A DNA stretch of 64,000 bases from the NCBI GenBank assembly GCA_051294905.1, contig CM119371.1, positions 17,610,001-17,674,000 on the forward strand, read 5' to 3'. The DNA comes from Botryllus schlosseri. Lineage: Eukaryota. Positions 1-64,000 of the stretch are shown piece by piece. The notes below the pieces were generated by a model. It made no database searches. It was given only the letters and a program-made list of their open reading frames with translations, and was not told where the DNA came from. The translations under genes were made by a program, and so were the position numbers. Numbering within the stretch: position 1 is the stretch's first letter; each line of letters begins with the position of its first letter.

Positions 1-2171
1 CAATCGGGATGAGAGAGAAAGAGAGAGAGCTCAAACATGCCTAAAATATTTCGTGAATAAACATAAATTATAGAGTATATTTTGGTAGAAATATTAAACT
101 TGAAAATTTTCTTTGCACTGCCTGCGATTTAATTCCACTACATGCAGATTTAAATATGAGTACTACCCTATTTCCAAAGAAAATACAATATATTATAATT
201 TATAGAACTATAAATAGCCGTTTTTGGGCCGCCCATTACCGCGCCGCTACACTTTAAGACAGGGGTTCTCAGCCCTTCCTTGGCCGTGGCCCATTTTTCG
301 GTTTGAAAATGTGCGGTGGCCCACCTCTAATCTTAAAGTCATAATCCTGCTCAATGCGTGGTAATCGACGGCGACGATATGCCTATTTCTCTAAAATATG
401 CGCATTTTTCCCCTTATTTACTGCTGAAATTAAAATATAAACGTGTCGGGGCATGAAGTCGCGCGAAGCGCGACGATAATTTTCAACATATTTCAACAGA
501 TTTTCAACAATCTTCCAACAAACGACCAACGAAATAATCTTGGGTCCATTCTAGCTCCCCCAATTGGGGGTTTGGGTGCGGCAGTTACGGCTCTAATATC
601 TCTTCAAGTATCGGTATAAATTATTCGAAGCATAAAGCAACGACAATGCAGCCTATGCAAGTAGCTATCACATACCACAATTTACCGGAAAATAAATAAG
701 TAAGGGAATGTATTTGCTCCGCATTACGTATTGGCCGTCGCTACTATACATTTCCTACAAGACAGTCAAGACTGTTGTATTTCGAAATCGATAGCGCGTT
801 TCACTGTGCTACGATTGTCTAATTGTTAGCGAATAGTGCATGAGGCAGATTCGTTTGTGCCTCACCTGGCCATTGTTTCTCTGCGATGGCATTGTCTGTA
901 ATAAAGCGGAATGTCATCTTCCTTTGCGATTTTGAGGGGGTTCTGCGAGTATGACACTGCTAATATTTGGATTTTCGGAATCAGTGCGTGACGATAGCAT
1001 TTGATTGATACCGGTTGTTATGAATTCCGAGCTATTGATGATGAATTGCTTTGTCGCAGGTGAGGCACGACCGCCCGTGCCTCACCTGTGCCTCAACTCT
1101 CCTTTCGCGTTGTATTTTTGAATAATAATTGTGCAAACTGATGATGTTGTTTGAAAAAATGTTCAAATTTAGTTATTTATGAACATCGATGTAAAATATC
1201 AATAATCATCGATCGACTCATGTAGGGTTTACACAATTTTCACTTACTCGCCCTGACAATAGGTGAGGCACTGCCTCACCTGCCTCATTGGACCGCACGT
1301 CACTGATAAACACGCGTGCATTGGAGGTAAATCGCGCAAAGTGCGAATTTTTTTTCAGTTGACCGCTTCTTCGCATCCCTCTTCAGATGCTTTCACGCCC
1401 CCCAGGTTGAGAACCACTGACGTATACCATAGGGAATGGTTGAATGAAACCCTCGAGGTCGTCGGCGGTTCAATCATAGTGTCCTAAATAGTGTGGGCAC
1501 CGCGAGATTGACGGGCTCACTGCATTTGGATTAATTAATACTTTCAATTTGGCTAATGGTAATTTAACGGCCTTTTTTGACTGACGCTTATTTGATGAAC
1601 GGGTATCAATGGAAAGCTGTTGCTGCACTGAATACGAAAGTATATATTCATCCCCTTTTCCTTTAAATCAGCCTCGAATTCTCCAATTTGATGGTGTTTG
1701 ACTTCATTGTGATGCAGCAATGCTGTCTGGTTCTTTCTCTTAAGCGGCAATCTCGTTATTCCAGACAGCATGGTTGCGTCATAATGTCAAACTCCGTCGC
1801 AATGCAAAATTCATGGCCGATTTTAGAGGGTTCCGGGTCCATGAGCAATATTATTCACTATCCTCAATTTGGATATAGAATTGATGCGCCGTGGAATACA
1901 GTTTTTGCTTTTGGCTCGGCCATACATAATCTTTTCTGCTTCTTATTTGGTCTCTGAAAGAATTAGCCCCTGTGATTCATGGCGGGTAGTGATTCGGAAA
2001 ACCGAGCAATCGTGCCAGAAGCAGACCAAAGTTTCAATAATGAGAAAGTCGATTTCTGACAAAGCTTCATTTCATTCTATGTGCCGTCTGGTTCGCGAAT
2101 TGGATTCGCATGCTGATGGCCGTACAAATTATGACACTTCCACAAGTTGTAAACTCCCAATCTTAGTATAG

Positions 2172-2530
2172 TAGGCTTACCATATATATTGGAAATCTAA
2201 AAAGAGGATACTTTTTCAGAAATTTGAGACTTGCAAAACCAGATAAGAGTTCTCAAAAATCGGTGAATCTTTCCCACTCAGAGCTCAAAATAAAAATAAA
2301 ATAAAAAAAGGTCATCTTTCAGCCCAGAGCTCAAAATAGCGTTTTTCGTTCCAAAATACCCTCCGGAGCGTCACTTCTGTACTACTAATTTACGGCATAT
2401 CACTCGCAATTTGTTCTAAATCTGGCATAAATTTTCACAAAATAGGACAAAAGGCCGTCCTCCGAGGACACTTTCCAAAAAGTCAAAAAATAGGACAAAT
2501 CCTCTTAAAAGAGGACGTATGGTAAGCCTA
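2172..2530. mobile_element. MITE, hAT-Blackjack-like (TAGG termini)
   Basis: TIR TAGGCTTACCATA...TATGGTAAGCCTA; GGACA/TCC subterminal motifs; direct repeat GTATAG on both flanks. Confidence 0.6.
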
Positions 2531-3331
2531 GTATAGCCTACCCAACTTCGTGAAATTATTTAGTGCACTTTACTCGAAAGAAGACTCAAGGCTTTTCACG
2601 TGAGAGAGGATATTTGGTCGTAACTGTTCGGTGAATTTGGTGTGTTTGCAATCCCAATACGCCAGACAGAAGAACCGTGAAATGTTCATCAACTTGCACG
2701 TGTCTTCTAATCGCCGCTGGCAATGTCTCACGGAAACCCACTTAGAACCGCTGCTGTATACCCATAGTGTAGTGATGACATGGATAACAGTTTATCTATA
2801 TCCGCATACGATCTATTCAAAAGTGATATACTGTGAACTGTGAATGCTGTATCATGTATTGGTCTGTGTATATATCGTGCTGTATCCACAATGAGCAATG
2901 TCTCAATGTTTGTAGTGTAGCCTCGTCTCTTATTATCTGTTTATTTTAACTTTAGATGATAACACTTTGTGTTCTTCTACAGGTGGTGGCTGTGTACTAC
3001 ATTGTCACCTGCTGGTGCCACCGTGCCAGCGGTGCGTACCGATCTTCATTACTGTGACGAAATTAATGAATCTCTCTACTATGTTCCATATTTAAGATTT
3101 AAAGTAAAGATTTCGTGCCCTCATCGAAGTCCGAATGCGACATGGACTCAAACTTATTGCAAATTAATCATTAAATTATTAGTAACCTAATTGAAATCCA
3201 ACAAAATTTGAAAGTTGCTTATCCAAATCCGTAAAACATCTTCGAATACGTTTAATAGAATCCTAATTAGGACTTGGTTCTGCTAGTTTATTAGTTTATA
3301 ACATATATAGTATTGTGGTACAAGCCATGCA

Positions 3332-3930
3332 GCAAGGACCGTAACTGCCCCACCCAAACACCCCAATTGGAGGGCCCGAGCTCGAAGGGGGCCCAAATTA
3401 ATTTCGTGAATCGATATAAATTATACAACATTTTTTTAAGGCAACTTTATTCATTTTTTTTGCGCTAGGCGCGAGTTATTGTAGCCGGATATCTCGCTCT
3501 TTGAGTACCCTTCTCCCAAGAAAAAATACTCATGATTTATATAAATGGGCATTTCGACGTCGGTCATTACTGCGCCACGACTCACCAAGACATAACGACG
3601 TTTTAGGTCATGTAACATGCGACTCCGAGAAGTGTGCCACAACGATCGGCAGCGGGAAAACGTTGTCCGAAAAAGACGGGTTTATTCTTATTGAAAACGT
3701 CGATACATCTACTTATATGTTTGATTTTCCATGGGCGGTTAAATGGCTGTCGCCTAATGTCCCCCAGAAGTCATCTCACAGAGAAAAAATATTTACCAGT
3801 GAAGAAATACCGATTCGAAATCGTGTGTGTGTGATTTAGTGTAGCCTATAGTGATTTAGTACGTTTGGGTAATTTCAATATCTTTTGACATAGCAGACAG
3901 GAGGTCACGAAAGGACATCATGTACGAAGT
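3332..3930 (-). mobile_element. Truncated copy of hAT-type non-autonomous family A
   Basis: Begins CAAGGACCGTAACTGCC and is the reverse complement of the right half of the element at 8829-10118. Confidence 0.7.
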
Positions 3931-5116
3931 CCATTGAAAAAAATTCAAATCCCAATCCAATCCAAATCTGTACAAATTTTACAAATCCTTGTTTCCTCAA
4001 TCCTAATCAAAATCCATGCTTATTGCTCATCTCTGCCCCTTCACGCTCGCGAGCGCCCCCAGGATTCGCTGGCGCCCACTTTGGAAACCGCTGCAGTATG
4101 TCAACAACATATTGAGCAATGGTTCAATATAGGTACTAGGCGGCGGATAGATGTAAGAGAAATAATTGTTCCATTCCAGCATTCGATAAATAGCTTTCTA
4201 AGATAACCGCTTCCGCTTCCGTCTGCGATATCAGGAACATCAGTTTTGTGATAAAATATGTTAATATGTCTGTGTATATTGTTCTTAGTAAAAAATGTTT
4301 GCTCGCTTGAAGTATAAGAAAGATTATATAATCATAATACAAATATTTGTGGAATACATTATACATGTGTATATCATTTTTCATATCCTAGGACGTGTCA
4401 GTCGTGTAGCCTGTGATGAAGAATAGCTTCCGGTATATCGTGTAATGAGATTAACTACGCTAATGAATATAATGTCAGATCATCATCATCATAATCTTTT
4501 ATCTTCCTTAATACATAGAAGCTATAACTGTAGCATATTTGCTACAGGTTAAGATATGGACATGGGAACACTACAGATTCCCACTTCCGTTCCGACATCC
4601 CTCCTTCTTCCTCCAAATAAGAGTAACATGTTTGCAAGTTGTTCGTTTCCCATGGGAAACTATCGAAATATAGATGCAGCTAAGAACACATTTAAGTCTG
4701 AAAATGATGTGAAAATCCTTTATTGGAGAAGTGCCACGACCTGTGCGGAACTGCTGTTTATGGTGATTTGCAATGTCATGTAGAATGTCCCACGAAATTC
4801 AATGTGGCTTTCGTTATTGTATAATCGAAAAAGCTATAATTCGCTATGACACCATCAATCCACAAATCGAGAGAGATTTAAAAGACATTTTCATTATTGA
4901 AACTTGATTTAGTTAAGTCAGGTAAGTCCCCGCAGTGCAAAACAGTTTGGTCGATGATGATATCAGAAATCCTCTGCACATATATATATATATATGTTAT
5001 GCAACTGATGAATTCGAATCACCGTCACTACTGAATCATGCCCCCTTTTTCCAAAACGAAAACGTGATTGAACAATTAAATTTAGAAGATCGTAACAAAT
5101 ATCGCCTATAGGTACT

Positions 5117-5279
5117 ATGAATCCGCTGGTGTTGTTTATTACTGGAGCTTTAGTCATTGCAAATTTGGTCGTCGCGTTACCGAGCAATGATAATAATCAA
5201 TTCCCGACAACTGAAGAAGTAATGAAAAGACTTTCCGACTTGGAATACCGCCTCAGTTTGAAAATACTACAAGAAACTG
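5117..5279 (+). CDS. Secreted C-type lectin, coding exon 1 (signal peptide plus short helical segment)
   Basis: MNPLVLFITGALVIANLVVALP is a hydrophobic signal peptide; donor G|GTAAGG at 5280 is phase 1 and compatible with the next exon. Confidence 0.8.
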
Positions 5280-5459
5280 GTAAGGGAAACTGTGCCTGTG
5301 TTTTTCAATCGTATTGTTCCTTGTCTAACTCCTCCATGTGAAATTCCGATTTTATGCAACAAAAGAAGAACCAATCCGTTTATGTATTTCGATATCTGCA
5401 TTGATCATTATTTAATACCCGACAAAGGAATTCTGCTAACTCGATCTCATTGTGCGCAG

Positions 5460-5695
5460 ATAAATGTGCACTTGAACGCAATGGTACTTGCTATTTCGTC
5501 TTATTCTATCATCCCGACAAAGTCAATGAGGATGCCGCAAGATTGGCGTGCGAAAAACGAGGTGCTGAGGTTGGCAACATCTATTCGGAGGATCACTACA
5601 ATTGGGTTATGGACTACGTAAGACCGTATATAGCTGCAAGAAATGATGGGAGCCCGCAAGTAGGATTGAGGACCGGCATGACATACGATCCCAAG
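5460..5695 (+). CDS. Secreted C-type lectin, coding exon 2 (N-terminal half of the CTLD)
   Basis: Branch-like GCTAAC and acceptor CGCAG|; encodes DKCALERNGTCYFVL...AARLACEKRGAEVGNIYSEDHY...LRTGMTYDPK, matching the CTLD pattern C-x-CY-x-A-C-x-LA-I; donor AAG|GTAAG at 5696 is phase 0; the following exon was not found. Confidence 0.85.
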
Positions 5696-6520
5696 GTAAG
5701 AATAAGTGCCATTTTATAAAAATAAACATGCACACAGCTGCATGCCGCCATGAAGTAGAAACATCGAAACGAGATGTCAATAGTCTACATCAAATGCATG
5801 AAATTGGCACGGTCTTGATGATATTCAATACTTAGTCATCGTCACTCAATGCAAAATATTGCTGTCAGACTTGGGCGATAGATATATTTGCTAGGTAAAT
5901 TAAATAAACGTAAATAAAAATAATGAAAAATCAAATATTATGATGCGAAATTGATTTTCGTTTCATATTAAGAGTCGCACCCGATCGTTGGCAATGCTGA
6001 ATAACAGCTAAGGTTTCAATATTTGGTCAAATTTGTCGTGAGTTATTCTAATTTTGTTTGCAAATATTCATCCACCTGAGGCGGGTATGAGGCAAATGGT
6101 GTTGCTATCAGCGAGTTCGCCATTGACAGCATGATGCGGTTGGCGATAATAACGTGTTGCACTGGAATCTGACTGGGACTGACTGATATGCGGGTGGGTC
6201 ACATGCAACCCACGTGTGTGTGCGCCTGGTTCAGTAATCTGACTGTACCATGCGGGGATCTAGATGTATACTTTCACTTCAAAATGTGATTATATAAGCG
6301 GTAACGAGTTTTCTAAAATAAACTACTTCCGAATGGATTACCTAATAAAGCTGTGCCATTTAAACATAAACATAACAATGCCTTGCAAAGTCCGCGTATA
6401 ATTCAACAGTGTACGTCCAACCTATAAAGGGAATTCTTGTTATAAGATAGCTTTATTTACCATGGGTTTAACCACAATTTTATTTGCCTTTTCCGAATCT
6501 AGATTCCAATTCGAAAAGTT

Positions 6521-6793
6521 TTAGTTTTGTTTGATATTCATGGTGATTCAATCACATTGGTCATTTTACAACAGGCCTATAATATGTTATTTGTGATTCC
6601 GTATTTCGCGACCTGTAGCACGGCCCACTTCTAGGCTTTTATGAGACACCGCTTACGCGGATCACGTGGCGAACAGTATCTTAGATAAACCTCAAATACT
6701 TGGATAGGAATTCTGGCGTCTACCTCTGTCCGACTAGAACCCCCAACCCATTGGTGTTGTAGCTTTGGATCATACCATTGCGCTATCTCGTCA
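6521..6793 (-). mobile_element. tRNA-derived SINE (older copy)
   Basis: Minus strand has an A-box-like TAGCGCAATGG and a degenerate B-box GGTTCTAGTC; body homologous to 15679-15976; degenerate (AAAC)n tail. Confidence 0.65.
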
Positions 6794-7318
6794 ATCTCCA
6801 GTTCCAAACTAATGTATGGTTTACTTCTATTATCATTTATAGTCTCAAATCGTTTACCTTTCGGACGGCACCAAGGCACCATTTGTGCATTGGGAAGCGG
6901 GCTATCCTCGATCAGGCTCCGACGAAACGACCATACTCATTCACGTGTACCCCGAAGGATCGCAGTATAACGGGATGTTTAACAGGAAATCTTCGACTAC
7001 AGGTTTCGCGGCGCTCTGTCAAATAGATGTTTAGAATGCATGGAATCTTGCAAAAAAATTGTCGAAAAATCAATTAGTGCCATAATTATCCGAATAAAAC
7101 GATGCATTGAGTTATATGCAGGCATGGCCCTGGGGGGTTCCGGGCTCGGGGTGCAGGGTGGAGGTAGTATGACGCTGCAGCTTCTCCAAACATTTGTGTG
7201 CTAACTTTGTTTGGAAATTTGAGGAATTTGTGCTTTCACATTATGCAGCAATGAGGATTCTCATTGCAAAGTATGAATGTTCTACTAGCACTAGCTACTC
7301 GCGTTGGGATTTCTAGTC

Positions 7319-8161
7319 TAGGGTTACCATATTTCAGCAACCCAAATTCCGGACACTCCTTAGCGCCCACTAGTGGATTTCAAAATGAGTTATGACGTCA
7401 CACTAGCAAAGCTTTGCTCAGAGACCAGAGGTGCTCACGATCCGGTTCAGGAGTATGTGGCTTTATGTTGTCTAGCCGGGACCGTAAGCACATGATTTCA
7501 GCCCCCTCTTGCCCAAATATGCAATGGTTTTGACCCACACTATAGGGTAATCACTGCAACTTCTGGACGGGGTGCTTGCTATATGAATCTGGTTTCTATA
7601 TGCGTCTGGTCGTTAAATTATTTGAACGAATTCTGTCAATTATAATGGTCGTTTCATATATTACTATGTATACACTACTCTCCTCTCACGTGATCACAGT
7701 TAGCGGTAGAGCTGGTGGATGATGATGAGTTCGAAAATACGGGGAGCGTAATTGCACATCGTTAAGTTCTGTTCGTTTTCATGTCCTACCGATAAGATTG
7801 TTTATCAGCCTTATGTCGGTGCGCACCACGGATCCTTATAAACACCCCCCATCCAGTGGTTTGCAGTGGTTTGGTTTTATTTATATTTTATTGTAGTTTT
7901 TTCGAGGGTCGTAGTAGTCACCATATTAAAATCAAAAAATGTAATAGTAAATCGCACGCAACGCGAAGAAAAATCTCATGCATATGTATAAATATTCCCC
8001 AAAAATTATAGTTTTATACTGATTTACGACAATGTTATGAGCCTACGTCAAGTCTTCAAAATTCCGGACAATTGGCATATTTTAGAAATTCCTCCCAGAC
8101 GCTAGCTCGAACAGTGAAATTCCGGATATGTCCGGGAAATTCCGGACGTATGGCAACCCTA
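7319..8161. mobile_element. Non-autonomous hAT (Blackjack-like) element
   Basis: TIR TAGGGTTACCATA...TATGGCAACCCTA; TCCGGA subterminal motifs; flanks TTCTAGTC and GCCTAGTC. Confidence 0.65.
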
Positions 8162-8397
8162 GCCTAGTCAAGTCACAGAGATCGGTACCACGCAAAATGC
8201 TTGGAGAGTCATCGCCAGTATGGTTCGACGAGACGATCAATGACGTCACAATCAGAACGAGACGTTATTCGGTCATTGTGTTCCAGCACTCCGATTGTTC
8301 TTGGACATTGCTAATTTCTTATTTTGGGGCCGATTTTGGGATGGATGATTCACTAATCCGAAGAGATTAGAAAATAAATGTTCGGAATTGCTTAGAC

Positions 8398-10369
8398 CAG
8401 TGGTTCCCTACCTTTTTCGGTGGCAGTGCCAAATTTCGAATTTTAGAGTATGGTCGGGGCCGCACGAATACCAGGGCAATGAAAGGAACCCAGAATAGTC
8501 ACCAAAATATGAAAATTCGCATTGTTCCGATCATTCGCTTGACGCCATTGGCCATTGTGTTGCCGCGCTCCCGTTGTTCAGAACAATCAATCTTTGCTGG
8601 CTATTTCGAAGTAGTTTTATTGACCTGGCGAGATTTCAATTCGTATTTTTGGGTCAGTGCGACACCTCCTTTCGATAAACACCGTCATATCAGATTATTC
8701 GAACGCTTGGATCGCGAGCTATAGGTCTACCTATTATGCTGTTTTTGCCGGCTAAGCAGTACGCATCTCGGCGTATTCAATCGTGAGTCACTTGTTGCAC
8801 ATCTATCCGTTAATTAGTTATCAATACCCAGGGCCGTAACAGCACTTCGTCAGCCCCCTCCCCAAACATTGCTCTTGTCCCCCCCCTCAGGCTAGATGGC
8901 TGTTAACCGCTATTTATCATCTAAATCGGGTGTCCGTTTTACGCAGCTTCCCTCGACTAATCGAGCGGGGTGCGAAAAATTTATATAATTCATGATTGCA
9001 TCGGTCAATATAATCGGGAATTGAAAATATATTGGTATCAATTTTACCCTCTCTTTTCTCACGTAATCAGATTGACCGGTTGAGCCGAGTGAGTTGTGTT
9101 TGAAAAGGTAGGACCACTCAATAATAATTAAATATCTTCGGACATATACACGCTAGCAGGAACGAAACAGCACTTCGTCAGGCCCCTCGAAACACTTATG
9201 TCTTGAGCTCCCATTGGGTGATAAACCGACCCCCCGTCCCGTTGTTCACTTCTGCCACGAAATCAGGATCACCGTTTAGTGAGCCAGCGTGGAACGCGAA
9301 AATTTTCGACAGTTCAAAATAAAATAGGTCAATAAGATCGGGGATTGCATATATAGGCCTATTGCTATCAATTACTTGTCCTCTCTCATCACGTAATTAG
9401 ATTTACCGGTAGAGCTGAGTGAGGTGTCTTGGAAACTGTAGGGCCCGTAAATAATAATTAAACATATTCGGACGGGCGGATCCGTTAATACGACTTCGTT
9501 ACATGATATTATTTCGTGACCTCCTGTCTGCTATATCAAAAAATATAGAATCGCCCAAACGTACTAAACTAAAAGATGCACACGATTTCAAATTGGTAGT
9601 TCTTCAATGGCATATAATTCTTCCCTGCGGGATGGTAGCCTATTTGTCTCGTGAGGTTCAGATTGCCAAGACAGAAATATTGGGGTCAGTCATTTAGGCG
9701 CCTATGGTCAATTATATCTATTGTATTTTGTATATACATAACGAAGTTTCCGGTCAGCGTAATGGCAGTCCTTTTCGGCCAAGGTTTTCTCGGTGTCGAT
9801 CGTTCTGGCACACTTTCTGGAGTCGCATGTTGTATGGCCTGAAACTTTATATGTCTTCGTGCGTCGTGACGCGGTAATGGCAAACGCCGATGTGCCCACT
9901 TCTATAAATCTTACGTATTTTATCTTGGTGGAAGAGTTTGCAATACCGACGGTACTTGGAAACTTGAAATCGCGCCCTGCGCGAAAAATTTTTGAAAAAG
10001 TTGCATGAAATTTAATAAAATACTTTATAATTCATGCTAATTCACTAAATAATTTAGGGCCCCCTTCGAGCTCGTTCCCCCCAATTGGGGGACTTGGGGT
10101 GCGGCAGTTACGGTCCTGTCAATACCTGTATCTATACCAATATCTAGGTAATGCTCGTTCAACTGGAAAGTTAGGGCACATTGCATTGAAACAGCAGTGA
10201 CGTAATCTTAGCAGTCTACTCACAACTTTCTTGCAATCCTAATTGGAAACTCCAGGCTCCGAGCCAAGCAAGAGTATTTTATAAATATTTTTTTTTCATG
10301 AATCGATTTCCCAATATTTTTGTGGGGGCCACAGAAAGGCTAGCTGGGGGCCGCGGTTGGGAATCACGT
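8398..10369. mobile_element. hAT-type MITE interrupted by family A copy 1
   Basis: CAGTGGTTCCCTACC...GGTTGGGAATCACGT; 8-bp TSD GCTTAGAC (8390-8397, 10370-10377). Confidence 0.8.
8829..10118 (+). mobile_element. Non-autonomous hAT family A, copy 1 (uninterrupted, about 1.29 kb)
   Basis: TIR CAGGGCCGTAAC...GTTACGGTCCTG; perfect 8-bp TSD TCAATACC; internal imperfect direct repeat of about 0.33 kb. Confidence 0.9.
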
Positions 10370-10662
10370 GCTTAGACTGTAGCTTACCATTAAGATTAGT
10401 TTTGCGCTAGGGTTTCAAGCTATAGGATGACCCCTTCAAGCAGTAAATGCCAGAATACGAATAAGAGAGTGACAAACGGCGACTGTATGAAGCTACGAGA
10501 GAACTGAATTCGTCTGCCGCTTTCGTGCTAGTTTGTAAAGGCTATGCCGCAACGAACCGCGGGTATAGCGCAGCACAATAATCGGTGGCGTCTTTCATAA
10601 AATGTTCAGCATGGAAATCATTAATTCGAATGCATTTCACATAAATGTCAGACTCGCCCTTA

Positions 10663-11542
10663 TTTCTGCACTTCTTTCCCAAGTCTCATTGACAGATTTA
10701 TCGTTAGCTGGCCCAGAATCGTTTCCCTACAACAGTTACGTTAATTCCCCAGCATGGTGCAGCTAACACAACAGTCCCCTGGACCGAGTCCGTAGATGAG
10801 GAGATGTGACGTGTGTGTTTTGCAACTTGCGTGGAAGAGCGGGCGGTCATAATTTATACGCGTGATACGGGTTACGTGCGTGGAGGGTTTCCATATATCA
10901 TCCGTTATTACGATTTGTCCTCCCTTTCAGGAAATCGAAAATGCCCTCCAATGACGCCTAAATATCCTCCTATTTGTAAATTCGTCCGCCGCCATAGCTT
11001 TGACCGCCAGGCTATCGAACAGGCTCAAATAAAAAACGGCATAAATGACGTTAAATCAGTAATGCGGAAGTATTAGTGGGTCATGTGGGAGTCGGACTTC
11101 TGCACTTTCTGCACTTCTTTCCCAAGTCTCATTGACAGATTTATCGTTAGCTGGCCCAGAATCGTTTCCCTACAACAGTTACGTTAATTCCCCAGCATGG
11201 TGCAGCTAACACAACAGTCCCCTGGACCGAGTCCGTAGATGAGGAGATGTGACGTGTGTGTTTTGCAACTTGCGTGGAAGAGCGGGCGGTCATAATTTAT
11301 ACGCGTGATACGGGTTACGTGCGTGGAGGGTTTCCATATATCATCCGTTATTACGATTTGTCCTCCCTTTCAGGAAATCGAAAATGCCCTCCAATGACGC
11401 CTAAATATCCTCCTATTTGTAAATTCGTCCGCCGCCATAGCTTTGACCGCCAGGCTATCGAACAGGCTCAAATAAAAAACGGCATAAATGACGTTAAATC
11501 AGTAATGCGGAAGTATTAGTGGGTCATGTGGGAGTCGGACTT
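10663..11542. repeat. Tandem duplication, period 443 bp (10663-11099 and 11106-11542)
   Basis: Copies identical by eye; identical 87-aa ORFs at 10813 and 11256; 6-bp CTGCAC junction filler. Confidence 0.95.
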
Positions 11543-11800
11543 TAAAAATGTCGATTTTGTAGTCAACACAACAAGATTTCCAGTAATGATTTTAGAATCA
11601 GCTATTTTCAAGTCTTGTAATCTAAATTTTGTGATTTGTTAAAAGTGTCCTCTTTTCCGTATTCCAAAATATGGTAACCCTATCGTGCGTGGCGTCTTAG
11701 AAATCACGTATATAAAGATTGCAGACATGTAGGACAAAATGCTGCGAAAACGACTCGTGCGTATTTTTCTATTATGTGATGGCAACTAACGATTTGGTAG

Positions 11801-13073
11801 CAGAGGTGGTCAAAGTAGTCAAGAAAGCTACTCAGGTAGAAGTAGAAGTAGCGACGAAAAAAATCTACTCAAGTACGAGTAGAAGTACTTCTTCCATAAG
11901 CAACCTAAAACTACCTGAAGTAGAAGGAGGATTTACTGACTTTAAATCTACTCCAGTAAGTAAGTGGTTGTGAAAACGATCGTAATTCGTTCGCATGGAT
12001 AGTCAGAAGGTGCAAATTGAGCTATGGCAAAGGTGCTGAGCTTGATTCATATTGATGCATACAAGGAGGTATTCAATTTTCGACAGCATGAGCATTCGTC
12101 CACATCATGGGATAAAAATGATAGTATTGATATGGAATTGCGATACTAATCCTCTGTTTTATCAAATAGCCCGTTCTAGAAAATATCAGGGTATGTCGCC
12201 CTCCCCCACATTATAAGGCTCGTGGTTTAGTCAAAGAGCAATACGGAGAAGTTGTATAGGATACGGTGGGAACACTTTGCGCGATTAGTAAACGTGAATA
12301 AAAAGATGGTGGATTGTAAAAATGCCATATTGTGTAGCTATATTTCCGGAAATTAAAGGCATTACTACGCTTGCTTTTATACTTCAACACGTATGTTATT
12401 AAGACGACAGAACTGATATTGATTAGAGTTCAAAGTATATGATACTGGGAATTGAAAGTGAAATATAAATACTACTTCTAAAAGCGGAATATGTATTTCA
12501 TGTCTGAAGACAGAAAGTTTCAAATGCGGTATGCTAAAGCAGCTCTAAAACTAAAAAAGTCAGAGTTCACTTTTCCAGATTAGGACACACCACGGACTGC
12601 TAGATTACGATATGATAATTAAATGCTAGATTGCGAAACATCAGTTTCAAACGTCATGATGAGTCATGTATACTGTGGTGAAATATTTCATATGGGCAAA
12701 GGGTGACAATGCGGTGTGAACGGAACCACGCCAACCCGCTACCCAAATTATATTCACCGATACTTTCGTGAAATGCACTGAGCGCGAAGCGCGACGAAAA
12801 TTTTTGGCTTTACTCAACTCTGATGAAAATAAAAAGTTGATACTCCGTGAAAACATCCCCGAAATTCCTCATGCTATCTTCCTCATTGTAGGATTGAACT
12901 ACTTCTACTTGACAAACTGAAAATAGCGAAAAGTAAGTAAGTAGATCACAAAAAATTACGAAGTAGAAGTAGAAGTAGCGAAAATCAGATCTACTTGAGT
13001 AAGTAACAGAAGTAGATAAAAGCTACTTGGTTACTTCGAAAAAGTAGAAGTACTTCGTTACTGACCACCTCTG
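11801..13073. mobile_element. Non-autonomous hAT element with AGTA-rich subtermini
   Basis: TIR CAGAGGTGGTCA...TGACCACCTCTG; perfect 8-bp TSD TTTGGTAG; AGTAGAAGTA repeats at both ends; related fragment at about 63300-63578. Confidence 0.9.
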
Positions 13074-15678
13074 TTTGGTAGGCAGGTATTATCAGATGCG
13101 TAGACATTAGCTCCATTCACCCGTCATCCAATATATATATAGAGGGTCGATTTATAATTTTGAGGGAAATACTGTACATATTTCGCATTTCTGGAACTTT
13201 GTGACTGCTGCTGCTAATTTATCATCATCAAACTACACATTCCAATAATTTATTGCCATGTTTGACTAACCAAGGGAATTATAGCTCCCTCCGTAACAAA
13301 ACATAGCTTAACCTCGTCCCAGTTTACAGGCAAACTTCCGAAGTTTCATAGCTCGCAGCTATTATAATAAAATTAAGCTCACAATTAATGTCCTATTCTG
13401 GGCAGTACTAACAATCTGGGACAGTGGTTCCCAAACTAGCTGTAGCGATTCCAGTGGTGTCGTTTGCCTATTCTCTAAGGTCGCAGACACGGAAATTAAA
13501 GAAAAAATATTACAAGAATGCCAATTAAGCGGATGCTGTCGTCGGCTCATTTCTGAATACACGAAGTCTGAGGAATACGAACCTGCTAAACAAGTCATCA
13601 GATCAGTCGAACGTCATTTCGAAGAGCCACCTTCAATAAATAACTTAACTGGCCATCACTGTCAGGATTAAGGTATTGGGAAAATAATAAAATTCAATGT
13701 GACGTTCTACGAAAACTATACGAGTATGACCGGTAGTGCTATACGCAAACAGTATGATACATACATACACGCTAGGGCAGATCATGCACCGGAACTGGAT
13801 TGTTTATCCGGCCGGAATTCTCATTTTTGGCCGGAGCCGGATAGGAGCCGGGTCAGTACTATTTTGATACGATCAGAATATTTAATGATTAGCATAATTT
13901 TTACAACTAAATAACACCAGCCGACCACGCCCAAGTAACCGCCAAGCCAGAGCAAAAATTAACGAGCCAGATTTATGAATTCACGGAACCACCATTCCGT
14001 GCAGGGCAGAGCATGGGTCGCCGCCGGATCAGACATTGAAAAACAGGATGGGACCAGAGAATTTGTCGATCCGCTCCACACTGATGCAGCGCGGCCGGAT
14101 GATAACTCATTTACGATCGTTATCTATATTTCTATCTAATTGACTATAATTCGATTAACTATAGATAGAAATCCTCATAAAAAAACTTTATACGTTCCTG
14201 CAGTCTTGGCTGAATATTTTGAAGGACGTATAGGTTGAAGAGTTCATCGTTGCTTTTACTGAGCACATATAGTCGCCAGCTTCACACATACGCCGTAAGT
14301 AGGTTTGGACGTAGGTGCTGACTATTTTTTAGTAACCAGCACACCAAATTGAGAGGTTGGGTCGCGGAAATATTTTCAAATCGAAATTTGAAGTCGCGAC
14401 CATAAAAAAGTTTGGGCCACCCTGCTCTATAGGTTGACCACGGAATATCTTCAAACAGGAAAGGGACCACGACCAAAATAGTTTGAAAACCACTTGACTA
14501 GCACTTACTGACACTTCATTATGGTTAACTCTATTATAGTTCTGTTTAGTCAATGTTTAGATGAGAATAAGACTCATGAAGATAATGTTTCATGATATAG
14601 CGTCGAGAGTGCGTTTTACATCCACATCACTATAATATAAATACTATGTAGTATATAGTATACTACTATGCAATGCGAAACAGTATATCACGCCTATACT
14701 AGCAATACATATGAATGTAGGCTCTCCCTGTGAAACCGCGGGGAGTTTAACGATGCTGTTCCAATATGTCTATCATGAAAAAGCACATATCATCAGTGTG
14801 ATTATTATGCATGCACGAGACACAGTCGGAGGTTACAGTCTAATTCCGATTGAAATATTGGCATGATCAGCATTTAAAACTCAATCAATTCCATCTGGTT
14901 AAGCCGAAATCGACAAAATCCTAATTCTGCACCGAGAGCAGGCCGATGAATCATTATTTTTAGGCCTTTATTTTCTAATAGCATGTCGGCCGCTCGATCA
15001 GTGGTTTTCAACGTTTTCATCTCAAGGCCAGATCAAATTTCAAATTAATTAGTGTTGCTGACGGGTAAACCTTCACAAGTCAAAATAAAGCCAAATTTAA
15101 TCATGACAAATGTATACAACTCAAGTATATCGTTGGAACCTTTTTTTGATCGTAGTCAATTATACGATGTTCTGTAGAGGTTTCCGCAAGGCAACGCTCG
15201 CGAAGTCCTGCTAAATGCCACTGACTTGATTGTGATTATTCGAAATCATCTGAAAGAAACGCGACTTTGCTGGTTACCGTAGCCCTGCGGTTCTTAAACT
15301 TTTCAGGCCATGAACTAAATCTGAATTTAGCGTAGGAGTCGGTAAACCCTGGCATGCGAGAAGATTTTCCATGACACGCCAAATAAATTAACAGACACGA
15401 CATTTTTTATTTATGTTTGTTGCAAAAGGTGAAACAAAAGGTGTCAAAATAGCAAAACATGCGGGTGACAAAAAATATTTCGTAAATCAATATAGACCTG
15501 CGTAGAGTCTTTTTGAGCAGGTTCTATTTATTATTTATAAATTTTCTCCGCGTTTCAAGCGATTTATTGGAGCAGGATTTGATTTTAAAGTAGATACCTC
15601 TAACAGTAGGCTACATCGAAAAAATAGCCTACAAAATATGCTTAACATAAAGCAATGGCCTCAAACATATTAGGAGTG

Positions 15679-15976
15679 TTTGTTTGTTTGTTTTTGTTTG
15701 TTTGTTTGTTTGTTTGTTTGTTTGTTTGTTTGGGGGTATTCATGGTGTTTGTCGACTACTATGGTCATTTACACCAGGCCGATATTCTTCTTATTTTCCG
15801 TAACTGCCGACTTATAGCACGGCCCACCTCTAGGCTTTTGTAAGACACCGCTGACGCGGATGAGGTGGCGAGGAGGAGCCTAGGTAAACCTCCAACACTT
15901 AGGTATCGGAATTCGGAGGTCGACCTCAGTCGGACTCGAACCCGCACCCATTGGTGTTGCAGCCGTGGATTATACC
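15679..15976 (-). mobile_element. 5'-truncated tRNA-derived SINE with (AAAC)n tail
   Basis: B-box GGTTCGAGTCC on the minus strand (about 15932-15942); (GTTT)n at 15678-15731; TSD TAGGAGTG at 15671-15678 and 15977-15984. Confidence 0.8.
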
Positions 15977-17755
15977 TAGGAGTGCACAGGAGTGCACGGC
16001 ATGCTAACATCATATGAGGCCGCTGGGATGGATGCTTTAGCAGTTTAGCTAGTGTTGCGCTCTGTGTAGCCTGTGTTCGGTTAGCGTGACTATCAGAAAC
16101 TGGCATTTCGCCAATGGGTGTTTCTAAGCTAGGAGACACCAAGACATATTGTTTCAGCTAAGATGCCTATCCTTGAAGTGCGCTCCGAAAATGATTGAAG
16201 GCAATAATCTCTAAATTACATAACAGTCGCATGTTCGCCAAAACATTCGATATTGATATGTCAAAGCGTCGAGATGACCAGCCCCGATAGTCCTGCGGTT
16301 GAGCCGCACGGGGCAAATGAGAACTGCAGAGAAAAAACAATGAGCCCCACGACGAAATATAAATTTGAAGTTGTGTTCGTCTCACGAAAGAGAGATTTAG
16401 AGAGTCTTTATTTTTCCACCCAACTAAAATACATAACAATACGGCAACGATAGTGGTACAGAAAATAAGGATAATTTATTTTAGTTTCGTCTGGTACGTG
16501 GAACCGATTCCAATATCTTTTGAACAGCGACAGTCTAACCGCGATGCTTAGAGGTTTCCAGACAAACCTAATGTGTCATCGAAAGTCAAAACCGATTGTA
16601 TGATAGAGAGGTGGACACATTTTTTATGATCAAGCCATACAGTCGTAACAGTGTCACTTATTGGCTATGGTACCGAACACAGTGAAACTACAAAAGCAAC
16701 TACAGAATATAGATCTTATCGTGGCAAATATATATTTTGCAATAAATTATGCAATTATTACGTATAATGATATATCTTTGATCCGGTAGCGGCCAGAATT
16801 ATACCCCTAGCCAGGGCCGTAACAGCACTTCGTCAGCCCCCCCCCCAAAAAAAACGTTGGTCTTGCCCCCCCCCCCACATAATGATGATAAACTGAACCT
16901 CTGGGGGATACTCCCCCAGACCTCCCTCACGCTATCCGCTATTTACCGTTATACTATTGTCATTTAGTTTGGCCGCCTTGGAATGGGCCAGCTCTTCTCA
17001 CCTAGACGCGCAAAGCGCAAATTTTTTTTATAATCCATGATTGAATAGGCAAATATGATCGGGAATTGCATATATTTTGCTGCTCACGTCATCAGATTTA
17101 CAGGTGAGGCGTGTTTGAAAAGGTAGGACCCCTCAATAATATATTAAACACCTTCGGGCGTATACCCGTTGGCAGGAAGAAAACAGCACTTCGTCAGGCC
17201 CCCGAAAAAACTTGGGTCTTGGGCTACCACAGGGTGATGAACTCACCCACAATCACGTTGTTCGCTTTTGCCACGAAATTAGCATCGTACCTTGTAGTGA
17301 GCCAGCGCCATGCGCGAAAATTTTCGATAAATCATGATAAAATCGGTCAAAAAGACAGGAAATTGCATATCTATTGCTATCAATTTCTTGTCCTCTCTGC
17401 TCACGTAATCAGATTTACCGGCAGAGTTGAGTCAGGTGTCTTGGAAACTGTAGGGACATTTGGTATGACTCCGTATAACATGATGTTATTTAGTGACCTT
17501 CTGTCTGCTATATCAAAATATATAGAATCGGCCAAACGTAGGCTACTAAAGTAAAAGACGCACACGATTTCAAATTGGTATTTCTTGATTGGCATATAAT
17601 TTTTCCCTGCGGGATGGTGTGTGTCTTGTGAGATTCAGATTGCCAAGACAGAAATATTCGGCGCCAGTCATTTAGGCGCCTATGGACAGTTGAACCTATT
17701 TGTATTTTGTATATATAGCGAAGTTTTCGGTCAACATAAGGGCAGTCCTTTTCGG

Positions 17756-19021
17756 CAGGGCTTCGGAGCAGCCGTAAATTTAAACTGCTCCAGCTCCGGC
17801 TCCGGAGCGATCTTCTATCATACATTAGCTCCGGCTCCAGCTCCGGAGCCGCATTATAACCACTGCTCCGGCTCCAGCTCCGGCTCCGGCTCTGAAATTA
17901 TCGAATGGTCTTGTCTATATCAGGCGTGGTCCACAAATGTGGCCCACGAGAGGGTTTTGCGTGGCCCGCGAGGCAATGTCCTATTATATTATCGAAAATG
18001 AATTGCTCAGATTGTGAACTTGCAATGCCAACTAAAAATTACAATTCTGGCTGCGACACTTAGGATGTTGATGACTAAAATATCAGTTCCGACGCATTGG
18101 CAGATCCAGGGTCCAGTCATATATTCAATAAATCGTCGTACATTACAATAAACTAAAATAGGAGCAAAATTTTTCTTCACGCTTCGCGTGTTTAATTGTC
18201 ACACGATTTCTTGCTTGGTAGCCTACCCCCTACTGAAAATGAAAAAAACGCCTAATTTACCGGATTGAGTCTAACTCTATTTGCAATTACGGAAGAAAGT
18301 CTTTTCGCGTTTGCGCTCGCATAAAAATCGTCGATGGTGAAATGTAGGCACAAATGATTGTCGCATATCATCGGAGACCTTCGATAACGATGTGTCCAGA
18401 CGCCGAATAGTCGTGTCCTTGTAAAATGAGCCTAGCGGGTGGTATACAATAGACCCGCAATACTCACCTAGTTTATTTATAAACTTAGAAAATTTTACCC
18501 GCTTGGCGTGGCTAGTTGTCCGCGCACTCGTTCGTCAATTGCATGTGCCCCTTTAGCCGAAAAAATTGGCCATTCCTGTTCTATATAGATTACTAATCCA
18601 CTAATAGGTTCGATATCTATAGTAATCTAGAGTCCGTCAGCCGTCAGTAACATCCGATGTAGTAACAAAGACATATAGGTGCCGCCGTGCCGGCTTGTGA
18701 CTTCAAACTGAATACTTGTCAATTGTCGACAACATCATAGTTGCACTAGAACGCAATTTACTCCATGCCATTGCTGTGCACGGCATTAAAATTCAGGCCT
18801 GGTGTTCAATTATGATAAATCAGCAGATGTGGTTGTTGCATATAAAACAGCATCTTATGAAATAGGTCGGAGCCGGAGCTACTCCTCAAATAACGGGCTC
18901 CAGCTCCGGCTCCAGCTCCGGCTGAATTTTATGTAGAGCTCCGGCTCCGGCTCCAGCTCCGGTGAAAATGCACGGCTCCGGGGCTCCGGCTCCGGGCTCC
19001 GGCTCCGGCTCCAAAGCCCTG
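17756..19021. mobile_element. Non-autonomous hAT with (GCTCCG)n subterminal arrays
   Basis: TIR CAGGGCTTCGGAGC...GCTCCAAAGCCCTG; perfect 8-bp TSD CTTTTCGG. Confidence 0.9.
17921..18578 (+). mobile_element. hAT MITE family F, copy 1 (nested)
   Basis: CAGGCGTGG...CCATTCCTG; TSD GTCTATAT/TTCTATAT (7/8); homologous to 29007-29730. Confidence 0.8.
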
Positions 19022-19920
19022 CTTTTCGGCCAAGGTTTTCTCGCTGCCGATCGTCCTGACCCACTTCTTGGAGTCGCATGTTACATGGCCTAAAACTTTA
19101 TATGTCTTGGTAAATCGTGGCGCGATAATGGCCAATGCTGACGTGCCAATTTCTATAAATCATGCGTATTTTTTCTTGGGGGAAGAGTAGGTAAGATGTG
19201 GTACCGATGGATCAGAAATTGGAAAATGATCGTTGGCCCCAAAATGTTCAGCCGAAAACAGCAGATATTTTGCTGGCTCAGCACTTTGATACAAGCTCTA
19301 CCTATCGCGCGCATATACATGAATATCCGTCTTTTCGAAAAATATTTATGGACGTTTAAAATTTGTTGCTCGAACGTGTCATCGGTCCCCAACCGGTGGG
19401 TCCAATGGCACACGACCCGGGGCCCTATGACACATATACCCTAAAAAACTCAGATGTGACAACTTTTCTTGCTCAGTATTATAATCTAAGCTACAGCAAG
19501 TCAAAGAAGAATTTTCGGTCGCAACCGTCAAAAAATATATTAAATATTAAATCAAATGTTGTCATAAAATCACGTTTCGATTTAGGCTCGGACTTGTAAG
19601 TTTGAGGGTACATGCATATTCCGCGAAAATCGACGGTGTGACGTGCATATACCTCGTTATGGCGATAAAACATTATATGCAATTATTACATAAAGATTTT
19701 CTGTACGCAGTCATATTTCATTTGTTTCATGATTAGTATGCTTGATTATTTTGCTTGATTTGGCTGTTGTATCATCGGTCCCCGCCCTACTAATTTTGTA
19801 TATGAATCGAAAAAAATTCCACTCAAGGAAACTACTGAAAAAAATAATGGTTTCCATTATACAGCCTGATGCAAGCTCTAGACCAGTGCTCTTCAACCGG
19901 GGTTGTCGTACACCCTAGGG

Positions 19921-20889
19921 CAGGGGTGGGCAAACTTTTGAGCTCGCGGGCCGCATTCGACATCTGAATCCATTCGCGGGCCGCACTATATTAAATTGGG
20001 ACTATACACCAAAACGCAGTAGTGGTGTTTGATTATATCATATAGTGATGGCATGGGGATAATATATATGCTTATTCAATGCAAACCAAACATTACTTTG
20101 ATGATATCGGACAAGCGTGCGAGAAACAGTGGCAAGATTTCATAGGCTGGTCGACCGCAAGAACCAATTTGTCGGTTGTCCCGATTCTTAGAACAGGATT
20201 GAAATTTAAATCTGTGAGCAGCGATCAGTTCATAGATTTACCGATTCCACTTTTGGTACAGTTCCAGGAGACACAATGCTGACAGCATCATAACCATGTT
20301 AGCTTCAAACACGCTTCTACTATGTGTAGATAAAATATACATCCCCTAATTGTACGCATACAGAGAACGAATCTACCCAAGACACGAGCGAATCGTTATT
20401 ATAAGCACACCACTGAAATAACTAAAACTGGACTGGCCAATCCGAAATGACACTCGTGATCCGAATTATGTCAATGCCGTTTAGGATTTCTGTGATGTTT
20501 ACCAGTTGAAACCTGTTAAACTGCGTGGGCCTTGAGATTGGGCTGTCGCGCCAGAAATTGAACATAAAAGTAAAATAGGAAGTAATTACCCAATAATTGT
20601 ATGTAAATCGCGCGAAGCGCGAAAAAAATTAGTTGAGCTCAGCTACGCGCCCCCTTCAGCTGCTTTCACGACCTCCAAGGAGGGTGCACTCCTCCATTTG
20701 ACAACCACTGTCTTGGAATTATTATGGTGAAATATACTGAGAAAAAGGTTAATCAAGGCCCTGCATTTATTCGATTTTTAGTTTGCATTTTATCAATATT
20801 TTTGATAAGTTTCTCTAGACTCTCGCGGGCCGCACAGAACGATGTCGAGGGCCGCATGCGGCCCGCGGGCCGTAGTTTGCCCACCCCTG
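19921..20889. mobile_element. hAT (Charlie-like) MITE nested in family C
   Basis: TIR CAGGGGTGGGCAAACT; perfect 8-bp TSD CCCTAGGG; GCGGGCCGCA subterminal motifs. Confidence 0.9.
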
Positions 20890-20952
20890 CCCTAGGGTGT
20901 ACCAGAATTTGCAAAGGGTGTACCACTCGGATGGGGTGTACAGGGGTGTACC

Positions 20953-23188
20953 CAGCACCGTAACTGCCGCACCCCAAACCCCCCAATTGGGGGGGGCCCG
21001 AGCTCGAAGGGGGCCCGAAATTATTTCGTGCATTAACATAAATTATAGAGTATTTTTTGAAAATTTATGCAACTTTTTCGAAAATTTTTCGCGCTGCGCG
21101 CGATTTCAAGTTGCCACGTATCTTGGTTTTGGAGTACTCTTGCCCCCCCCCAAAAAATAAGCAAGATTTATGGAAATGGGCATATCGGCGTTGGTCATTA
21201 TCGCGCCACGATGTACCAAGACATGTAAAGTTTTAGGCCATATAACAAGCGACTCCAAGAAATGTGCTAGAACGATCGGCAGTGAGAAAACCTTGGCCGA
21301 AAAGGACCGCCCTTATGCTGACCGAAAACTTCGCCTAAATGACTGGCGCCGAATGTTCCTGTCTTGGCAATGTGAACCTCACAAGACAAATACCATCCCG
21401 CAGGGGAAATTATATACCAGTGAAGAAATGCGAATTTGAAATCGTGTGTGTCTTTTAGTTTAGTAGCCTACGTTTGGGCGATTCTATATTTTTTGATATA
21501 GCAGACAGGGGGTCACGAAATAACATTATGTTAGGGAGTCATAGCAACGGGCCCTACAGTTTCCAAGACACCTCACTCAGCTCTGCCGGTAAATCTGATT
21601 ACGTGAGCAGAGAGGACAAGAAATTGATAGCAATATATATGCAATTCCCGATCTTATTGACCGATTTTATCATGAATTATCGAAAATTTTCGCGCTTGGC
21701 GCTGGCTCACTAAACACTACGACTAATTTCGTGGTGAAGCGAACGTCATTGGGGGTCGGTTTATCACCCTATGGGAGCCCAAGACCCAAGATTTTTTAGG
21801 GGCCTGACGAAGTGCTGTTTCGTTCCTGTCAATGGGTATACGCCCGAAGATGTTTAATTATTATTGAGGGGTCCTAGTCCTACCTATTCAAACACGCCTC
21901 ACTCAGCTCTACCTGTAAATCTGATTAGGTGAGCAGAGAGAGGGTAAAAATTGATAGCAATAGGGGAGATGTGGTACCGATGGATAAAAAATTGGAAAAT
22001 GAGCGCTGGCCCCAAAATGTTCAGCCGAAAACAGCAGATCTTTTGCTGGCTCAGCACTTTGATACAAGCTCTACCTATTGCGCGCATATACATGAATATC
22101 GGTATTTTCAAAAAATATTTATGTACGTTTAAAATTTGTTGCTCGAACGTGTCATCGGTCCCCACCCGGTGGGTCCAATGGCACACGACCCGGGGACCTA
22201 TGACACATATACCCTAAAAATCTCAGATGTAACAACTTTTCTTGCTCAGTATTATAATCTAAGCTACAGCAAGCCAAAGAAGAATTTTCGGTCGCAACTG
22301 TCAAATAATAGAGTAAATATTGACTCAAATGTTGTCATAAAATCACGTTTCGATTTAGGCTCGGACTTATAAATTTGAGGGTACATACATATTGCCCGAA
22401 AATCGACAGTGTGACTTTCAAAGACCTCGTTATAGCGATAAAACATCATATGCAATTATTACATAAAGATTTTCTGAATGTAGTCATGTTTCATTTGTTT
22501 CATGATTAGTATGCTTGTTTATGTTGCTTGATTTGGCTATTGTATCATCGGTCCCCTCCCCACCCTACTAATTTTGTACATGAATCGAAAAAAATTCCAC
22601 TCAAGGAAAGTACTGAAAAAAATAATAGGTGCCATTATATAGCCTGATACAAGCCCTAGACTTCACAATAAAAATGATTGCTGGTTTGTTCGTGTTGAAG
22701 GTTGCAAAGAAAAATGTATATGTCGATCTAAATTTACTTTACACCTCCAAAAACAAAAACATCTGTGAGAGACCCCATAGTTCGCGCACGTCGAATTTTT
22801 TTGTATGTGAGGAAAGATGTTGCCAGCATGCAATTGTAGACAAGTTCACGGAGGTAATCATGGAATTATCATAGAGAATTTTCAAAGTATTTTCGGTCCC
22901 AGTGATCCATCGGTACCACATCTCCCCTACGTATGCAATTCCCGATCATATTTACCGATTCAATCACGAATTACAGAATTTTTTCGCGCTTCGCGCGTTT
23001 AGGCGAGAAAAGCGAACTCAGTCAACGGAGCCCCATGTAAGATGATAAGCAGCGGCTAACGGCGTACATGATACAGCCTGAGGGGGGTCTGGGGGGCGAA
23101 GCCCCCCAGACGTTCGGTTTATCATCATATGGGGGGCCCAAGACCAAAGTTTTGGGGGGGGGCCTGGCGAAGTGCTGTTACGGCCCTG
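20953..23188 (-). mobile_element. Family A copy 3 nested in family C
   Basis: Reverse complement of 8829-10118; perfect 8-bp TSD GGTGTACC. Confidence 0.9.
21963..22927 (+). mobile_element. TA-flanked MITE family B, copy 2 (intact, 965 bp)
   Basis: TIR GGGGAGATGTGGTACCGATGGAT; TA TSD; superfamily uncertain (a TA TSD suggests Tc1/mariner-pogo). Confidence 0.85.
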
Positions 23189-24447
23189 GGTGTACCAGAT
23201 CCGAATTACAATGAGCTATCACAAAGGCAGGTTTATGGGTCAGTACAGGTTGACGCACAGGTTAATGAGCAGTATGGTACGATGTTACCTCAAAGGTGAT
23301 ACTGTACAACGCTTGATTGTGATGTCATAAGCAAATATTTCTCCTATTCATTTAGCAGTCGGCAATAGACCAATGGTTCCGTTTGGTGTTGGAAAGTATG
23401 CAGTTAACAAACATGTGTCCAGCTATAGTCATTTGTCTTTTAGTGATTTTTGAGGAAACCGCTGCGATAGCTCAGACTTCTCGAATCAGTACTTCCTACC
23501 CGACGTTAATAAATACCCCAATGCACATAAATGAAATGACGTAGCCAGCCAGGGTCGAAACAGCTTCCATGTTGAAATCGAAACCCTTTTGTTTTAAAAT
23601 GCCGATTTTATGTCCAATATTTCGCCATACATTTGCAATTTAGTATTTTGTTATTAGTGATGCCAATTAGCGACAATTGACTGTGTATAGCGGCATACGA
23701 TCTGAGGTGACTGACATCTCTTCCAGCCCATTTGCTACTATCGACTTTGTGTGGTGTGAGGCAGGCCTGATACGCAGTAGGCTGGCGCGCCTGCTATCAT
23801 CGCTGATCTGAATTACCACTTCTGCAGCAGTAGCTTTACCTACTCTCTGCCCAATACTGTTACATTTAGGTTGATTATCGTCCGTAATGTCATGCTGTTT
23901 TGGGGCTGACACGAAATAAATTCCAATTTGCGTGGCGGGCGGCCTAACTGGCTGCGAATAGACTCTGTGACCAAATACTATTTTGTTCAAATCCAATTTT
24001 TTTTGACGGCAATAACTCCGCTTCTACTGGTTGGAATTGAACCAAATTTGAAGAACATCATTTTTATAGACAACCTAATACTTTCATGGGGTGAACAGAA
24101 AAATTTCACATTTTTCGTAATTTATTTTTATATAATAAATAGAAAATTTCTTCTCCCGTAGCCATGCGGCTACTGGTTGGAATTGAACCAAATTTGGTGT
24201 GTAGGCTTAAGTTAGGTAACCAAACAATTTTATCAAGTAGCCAGTACGATTTGAGGAAAAAAGTCATTTTTGAAGACCCCTAATGAACAGGGGTGTACGA
24301 GTTTTGAGCAAACGTTAAAAGGGTGTACCACGTCGAAAAGGGTTGAAGAGCACTGCTCTAGACTACACAATAAAAATGATTGCTGGTTTGTTCGTGTTGA
24401 AGGTTACAAAGAAAAATGTATATGTCGATCTAAATTTAGTTTACACC

Positions 24448-25770
24448 AGTAGTATAGTAGATCGCTCGCATGCGGCCATGGGGTTCTTATGGGCCCGCTC
24501 GCATATCGCCGCGAAACTCGTGTTGGCATATCGCGCTTTTAGACCCCCCTTCCGCTGGCACATCGCCATTGGTTCTTATGGGTGCGCTCGCATGTCGCAC
24601 TTTCGGGTATGGGCATCTCTCGCACATCGCATGGAAAACTCGTGGTGGCACATCGCACTTTTAGGTATAGGCATCTCTCGCACATCGCATGGAAAACTCG
24701 TGGTCGCATTCGCCATGTGTTCTTATGGGTGCGTCGGCATATCGCACTTTCGGGTATAGACATCTCTCGCACATCGCATGGAAAACTCATGGTGGCACAT
24801 CCCCTTTTCGGGTATAGGCTGCGGTGATGATGTGCCTGTCATGTATTCTTACGGGATCTCTGGTGATTCCCCATGTGTTCTTATGGGTGCGGTCGTGATT
24901 CGCCTTTTCGGGTATAGGCTGCGGCGGTGAGGTGCCTGAAAACCCGGGGTGGTGACTCGCCTTTTTTGCTATAGGCGGTGGTGGTGATTCGCCTGTCGTG
25001 AGGCGATCGCTCGCATGACGCCATTGTGGCTTATGGGCGGGGTGGCGAGCTAACGAGAAACCGGGGGTGGCGAACTAACGTTTTCGTCTTATGGCGGGGG
25101 TGGCGAACTAACGTTTTCGTCTTATGGCGGGGGTGGCGAGCTAACGAGAAACCGGGGGTGGCGAACTAACGTTTTCGTCTTATGGCGGGGGTGGCGAGCT
25201 AACGAGAAACCGGGGGTGGCGAACTAACGTTTTCGTCTTATGGCGGGGGTGGCGAACTAACGTTTTCGTCTTATGGCGGGGGTGGCGAACTAACGTTTTC
25301 GTCTTATGGCGGGGGTGGCGAGCTAACGAGAAACCGGGGGTGGCGAACTAACGTTTTCGTCTTATGGCGGGGGTGGCGAGCTAACGAGAAACCGGGGGTG
25401 GCGAACTAACGTTTTCGTCTTATGGCGGGGGTGGCGAGCGGCTATTGATGCTAACACGAAACCCGGGGTGGCGAGCGGCACTTATTTCTTATGGCGACGG
25501 CTCTTATTTCTTATGGCGGGGGTCGCAAGCGGCTCTTATGTCTTATGGCGGGGGTGGCGAGCGGCTATTGCGTCTTATGGGTGCGGTCGCATGCGGCTAT
25601 TGTGTCTTATGGGTGCGGCCGTGAATCGCCCTTTCGGTATAGGCATCTCTCGCACGTCGTACTTTCGCATGTCGTGCTTTCGCGTATAGGTTGTGTTGGT
25701 GATTCGCCATGTGTTCTTATGGGTGTGGCGGTGATTCGTACTTTCAGGCATCTCTCGCGCGGTGTTGAAT
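24448..25770. repeat. GC-rich subterminal repeat zone of the left arm (58-bp repeats at 24590-24810; 33-bp/25-bp array at 25041-25437)
   Basis: Units GAACTAACGTTTTCGTCTTATGGCGGGGGTGGC (33 bp, 8 copies) and GAGCTAACGAGAAACCGGGGGTGGC (25 bp, 5 copies). Confidence 0.9.
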
Positions 25771-28184
25771 AGCCACCAACAATAACCGCACAAACGGAAA
25801 CGTGGCTTGTTGTGCAAAGGATTTACGCAGTGCGTGCGACCTATATTTCGAATGACCTGCGCGCTGAATTGTTTCCCATGCAGCTGTGTGCTACTATCGA
25901 TTATTACACTAATCCAGTCAGTGCGAAATAGTTTGCTAAATCTAGGAATCACTTCCAAGGTAATATTTTGGTAATTAGTTTACCACAGAGCCGTCGCAGA
26001 CGGTGATTCGAAAACCAACAATTTGGCACTTGCACGCGATCGCTATATGTTTTGACACTTCGAACAGTGGCTGACTTTAGTTGTATGATAAGAATCATGA
26101 AAATATTCAAGCAATGTGTCAATTTATCAACTTGAAATGAAACTTACTACACAACTCAAGTTGATTCTTATCTGAATGTATTAATTCGACACAACTCTAA
26201 TTCTTTTGAGAAATCCTAATAACGCGATCTGTTGAATCGAACGTAACCTGAATATTACTGACGCCGACTTTCATCCACATCGAATTATTCGCACATTCCG
26301 CGTCGCTGTTTCACGTCTATAGAATCAATACCAACTAGCTCAATGAGAGTCAGGAATCACAAGTATACACATACAATTATTGTATTTAACACTGAGAAAT
26401 CAAACGCTTAACAAAAACACGCAACTAATCATTTACCAACTCTAGCATTACCAAAAAAATTCAGGCATTGTTGATTGAAAATCCTTGAATCCTTATTATC
26501 AAAAAATGTTATAGTGCGGTGTCGGAGTCCATTCGCGGGATGCACTAAAGGTAAATCCAAATAATCCAGAATGAAATATTTGGACTTTGACATTGCGTGA
26601 ATTGAAATATGTTTGACAAACATGACTACCAACTTTCACCCAGTCACATTTCGAGATTATACGCCCATTGATTTGAAACAAGTAATGAAACATTACAACT
26701 CTATTCACGACCTGTCTTTACGTTTGTCAAAGAGAGTTTCAGTAATTACTATCGCGATATTTTAATGTGTTACTACACACAATAGAATCAATCAATGAAA
26801 TATCCCCCATTGCTGTAAACATTTCCAACTTGACAACCGCTTGCACATAACACGATCGAGTTGCAATGCGATTAGTTGAATCGGAATATTTCAACCTACT
26901 CTGTCATATCGCGATTTGAAGTAGGATTGCCAGACAGGCTGGGTAAACTTTCACTCTACTGCGTTTCAGATTAATTTATTCACACGATCACCATCTCGCT
27001 GTTTTCACACTTACACAATCGCGTGCTGTTCCCACTCCCAACTTCGGTACGATATTTCAACTTGCCACAATAACTGATTATTCACATGTTGATTTGAAAC
27101 AAAAGAAGCCTTGAACAAGTTATCTGGGTATTTTTTTGTCACAATTGAGTATAATGGAAATAGTATTACACCTCGAAATTTTAACATCTTACCATACTCA
27201 AAAGAGTCAATCATGAAAACCTTGTCAAGTAAATCCGTTTGTAACTCGGCCAACCAACTAGACAGTACCCATACAGAAAGAAGACAAGATTACGCGAGTA
27301 CATACAATCGCTACAATCTAAAATCCATAGCAAGTTCGGTTGTAGTCATATACCGCCAAATCGTCTTTTTTGTTCAACTGTAAAAGTCGTTACTATTCTG
27401 TAAGATAAAGTAATTACTACTCGGTATATTTTATAAACCAAAGTAAATACTACTCGGTGCGTACAACTTGGGATTAACATATGTTTTGAGTATATGATAT
27501 TTGAATGTCTGACCGATGTAGTTAAGAATTCTTACGATCGAACGGTGTTACATTGAAAGTTATCATGTTGTAAACATTCTTACTAACACGTTGGTTTGAC
27601 ATACGAGATTTTGTAATAGTCGATCACGACTTGATTAATAAATTATGACGTAATTAGACCGGGGTTGTGGTAAATGTTATGATAGCAACAAACTTTTCAG
27701 AAACATTGTTATTAACATATCGATTTGTAAAACTAGATTAACATATCTGAAATGCTTTGATTGGGAAGATTAAGCCGTGTTCGTAAAAACCACGCAGCGT
27801 ATTATTGATATCAGGAAATATTTTACAAATGTAATTGTCTCCAGTAACCAAGACTAAAGATGAAACAACAATTTCCTTTGTTGAACAATAACCGGTACAA
27901 TACTTTATCATCGTAATCTGCGGTGAGAATTGAAACACTTTCACACATTACCCGGTATCAAGATATCACACTAGGTGAATTGACATACCGCCGCTTAATT
28001 AATGCTTAATCCGTTCGCACCATTTCACATACTTTGGTCATCACAAAAGTAAGTTGGGATATGTTTGCTAGATGCATTCAATTCAGTTAGAAATGTCTGG
28101 TGCGCAACAATCGTAATATCAAGGAAGTACTTGCTACGCTGTAATTCAATTAACGTGTTTTGCATTGTTGTTCATTTGTAGTAT

Positions 28185-30898
28185 CAGTGGCGGCTCGTGA
28201 CAATATCGGGTGGTGGGGCAAGGGGTGCGAGTGACTTTTATCAACATGACGTCACAATGGCGTTTTCCAATGTAAAACAGTAACTTTATGGTCACATGAA
28301 TTTCCCAACAACAGTGATTTTAACGTAGGTGCCGCGAGAGGTTTGCCGGTGAGCCGTGACTTGAAGTGTGGTAAAAAATGTTTTATTCATTTTTTTTAAA
28401 TCAAAGGATTATTTTACAAAATGTACGTGAACTAAGAATCGTCACTGTGCCACGAATCAATTATCAGGCCATCCTTAGTAGCATGCGTTATGATTTCATG
28501 GTAGAGTTAGAGATTTTGCAAATCGATAGGCCCTAATTTTTCTAAGCCCGTACGAGAGTGTTTCGTACACGATATATTAGCACCCACGTCTTGTGAGTCG
28601 TTGGAGCAATAGGGATTAGGCTAGTCGATGCAACTGTTCTTTTGTGTTTCAGTTTGATCATTTATTACGGTATTTAACCTATGAATAAATGCAAAGTTGC
28701 ACAGATCCTGGTGTGTTACGACCACTGAGCTGGTGGTTACGACCAGGTGATAGGCAACCAAAGCGGAGGCACCCGGCGTACGATTGGATCAATGGACTGG
28801 ACAACTTAGACCTCTAATTTTCGCTCAAAAGGCAACTGCGTAAAATACGTACGGAGCAAAGATTCAATACGATTCATATTCGCACTTGACTAATTCCAAT
28901 GACTAGAACTCGACAGATTGAGTAAGCCTAACTGGAAAGGTCAACGAGTTCGGACACATACGCAATTGTTATCTCATAGATTGGGCCTGTCATATTGAAT
29001 CCAGATCAGGGCCGGCCAACCCGTGGCCCGCGGGCCAAATGTGGCCCGCGAGAAGGTTTTGAGTGGCCCGCGAGGTAATTTCCGAAATTTCTAATATCAT
29101 CAAAAATGGATTGCACAGATTGTGAACTTGCAAGGGCAACCAAAAATTTGATTAGTCTGGCCGCAACACTTGAGATGTGATGACTAAAATATCAGTTTCG
29201 ACTCATTGACAGATCCATCAACCATCCATATATTGGTATATCTTCGTACACTACAATAAAGCAGAATAATTTGCGATAGATTTATCAAAGGTAAAAATTT
29301 TCTACAAGCTTAGCGCAATATGTTGTCACTCGATTTCTTGTTCTTAATATTGTTACCCTTTTGTGAAAATTGAAGAACACCCACTGTATCAGATTGAGTC
29401 TAACTATATATTAGCGATTACGAGACAAAGTGTCGTTCAACATATGCAACCTTGCGTTGGCACTGGCAGTAAGACCGTCGACTATGAAACCTAGGCACGA
29501 TGATTGACGCATGTTGGTCGCAGCTTTCGATATCGATATGTCCATGCGCCGAATAGCCCAGTCCTCGCAAACTTAGCCCAGCGATATACAGCAGGCCCGC
29601 AATATAATCAAGTGACAATGTTATTGGCCTATGAACTTCAAAACAAATTCGCGCTTCGCGCGGATAGTGGCCGGCGCAAAAGTTCGTCAATCGAATGTGG
29701 CCCTTTGGCTGAAAAGGTTGGCCAGCCCTGATCCAGATGATCAATTTGAATGGTCTTTGAAGAACTAAGGACAGCAGCCTCGGAACTTCGGTCTCGGAAC
29801 AACATAGGAAATTTTGGCCTTGAAATTGGAGACTGTGACACAACACATACGGCTTACTGTCTATAAGTCTGCTGCGAAATCGTCGTTGGAAAATATATTA
29901 TTCAATAAATACATGAATGAAAGCCGCAAACTTAGTATACTGTTACAAGAAATCATCAAGAAGTAGCATAGGCCTACGCAGTCTCATACATAACCCATTC
30001 CGGCATGGTACACTGTCAAAATCTATACAAACATACGAACGCCGAACGGCTTTTGCGTAAATCTGCTAGCGATAAATGAAGAGTCAGCTCTCACTCGACT
30101 TCGGAAACGAAATTACCACCAACATAGTTCAGTGACAAACTTAAAACTTGTTTGTTACAGCGGTCGATACTACCATTAAGACTTAGTGTGCCAAACTGCC
30201 AAATGTCATGACCGATCTCGGTATGCAACATCGTCAAAATCAATGGAGACCAAATACCGGCTTTTGAGTAAAATCTGTTTGCTGTACAATGTACAATTGT
30301 ACATGATAGATCAGCACACACTATACTTCGGAAACGAAATTAGTACCCTTATCTTTAAGTATAGCAAGCCTGAAACTTGGAGCAGTGTTAAATACAACCT
30401 TCACGACATATCATACCAAGTTTCAAGAATTATCATGGTGCGAAACACCGTCAAAATCGACCTATACCAGCAAAGGTCGACTCAACGCATGTTACGGTAA
30501 CCGAGTTCAGATATAGATGCGATTGTTACATCACACCTTAAGGGCAACTAGGCATATTCGCCCCGGCTGCTCGGCCATTTTACGAATAGGAGAGAGTAAA
30601 TCACCGTTTCTTTATTGTGCGCGGCTTTGAGAGAATAGATAGTGAAAGCTTGTTATGAGCGCTACCGGGGCAAGCCCCGGCTAGGCATTCACAAAGCGAA
30701 AACACAGAAGAGAATTCGATTTTCGCAGATACTTCGCTATGTATGGGCATTTGCAAGCGAAAGCACAAGAAGAACGCGGGTTTCGCTGTGATCTCGGTAT
30801 ATATTGAGCGCTGTGCGTCTATAAATGGTTCAATTGTTATTGAACAGAATTTTAGGTGGGGCAATGCCCCAGTTGCCCTATAGGACGAGCCGCCACTG
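28185..30898. mobile_element. Non-autonomous hAT element (2.7 kb) inserted in the left arm
   Basis: Perfect 14-bp TIR CAGTGGCGGCTCGT; perfect 8-bp TSD TGTAGTAT; empty site seen in the right arm at about 44545-44556. Confidence 0.95.
29007..29730 (+). mobile_element. hAT MITE family F, copy 2 (nested)
   Basis: TIR CAGGGC(C/T)GGCCAACC; perfect 8-bp TSD ATCCAGAT. Confidence 0.9.
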
Positions 30899-33177
30899 TG
30901 TAGTATTGATTGTTTTTGAACCCCCAAATAATAATAATTCCCGACATGAAACCAAACCGCTGAAAGTCGTTACCATCACAACGAAACAATTTGTACGATG
31001 TTTACCAAATGTATCCTATAGTTAGGTGTACTAGAATTATTTGTCTAACACATACACCGACAATGCAATCGAAAATTTTTCCGTTGTCATTCGCTAAAGT
31101 AAATGTCATCACAATACTCTGTCACTAAAAGACGGTACTTGCATGTGATTGAATCCCTACCAACTCACTAAACCGAACTCCAAAGAAATTTTACTCACTC
31201 GACGGATATGAAACAGCGTCGCTTAATCGGTCTATATCGTTTTTCTAAAGGTAAATCATATCCATCCAATAGAAAACAATTTTCACTAGCTTGGTAATGA
31301 AACCGAAGTCTTCATTCGATATTTTTTTTGTGTCAAATACTTTGCAATAAACACATTTGAGTGGTTGAGCTTCACATCATCAAGCTGTCATTTGTAAATC
31401 AAGATTTCGGTAAACTTGTAAATGTATCGTTTAACTAACCGAGTTGTATGCACAGTTTGATATTTTTGTCATTTAGTGATTGTTGAACATACCACTTCGA
31501 AATACTGCATTGATCTTAATTTCCATCATCATGATAATCGAAGTACATTTATTTCAAATTCGTAACAACCGGCTTTTCTATGACATGATAAATTTTTGAC
31601 AAGTTATGCTTAGAAGATTGGTTGCATATCGCGAAAAATAATATACCACTCATATTGATGCTGTTACTCCATTGATCGATATTTTCAAACGAGTAAAATT
31701 TATTACTTGAGTTTCTCCGCTTAATGTAAATGAAAACTCAGCCGTCTTTTAACAACAAACAATGATAAAAAAGTAGGCAATCAAACACAACACTTTGTAC
31801 GACACTAATTATTGTTCCACACATCTCATTTCATACTAAGTTTATACGAAAGATATTCATGACACATGAAAATATTCGCTCATGCTACGAACATACGCAA
31901 TGATTGGTGGTGCTTTCAAACTGTTTCGATATCACAAGAACTTTATTGTCTGAATGGGTGTTCATGTATCTTAATAATCAAATAGTTCAACACAGAACTA
32001 GTACTAACAGAAACATCAGAGAGTTGTTTACACAAAAGTTTGTATGTGTACAGTATGTGAATACCATGTGTAAGTCCAGCACAATTGCAGTATCCATCCG
32101 AGTTTAGTCAACACAAATTTATTACAACGGAGCCACGTAAACTTTCGTGAAAGAAAAGCATACTCACTTCCAGAGGGTTATGTCAACACCATAGCAGTAA
32201 ATCAGCTACTCCAACAACAAAGTACATATGTTTCTAGCCACGGTCCTTACATCTTTCACATAGATCAATCTACTTTGCTAACGAAAAGTGCTGAGTCATC
32301 ACATGATCGCTCTCACAACAAAACAGCTAGTAGATATTATCATACAAAAATATTCCTAACCCTTTACACACCAGTGACAAATCATACAACGAATATGCTT
32401 TGCGGGTCGAATTGTTGTTCAGTGTCAAGTCTACCTGTTGAAACGTACATTAAAACAACACAGTCACAATTCAATTAAAACCACGAATCTATTTTCATTT
32501 CGTCACATACAGAAAAATAAATTTTCTTTCTCCAACACATACTTGTAACCAATCGCTTTCATTAAACACACAACTTCCTAAAAGTATTTACTTTCTACAA
32601 CATAGACATTCCGATGTAGTCAAGAAATATTTTTATTAATCAAAATCATCGATTTCTGTTCACGGCGTTAGTGTGTGCATGTCATACCTGTGGACCCCGT
32701 ATTAAAATGGACACGGCACGACTGAATGTAAGGGGGTAGAAGTCTATCGCATCGATTTACATGCGGTCTTCGCTACGGTTTCAAAAAAACGAATCATCTA
32801 TTTTGCATTGGTCGAGACCGAGCGAACCAGTTACATGTATTCGCGGTAATGATTTTGCTTGTCATATGCGAATGATAGGATTGCTACTCCGACAAATCAA
32901 CATACAACAATCTTCTGACGATCATAATGGCAATTTCATTTTCCGCCCATTCATAATTGTATACACACGAAAAGTATATTGTACAACTCGGTAACTACAT
33001 TTAACAAGACCAATCACACAACCAGCGTTCAACACAAGATACCTACCCAAGTAAAAATATCATTCTGGTTTGGACAACTGACGTTTACCTGTGTAAAATT
33101 ATCATTTTCACTTGGGGGTCCACCGTTACCTAACTAAAATACCATTGTCCTTTGAAGATTTATCGTTTACCCAATGT

Positions 33178-33570
33178 AACAAACCCCTTTTCACTTGGAA
33201 ATCTATTTTTGCCCTGGATAACAAACCCCTTTTCACTTGGAAATCTATTTTTGCCCTGGATAACACACCTTTTTCACTTGGAAATATACTTTTTCTCTGG
33301 GTAACAAACCTTTTTCACTTGGAAATATATTTTTTCCCAGAGTAAGAAACCTTTTTCACTTGGAAATCTATTTTTTCCCTGGCTAACAAACCTTTTTCAC
33401 TTGGAAATATATTTTTCCCCAGAGTAAGAAACCTTTTTCACTTGGAAATCTATTTATTCCCTGGGTAACAAACCTTTTTCACTTGGAAATATATTTTTTC
33501 CCAGAGTAAGAAACCTTTTCCACTTGGAAACCTATTTTTTCCCTGGGCAACAAACCTTTTTCGCTTGGTG
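33178..33570 (+). repeat. Minisatellite, about 40-42-bp unit, about 10 copies, left arm
   Basis: Repeated AAACCTTTTTCACTTGGAAAT(A/C)TATTTTT(T)CCC(T/A)G. Confidence 0.9.
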
Positions 33571-34433
33571 ATCCGTCGTTTACCTGAGTAAAAATATCAT
33601 TGTCCTTTGGGGATCTGGCGTTTACCCAGTGTAACAATACATTTTCTCTTGGTCATCTAGCTTTTCTTAGAGTAACAAAACCATTTTCATTTTGAAATCT
33701 GACAAACACACCTGACAATTTGTTGTATTGACGATAGTTTGAAATAGATTACAACGAACAGTGACGGAAATATACACGGACTACCGGTTTCAGAGTATAC
33801 CTCCATCAGTCGTATCACATCAATATCATCGGTTAACCACATACAATATGCTCTTGTACACAGAAATGCATGTTTTGGAAAATTGGACAATAGGCTTCGA
33901 TAGTTCTGTGATGTCCGGGTTCGTGCTTTGGATTTTCCAGAGTCAAAATGTCTGAATAAAACACCTCCTCGACGATGGTTGGTATGTGGATAACGGTGTT
34001 CGGAAAACGGTTGGATTTATGTCACCCATCGCGATAACAATTCCTGATCGAGTTTTCTCCCACATGTTTACTATATTGTGTCTTTATTGGTCAATGTATG
34101 TCTCGACATTCAGTTTGAAATCGGAAATGATAAAGTATGTAACCGGATCCGGATATCAACTCTGAATCGATAAACCAATGAACAATATTCAAAGTAAACA
34201 TGTTACACCCTGTGTTTCCACGAAAAAATACCATCCAGACATACGTCGCGCTTGTTTGCCCACACCAGTATACGCGCAAATGGAGGTGTGAGACATTGCA
34301 TGCAATGTGTTGGTATACAAACATCGATCCACAGACATTATCATAACCGGTAATTTTGATGCAGATCGAATGTCATCAAGCACACCCGATAACAATGTCA
34401 TACCAATAAGCCACATTGCAATGACTCTGAGTC

Positions 34434-35366
34434 CGCGCTATTACATCGATATTTCGACACCGTTCACTGATTTACTCGATGGTTTTATCGCGTTGTAACA
34501 TCACAAGATAGTCATGACCCTATCTCCAGACAGATCACCCAGACCAATTGGATACATCGGGCAATATCCAGCGTGATGTCGACACCGAAGTTCTCTGTTG
34601 TACAGCGTTTGACCAAGGTGAACTATCGAAGTACGGTGCTCGAAATGATTGCGATCAGTCTTTCAGTCACGATGCAAGGATGTCGCTATTCCCACATAAC
34701 GACTCCAGATAAATATCGTGAACAGTGATTCTGAAAATCTCTGACTGATACTGTCATCTAATAAGGTGTGTTTCTGTGGAATCAAGACTGTAATCGTACA
34801 CCACAATAGAACACTACCTCGCGATTTCACACACAATCATAAAACACATCATCGTAAGGGTCCAGTTCGTCCGGCAACATTTCGAAACGGTCATCGCCAC
34901 AAGAGATCGAGGTTGCGCTCGTCGTATCGGTGGCATTTTGACACTGTCATCACCACAAGGCTATTGACGTCGTTTCGGTTGGTCATGTCAATCCGTTTTA
35001 CAATTTACCGTTTTTCAACTCCACGCACCATAGTGTTACGACACAGACAAGAAGCGTCGGTGGAAATGATAAAACACGGAAGGCACACTTTGGTGTTATT
35101 TGATATGGATTTTACACCAGACGAACCTCACATTCGAGCGATGCATTTGAATGGTGATTGTATTATTGATGTCCAAGGAAAAGAAATGTATCGATTTATC
35201 GGTTTCGTACATATCCAACAAAAACCTGGGTATATGATTGTGCATGGTTCGCATATTCGACTGTGAACGCCCAATTGGTATATGTTGTACAGTTCACTTT
35301 CACCGTCGTGCGAATAACCCATGTTACGGCTCCATGTTTGTGTGTCTGTATGTCATGCTTCAGATT
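34434..35366. other. Unique 933-bp spacer (loop) at the palindrome centre, containing a 166-aa ORF (34766-35266, +) of unknown status
   Basis: Inverted symmetry stops at ATGACTCTGAGTC (34433) and resumes at GACTCAGAGTCAT (35367). Confidence 0.85.
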
Positions 35367-36221
35367 GACTCAGAGTCATTGCAATGTGACTTATTGGTAT
35401 GACATTTTTATCGGGTGACATTCGATCTACATCAAAACTACCGGCTATGATAATGTCTGTGGATCGATGTTTGTATACCAACACATTGCATGCAATGTCA
35501 CACACCTCCATTTACGCGTATACTGATACGGGCAAACAAGCGCGACGTATGTCTGGATAGTATTTTTTCGTGGAAACACAGGGTGTACCATGTTTACTTT
35601 GAATATTGTTCATTGGTTTATCGATTCAGAGTTGATATCCGGATCCGGTTACATACTTTATCATTTCCGATTTCAAACTGAATGTCGAGACATGCATTGA
35701 CCAATAAAGACACAATATAGTAAACATGTGGGAGAAAACTCGATCAGGATTTGTTATCGCGATGGGTGACATAAATCCAACCGTTTTCCGAACACCGTTA
35801 TCCACATACCAACCATCGTCGAGGAGGTGTTTTATTCAGACATTTTGACTCTGGAAAATCCAAAGCACGAACCCGGACATCACAGAACTATCGAAGCCTA
35901 TTGTCCAATTTTCCAAAACATGCATTTCTGTGTACAAGAGCATATTGTATGTGGTTAACCGATGATATTGATGTGATACGACTGATGGAGGTATACTCTG
36001 AAACCGGTAGTCCGTGTATATTTCCGTCACTGTTCGTTGTAATCTATTTCAAACTATCGTCAATACAACAAATTGTCAGGTGTGTTTGTCAGATTTCAAA
36101 ATGAAAATGGTTTTGTTACTCTAGGAAAAGCTAGATGACCAAGAGAAAATGTATTGTTACACTGGGTAAACGCCAGATCCCCAAAGGACAATGATATTTT
36201 TACTCAGGTAAACGACGGATC

Positions 36222-36615
36222 ACCAAGCGAAAAAGGTTTGTTACCCAGGGAAAAAATAGGTTTCCAAGTGGAAAAGGTTTCTTACTCTGGGAAAAAATAT
36301 ATTTCCAAGTGAAAAAGGTTTGTTACCCAGGGAAAAAATAGATTTCCAAGTGAAAAAGGTTTCTTACTCTGGGAAAAAATATATTTCCAAGTGAAAAAGG
36401 TTTGTTACCCAGGGAAAAAATAGATTTCCAAGTGAAAAAGGTTTCTTACTCTGGGAAAAAATATATTTCCAAGTGAAAAAGGTTTGTTACCCAGAGAAAA
36501 AGTATATTTCCAAGTGAAAAAGGTGTGTTATCCAGGGCAAAAATAGATTTCCAAGTGAAAAGGGGTTTGTTATCCAGGGCAAAAATAGATTTCCAAGTGA
36601 AAAGGGGTTTGTTAC
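36222..36615 (-). repeat. Mirror copy of the 40-42-bp minisatellite, right arm
   Basis: Repeated TTTCCAAGTGAAAAAGGTTT, the reverse complement of 33178-33570. Confidence 0.9.
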
Positions 36616-37054
36616 ATTGGGTAAACGATAAATCTTCAAAGGACAATGGTATTTTAGTTAGGTAACGGTGGATCCCCAAGTGAAAATGATAATTTTACAC
36701 AGGTAAACGTCAGTTGTCCAAACCAGAATGATATTTTTACTTGGGTAGGTATCTTGTGTTGAACGCTGGTTGTGTGATTGGTCTTGTTAAATGTAGTTAC
36801 CGAGTTGTACAATATACTTTTCGTGTGTATACAATTATGAATGGGCTGAAAATGAAATTGCCATTATGATCGTCAGAAGATTGTTGTATGTTGATTTGTC
36901 GGAGTAGCAATCCTATCATTCGCATATGACAAGCAAAATCATTACCGCGAATACATGTAACTGGTTCGCTCGGTCTCGACCAATGCAAAATAGATGATTC
37001 GTTTTTTTGAAACCGTAGCGAAGACCGCATGTAAATCGATGCGATAGACTTCTA

Positions 37055-40000
37055 CACTCTAAATTTAGAAGTGTTGCTCAACCCGGAAAATTGAACACGA
37101 TTTGTGATCCAAAATTGAACACTTAGAAGTGTTGCGAAGTGTTTAAATTTAAAGTGTTTACCTAAACAAGTGTTCAGTCTCAAAGTGGCTGGTTGACCTG
37201 TCACCGGAACGCAGGGCTCAAAATGAAATCGGATTTTATTGCTGCATTAATAAATGACACTTATAACACCCAACCTGGGCGAATATTGAATAAATACGTG
37301 CAAACAATCAAATTTCCAATAGCTGCTGTGACAGGGTTTTATAAATTCAAATCAGCAATTGAAACCGTTTCCGGAATAGTTCATGAAATCACCAACATCA
37401 CAAATGATTCAGAGCAAACTCACTACAAATATCATGCAACTCACTCAATCATGGGAATGAAAACGATGCACTGGGATAGTTATAACAAAATATCATTTAG
37501 TGTCTTAACTTTTCGTGACAGGGGCATGGAATCAAATTCATTGGTTACGTCCATTAGCAGAAAATAAGATCAACGCAAATCATTACAACTTATGGAAAAC
37601 GTATCAAATTATGGTTTGTAAATTGCAAAGTTTATTATTAACAAACAAAACAAATGTATCAGTACCACTACCACAACCAAGAAAACTAACCACAAGTATT
37701 TCTTCATTCTTAATGAAATTGGGCCCGCTAACCAGGCAACAAAAATATTCTAGTGCTTGCATTACAAGTATTTATATCAGGGTAATGCCAATCACTTTTA
37801 GTTTAAACAACATGAATGGTTTCTTCGATTCAATACAAATTTTGCAGATTTATAGAAAAGATTTTTGTTGTCCTTTACCACAGTGTGCTGCAAAAGAAAA
37901 TGAAATCTGGAAGTCATTACGGCAGTGGTTTCCAAAATGTCAACAATCTTTCTGAATGCTCCATCTTCGCCGAAGCATTTTTATATTCTTGCGATCAGCT
38001 GCAACCAAGGCTTGATGAATCTTTGCTTCGAGGCGTGCCATGGCGGCTCCGTCTTTTTACTGGTCGACTCCGAGTGGTGCTCCTTGAAAATATGAAATAC
38101 CAAAGTTTTGAATATGCCAAGGAAAATTCTAATTTTTAATCAGAAATAAATAAAAATATTTCAGATAGGTAGGTTACAGAAGCACGGGAAAGGCGCTCGG
38201 CTACATGTGAAATCCTATCACTGAGTTAGAGTAAGACTAAAATTAGCAAAACGACTAATAAAAATATCTTTAATCAGGTCTGTATTTTTTCTATTCGGCC
38301 ATTTTAACATTTACATTAACATGGCAGGCATTACCAGGCAACAATGAAAATGCTAAAATGTTACTTTGAATGAAATTCATAGCAAAACGTTGCAGGTCTT
38401 TCTAAACTTGTATGGCCCATAAAACAGAAAGATTACCTGATTCAATGATAAGACATACCCTCGGAACTTGAACATATATTCGTTTGTTACTCCATTTGGC
38501 TTGAAGAAGAAGACAGTTGACTGACTTCATCAACCTCATTTTGCTGAAAATAAAATTGATTGCAAACAAGATCAGACAATAAATATGACAAAATAATTTG
38601 TACTGATGGGGTTAGAATTGCTGTTTCTATGGGTTCAGATTTCCATTATGATAATTGACATACGATTTACATATAAATTTTAATCTAAGATCATATAGCT
38701 GCTTTGAATTTAGACGAGAAATATATCAGACAAAGGACACTTCGATCGTCTTTAGTGCAAAAACTTTGTTACATCTTATCGTAGGTGTTGAGAACTTTTC
38801 CTTCATTGCAGGAATTGTAACTGTTGTCAATCATTTAAAAATCCTTCATTCCTGATTAAATTTAATTAATGCAAATTGGAAATTCTCCTAATTTGATGTT
38901 CACCTAGTGCGTTATAGTTCAGTAAGACATACTTCAAATACAAGTTACACGAGCTCATTACGTTCAACTACATCTCTGTTCAATGTATACAGATGAAGCC
39001 TTTTTCAGCTCATATCGGCTCTACTAGATAGTTTGTGAGAAAAGTTGGACTGCAAAAAACCAGCACAAATGGTGATATATAAAATTAATAAATAGGCTTA
39101 CATATTCATACGTTTCCATGGGTTCGTGAGACAAACGCATGTATCGCATAAGATTACTTCACCGGGCAAAAATCCGTTACGAGTGAGTCCTCACGTCACC
39201 GTCAACATTGTCAGATAGCGCAGGCACAGTAGAAAAAGAGGGCTCTTTTCAAGAAGTTGACATCAGTTGGACGAATTTGAGGACCAATCCAAGACTAATG
39301 AATAGAAAATATTTTTTTCAAAAATTTGCAATAAAAGTGAACTAACTATTCAGTATTAACGCAGATATCAGACTAGATACAATTGTGCGTGACAGAAGTG
39401 TGTCTTTCATAGAATAATTAAATAATGGAATGGAAAGTTGCACGTAACGCTACCACCAATTTTACTCTGGCACAGGTAGCATACTTCCTGGATTATTAAT
39501 CATTTTAGTGAATTTTATCCGCAAACATTCAGGAAAATCTTTATCACGAAGGTAAATTCATTATCTAAGGATATACCAGTTTACTTACGAAACACTGCGA
39601 TGCTTACCAGTATTTCAAACACCAAATGCATTTCAAAAAGGTGCCAATTGCCATACATACTACCTGCACTTTACGGCATTTTTCATATTCTTTCCATCAG
39701 CAGCAACGCAGGCTTGACGAGTCCCTGATTCGTGGCGTGCGATGGCGGCTCCATCTTTTTACTGGTCAAATCCAAATGCTTCTCCTAGAAAATACGATAA
39801 ATACCAAAGGAAAATTGTAAATTTTATGCAGAAGTAAATATAAATATTTCACACAGGTAGGTTACAGAAGCGCAGGAGAGGTGATCAGCCCCCCCAGGTT
39901 GAGAACCACTGACCTAGCCCATTATAGTTCAGTAAGCAATAGTTGAAGTACACGTTACACGAGCTCATTACGTTCAACTACATCTCTGTACAGTGTACAC

Positions 40001-42715
40001 AGATGAAGCCTTTTTCAGCTCATATCGAATAGTCCGTAAGCTACTCTGCGAGATAGTTCGTGAGAAAAGTAGGACTGCAAAAACCACCAAATTACATAAT
40101 CAATGGAGATATATAAAATGAATAAATAGGCTTACATAATCAACAGTATCCATGGGTTCTTGAGACAAAGGTCTGTATCGCATAAGATGACTGTGCCGGC
40201 ACAAAACCCGTTACGAACGACTCCTCGCGTCACTGTCAACATTGTCTGATACCGCAGGCACGGTAGACCCAGGGGGCTCTTTTCAAGGAGTCGACATCAG
40301 TTGGACGAATTTGAGGATCAATCCAAGACTATTGAAAAGAAAATATTTGTTTCAAAAATTCGCAATACAAATGAACTACCGTACTCAGTAATCACACAGA
40401 TATCATACTGGATACAGTTGTTGTTTTCTGCAATAAGTTGTGCGTGACAAAAGGGTGTCTTTCATAGAATAATTAAGTAATGGAATGGAAAGTTGCACAT
40501 GACGTTACCACCAATTTTACTCTGGCACAGGTAGTATACTTCCTGGATTGTTAACAATTTTAGTGAAATTTTATCAGCAAACATTCATATAAATCTTTAT
40601 CACGAAGATAACCGAATGCAACAGAATCAACTTCATTATCTAAGGATATACCAGTTCACTTACAAAACACCGTGATGCTTACCAGTATTCCATACAGCAA
40701 ATGCATTTCAAAAAGGTGCCAATTTCAATACATACTAGCTGCAAAATAGAGTTTAGTTCAGTTACCGTATCATAATAAACTCAGGAAAGTCAAATTTGGG
40801 GATTGGGCAAAACAAATACTACCCCTTGTGATCCATGGTTTATTGAAAAGATTGTTTGTTTGGCTGTGCCATTATCAGGGCGATTTGTTGGACCTAAAAT
40901 AGGATGATTTCGACCGAATGACCCAAATTCACATATGTTTTGACAATAAAAACTTAATTTTGACCCCATGTACTTAAATTAGGTGTTTCTCACATAATGT
41001 TAGAATTGTACTACCGCGTCGGTACTTATCTTTATTTCTGGCGCTGGAGCTGTCTGTTATTCTGAGGTAGTTTGAACTGAAAAAAGATCTTTTGGCATGA
41101 ATACTGACAAATTTTCACATGAAAAAACCTTAGTTTATCGAAATCTCGACCCATGAAGAATTCCAGTATTAGTTACATCTCGTATCATGGTAAAAATAAT
41201 AAAAACTTTTTGTTGTACAACAAAAGATACTTTCCTACATTTTCGGCTAGAAAGTGTCTGTCTTTACTAAGTAGCTTTACAAGAATGGAGAAAGAACGTT
41301 CACCAGCAGCAGTTGTTGGCCAGCAACAATGAAGTTGTGCGTACACTACAGATGACACACCGTGTTGCTTCATTATGACAAGGTTGTCTACATCGTAATT
41401 TTTCATCATACGGTGTCTAATAGAAGAACCAATGCCCACGCATTCTTGCTTCAGTTAGGATTACTGCAGTAGGCTACGTTGAGCATTTGTTTCATTTCAC
41501 AGTTTATAATTCACAATGAGCAGACGATGGTCCGTCTACAACGGTAGGACTATAAAGTAGGCTACAAGATGTAATTTGTAAGATGATAAGTTCAGCGACA
41601 GTGCAATCAACTATGATACAAACGAAATGCAAGTTGCAAAAAAATTTTGACTTTTTAAACAGTTTTGGCAATATTTGACCTAACGGTACAATTTTGACAA
41701 AATTTTGACCTATTTTGACATGTCAAAAAAATCGCCTTAGTTAACACCTTACCACTTGGAATAAACAGTACAGTGTAAAATATGTTGCAGTTGAAAAACC
41801 ATCAAACCTTTGCATGACTGTCATACCGGTATTCAATTGCTGACATTGCAGTACTTGTCCACAATGCACCGTAATATCGCCTTCATAGGGATATTTCAGT
41901 GTGGATAGAGAGAACATTACTTTATCTATATATCAAAAAAGTTAGTTCGATAGCAGCTTCCCATCAGTACCGTAGTACTGGACCTGGTCGCAGCCTGGTA
42001 TATTATCAGATTCGAAGCTCGATCAACCAGCAATAAGATCAAACGAATCATATACTACAAAACATCCAAAGAACATTCATATGAATAAGGGATATCAGTA
42101 GCCTACTAAAACATCTAAAACAAACGACCTTACTGCAATGTCAAAACGAGCTCATTTTACGACTATTCTCACATTACATATAATCAATAACGTTTACCGC
42201 ATTTCCATACCTTACAGTATAGGGATGTTATGATCCTTTACGCCATCAGGTAGCAGAAACTGCTTCAATATATCCATTCCGCCAAGTCTTTTCGTGTATT
42301 CTACTCTCTGCCTGAAGCCTGACGAACCACCAATTCAAATTTCAAACTTAAATCGAGCGCGCTCTACCGTAACGAAGGTGGTGACCCCTCTGCGTCACAG
42401 GGAAATATATTTTATTGAAATAATACCCTCAAACTTAGTGGTTTGGTCAATTGAATAATATTATTTTACATATACCATAATTTTATGTGAAGCCCAAACG
42501 CACCGATAGTTTATGAATGCGAAATTGATGATAAATTACCAAGCATAAATTTTATTGAAAGTAAGCCGCAGTCGCGAAGTGTTACATATAAACGGAGAAA
42601 TACGCAGAAGCGTTGCGACGATAATGGCCCAATGCGTTTACATGCCCAAAAATTGTGCCTGTACGCAGAATAAAGTGTTATGAAGTGTTCAATACGACCT
42701 CGCGGATTTAGAGTG
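37055..42715. mobile_element. CMC/EnSpm-like DNA transposon derivative (5.66 kb) inserted in the right arm
   Basis: TIR CACTCTAAAT...ATTTAGAGTG; 2-bp TA duplication; the left arm shows the empty site (GGGGGTAGAAGTC at about 32732-32744); AAGTGTT/AACAC subterminal repeats. Confidence 0.75.
41185..41345 (-). pseudogene. hAT transposase C-terminal dimerisation-motif remnant
   Basis: PTTAAGERSFSILVKLLSKDRHFLAENVGKYL matches the hAT P-x-T-x-x-x-ERSFS motif; lies in a CAGGGCGATT...AATCGCCTTA-bounded segment (about 40876-41739). Confidence 0.65.
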
Positions 42716-45700
42716 TACCCCCTTACATTCAGTCGTGCCGTGTCCATTTTAATACGGGGTCCACAGGTATGACATGCACACACTAACGCCGTGAACAGAA
42801 ATCGATGATTTTGATTAATAAAAATATTTCTTGACTACATCGGAATGTCTATGTTGTAGAAAGTAAATACTTTTAGGAAGTTGTGTGTTTAATGAAAGCG
42901 ATTGGTTACAAGTATGTGTTGGAGAAAGAAAATTTATTTTTCTGTATGTGACGAAATGAAAATAGATTCGTGGTTTTAATTGAATTGTGACTGTGTTGTT
43001 TTAATGTACGTTTCAACAGGTAGACTTGACACTGAACAACAATTCGACCCGCAAAGCATATTCGTTGTATGATTTGTCACTGGTGTGTAAAGGGTTAGGA
43101 ATATTTTTGTATGATAATATCTACTAGCTGTTTTGTTGTGAGAGCGATCATGTGATGACTCAGCACTTTTCGTTAGCAAAGTAGATTGATCTATGTGAAA
43201 GATGTAAGGACCGTGGCTAGAAACATATGTACTTTGTTGTTGGAGTAGCTGATTTACTGCTATGGTGTTGACATAACCCTCTGGAAGTGAGTATGCTTTT
43301 CTTTCACGAAAGTTTACGTGGCTCCGTTGTAATAAATTTGTGTTGACTAAACTCGGATGGATACTGCAATTGTGCTGGACTTACACATGGTATTCACATA
43401 CTGTACACATACAAACTTTTGTGTAAACAACTCTCTGATGTTTCTGTTAGTACTAGTTCTGTGTTGAACTATTTGATTATTAAGATACATGAACACCCAT
43501 TCAGACAATAAAGTTCTTGTGATATCGAAACAGTTTGAAAGCACCACCAATCATTGCGTATGTTCGTAGCATGAGCGAATATTTTCATGTGTCATGAATA
43601 TCTTTCGTATAAACTTAGTATGAAATGAGATGTGTGGAACAATAATTAGTGTCGTACAAAGTGTTGTGTTTGATTGCCTACTTTTTTATCATTGTTTGTT
43701 GTTAAAAGACGGCTGAGTTTTCATTTACATTAAGCGGAGAAACTCAAGTAATAAATTTTACTCGTTTGAAAATATCGATCAATGGAGTAACAGCATCAAT
43801 ATGAGTGGTATATTATTTTTCGCGATATGCAACCAATCTTCTAAGCATAACTTGTCAAAAATTTATCATGTCATAGAAAAGCCGGTTGTTACGAATTTGA
43901 AATAAATGTACTTCGATTATCATGATGATGGAAATTAAGATCAATGCAGTATTTCGAAGTGGTATGTTCAACAATCACTAAATGACAAAAATATCAAACT
44001 GTGCATACAACTCGGTTAGTTAAACGATACATTTACAAGTTTACCGAAATCTTGATTTACAAATGACAGCTTGATGATGTGAAGCTCAACCACTCAAATG
44101 TGTTTATTGCAAAGTATTTGACACAAAAAAATATCGAATGAAGACTTCGGTTTCATTACCAAGCTAGTGAAAATTGTTTTCTATTGGATGGATATGATTT
44201 ACCTTTAGAAAAACGATATAGACCGATTAAGCGACGCTGTTTCATATCCGTCGAGTGAGTAAAATTTCTTTGGAGTTCGGTTTAGTGAGTTGGTAGGGAT
44301 TCAATCACATGCAAGTACCGTCTTTTCGTGACAGAGTATTGTGATGACATTTACTTTAGCGAATGACAACGGAAAAATTTTCGATTGCATTGTCGGTGTA
44401 TGTGTTAGACAAATAATTCTAGTACACCTAACTATAGGATACATTTGGTAAACATCGTACAAATTGTTTCGTTGTGATGGTAACGACTTTCAGCGGTTTG
44501 GTTTCATGTCGGGAATTATTATTATTTGGGGGTTCAAAAACAGTCAATACTACAAATGAACAACAATGCAAAACACGTTAATTGAATTACAGCGTAGCAA
44601 GTACTTCCTTGATATTACGATTGTTGCGCACCAGACATTTCTAACTGAATTGAATGCATCTAGCAAACATATCCCAACTTACTTTTGTGATGACCAAAGT
44701 ATGTGAAATGGTGCGAACGGATTAAGCATTAATCAAGCGGCGGTATGTCAATTCACCTAGTGTGATATCTTGATACCGGGTAATGTGTGAAAGTGTTTCA
44801 ATTCTCACCGCAGATTACGATGATAAAGTATTGTACCGGTTATTGTTCAACAAAGGAAATTGTTGTTTCATCTTTAGTCTTGGTTACTGGAGACAATTAC
44901 ATTTGTAAAATATTTCCTGATATCAATAATACGCTGCGTGGTTTTTACGAACACGGCTTAATCTTCCCAATCAAAGCATTTCAGATATGTTAATCTAGTT
45001 TTACAAATCGATATGTTAATAACAATGTTTCTGAAAAGTTTGTTGCTATCATAACATTTACCACAACCTCGGTCTAATTACGTCATAATTTATTAATCAA
45101 GTCGTGATCGACTATTACAAAATCTCGTATGTCAAACCAACGTGTTAATAAGCATGTTTACAACATGATAACTTTCAATGTAACACCAGTGTTCGATCGT
45201 AAGAATTCTTAACTACATCGGTCAGACATTCAAATATCATATACTCAAAACATATGTTAATCCCAAGTTGTGCGCACCGAGTAGTATTTACTTTGGTTTA
45301 TAAAATATACCGAGTAGTAATTACTTTATCTTACAGAATAGTAACGACTTTTACAGTTGAACAAAAAGACGATTTGGCGGTATATGACTACAACCGAACT
45401 TGCTATGGATTTTAGATTGTAGCGATTGTATGTACTCGCGTAATCTTGTCTTCTTTCTGTATGGGTACTGTCTAGTTGGTTGGCCGAGTTACAAACGGAT
45501 TTACTTGACAAGGTTTTCATGATTGACTCTTTTGAGTATGGTAAGATGTTAAAATTTCGAGGTGTAATACTATTTCCATTAACTCAATTGTGACAAAAAA
45601 AATACCCAGATAACTTGTTCAAGGCTTCTTTTGTTTCAAATCAACATGTGAATAATCAGTTATTGTGGCAAGTTGAAATATCGTACCGAAGTTGGGAGTG

Positions 45701-46964
45701 GGAACAGCACGCGATTGTGTAAGTGTGAAGACAGCGAGATGGTGATCGTGTGAAAAAATTAATCTGAAACGCAGTAGAGTGAAAGTTTACCCAGCCTGTC
45801 TGGCAATCCTACTTCAAATCGCGATATGGCAGAGTAGGTTGAAATATTCCGATTCAACTAATCGCATTGCAACTCGATCGTGTTATGTGCAAGCGGTTGT
45901 CAAGTTGGAAATGTTTACAGCAATGGGGGATATTTCATTGATTGATTCTATTGTGTGTAGTAACACATTAAAATATCGCGATAGTAATTACTGAAACTCT
46001 CTTTGACAAACGTAAAGACAGGTCGTGAATAGAGTTGTAATGTTTCATTACTTGTTTCAAATCAATGTGCGTATAATCTCGAAATGTGACTGGGTGAAAG
46101 TTGGTAGTCATGTTTGTCAAACATATTTCAATTCACGCAATGTCAAAGTCCAAATATTTCATTCTGGATTATTTGGATTTACCTTTAGTGCATCCCGCGA
46201 ATTGGACTCCGACACCGCACTATAACATTTTTTGATAATAAGGATTCAAGGATTTTCAATCAACAATGCCTGAATTTTTTTGGTAATGCTAGAGTTGGTA
46301 AATGATTAGTTGCGTGTTTTTGTTAAGCGTTTGATTTCTCAGTGTTAAATACAATTATTGTATGTGTATACTTGTGATTCCTGACTCTCATTGAGCTAGT
46401 TGGTATTGATTCTATAGACGTGAAACAGCGACGCGGAATGTGCGAATAATTCGATGTGGATGAAAGTCGGCGTCAGTAATATTCAGGTTACGTTCGATTC
46501 AACAGATCGCGCTATTAGGATTTCTCAAAAGAATTAGAGTTGTGTCGAATTAATACATTCAGATAAGAATCAACTTGAGTTGTGTAGTAAGTTTCATTTC
46601 AAGTTGATAAATTGACACATTGCTTGAATATTTTCATGATTCTTATCATACAACTAAAGTCAGCCACTGTTCGAAGTGTCAAAACATATAGCGATCGCGT
46701 GCAAGTGCCAAATTGTTGGTTTTCGAATCGCCGTCTGCGACGGCTCTGTGGTAAACTAATTACCAAAATATTACCTTGGAAGTGATTCCTAGATTTAGCA
46801 AACTATTTCGCACTGACTGGATTAGTGTAATAATCGATAGTAGCACACAGCTGCATGGGAAACAATTCAGCGCGCAGGTCATTCGAAATATAGGTCGCAC
46901 GCACTGCGTAAATCCTTTGCACAACAAGCCACGTTTCCGTTTGTGCGGTTATTGTTGGTGGCTC

Positions 46965-48137
46965 TTCAACACCGCGCGAGAGATGCCTGAAAGTACGAAT
47001 CACCGCCACACCCATAAGAACACATGGCGAATCACCAACACAACCTATACGCGAAAGCACGACATGCGAAAGTACGACGTGCGAGAGATGCCTATACCGA
47101 AAGGGCGATTCACGGCCGCACCCATAAGACACAATAGCCGCATGCGACCGCACCCATAAGATGCAATAGCCGCTCGCCACCCCCGCCATAAGACATAAGA
47201 GCCGCTTGCGACCCCCGCCATAAGAAATAAGAGCCGTCGCCATAAGAAATAAGTGCCGCTCGCCACCCCGGGTTTCGTGTTAGCATCAATAGCCGCTCGC
47301 CACCCCCGCCATAAGACAAAAACGTTAGTTCGCCACCCCCGCCATAAGACGAAAACGTTAGTTCGCCACCCCCGGTTTCTCGTTAGCTCGCCACCCCCGC
47401 CATAAGACGAAAACGTTAGTTCGCCACCCCCGGTTTCTCGTTAGCTCGCCACCCCCGCCATAAGACGAAAACGTTAGTTCGCCACCCCCGCCATAAGACG
47501 AAAACGTTAGTTCGCCACCCCCGGTTTCTCGTTAGCTCGCCACCCCGCCCATAAGCCACAATGGCGTCATGCGAGCGATCGCCTCACGACAGGCGAATCA
47601 CCACCACCGCCTATAGCAAAAAAGGCGAGTCACCACCCCGGGTTTTCAGGCACCCCACCGCCGCAGCCTATACCCGAAAAGGCGAATCACGACCGCACCC
47701 ATAAGAACACATGGGGAATCACCAGAGATCCCGTAAGAATACATGACAGGCACATCATCACCGCAGCCTATACCCGAAAAGGGGATGTGCCACCACGAGT
47801 TTTCCATGCGATGTGCGAGAGATGTCTATACCCGAAAGTGCGATATGCCGACGCACCCATAAGAACACATGGCGAATGCGACCACGAGTTTTCCATGCGA
47901 TGTTCGAGAGATGCCTATACCTAAAAGTGCGATGTGCCACCACGAGTTTTCCATGCGATGTGCGAGAGATGCCCATACCCGAAAGTGCGACATGCGAGCG
48001 CACCCATAAGAACCAATGGCGATGTGCCAGCGGAAGGGGTGTCTAAAAGCGCGATATGCCAACACGAGTTTCGCGGCGATATGCGAGCGGGCCCATAAGA
48101 ACCCCATGGCCGCATGCGAGCGATCTACTATACTACT
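46965..48137. repeat. GC-rich subterminal repeat zone of the right arm (array 47297-47545)
   Basis: Reverse complement of 24448-25770 but with 5x33-bp and 3x25-bp units. Confidence 0.9.
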
Positions 48138-50280
48138 TACACCCCCCCAAAACAAAAAAACATCTGTGAGAGACCCCATATTTCGCGCACGTCCAATTTT
48201 TTTGTATGTGAGGAAAGATGTTGCCAGCATGCAATTGTAGACAAGTTCACGGAGTGTAATCATGAAATTATCATAGAGAATTTTCAAAGTATTTTCGGTC
48301 CCGATGATCCATCGGTACCACATCTCCCCTACTCAAAATTCAAGCCATTTGGCAACTTGAAATCGCGCATAGCGCGAAAAAATTTTGAAAAAGTTGCTTG
48401 AATTTTTAAAAAATACTCTAAAATTTATGCTAATTCACGAAATAATTTTGGGCCCCCTTCGAGCTCGCTCCTCCCCCCCCCCCCAATTGGGTTTTGGCGT
48501 GCGGCAGTTACGGTCCTGCTCTTGGCGACTCTACTTTGAGAACCACTGGCGTCACCGATGTCATCGCCAGCTTCCAGATAAAAGCGATTAGCAGAATTCC
48601 ATGCTTGAAAATAAATATAACAAAATTAAAAAAATGTTTGGCACGCCAGTTGGTCATATTTTGGCACGCTACACACGAAAGGTTGCCATCTTACTGCCGA
48701 CCCCTAATTTAGTGACATCTTGCGACCCAAAGCTTCAAACATCAAGAATGCATTTTTGATATTAGTAGGCCTACGCTACGTTTATACTGGCATGCAGGAG
48801 ATAGCGAACGCGAAGATGACAATTCTACGCAACGCAGCTCTCTGAAACGTTTCTGTCGCAGCCTATCGCCATCTTGTTGGCACCATGCTTTTCTCCATCC
48901 GCGTATTAACGAAAAATCCATGGCTGCCGGTGCGGAAGGAGTTGTTCTCGAAATATATGTCGCATAGTCCCACAACAGCTTTATTGGACACGCTTAAAAT
49001 AAACCAACACAACTGTCTCCGATTGTGTTTTCCAAAGAAACCAATGTCGGATAAATTTTATCATGTGTTCAAACCAATTTGTGTAATACAAAAGGTCCAC
49101 ACATTTTCACGATCAAGCCATATTGTAGTAACGACTCTTCAGCGTCTCTCTTACATTTCGACTTCCTCGATGGATATTTCAGTTTTACCGAAAAAAAAAT
49201 AGGACGAATCCCATTACAAGAGGCCATATGGCATCCTTAACTTTAGCGGTGTGCGTGTGCCCCATACTTAATTAGGTCTACTCAAATGGTAATGATGAAC
49301 TAGTTCTACTAACCAGTTCCAAGTTTTTTCTTGACAAAATTTCCTCTAGAATACTCACTTTTTTACGTGCTGGGAAATCGCTATATTTTGACTTTTACTA
49401 CAGTAGAAATTTACGTCACTTCTACTTCTACCCGAGTACCAACGTTGACTACTCTGCCCCATCTGCTGATAATTCAATGCGAGTCAGCACCAGAAACTGA
49501 GAACACTCGGACATGATATAAACCTGTGGTTCTCAAACTTTTTTAGACACGCCCTCTTTAAAATGGTGAAAAATTTTGCGCCCCCGTTATCACAATATGA
49601 AACCAGAATGTTGACATGGAAGGTTATGACTGTTGAGAGAATTCTCAAATATGGAGGTATATCACGCGTAGCGCTATAAGAAATTTCAGTTAGTCACAGC
49701 TTCGTGCCCCCGTCAGATACTTTCATGCCCAGCAAGGGGGGCAAAACGAATTTATACTGACATATGCTAAACCCGGCCATGTCTACCATACAACCATCAG
49801 CACATCGATACCTAATACGGCACGAGCTTAACGCCTTTTCAATGACGCAATACACAAGATATAAACATGTATTCTCAATTTCCAAAGTTTTATTCGAGCA
49901 TAGTTCACGTAAAGGGAATCGGTATAATGACACAGTGCAGGAATGCCCGTGATGGAAATACGCCAACAAAGAATCAGCTTGCATAGATCTGAAACTGCTT
50001 GTCAACCAAATCGAGCTAATTCTTACACAGAACACGTCATCAAAGAAATACGCAATAGAACCAATCGTAATAAACAATAATCCAAACTAGAGATATCGCA
50101 CTAACAACAACAACAACAACTCACAGTATACACGAACAATTTGCTGTCCAGCAGATAACACACAGAGGTGGCAATAGCCTACTAAAAAATGTATTGTAGG
50201 CTACATGTATACACTGTCGATAACCACAGCCTATACAAAGGCTATTGATGAACTTATCATTTGACATTTTATAACCTCAG

Positions 50281-50662
50281 TGTTGCCAGCCAACAACTGC
50301 TGCCGTTGAACGCTCTTTCTCCATACTTGGCAAGCTACTTAGTAATAACAGACACTCTCTACCTGAGAATGTAGGAAAGTGTCTTACGGTGTACGACAAC
50401 AAGTTTTAGTCATGTTTACCATGAGGCGAGGCCACTGGACTACTGGTATTCTTCATAGGTCCAGATTTCGTTAAAAGAAGGTTTACCTGTATTCGTGTGA
50501 CAATTTGTCAGTTTTCAAGTCAAAAAAAAGTTTTCTAAGGCCAAACTACTTTGTACGGACGGATCCAGTTAGGTCCAAATCAAGTTTTTCTAGGTCAAAA
50601 ATATCAAATATTTGATTTTTTAGGTCAGAATCTTTAGTTTTTTAGGTCAAAAAATCGCCCTA
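50281..50662 (+). pseudogene. hAT remnant: dimerisation motif plus right end
   Basis: CCQPTTAAVERSFSILGKLLSNNRHSLPENVGKCL followed by TAGGTC repeats and the terminus AAAATCGCCCTA; homologous to about 40880-41345 on the opposite strand. Confidence 0.65.
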
Positions 50663-52376
50663 CTCATTAGAATATGAAGACCTATGGTAAGTTTCAAAAT
50701 AGAGCATTGACAGAGAAATTATTTGAACCCACTACATGAATGATGGAAATGAAGTGTAAGTAAACAAAACGAATTTCAACATTCATAGATAAAGAAACAA
50801 GATATACTATATCTTAAAACAAATGAGCAACGAAAAAAGCCATATAATATTCTCTAGCATCAAGGTATGGCAGGCCGACTGTTTGCGTTAAAAGGCAGGT
50901 ATGCTATTTGCAAGGGATAACGCAACCATATATCAGAAGCGCTTCCTGGAGGTACAGAACTACAATATTACAAATTAATGGTACAGCACATTCATATTGA
51001 AGTGAACCCGAATATTTTGGGCTGACAATGGTCAGCGGTAATCCACATCTGCTGTCGATTACCCCTGACGAGTGACAGACAAAAATATTCCGCTTCATTT
51101 CAATATGAATACACTATTGAATTGCAATCATATCATGATGATAGTATAGTATAGAATGCTGCAAAGATAGTAGTAATATAAAAACTGCATAATCTACACG
51201 CTTACGAAGTAGTACAGACTTCTGATGAACACAGAATGGGTAAACGTCTTTCATCAAGGCGTCACATAATTACAGCTGCTACAATAAACATGGGAACTAT
51301 TGAAGAGAAACATCTGACGATTCGAATGGTAACATATTACACCAGAAAAAATATTCCTGTTTCAACAGATCGACCGCCCTAGGAATACATAAAGTAACGC
51401 GGACACAAGAAAAAAATTACGCCTGTCAATATGAAGCCTACAAGCAGGGCTGGGTATCGAGTGTACGGATTCCAGTAAATTAGTCAGAGTTGATTTATTC
51501 GAGTAACAGATTTATGCGCTAGGCTGGACTTAGAATGATTCTACTATAATAATAATTCCGTGTCTATTGATAAGCCACAGTGTGGCTGCGTAGCAACATG
51601 AAATAGTCATGGTCAAGAATTACAAAAGCGATTTTGGCGACATGTAGCCTGTGAATATGTTGCTTGTGGCCACCAAATTGATATAAGCACTACGGGTGAT
51701 TGAAAATAAATGAAAAAATTCAGATTTTTGCGGCTGTTAGCTAAAATTGTCATATTGGCTAATAAAACGTTGCACGCAAAATTTGGCTCAATCCGACCAG
51801 TAGAAATGAAGTTACACGAGTTTGAAAATTTTAAATTTGATATTGGAATTTTTTTCGAATTTCACTGGCTACGCCATGAAATTGCCAAGTTGCCTAAAAA
51901 CGATGCATAACAATTTCCGTTAAATTCCAACCAGTACGGGCGAAGGTATTGCAGTTGAGAGTTATGGATTTGAAAATACAGCATTGACGGTGGGTAAATA
52001 AATCCCAGAATCATTAACGAAAAACTCAAATGACTTCGCTTCTACGAGTGGGGATTGTGTCAAATTGGTTTCGCATCGTTTTTCTAAATAACGTAACCAT
52101 TTCACGGGGTAACCACTAACCAGTAATATTTAAAGATCATATTAAATTAATGATGAATAGAACCAGGCAGACATATGTGGAAGATGTCTACTGCTGTAAT
52201 AATCGGCATATCGAACACACTTGGCAGTCTTGCAACTGTTTCAAGTACCAGGTCTTCAACACTCCTGGATTGATTGATGAGGACCATTTTCACCAGCTGA
52301 AAAGTTGTTTATCCGCAATTACAACTGTGTCTGTTGCAATGGAAGGGCCAGCATAAGTTGTAGTTTGCTTGTACAT

Positions 52377-53958
52377 TAGGGTTGTCCAAAATTTGGAAAA
52401 TCTCAAAAAATATGCGTATCCATGTCTCATTCTGTAGATTATAGATCAAAAACGTCAATGAACCTGCAATAAGCTCACAGGAAAGTCGTTAACATTTGTG
52501 TAAATGCGTTTGACAGTAGCTGCTATAGAGTGGGCGTATTAGCGACCATAGAACGGCGAGAAGACTAGTAATCATGAAATCACGGCTGGTTAATCAGCTA
52601 TGCTTGAATGATCACGACCACGGCGGATTGCAGCTGAATATGTGCTTCTACTAGTTCAAGAAGTACGCTAACTGCAATGATGATTCTGTAAGCGCATTGT
52701 ACGTTGGTGATTAAATAATAAAATGAGACACTTTGTCATTGAATTTTTAGTGTTAAAACTAGATAACGATAGGTTCAGAACAACAATACCCTCTTGCAAG
52801 CATGACAGAGGTGAAACAGCGAATGCTTGTGAACTTATAGATCCCAGAAATACCTCTCTGATATGATTGAGAGTACGCTAAGTGGTCCTGCTTTACCGGT
52901 TGCAGTGCAGGTAAGGTATATTAGTTATCGCCCAACTGGTGCAGCACACCATGTGAGATGGATTCTGGACACAATACTGTATGCTTAGAAGATATGTGGG
53001 CCGACCAGGTAGCCGGGACTCTGAAAAAATTTAACTAACGCACAGCTTCAATACATTCTTTTTTATGTCCATGTCCGGTTTGATTCAAGCATTAGTCGTG
53101 ATGCAGCCGGTAATGATCTAAGATTGATTATGGACATGCTAAACAATGCAAGCGTACAGTCTTCTTGCTGACCCTACCAGCATAGTCAATGCTTGCGCCT
53201 TTATACTTTCCCCGGGACATCATTGAGGACTTTGACAGCACTCGCGGGTATGATTCATTATGCTGCAAGAATGTGACAAGTGCCTAGCATAAATGGCCCG
53301 TACAGCTTTTAAGAGTTCAATTATATAGGATACCACGACAAGATAAGATCAGACACAGTAGTGTCAATGTCAAGCTTTATATTTGTATTCAATCATGGTA
53401 CATCCCCTCTGAAACTAGACGTTCGTTCACCACTTGCATAAGCGCCTTTGCAATATTTCTTCTCGTGATTTTGTGCTTTCCCTGGATGAAAATAAGGTAT
53501 ACAGGCTACAACGGTTGCCTTCACAATAAGCCATCAAGTCATGTATTTAAAGTTTTTGTGAGGCAGCTGTTCTTTGTTCATCATGTATTTCGTCACTCAA
53601 CATGTTCTGAATTAATCTTAAATCATTATCTGCGGACCAACCTACAATACGCTTACAGAATCACCGCCATTAGCCGACTCCTTGACCAGCTGATCACCAA
53701 TCCGTCACCGTCGTGATCATTGAAGCATAGCAGATTAGCTAATCAAGCGCCGTGATTTCGTGAATGCTAGTCTGCTTGTCGTTCTATTGTCGCTGGCACG
53801 CCCACTCTACGGCAGCTATTTTTAAACGCATTTAAACAAATGTTAACGACTTTCCTGTGAGCTTATTGCAGGTTCATTGACGTTTTTTATCCATAATCTA
53901 TAAAATGAGACATGGATACGCATAAATTTTGAGATTTTCCAAATTATGGACAACCCTA
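52377..53958. mobile_element. Non-autonomous hAT-type element with long imperfect TIRs (about 250 bp)
   Basis: TAGGGTTGTCCA...TGGACAACCCTA; perfect 8-bp TSD TTGTACAT; inverted similarity between 52377-52620 and 53710-53958. Confidence 0.85.
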
Positions 53959-56399
53959 TTGTACATAAATTCAGTTTACAAGGGATGTAGGCCTAGCCTA
54001 TTTTCACATACTGGTAACTGCCAAAATTTGATATCGGCAGAGAATATGTTGTAACGGTTACGGCTCGAAATTATGATTACTGGGGCTCTACTCGTAGGTA
54101 TGATCAATACTTTTCTGATAATATGTCTTATAGGCCACAGTAATAGGGATACATGATTCGTCATTATAAGCATCGGAAATATTTCATATGGTGAGAACTT
54201 GTGACTGACTAGGTAATGTTACAATTGCAATCTTATTTTGTATGTCACTTTACTAGAGAGAATTTTACTCTCACACATTACTACTGCTGTTGACTACGTA
54301 ATAGGTCAACTCCTTTCCATAATGTTGATCAATTTTATGTCATAAATCACCATTATTACTCACTGTGGCCTTACCAGATGCAATCTGTAAAAAATCTCAT
54401 TTGGTGTTAACCAACCGCAGAGAAAACCAGAGCTGCCATACCATCATTTGAAGATTCGTCCCTAATTTGGATAGTCTTAAATCAGTTCATTGAATCATTC
54501 TAAGATTTGTCCTAGTTTTAATTCATTTTTAGTTGATGTCATTGGCATAAAATGCAATGAGCAATTGGTGCTATACAAAAATAGATGGTCCGGGCTTAAC
54601 TGGAGACATTTGTGTCAGTCAACAGATTACGAAATGTATATCATATCACTGTGCAGATAACAAAATCTTAGGCTGTTAGGCTTAGGTTGTTATTTGCATC
54701 CTACCCACTTACCAATAGTCGACCAGAATGGTACAGCTTGCCTCATTACTAAATCAGTGACTATGGAGTATGGATATTACTCACATATAGGACTCACAGA
54801 AATTTCAGCTGATTTCATTCAGAGCTTTTATTTACAGCACACAATACCTACACCTTCCCCCTTGGCGGATCATGAAGTTTATTTGAGAAGTAGTTATACT
54901 TAAACCCGACACGGCCAGAATAGAAATGCAGTTCTCGAACCAGTAATTAAAATTGGTACCAGTATCAATTTAATGCTCACGAGTTTTATTGGATGAGTTG
55001 GCATTCTTCAGACTGCCATTCAGTGAGCTTCAAAACTATAAACACACATTTACCACCATCATGCGGTTTGGTTATGTGGAATAAATATTATGAAACATTA
55101 GGCAGGGAAAGAGTGCAGGTGACATGACATTAGCAAAGCAAACAATTCTCTTTGACAAACATATAGGTCGCACCAATTATAGTAATCAGTCCACTGATCA
55201 AACTCTACCATAGAAGCTTGCACTGTGAGCCTACCTCTATTTAATACGACATATGCGACTGCAAATGAACTTTGCATCAAACAAAGGATTCCGATCAACT
55301 GAGTTTGCTGTGACCCGCATTTGAAACACTTCCAATGCTCAATGTGAACCATGCTATTACACCATCAGCCTCAGGTTGAAATAGACTTGTTTCATTATAT
55401 CAGATAGTCACCATGCAACTGAATCCCAGTGTCAAGATCAAGGAATGCAATGTCAATTCAAGCCATAATTTTTGCAATACGCAGTCATTAATTTGTAAAG
55501 TTGTTCCCGGGGTAGGCCTATTTGAAGAAGCAATGAGCCTGTGGAATTCAAAGTCCAGAACTACTCCAGTATGTAAGCCTATGAGACTTTCCCATATTCA
55601 TTTCCATCACCAGTTTGTTCCCAGTTATAAATCGCTACCACCGCTTGTGTTGTAGTACAATTTCCACAACGGTAGCGTCACATCTACTCAAGTAGCATGA
55701 ACTAATACTATGTTTTTGTGCTAGCCTAAGTTTACAAATTAGGTCCGTGGATGGCCGAATTGTAACATTCGACAAAAGTGTCCAAGCTTTCTTTCATTCG
55801 TTGAATTCCCAATGATGTATGCCTGCCGTAGGTACTGAAAAGGTTGGCTTTGAAATGTCGCGGACCATGATGACAGCGCACTCTACTAAAATAAATTTAA
55901 TCTGATTACGAGTAGTTGAAATTATAAAGAGCCAAGAGCTGTGATGCACAGCTAAGACTGCACGAAATCAAGCCGTGAAATGCACCAAGACATCATACAT
56001 GGAAAAATTGTTTGTGCTAGGTCCTTTTATCACAGTGTGAATTCGACTATCTCATATCATATAGGCCTACGCCAGCAGTTCATAATAATTGACCCAATTC
56101 TGGGACACCCAGTCTTCTAAAATGCGTCGTGATAATGTTCTGCTGGTTACGAAACTCCATATTTTTATCGTTTTTCGATTGAAACATTATGTTGCTGGTC
56201 TCCTAATCTTGTTGCAACATTGAAAGTGAGTCATAATAACAGCGCTACAGAGAAAGGTTGGACATTGGCCTACAACGCAATGAATGCAAAGTATTGATAG
56301 CGATACCAGGCAGAAACATTAGACGCACTAGCGAAACTATCCAGCGAAGACTCCGGCAATTGCAAAACACCAAAAACAGTACCGCAGGAGCGGAATGGC

Positions 56400-57594
56400 G
56401 AAATTTTTCTGTTCACCACATGAAAGTATTAGGTTGTCTATAAAAACGATATTCTTCAAATTTAGTTCAATTCCAACCAGTAGAAGCGGAGTTATTGCCG
56501 TTAAAAAATTTGGATATGAATAAAATAGTATTTGGTCACAGAGTCTATTCGCAGCCAGTTAGGCCGCCGGCCACGCAAATTGGAATTTATTTCGTGTCAG
56601 CCCAAAAACAGCATGGCATTACGGACGATAATCAACCTAAATGTAACGGTATTGGGGAGAGAGTAGGAAAGCTACTGCTGCAGAAGCGGGAATTCAGATC
56701 AGCGATGATAGCAGGCGCGCCAGCCTACTGTGTATCAGGCCTGCGCCACACCATACACAGTCGATAGTAGCACATGGGCTGCAAGAGATGTCAGTAACCT
56801 CAGATCGTATCATCACTAATACCAAAATACTAAATTGCAGATGTATGTCGAAATATTGGACATAAAATGGGCATTTTAAAACAAAAAGGTTTCGATTTCA
56901 ACATGGAAGCTGTTTCGACCCTGGGTCGCTACGTCACTTCATTTATGTGCATTGCGGTATTTATTAAGGTCAGGTAGGAAGTACCGATTCAAGGAGTTTG
57001 AGCTATCGCGGCGGTTTCCACAAAAATCACTAAAAGACAAATGACTAGCCCAGTGTTTCCCTACCTTTTTCGACTCATCGCCCCCTTTTGAAGCTCCACA
57101 CCGATCATCGCCCCCCCAAAGATTGGGAAACTAAAGACAACACTTCGTCACCCCCCAAACACCCCAGACCCCCTTCGTCCGTTTTCGCCCCCCTATCGGC
57201 CCCCTTCGCTATTTTCGCCTACCTAGACCGCCAAATCGCCTACGTTGGGAACCACTGGACTAGCCGAACACATATGTTTGTTAACTGCATACTTTCCAAC
57301 ACCAAACGGAACCATTGGTCTATTGCCGACGGCTCAATGAATAGGAGAAATATTTGCTTATGACATCACACTCAAGCGGTGTACCGTATTACACTTGAGA
57401 TAACAACGTACTATATTGCTCATTAACCTGTGCGTCAACCTGTACGGACCCATAAACCTGCTTTTGTGATAGCTAGCCATCGGCTCATTGTAATTCGGAT
57501 CTGGTACACCCCTGTACACCCCATCCGAGTGGTACACCCTTTGCAAATTCTGGTACACCCTAGGGTGTACGACAACCCCGGTTGAAGAGCACTG
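56400..57594 (-). mobile_element. Family C copy 2 (one end truncated)
   Basis: Reverse complement of the C segments in 19884-24110; ends GGTTGAAGAGCACTG; lacks the insertions seen in copy 1. Confidence 0.85.
57051..57257. mobile_element. 207-bp hAT MITE nested in family C copy 2
   Basis: CAGTGTTTCCCTAC...GTTGGGAACCACTG; perfect 8-bp TSD GACTAGCC; TCGCCCCC motifs. Confidence 0.85.
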
Positions 57595-58233
57595 GCATAG
57601 CCTACACTGCTATTGCTTGAATATATATTTTTCTGTCCTTGTAGTTTCAAGTAGCCTACTGTTGTATATATACATATATATACATAGCCTGCCTGGGCGA
57701 CAGTTTTTTTCCAAATTATAGCTAGTTTCCAAATTAGATTAGAATTATAGGCCTTATATATGGTAGTTACAATTTTCCAAATCAGATTAGATTTGTTAGC
57801 CTTAGCTTTAAGCCGAGTATTTGAGCAGCACTCACTGTGACATCATAAGACTATGAACGATGTAGAAAGTCCAAGCAGTGTAGGCCTACCTTTGATTCTA
57901 TCATAAAAAATTGGTCTGTTTTCAACCACACCTATTTCATTGCACTTTGTGATCAAAGGAGTGGTAGGTCATGACTTAGCCTACGGTACCAGTAGCCTAT
58001 CGTGACATTTCCACTAGTGTACGTAGCTTTACGTGCTACATGTTATTTTTGGTATACTGCGATTCGACCAATCAAGGTTTCCAATGCAATCGAAACTATA
58101 GTTTTCGTTGATAAGTTGACTCTTAAGGGCTAGGAGCCCTTAATTTCGGTACTACTTGAAAGAATTATTCCTCACTTCTCGAGTCAAATCATCAGAATAT
58201 ATACTTGGGCTACGGTACTCTATTCCGTTTTGG

Positions 58234-58768
58234 CAGGGTCGTAATGACTCTAGTCATGGGTCGACTCGAGTCCGACTCAAGTCATTTTCTTAGATTATGG
58301 AAATGACTCGACTCAAGTCAATCGGTGCAGTGACTCGACTTGGACTCGAGTCATTGCGCCTTGCGCGAGACTCAGACGGCCTAGACCGACATTTCATTGT
58401 AATTTCGAAGAATTGTCAACTAACCACACTGTTGGGATTTCGTCTATTGGTACTGGCTCTTGAAAATGAGACCAGAAACTGCTAAAAGTGAGGAAAATTA
58501 GTAGGCTATATTATAAATGCGAACCATTAGATATCAATAAACAGAGTTATAAAAAGTGGGTTCAGCAATAGTTCAAATAGAAACTGAGCAGTCAACACTG
58601 TGATTTGGACTCATAATTGAGTCATGATAATACCATGACTCGGACTCGAACCTCTGACTTGGACTTAACTCGGCTGTGAATTGAAAATGACTCGACTTGG
58701 CTGGATTCAAAACTATAAAAGTGAGATTAACTTGCGACTAGGAGCCTTGTGACTTGGTTACAACCATG
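58234..58768. mobile_element. hAT-type MITE with GACTCG subterminal repeats
   Basis: CAGGGTCGTAA...TTACAACCATG; perfect 8-bp TSD CGTTTTGG. Confidence 0.8.
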
Positions 58769-59013
58769 CGTTTTGGGTACACGGCTGATTGCGCAGGATT
58801 ATTATAAAAATGAAAAATGCCTGTACACAAAGCTTGGCTCGTTTTGCACGGTACATTCCTTCTGTACCATGTTCAGGAAAACGAGAAATTAGATAGAACT
58901 AAAATGATAGCTTAGGAACATTTCATAGGTAAAATTCGAAAAAGATTTCAAGAATTTCGCTCTAAATTACTCTAATCATGCAACTAGAATTATCTAGTTC
59001 GTCAGAGTCTCAC

Positions 59014-59899
59014 CTGTAAGCGCGGAGACCCTTGATCTTGGACTGCTCCTCAAAACCCAGAGGTAGCGAGCGACAAATGTCCGTCGAATACGTGTATATC
59101 GTCTCATCCGTACTCATCTTCGGATGGAAGAACACGCCGTCCGTGCCGTTGATCATATTCCCGTATTTGGTCGACCAATAGTCCAGAGACTTGTTGTAGT
59201 TCCACTTCTGTATCGTGTTAACGTTACGGATGTGTTTCTTCCCGGTATCTACGAGGTAGACGCCATCGTCTGTGTTGTTCATCCCGTAAAATAGTCCGAA
59301 TTTGCCAGGGAGAGACGGAAAAATCTTATGCGCCAACTTGAAAAAAGTATCGTTGTAACCGAACAATATCTCCTCTGCCGTGTGAGTGATGATAGGTGAT
59401 TCTATCAATTTTATAAGAGTTTTAATAAACTTCGGGATATGCCCTAGGCTTTCCACCAAATCGATAACCAACAGCAACGGAATGTTAACAATGGTGATGC
59501 TGACTTCAGACGGGTGCTTGACGGACATGGCCGCGCTGTACACATAAGTATGATTGTAACGATACGCAACCGTGTCGTTGCTGTAAAACTCTACGTCGTA
59601 GCGCGGCTGATGCAGTTGGTAAGCGAACGGTCCGATTTGCGATAAATTCGCTTCTTCCCCTTTCAAGAACTCGACGGGGTTTGTCAAGTTGAACTTCCAA
59701 TACTCCATGTATATCGGTGGAGGCGGGTCCACCCATTGGTCATACTGCGGGGAGTCAATACTTATAGCGAGTTGACTGCTTACTTCCTTGTCCAAAAGTT
59801 TCATGTGATAATTTCCTATCAGCAGCACCGCAGCGGTCACCAGGAAAACGGCAGATATACAAATGCTAGCTATTTGACACTTGTTTAAACCCACCTCGA
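59014..59899 (-). CDS. CD36/scavenger receptor class B family (LIMP-2/SCARB-like), large internal exon encoding the N-terminal TM and most of the ectodomain
   Basis: 294-aa ORF with N-terminal TM and family motifs W..PPPPIYM.Y..FNLTNP.EFL.G, GPFAY, EEILFGY.D, FGLFYGMNNT.DG.Y.V.TG, W....NMINGTDG..F.P, Y..DICRS; acceptor TCTTACAG| at 59900 and donor AG|GTGAG at 59013. Confidence 0.93.
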
Positions 59900-61564
59900 C
59901 TGTAAGACTATGAAAACAGACAAATCAGTATAAATGTGAGCGACCAATTAAACAAATGATTATCAACATCGGCCGCATATAAACTTTCCGTGATGACACA
60001 CGAAGTTAACAAAGTAAGTCTTATGATTGTCTTTCACATAAAAACATTATTGCCTTCAGTCACACACTACTCGACTATGCACGAAAATCACCGTAAGTAC
60101 TTCGAAAAAGCTTTTAATCACATGAGAAATAGTGGAAGAAAACACATTTTGTCACTGTAGGCATTGTAACAAATACCCTACACCAGGGGTTCTCAACTTC
60201 CCTTGTATAACGGGCCGCATTTTAACAGCAAAAGACGCTGCGGGCCGCAGAACAATATTACCATGTATTTGTGGGCTAATATTAAATTTAGGCTACCGTA
60301 GCTTATTTACCAGTCGTATACGGGCATTTAGTATTAGTACATTTTTATGCATTATAAAGTACGGTATTAATGGCCAGCGTTCGTAAGTTTGCAGCTGCTG
60401 CTTGTTGTGAGAATATGTAGTGTAGGCCTATCTTCTAGCGGCGCAAGTAAATCATTTCATGGAGGGTGCATTGCATTCATTGCCAAGTCAGTATATGCAA
60501 CTTCAAACCCTACCACCGGAGAACCGAACTCTCTGTTTCAATGCGTGAGCGAGCAAGTATAAATTGCGGTAACTTTTGCGTAACAAAGGCCATTATCACA
60601 TTGAGCTCTGAGTGATATGAGAAGAAGTCTGGCGTTCGGGGCTATTTCTGAGCAAACCAATCACCCCTTATCATTTCCTTCCATGCCTGGGGCATGAGCC
60701 AGCTTTGTCAAGTTGATATTTTCCGCTGGTCCTCTCCCCACGTTTGATAAGCCAGCATTTCCTCTGCATATATTATGCAAAGTTGGTGGATTCGTACGAG
60801 GCTGGGTTAAATTAGTCTACTTGTTTCAGAACATGCGATGAAAGATCGACTGGCATTAATGTTACTCGTCTGGTCACGATTGGATCGGACTGTATCTTAG
60901 AAATTTGTCCGGTGATGTTGCCCTTGCTGCTGGTCCGGAAACAACAAATATTCGCGCATAATGTTAAGGTTTTATAAAAACCACACCTTCTATAGTAGAT
61001 TTCTTGGGTTTAGCCATATTCCAAGCAATTTTGAACGATGCGTCTGTAACGTAGTCGGCAATGAAAACAACCGTTCGCAGTGAGTCAAACACTCTTTAAA
61101 GGTGTAGGCCTGCTACATAGCGGGATTCTCTTGAGTCCTAGTCCAGCTTAATACCGATTCAAAAGAAAAACAATTTGAAGTCGAGCATATATCAAGAAAC
61201 GTCCCATTAAAGCAGTGGTTCTCAAACTCTTTCATACACGCCTACCTTTCTGATAGGGAAAAATTTCGAGCCCTCTAACGTGATATAACATAATGAAACC
61301 AGAATGCTAGGAATACAAACGGCAGGTTTGATGGCATGGAAGGCTATGGCTGTTGATGAGAGAATTCTCAAATATGAAACCAGACTATACACAGTGAAAT
61401 AACTATGAATTGGAGATATATTGAGCGCAGCGCGAACATTTTTTTCAGTCGACCACATTTTTGCGCCCGCCTTCAGATGCTTTCACTGTGTCAGTAATAC
61501 TTGCGTTTATAATGAAAGATGTCACGGGCCGCAAAATAATCGTCTGCGGGCCGCATGCGGCCGA

Positions 61565-61950
61565 AAAGATCATCGCTCTATCAAATATGCCGGACCTGAT
61601 GTGTGGAACAGTATCCCGCCGGCCATCCGACAGTCGACAAGCATGTCCACATTCAAGTCGATATACAAGCAATTACTAAATAAATACAGTCCATCCTCAA
61701 GATTACCGGACCACGACTGACCTATTGATCTCGCTTTCCATGACATGCCGCCCTATTCCTTGTCGCTTTCTTTTCTATACTATCTTCTTTACTTTCATTC
61801 AGTGTGCATGCCTCCTCTTGACATCGCCTAGGCCAAGGTGGGTGTCAGATTCCATAGACTACTCCTAGTCGCTTCGACATCTTCCTGTCATTTCATTGTA
61901 TCACATTTTCTGTGGTGTATTGAACTGATAAAATTGCTAATAAATCAATG
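61565..61950 (+). mobile_element. 3' end of a CR1/L2-group LINE
   Basis: RSIKYAGPDVWNSIPPAIRQSTSMSTFKSIYK resembles the CR1/L2 ORF2 C-terminus (G...WN.LP..I....S...FK), followed by a 3' UTR, AATAAA and an (ATG)n tail. Confidence 0.75.
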
Positions 61951-63924
61951 ATGATGATGATGATGATGAAATTGTACCAATCTTGAGGTTGCCTACATTA
62001 TAAATTGAATGAATTATGGGTGATCAATTCATATTATGTTACCATGAAACTATTTTTCAGGATTTTTCTTTCAAGCAGTCTGATTATTGACTCAGCTGCA
62101 TTTCATGGATAGAAAAGTTCAGCCTAACTGATTCAGAATTGTGATTTGAAATTTTCCACTCATCAGCAATTTTTGAATATATATATGCAATTGCTAATGC
62201 CTGTTACTTTTTGAAATTTGGCGTATCCAATGTATAGGTTGGGAATGAGACTTTGTGTTGGTGTACAGAGCTCCACAGTGTGAAGTTGTAAGTTCGTAAC
62301 CGATTTTTTTTTATGACGCTGTTGAGCAACATTGACGAATGTGCTAATTTGATACCATTGATATATCTGTTCTCAGTATGGAACGATTCTACGGCATCCA
62401 CGGTCTGCAGAAAATATGATCTGAAAACAAGGTACAACAGAAAATAAAACAGACAAAGTACTCCATGTGGTTCAGATGCTGATTGTTCAACTGTCCAGGA
62501 CGATCTTCATTTAAATTAAAATAAACCCGAATATTTTCAGCTGACACTTATCAGGCGTGATCGTCAGCAACTAGTACATAATTGTTGTTGCTAGCAATTA
62601 TCCCCGATGAGTGCCAGCCGAACATATTGGGATTTATTTCAATATGATTTTATTGTATGTTTGAGCTCTGTACCTTCAATAGTCTATTCAGTTTTCAATA
62701 AAGATTATTCAATTTACAAGATATTTGTATTGAGAGACGCTGCCGGTCGGTATTAGTGTAAAAAGCCAACACACCACGTCAAGGTTCCAACCTTTGCATT
62801 GGTTTCCTTGGCGACAGAAGGAACCCCTATGGGAATAGGCAGCACTCGTCCCATAGGGGAAAAAAAAACTGTTTGGAGAAAGGCTAATTTTCACCTTCTT
62901 TAGATACCTCCTTCAATCCATCACGTAACCCTTTTGAATATTTAGAAATTTTGGCTTGCTTTTTCTGAAAGGCATAGCGAACAAAACTATGTTAAAAATC
63001 CTACTAAAGTGCATCACGGACTTTTCCAGTACATCCTCCACGATCTCCACACTTTCATATATCTGTAACACTATTAAGTCAACCAACTTTTGATATCACT
63101 GGTCTTGACGAAATTGTCCGAGGATACTGTTTACTGTTTGTTTTGATGCTTCCTTTCCATGGAGAATGAAAATCTGAATAGTATACCAGTGAACTTACCT
63201 GACGGATATTTTAGGCGGTACTTCTTTCTCTCCATTATCTGGAAAAATTTGCCAGCACGGCATGTAAAAACCACTTCAGGTTGATGTATAATATTTGAAA
63301 TGTACTCAAGTAAGTAGTTACTGTTGCAATCCCTCTTTATGCCTGTTTATGGCATTTTAAATCATACACATGATGGCTAATCCCTAACTAAAATCTTACT
63401 TTACAAAATTGAGAGTGCAAAAAGTAAGTACTTTTGCCTCACCTTTACTGTAAGTTAACAGGTAGTGAAAAAAATAACAACCGGTAGTACAGGTAAGTGG
63501 GTAAAATCTACTAGAGTAAGCCTATATCGGCTACTTAGAAAATGCAGAAGCAGGGCCTACTTTGTTACTGACCACCTCAGGAATTATTACGCATCTCGAG
63601 AGCCCAAATTAATGAATACCATATTTACGTCAAAAGTGAATATCAAACCATCTACTATTTAGACAATATTTTGCAAATGATAATTCCTTACCGGACTCAT
63701 GCCGAGTGACACCAAAAGCAGAAGTAATAGGCTCCTCCTCTTACACGCACCAACTCATCGAAAACCTTTAGCAAAACCATTGCAGCACCTAATTGTGGAA
63801 AGCCAGACAACGAAGAAGCTTGGTGGCAAATGTTAGTATAATATTGGTAAAACTGGTTCAATCACGCCAACTCCACAATATCTGGAATTAAGCTCCTCTA
63901 TGAATGACGAAATAGAATCTAGAT

Positions 63925-64000
63925 CAGTGGTTCCCAACCTTTTTATCCTAATTCCCCACTTCCGATTTATTCCGAGCCTTTATTCCCCACCTAAAATCTC
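63925..64000. mobile_element. Start of a hAT-type MITE (cut by the window edge)
   Basis: CAGTGGTTCCCAACCTTTTT following TCTAGAT. Confidence 0.55.

Follow-up and report, generated by a model that had tools for sequence, protein, structure and literature searches.

What kind of element is a near-perfect DNA palindrome that ends like a Polinton but carries none of the Polinton enzymes? This question is raised by positions 24448 to 48137 of the stretch of the Botryllus schlosseri genome that we analysed (the window: 64,000 nucleotides, contig CM119371.1 of assembly GCA_051294905.1, positions 17,610,001 to 17,674,000). It bears on how Polintons (Mavericks) replicate and whether they are packaged in animals, two long-standing matters that have so far been argued from gene content.

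We aligned the two arms of the element, and the alignment confirmed the giant fold-back anatomy described in a sequence-only reading of this DNA, namely arms of 7 kb around a unique part of 933 bp and a total of about 15.3 kb once two later one-arm insertions are removed (Table 1). The inverted arms, 7.1 kb each, differed by 42 mismatches in 7,114 paired bases, mostly private to one arm, as well as by one 149-bp difference in repeat number and a few small indels; 14 of the 42 mismatches lay in the innermost 393 bp of the left arm. Insertion A is presumably hAT-like, and insertion B we take to be EnSpm/CACTA-like. The element begins with AGTAGTATAGTAGATC at 24448 and ends with GATCTACTATACTACT at 48137, i.e., with the (AGT)2...(ACT)2 motif of Polintons and Mavericks (PMC8097293, in its available part). 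The AGTAGT and ACTACT ends, the perfect TACACC duplication, and the single TACACC in the repeat near 22740 had all been read correctly from the letters. The absence of a long open reading frame also held, in that the longest ATG frame in the arms or loop has 146 codons, but the short conserved gene in the loop had been overlooked. A 50-codon frame in the arm was considered as a further gene and rejected, being present in 11 of 22 copies, frameshifted in others (including this one), and having a pN/pS of 2.17.

Table 1. Features of the element and its target site in the window. The paired arms are 24448-28184 plus 30899-34433 against 48137-42716 plus 37054-35367.
Feature	Position	Strand	Remarks
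Uninterrupted target short repeat	22653..22930		split copy, 24355-24447 plus 48138-48332
Left target-site duplication, TACACC	24442..24447		single in uninterrupted target repeat near 22740
Left arm, outer part	24448..28184	+	paired with 48137-44547, 19 mismatches over 3,586 bases
Terminus of Polinton type, with AGTAGT end and tandem repeats rich in GC	24448..25935	+	homologous to the 0.7-0.8-kb TIR of helpers
Remnant of the helper's unique protease-end sequence (last codons of protease-like gene)	26351..26505	-	blastn 71-73% to helpers
Insertion A, left arm only, later	28185..30898		14-bp TIR, 8-bp duplication
Left arm, inner part	30899..34433	+	41-bp tandem array at 33176-33568
Unique loop, 933 bp	34434..35366		89-95% across siblings
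Intact 93-codon gene, predicted all-beta protein, no known family	34985..35266	+	purifying selection
Right arm, inner part	35367..37054	-	41-bp array at 36223-36615
Insertion B, right arm only, later	37055..42715		CAC...GTG ends, 10-bp TIR, TA duplication
Right arm, outer part, ends ACTACT	42716..48137	-	arm pairing
Right target-site duplication, TACACC	48138..48143		perfect 6-bp duplication

The element belongs to an old hairpin lineage with several hundred copies, which has inserted independently multiple times in the genome. Multikilobase inverted arms were present in 25 of 27 sibling loci (17 of the 19 found with the terminus and all 8 found with the loop). The 17 copies measured end to end were 12,414 to 15,816 bp long, with paired arms of 3.9 to 7.7 kb, and all had 6-bp duplications, 16 of them perfect; the sibling copies with differing 6-bp duplications that the sequence-only reading had called for were thus found, and no other duplication length was seen among the 17. 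Counting 300 copies, each of about 13.5 kb, the family makes up at least 4 Mb of a genome of 495 Mb, yet it would escape surveys that look for Polinton genes.

That reading had also taken the element for a nonautonomous Polinton derivative served by a gene-bearing helper with the same termini, and such helpers turned out to be abundant in the genome (15.4 to 16.5 kb, with terminal inverted repeats [TIRs] mostly of 0.65 to 0.8 kb). Their polymerase gave 111 matches, more than 50 of them in open frames of 1,000 or more codons, and Pfam identified an integrase with chromodomain, a polymerase B2, and an A32-like ATPase; the failure of a genome search with PF03175 to return any match is, given these polymerase results, a false negative. 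In a tree of termini the ends of helpers and hairpin elements intermingle, as in one starred pair made up of one of each. Both also have the same insertion-site preference, with a pyrimidine at position 3 of the duplication in 19/19 hairpin elements and 6/7 helpers and a purine at position 4 in 17/19 and 7/7, respectively.

The homology to helpers is confined to the outer part of the arm. Matches to five canonical helpers covered 1,634 of the 8,205 bases of arm plus loop, none of them more than 2.06 kb from the end, and the remaining 80% had no match in these helpers. Both ends of the element derive from the protease end of the helper, as had been supposed: a remnant of about the 39 last codons of the protease lies in one arm and is mirrored in the other at about 46229-46342 (tblastn E of 0.014 here, and 71% identity with an E of 8e-13 in sibling L049). 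Apart from this tail, tblastn with helper proteins detected no polymerase, integrase, packaging ATPase, capsid, or whole protease gene in the element. With 33 pieces of helper proteins as queries, it revealed no consistent trace of decayed Polinton genes further in; whatever else matched the arms did so weakly and at scattered places that the copies did not have in common. The idea that the arm arose by duplication of one terminal half of a helper therefore fails, since only the outer 2 kb or so matches. An ATPase-like match near the loop of L049 (E of 0.002 to 0.011), from which the arm could have been a decayed Polinton half, was rejected; it occurred in 1 of 17 copies, and a reversed-sequence control gave an E of 0.06 to 0.1. 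For the inner 5 kb of the arm, no origin was found among the canonical helpers. Hairpin elements and helpers exchange sequence: in one sibling, both arms carry about 100 codons that match the helper protease at 93%, and two elements consist of a helper polymerase half joined to a hairpin arm.

We then compared the arms within and between copies. The within-copy mismatch was 0.03 to 1.04% (median, 0.16%), while copies differed from one another by 2 to 16% or more, with a best identity of 84 to 98% per 400-bp bin. The nearest sibling changes along the arm, so that copies are mosaic yet symmetric. Since the arms are nearly identical within copies but divergent and mosaic between them, they are likely recopied in each replication round. 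Mismatches were denser near the loop (73 of 8,500 bases versus 189 of 94,750), an excess to which one copy contributed 32 of the 73 and which alignment ends may inflate.

The loop gene was found at 87% or more in all 150 scored loci, and a 58%-identical variant was found in a disjoint set of 150 of 150 loci, 149 of them without a stop, which puts the copy number at 300 or more. The gene is broken in some siblings. Over 20 copies it had 3 stops in frame versus 31 to 88 in the other five frames, and dN/dS was 0.19 to 0.36 in 10/10 pairs of five variants (P ≤ 4e-4), against 2.17 for a control frame. The element thus has a gene of its own, unrelated to the helper core genes and kept by selection, as a satellite does. 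Variants of the gene also occur in a third Polinton type, between Bcl-2 and IAP (BIR) genes, and in a second hairpin family (near-perfect hairpins of 11 to 17.5 kb with a loop of about 30 to 45 bp), in which 5 of 10 elements had no match to it at an E of 1e-4. The only other stretch shared with this family is 35487-36021, with a conserved AATAAA at 35703.

Relatives of the loop protein were sought in Pfam, solved-structure sequences, viral contigs, longer proteins, and six frames of 24 helper stretches, none of which yielded any. Six database relatives came from contigs of 0.7 to 4 kb; as these contigs are short and at least three of the six match variants in this genome, they do not extend the host range. 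A single metagenome match was rejected, since it lay antisense in a bacterial response-regulator gene. For an Hsp20/alpha-crystallin or CS domain, Pfam gave a CS-domain E of 0.008 at best, in 3 of 30 members. Of two fold models (pLDDT of 44 and 81), the second was used for structure searches; the best E was 0.046 with Foldseek, and VIA gave a best Z of 4.8 (rmsd, 3.9; 68 aligned), i.e., no match at an E of ≤0.001 or a Z of ≥5. The idea of an S1/eIF2alpha mimic, which arose from a motif, found no support in the structure-match lists.

Taken together, these data make it probable that the element is a long-lived, helper-dependent hairpin satellite of Polintons/Mavericks, with which it shares its ends, and that it has retained a single small, conserved gene. 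Its spread likely depends on Polinton enzymes: the protein-primed polymerase of the helpers would copy it and, as the shared ends and site preference suggest, their integrase would insert it. One arm would be recopied from the other in each round. The extrachromosomal single strand could fold into a 6- to 7-kb stem with a 0.9-kb loop, the "racket" intermediate that has been put forward for Polintons; within this stem, repair or template switching would equalize the arms, least often beside the loop. After insertion, the arms would drift apart and gather one-arm insertions. More tentatively, packaging in helper capsids might keep the size at 12 to 16 kb, a suggestion that draws on the match in size; such a limit would be loose, because hairpin elements are mostly smaller than helpers and vary by a quarter. 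With similar caution, the loop protein might have an accessory role, with the host cell or the helper as its target, and selection on its gene might act in the free phase. The accessory role is proposed because of the variant between Bcl-2 and IAP genes, a link that is one of neighborhood and comes from another element type.

The same ends and 6-bp duplications are all that a fold-back transposon would need if it moved by cut and paste with the helper integrase only, its arms kept alike by chromosomal gene conversion and with no free phase or packaging. Gene conversion between long inverted repeats is well established, and free satellite DNA is itself inferred. We nevertheless think this origin unlikely, for two large one-arm insertions and 42 mostly one-arm mismatches were not evened out after insertion, dispersed copies are fine mosaics of each other and of helper ends yet symmetric, and a replicating pool accounts more readily for selection on a gene that is spread over hundreds of copies. 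A gene-less copy-back by-product, in which a terminal half of the helper was duplicated as in a defective-interfering virus, was the origin proposed in the sequence-only reading; it would account for both ends coming from the helper protease end, for a size near the helper's, and for the second family, whose near-perfect hairpin and short loop are what snap-back would give. In such a product, all of the sequence would come from one terminal region of the helper, whereas 80% of the arm plus loop is unmatched there and no consistent helper-protein remnant extends beyond the protease tail. Moreover, the siblings share one loop and one selected gene, so the copies descend from an established lineage rather than being made afresh. 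The existence of an old lineage of several hundred copies with its own gene under purifying selection argues against a gene-less by-product; this origin is largely refuted and highly unlikely for this element, while copy-back may have started the lineage.

Palindromes do trouble the assembler, as a 100-N scaffold gap interrupts the middle of three loci (siblings or related), which are doubled at that point, and this favors an assembly or chimeric-read artefact. For the copy studied here, we regard an artefact as extremely improbable: there is no N within the window, the duplication is perfect, the empty site serves as a control, and insertions and point changes are arm specific. In addition, 17 other copies have duplications of their own, and parts of the loop region are present in short-read contigs of 20 runs from 9 studies, 2 runs holding at least half of its words.

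The hairpin satellite that we favor resembles Polintons/Mavericks (polintoviruses, adintoviruses) in its ends, 6-bp duplications, and terminal 2 kb shared with the resident helpers, but it lacks their core genes and has 7.1-kb TIRs, outside the Polinton norm of about 0.05 to 1.5 kb. Kapitonov and Jurka reportedly described, in 2006, zebrafish N-families with multikilobase TIRs; if so, zebrafish nonautonomous Polintons may be a precedent for the giant-arm form. Nonautonomous families have been named in print, e.g., Polinton-1N1_DR (PMC9341505, available text), and are listed in Repbase. As far as the accessible parts of the sources go, Polintons measure 12.7 to 24.6 kb, with TIRs of 46 to 1,447 bp in intact vertebrate elements (PMC8097293) and generally of 100 to 1,500 bp (bioRxiv 2023.08.22.554363). 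Butterfly polintons have gene-bearing TIRs of about 2 kb that duplicate the protease/capsid end, and derivatives without polB are mobile (bioRxiv 2025.02.07.637071, accessible text); unlike the element described here, they keep core Polinton genes, have arms of 2 rather than 6 to 7 kb, and are not almost wholly palindromic. Among the accessory genes of adintoviruses are homologues of Bcl2 and IAP as well as conserved but unknown genes (PMC8502044, available part), to which the Bcl-2 and BIR neighbors of the loop-gene variant correspond, whereas the loop protein matched no family and does not appear on hairpin satellites in that part of the account. Literature searches, confined to main texts, returned no paper on giant palindromic Polinton satellites and none that describes, for nonautonomous Polintons, a conserved gene in the loop, recopied arms, or exchange with helpers, which argues weakly for novelty.

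Copy-back and snap-back defective genomes of RNA viruses and satellite viruses share with the element a panhandle or hairpin, ends from one helper end, and helper dependence (PMC6140465, available part). The element, in contrast, is double-stranded DNA, integrated, heritable, present in several hundred copies, and mostly of nonhelper sequence, and has its own selected gene; it thus resembles a satellite more than a defective-interfering particle.

The shape of the hairpin elements likely records how Polinton DNA is copied, and 6- to 7-kb arms that are reequalized per copy and recombine between copies would leave a footprint of the proposed fold-back intermediate that can be counted. With several hundred copies of helper size, tests for free DNA and particles become practical. 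The selected loop gene shows that the family is more than dead remains, and its product is a small protein without a known family. A further, rather doubtful possibility is that Polintons here form a many-part virus system: full helpers, hairpin satellites, and recombinants with a polymerase half or a capsid half would have their ends in common, recombine within a single replicating pool, and be co-packaged, with hairpins as cargo for host-control genes; the hairpins would then supply the small beta protein, Bcl-2, and IAP. On this reading the hairpins would truly be satellites of the Polintons of animals, and in the giant stem the panhandle intermediate would have left direct fossil evidence.

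RNA depth over the loop gene was 0 to 4 (four runs, both strands, summed over all copies), and no RNA run was among those listed as containing the loop region. Beside the loop, reads from three single-cell runs, many of them fitting in part only and assignable neither to the loop gene nor to this copy, formed a stranded pile of depth 15 to 39 at 35794-36047 that pointed away from the loop.

The element in the window (24448-48137; the window contains no N) started with AGTAGTATAGTAGATC, ended with its reverse complement, and was flanked on each side by TACACC, of which a single copy was present in the uninterrupted target repeat near 22740. The remeasured coordinates matched the anatomy proposed in the sequence-only reading, namely the ends, the TACACC duplication, the arms, the loop, and two later insertions (see table), presumably hAT-like (A) and EnSpm-like (B), whose subtraction leaves about 15.3 kb. 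The element is real and is a non-autonomous Polinton behaving like a satellite.

Coordinates of the element's parts (window positions) and of related elements (C, contigs of the assembly; L, handles of other stretches examined)
Feature	Position	Details
Arm pairing, outer	24448-28184 vs 48137-44547	19 mismatches/3,586 bases; also a 149-bp difference in repeat number
Arm pairing, middle	30899-32738 vs 44554-42716	2 mismatches/1,839 bases
Arm pairing, inner	32736-34433 vs ~37054-35367	21 mismatches/1,689 bases
Loop	34434-35366	
Insertion A	28185-30898	left arm only; 14-bp TIR, 8-bp duplication
Insertion B	37055-42715	right arm only; CAC...GTG ends, TA duplication
Hybrids	C15:3043945-3057957 (L057-L058); C11 from 16027956 (L089-L090)	
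Second hairpin family	G000 C1:36856814-36872027, C4:12912927-12927825, C15:1292693-1308637, C7:16798180-16815692 (L148-L167); L168-L187	
Third Polinton type	L202-L203 (C9 ~10203000-10214558); L204-L205 (C1 from 15400348)	

The terminal 313 bp, used as a query, retrieved 20 other loci among the 40 scored of 1,787 candidates. Multi-kb inverted arms were present in 17 of the 19 loci with sequence examined on both sides, the remaining two carrying Polinton genes between TIRs of just 714 and 637 bp. The loop gave 39 further full or near-full matches (89-95% identity; 40 of 1,072 candidates scored), and all eight loci examined had multi-kb arms. The 17 of 25 hairpin loci with both ends and no gap were measured end to end: they spanned 12,414 to 15,816 bp, had loops mostly of 0.9 to 1.0 kb, and all carried the 6-bp duplications expected of siblings (16 perfect). 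In the other eight, an end lay beyond the examined stretch or was not located, or a central scaffold gap was present; duplications were visible in four (two perfect, two with one mismatch). Although three sibling or related hairpins were doubled around a central 100-N scaffold gap (C6:19119724-19141597, C2:28391982-28413504, and C10:21033776-21060588) and are likely mis-assemblies that inflate the copy counts, it is very unlikely that the palindrome itself is an assembly product, since sibling loci repeat both the multi-kb arms and the 6-bp duplications.

Gene-bearing Polintons with the same termini, here called helpers, were also found in this genome, as the sequence-only reading had anticipated. 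A 367-residue polymerase piece gave 111 matches, more than 50 of them in open frames of at least 1,000 codons. Pfam searches on helper examples identified integrase (E 4e-16), chromodomain (1e-8), polymerase B2 (E 8e-8), and, weakly, an A32-like ATPase (E 0.008). On the basis of gene order and motifs, we label other frames as protease, major capsid, and minor capsid; Pfam supports these labels weakly (a relative with 34% identity gave double jelly-roll at E 0.01). The helpers were 15.4 to 16.5 kb long, with TIRs mostly of 0.65 to 0.8 kb. A tree built from the first 260 bp mixed helper and satellite termini, with a starred branch uniting one helper with one satellite; by sequence, the ends of the two are the same. 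They also share a site preference: position 3 of the duplication was a pyrimidine in 19/19 satellites and 6/7 helpers, and position 4 a purine in 17/19 and 7/7, respectively. Two helpers that share their left flank lie 83 kb apart (C2:20634793-20650377 and C2:20718146-20733730), being either a segmental duplication or an uncollapsed haplotype. At C13:18335848-18360442 (L071-L073), a 16.3-kb helper with its own 6-bp duplication sits inside an 8-kb satellite-type element.

We then compared the arm plus loop with five canonical helpers. Only 1,634 of 8,205 bases matched, all inside 24448-26505. The stretch 26351-26505 matched helper sequence just inside the TIR at the protease end only, so both satellite ends come from that end, as copy-back from one helper half predicts. 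The arm itself is not half of a helper, because so few bases match and no decayed Polinton gene was found further in than 26351-26505. The proposed single-ended origin thus stood while the duplicated half did not, and a gene-less copy-back by-product of a helper is improbable. In two hybrids of about 14 kb, each flanked by a separate 6-bp duplication, the polymerase half of a helper was fused to one arm of a satellite.

The arms of a copy differed by 0.03 to 1.04% (median, 0.16%; 0.59% in the window's element). Between copies, the best match ranged from 84 to 98% per 400-bp bin, the nearest sibling switching along the arm, and one sibling carried about 100 codons of helper protease (93%) in both arms. 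These mosaic copies with near-identical arms suggest that copies recombine with each other and with helpers and that the arms are likely symmetrised shortly before insertion. The one-arm insertions, together with the 42 mismatches of the element, most of them private to one arm, point to likely drift after insertion. The innermost 393 bp held 14 of the 42 mismatches (p 2.5e-8); siblings showed the same trend near the loop, although a single copy accounted for 32 of the 73 inner mismatches. A Polinton cycle has been proposed, in the accessible text of PMC4196379, in which an extrachromosomal single strand forms a racket, is copied by the protein-primed polymerase, and integrates. The arm symmetry pattern fits this cycle: a single strand of the satellite would fold into a racket, the polymerase would copy it prior to integration, and template switching or stem repair would make the two arms equal, most rarely close to the loop. 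The satellite would then depend on helpers and may be packaged. To integrase-only movement with chromosomal conversion we assign a small but real chance.

The loop contains an intact 93-codon frame (34985-35266; 91-93 codons in siblings). It matched all 150 scored loci at at least 87% identity, and a 58%-identical variant matched a disjoint 150 of 150 at at least 92%, 149 without a stop; a first look with each of the two had raised about 1,200 candidates. The dN/dS ratio was 0.19 to 0.36 in all 10 pairs of five variants (p <= 4e-4), against 2.17 in a control frame, which indicates purifying selection, and 20 copies held 3 stops in the gene frame versus 31 to 88 in other frames. A protein model from 30 sequences (pLDDT 81) had eight beta strands; the nearest folds, small heat-shock and CS domains, reached Z of at most 4.8 and E of at least 0.046. 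RNA depth over the gene was 0 to 4 on both strands in four runs. A pile of stranded single-cell RNA reads, directed away from the loop, lies at 35794-36047 (mirrored in the left arm), within a stretch conserved between two hairpin families.

The second of these families (11 to 17.5 kb) carries further variants of the gene (44 to 65% identical) and has other termini after AGTAGT. It is often a near-perfect palindrome, with a loop of 30 to 45 bp at the shortest, and its arms duplicate the small gene, which can face either way. This family has nothing in common with the element beyond the gene and some 500 bp on its downstream side, and the gene match was missing in 5 of 10 second-family elements picked by terminus. 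Some of these hairpins carry a Bcl-2 family gene in their arms (L185:3686-4207, Pfam E 4.5e-22; L181:5303-5824; L198:6722-7243). At two loci of a third Polinton type, the Polinton genes were followed by Bcl-2 (Pfam E 8e-22), a small-gene variant, BIR/IAP (E 3e-17), and an unknown 180-codon frame, the cluster adjoining the capsid-integrase-ATPase half. A protease-like gene was present, the polymerase was reduced to its last ~70 codons, and no TIR pair was found within the stretches examined (L202-L205). The hybrids are the mirror case of this polymerase-poor half.

Non-autonomous Polintons of zebrafish reportedly have multi-kb TIRs and may be a precedent for such arms. The literature searched gave no account of Polinton satellites that form giant hairpins and carry a gene under selection (key sources and supplements lying outside its scope). 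In the accessible text of each source, intact vertebrate Mavericks share the end motif and 6-bp duplications with the element but have TIRs of 46 to 1,447 bp, compared with its multi-kb arms (PMC8097293); polintons of butterflies carry genes within 2-kb TIRs and also occur as mobile derivatives without polymerase (bioRxiv 2025.02.07.637071); adintovirus accessory genes include Bcl2 and IAP (PMC8502044); and non-autonomous Polintons are already named (PMC9341505). The accessible text of PMC6431247, PMC4028283, PMC11296320, and bioRxiv 2023.08.22.554363, 2024.01.15.575659, and 2022.07.12.499685 had no bearing on the hairpin form.

Elsewhere in the window, an inverted pair of another repeat (23188-24107 and 56400-57511; 89% identical) brackets the element, and one more short repeat, with a high copy number (3,581 candidates), occupies 24150-24360. 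A perfect tandem of two 443-bp copies lies at 10663-11542, and a CD36-family gene on the minus strand (59010-59924; Pfam E 3e-79) has a 304-codon open frame, unusually long as a single exon.

Follow-up and report, generated by a model that had tools for sequence, protein, structure and literature searches.

The element and its setting

The window, by which we mean the whole 64,000-nucleotide stretch of Botryllus schlosseri DNA that was analysed, holds a Polinton/Maverick-type element at 24448-48137. Self-comparison of the window resolves the element into one large inverted repeat in three blocks (Table 1). Without its nested insertions it measures 15,305 bp, made up of arms of 7,264 and 7,108 bp and a spacer of 933 bp. 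The ends are AGTAGT, with the element starting on AGTAGTATAG and finishing on the reverse complement. A direct 6-bp target-site duplication, TACACC, flanks the element on both sides, and the element interrupts a host repeat whose intact paralog at ~22650-22930 has a single TACACC. Foldback transposons of the Galileo/Mutator type make target duplications of 7 to 11 bp, a range that the 6-bp duplication here falls short of.

Table 1. Coordinates of the palindromic element and of the features discussed in the text (positions in the window).
Feature	Position	Strand	Remarks
Left target-site duplication	24442..24447	+	TACACC; paralogous empty site near 22740-22745 has one copy
Left arm	24448..34433	+	7,264 bp without nested insertion; begins AGTAGTATAG
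Nested insertion, left arm only	28185..30898	.	2.7 kb; 14-bp terminal inverted repeats; 8-bp target duplication
Tract without any arm difference	31323..32943	.	1.62 kb; mirror ~36848-37055 + 42716-44131; spans right-arm insertion site
41-bp tandem array in left arm	33176..33568	+	mirror copy 36223-36615
Innermost shared, family-uncommon letters	34047..34062	+	arm-to-arm copying at least this far in
Inner zone, left arm	34203..34433	+	12 substitutions and a 9-bp indel against right arm
Spacer (loop)	34434..35366	.	933 bp, unique
Putative spacer ORF	34985..35266	+	93 aa
Inner zone, right arm	35367..35588	-	probably the arm with most odd letters (4 of 12 shown, 10 at most)
Right arm	35367..48137	-	7,108 bp without nested insertion
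Nested insertion, right arm only	37055..42715	.	5.66 kb; CACTCTAAAT ends; TA duplication
Right target-site duplication	48138..48143	+	6 bp

Each arm carries one insertion of its own. The insertion in the left arm, which we take to be hAT-like, includes a stretch that is 70% like 17934-18581. The one in the right arm is presumably EnSpm/CACTA-like, and the four of its frames that we scanned gave nothing above the Pfam cut-off. There are also GC-rich 33/58/91-bp subterminal arrays (25030-25440 and 47297-47555) that differ by 149 bp in length between the arms.

Stop-free frames in the element reach no more than 173 codons. We found no gene for pPolB, integrase, ATPase, protease or capsid, and a Pfam search of 14 element frames gave 13 without a match and one below the cut-off. 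The ORF in the spacer hit no Pfam family and no viral relative; in Atlas it scored 0.90 at best, against unnamed bacterial clusters, and recognition stayed under the threshold. Eight variants are listed for this ORF, half of them synonymous (4 and 4), and its coding status is unproven. In the X1 sequencing run, 36,513 contigs lie on the 1,657-bp stretch 33710-35366, with many variants and several spacer junctions, a depth that does not equal copy number. Judged by these contigs, again with depth not taken as copy number, the many dispersed copies of a non-autonomous Polinton derivative appear to be present. Since no core genes were found and the repeats are oversize, we regard the element, from its sequence, as behaving like a non-autonomous derivative and not like an autonomous Polinton.

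Elsewhere in the window, 59013-59924 on the minus strand is an uninterrupted 304-codon CD36-family frame (PF01130, E 3e-79), perhaps a large exon or else a processed copy. A frame at 5405-5716 resembles a C-type lectin exon by eye and has no Pfam match. An exact tandem duplication of ~440 bp (100% identity) at 10663-11542 is either a recent duplication or an assembly slip.

Divergence between the arms

We aligned the left arm with the right arm, skipping the one arm-specific insertion in each, and obtained 7,103 columns with 42 substitutions and 8 indels. The inner 231 bp hold 12 of the substitutions (5.2%) and a 9-bp indel, which is present in the left arm at 34374-34382 and missing from the right arm. 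The original prediction had counted about 13 substitutions and this indel in the innermost 340 bp, mostly near the loop, and the count turned out to be exact: one substitution is at 34097, 327 bp from the loop, and the other twelve are at 34203-34411, none of them more than 221 bp away. The outer segments had been called essentially identical, and this did not hold. Over their 6,871 columns they differ by 30 substitutions (0.44%) and 7 indels, including the 149-bp difference in the tandem array. The four ORF pairs given as identical do start in gaps between the listed differences, two of them within the 1.62-kb tract of Table 1 (pairs compared by position).

At the outer rate, about 1.0 substitution would be expected in the inner zone (Poisson p 1e-9), and when every 232-bp segment is scanned, the excess has p 5e-6 (1 in 200,000 shuffles). 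Differences in the outer arms fit a uniform spread (KS p 0.43), as do those within the inner zone (KS p 0.89). Among the models that we fitted, a step had the lowest AIC (485), followed by a floor with an exponential (490), log-linear (513), linear (515) and uniform (517) profiles. The step is placed 221 bp from the loop, with a likelihood range of 192-385 bp. An arm-long gradient is therefore rejected, as its AIC of 513 or 515 is barely better than that of a uniform profile and far from that of the step. The profile is best fitted by a single step, without a trend across the outer 6.87 kb. Steep local decay near the loop (exponential, scale ~170 bp) is only 4.5 AIC units behind the step and stays in contention.

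The step is found at one border only. At the outer end of the arms there is no erosion (1/231 against 12/231 in the inner zone, Fisher p 0.003), and the four borders made by the nested insertions have 0-2 substitutions per 231 bp. The difference-free tract is longer than expected (p 0.002 with all events counted, 0.003 with substitutions alone); it may be a later conversion tract or an effect of polishing.

The inner differences are also uneven in kind. The 9 inner transitions all have the same direction, which holds for 8 of the 18 outside (Fisher p 0.009, post hoc), and 7 of the 10 putative right-arm changes are at C on one strand (p 0.004, post hoc). Transitions in the spacer have no strand bias (8 vs 8), so the one-directional inner-zone bias (9/9) is not repeated there. 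We rejected CpG decay as the cause of the inner differences, as only 1 of the 11 inner sites examined is in a CpG context and the window has a CpG ratio of 1.04. Local templating was likewise rejected, with the 13-mers around 11 inner sites each occurring once in the window. No inverted similarity continues into the spacer. In a predicted fold of 34150-35640, made without a shuffle control, the stem closes despite the mismatches.

Relatives of the element in sequencing-run contigs

For a sample of the family, we aligned contigs of 4 of the 24 listed runs (X1, X6, X16 and X18) to 33710-35366. What follows refers to the 40 of 128 rows of the variant table that we saw; contig depth is not copy number, and the phase of the variants can seldom be read. 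X1 is possibly the source sample and does not count as independent, X18 comes from a different study, and X6 is labelled as another organism.

Outside the step, the two arms share letters that are uncommon in the family. At 34047 the letter common to both arms makes up at most 0.4% of contig depth in all four runs, and each of the three organism-A runs has four further shared letters (33802, 33862, 34045 and 34062) as minority variants. Rare letters shared in this way mean that one arm was copied onto the other after those changes arose, and that the copying went at least to 34062, 371 bp from the loop.

Inside the step, the odd letters belong to either arm. At 34291 and 34346 the right-arm letter stands at 95-100% of contig depth, so the odd letter there is that of the left arm. 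X6 has one contig (depth 170.6) that is identical to the left arm over 34148-34264 and is the sole cover at 34223. From this contig, that is, from one run with another organism label, the right arm would be the odd one at 34203, 34232, 34262 and 34263. These six sites are therefore not fixed left/right differences of the family. The six other inner sites have no variant rows, and the left letter is probably not rare at them, since the table would have retained a row near 100% in the deep arm. The odd letters look lopsided, with 2 on the left against 4 shown and up to 10 on the right (counting the six unlisted sites as changes of the right arm gives binomial p 0.04).

The right-arm haplotype (34353, 34362 and the 9-bp deletion) appears as a loose end in X18, where one contig matches at 25 of 25 letters, and 7 X16 contigs have a shorter version with one difference. 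Such contigs may stem from siblings or from this locus in other individuals. The zone 34370-34400 has further common length variants. We dropped the reading of the indel as a fixed 50:50 difference between left and right, because the 4-bp and 5-bp deletions among the variants differ from the 9-bp one. The original prediction had held that the same inner differences in sibling copies would mean that they predate the insertion. The right haplotype does occur in two other studies, but six of the twelve sites are not fixed between left and right. We conclude that the inner differences mostly predate the insertion, but that at least 6 of the 12 give no family-wide left/right signature.

The same 16 letters of the spacer stand at no more than 10% in each of the three organism-A runs, where the age of the insertion would give 2-3. 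This excess places the lineage before the insertion, and the palindrome is older than its present site, as had been predicted. Rare letters amount to 1/493 in the outer arm, 2/231 in the left inner zone and 16/933 in the spacer (outer arm vs spacer p 0.01). X1 and X18 both have contigs that switch strand at 34433 with other spacer ends (35354, 35308, 35197), so the inner boundary is common to siblings.

About one third of the words of the stretch are held by several seawater metagenomes, one hot-spring metagenome and data under three other organism labels; the contig alignments above cover X6 alone among these. A search with the sibling pattern gave 0 matches in viral contigs. It gave 4 in metagenomes and 3 in prokaryote genomes, which we put down to chance because all 7 loci match only a 19-21-base seed.

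Origin of the step

Our preferred explanation, on which we are evenly divided between belief and doubt, is that the step was left when one arm served as template for the other while a helper replicated this non-autonomous Polinton-type palindrome. For this, a single strand would fold back, either as a nascent strand that has run past the loop into the second arm or as a displaced strand whose 3' arm has been trimmed back. The ~200-350 bases at the inner end of the second arm would then pair with the first arm, act as primer and stay unrewritten, and the remainder of the second arm would be synthesised on the first arm as template. Beyond the switch point, the arms would have been identical at insertion and would then have drifted like an LTR pair (0.44% now); the priming segment and the loop would retain older differences (5%). 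Copying the 3' arm anew from the 5' arm takes a primer segment that is not itself rewritten, which predicts a step and not a gradient. Copying would probably have taken place at or near mobilisation, since the arms beyond the step look like a clock that started once, with a helper polymerase as the likely agent and the inner zone as the likely primer.

In its available text, PMC11886824 gives panhandles as the usual model for restoring homology in protein-primed genomes and says that direct evidence is still lacking. A racket-shaped single-stranded intermediate has been proposed for Polintons (PMC4196379, available part).

The support comes from a single phased copy with Polinton-type ends, an excess of age inside the step, and copying that stops short of the loop. 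Fold-back copying is also favoured by 34291 and 34346, where the rare letter of the left arm did not pass to the right arm, by the uneroded outer end, and by the occurrence of the right haplotype in X18 and X16. Three observations count against it. A simple clock predicts an even split of the inner changes, and they look lopsided; a neutral reset does not predict an outer arm nearer to the family than the spacer is (p 0.01); and the 64-kb window holds no helper element. In addition, the identical tract in the middle of the arm does not come from a reset anchored at the ends, so another process also acts.

The original prediction offered panhandle replication or gene conversion, working from the ends inward, as the source of the likeness between the arms. 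The feature is real, the gradient is the wrong shape for it, and the interpretation was partly right. Arm-to-arm copying that does not reach the innermost ~220 bp is borne out; progressive copying from the ends is not, as likeness is no greater at the outer ends of the arms than in their middle parts. The two mechanisms were merged there, though they differ in what they predict, and we treat them separately.

The first of the other explanations, which we think unlikely, is that the element is a chimera of two subfamilies. Here, the spacer and the inner right arm would come from a divergent sibling and would have been joined to common-type arms by recombination or a template switch. The step would then be a recombination junction and not a clock of arm age, although one arm-to-arm copy is still needed for the outer parts. 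The left arm is close to the family and the spacer more distant, most of the inner differences are probably on the right arm, and the right inner haplotype is seen in other studies. The two observations on lopsidedness (p 0.04) and on the nearness of the outer arm to the family (p 0.01) also favour a chimera. However, the left inner zone has two rare letters as well, and no donor copy was found among the contigs of the four runs, in the variant rows seen.

Host gene conversion between the arms, as in Y-chromosome palindromes, could also leave a step if it were inefficient near the non-homologous loop; we consider this improbable. Palindromes of the Y type are expected to have reduced correction at every non-homologous border, and what we found is that the outer end and the four insertion borders are uneroded. 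The arms have drifted by 0.44% and have kept two arm-specific insertions, so conversion here would be slow. In favour of host conversion, the identical tract (p ~0.002) comes close in length to the 2,068 bp given as the mean minimum tract for human palindrome P6 in the available text of PMC3723533, and the available text of PMC8600007 has the P6 arms changing more slowly than the spacer, the same as here.

Even less probable is local hypermutation, in which the inner zone would have mutated faster through single-stranded exposure or error-prone repair beside the loop. The uniform direction of the inner transitions and the right-arm changes at C would fit, both of them post hoc results. But a rate ~12 times higher is required, the spacer is the part expected to be single-stranded and has no strand bias, and part of the right inner haplotype is common to other samples.

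Assembly or read error, or chance clustering, is very improbable: although the right-arm letters mirroring 34203, 34232, 34262 and 34263 are absent among the variant rows seen and polishing could have produced the identical tract, the scan statistic, the opposite-strand joints at 34433 in X1 and in X18 from a different study, the direct target duplication in a split host repeat with an empty paralog nearby, and the arm-specific insertions with their own duplications all argue otherwise. A read that had folded back would give neither such a target duplication nor such insertions, which bears out the earlier view that this is not a fold-back sequencing artefact.

More tentatively, and with rather less conviction than for the single element, we suggest that every round of mobilisation in the family rebuilds one arm from the other through fold-back copying, beginning at a distance of a few hundred bases from the loop. 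If this is true, each copy would record its own switch point and two clocks, the outer one giving the age of the insertion and the inner one the time since a deeper reset. The folded single-stranded intermediate of Polintons would then have left a fossil record in the family. Computation alone can test whether the many copies have their step at a recurring distance from the loop, and such a step would separate a replication-linked reset from host conversion. Dating of such elements by arm-to-arm divergence must omit the inner zone.

Comparison with known systems

Kapitonov and Jurka reportedly described, in 2006, a zebrafish non-autonomous Polinton that is nearly wholly palindromic with a short loop; we know of no arm-divergence profile for it. 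In the literature that we searched, mostly without subscription papers and supplements, we found no description of a step in arm divergence in palindromic Polintons.

Vertebrate Maverick/Polinton elements have (AGT)2//(ACT)2 ends, a 6-bp target duplication, an intact length of 12.7-24.6 kb and inverted repeats of 46-1,447 bp, according to the available text of PMC8097293. The element is like them in its 5'-(AGT)2//(ACT)2-3' ends, its 6-bp target duplication and its 15.3-kb length. It differs in having inverted repeats of ~7.1 kb and no core gene that we could find, and its arms far exceed the ~50-1,500 bp of Maverick/Polinton terminal repeats. Butterfly polintons (bioRxiv 10.1101/2025.02.07.637071, available text) are similar in having enlarged (~2-kb) inverted repeats and in moving after the loss of polB. 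They differ in having capsid and protease genes inside their repeats, and the word 'palindrom' is absent from the available text.

In adenovirus and PRD1, one terminal repeat can be repaired from the other on a folded single strand (PMC11886824, available text), much as we propose. Those repeats are short and belong to free viruses, and there is no genomic record of switch points, as far as the same text goes. Palindrome P6 of the human Y chromosome shares arm-to-arm copying and arms that are slower than the spacer, and its kilobase tracts have a candidate counterpart here. However, it is a fixed host locus that relies on host recombination and has no mobility (PMC3723533 and PMC8600007, available parts). 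The candidate here for an interstitial conversion tract of the Y type is the one 1.62-kb identical tract, which may be a product of polishing. Homogenisation of arms is also known from the inverted repeats of plastids (PMC7663068, available part). Copying between arms is thus already familiar from Y palindromes and plastids, and what the element adds is the step near the loop, which bears on the upkeep of identical ends in Polintons and other protein-primed genomes.
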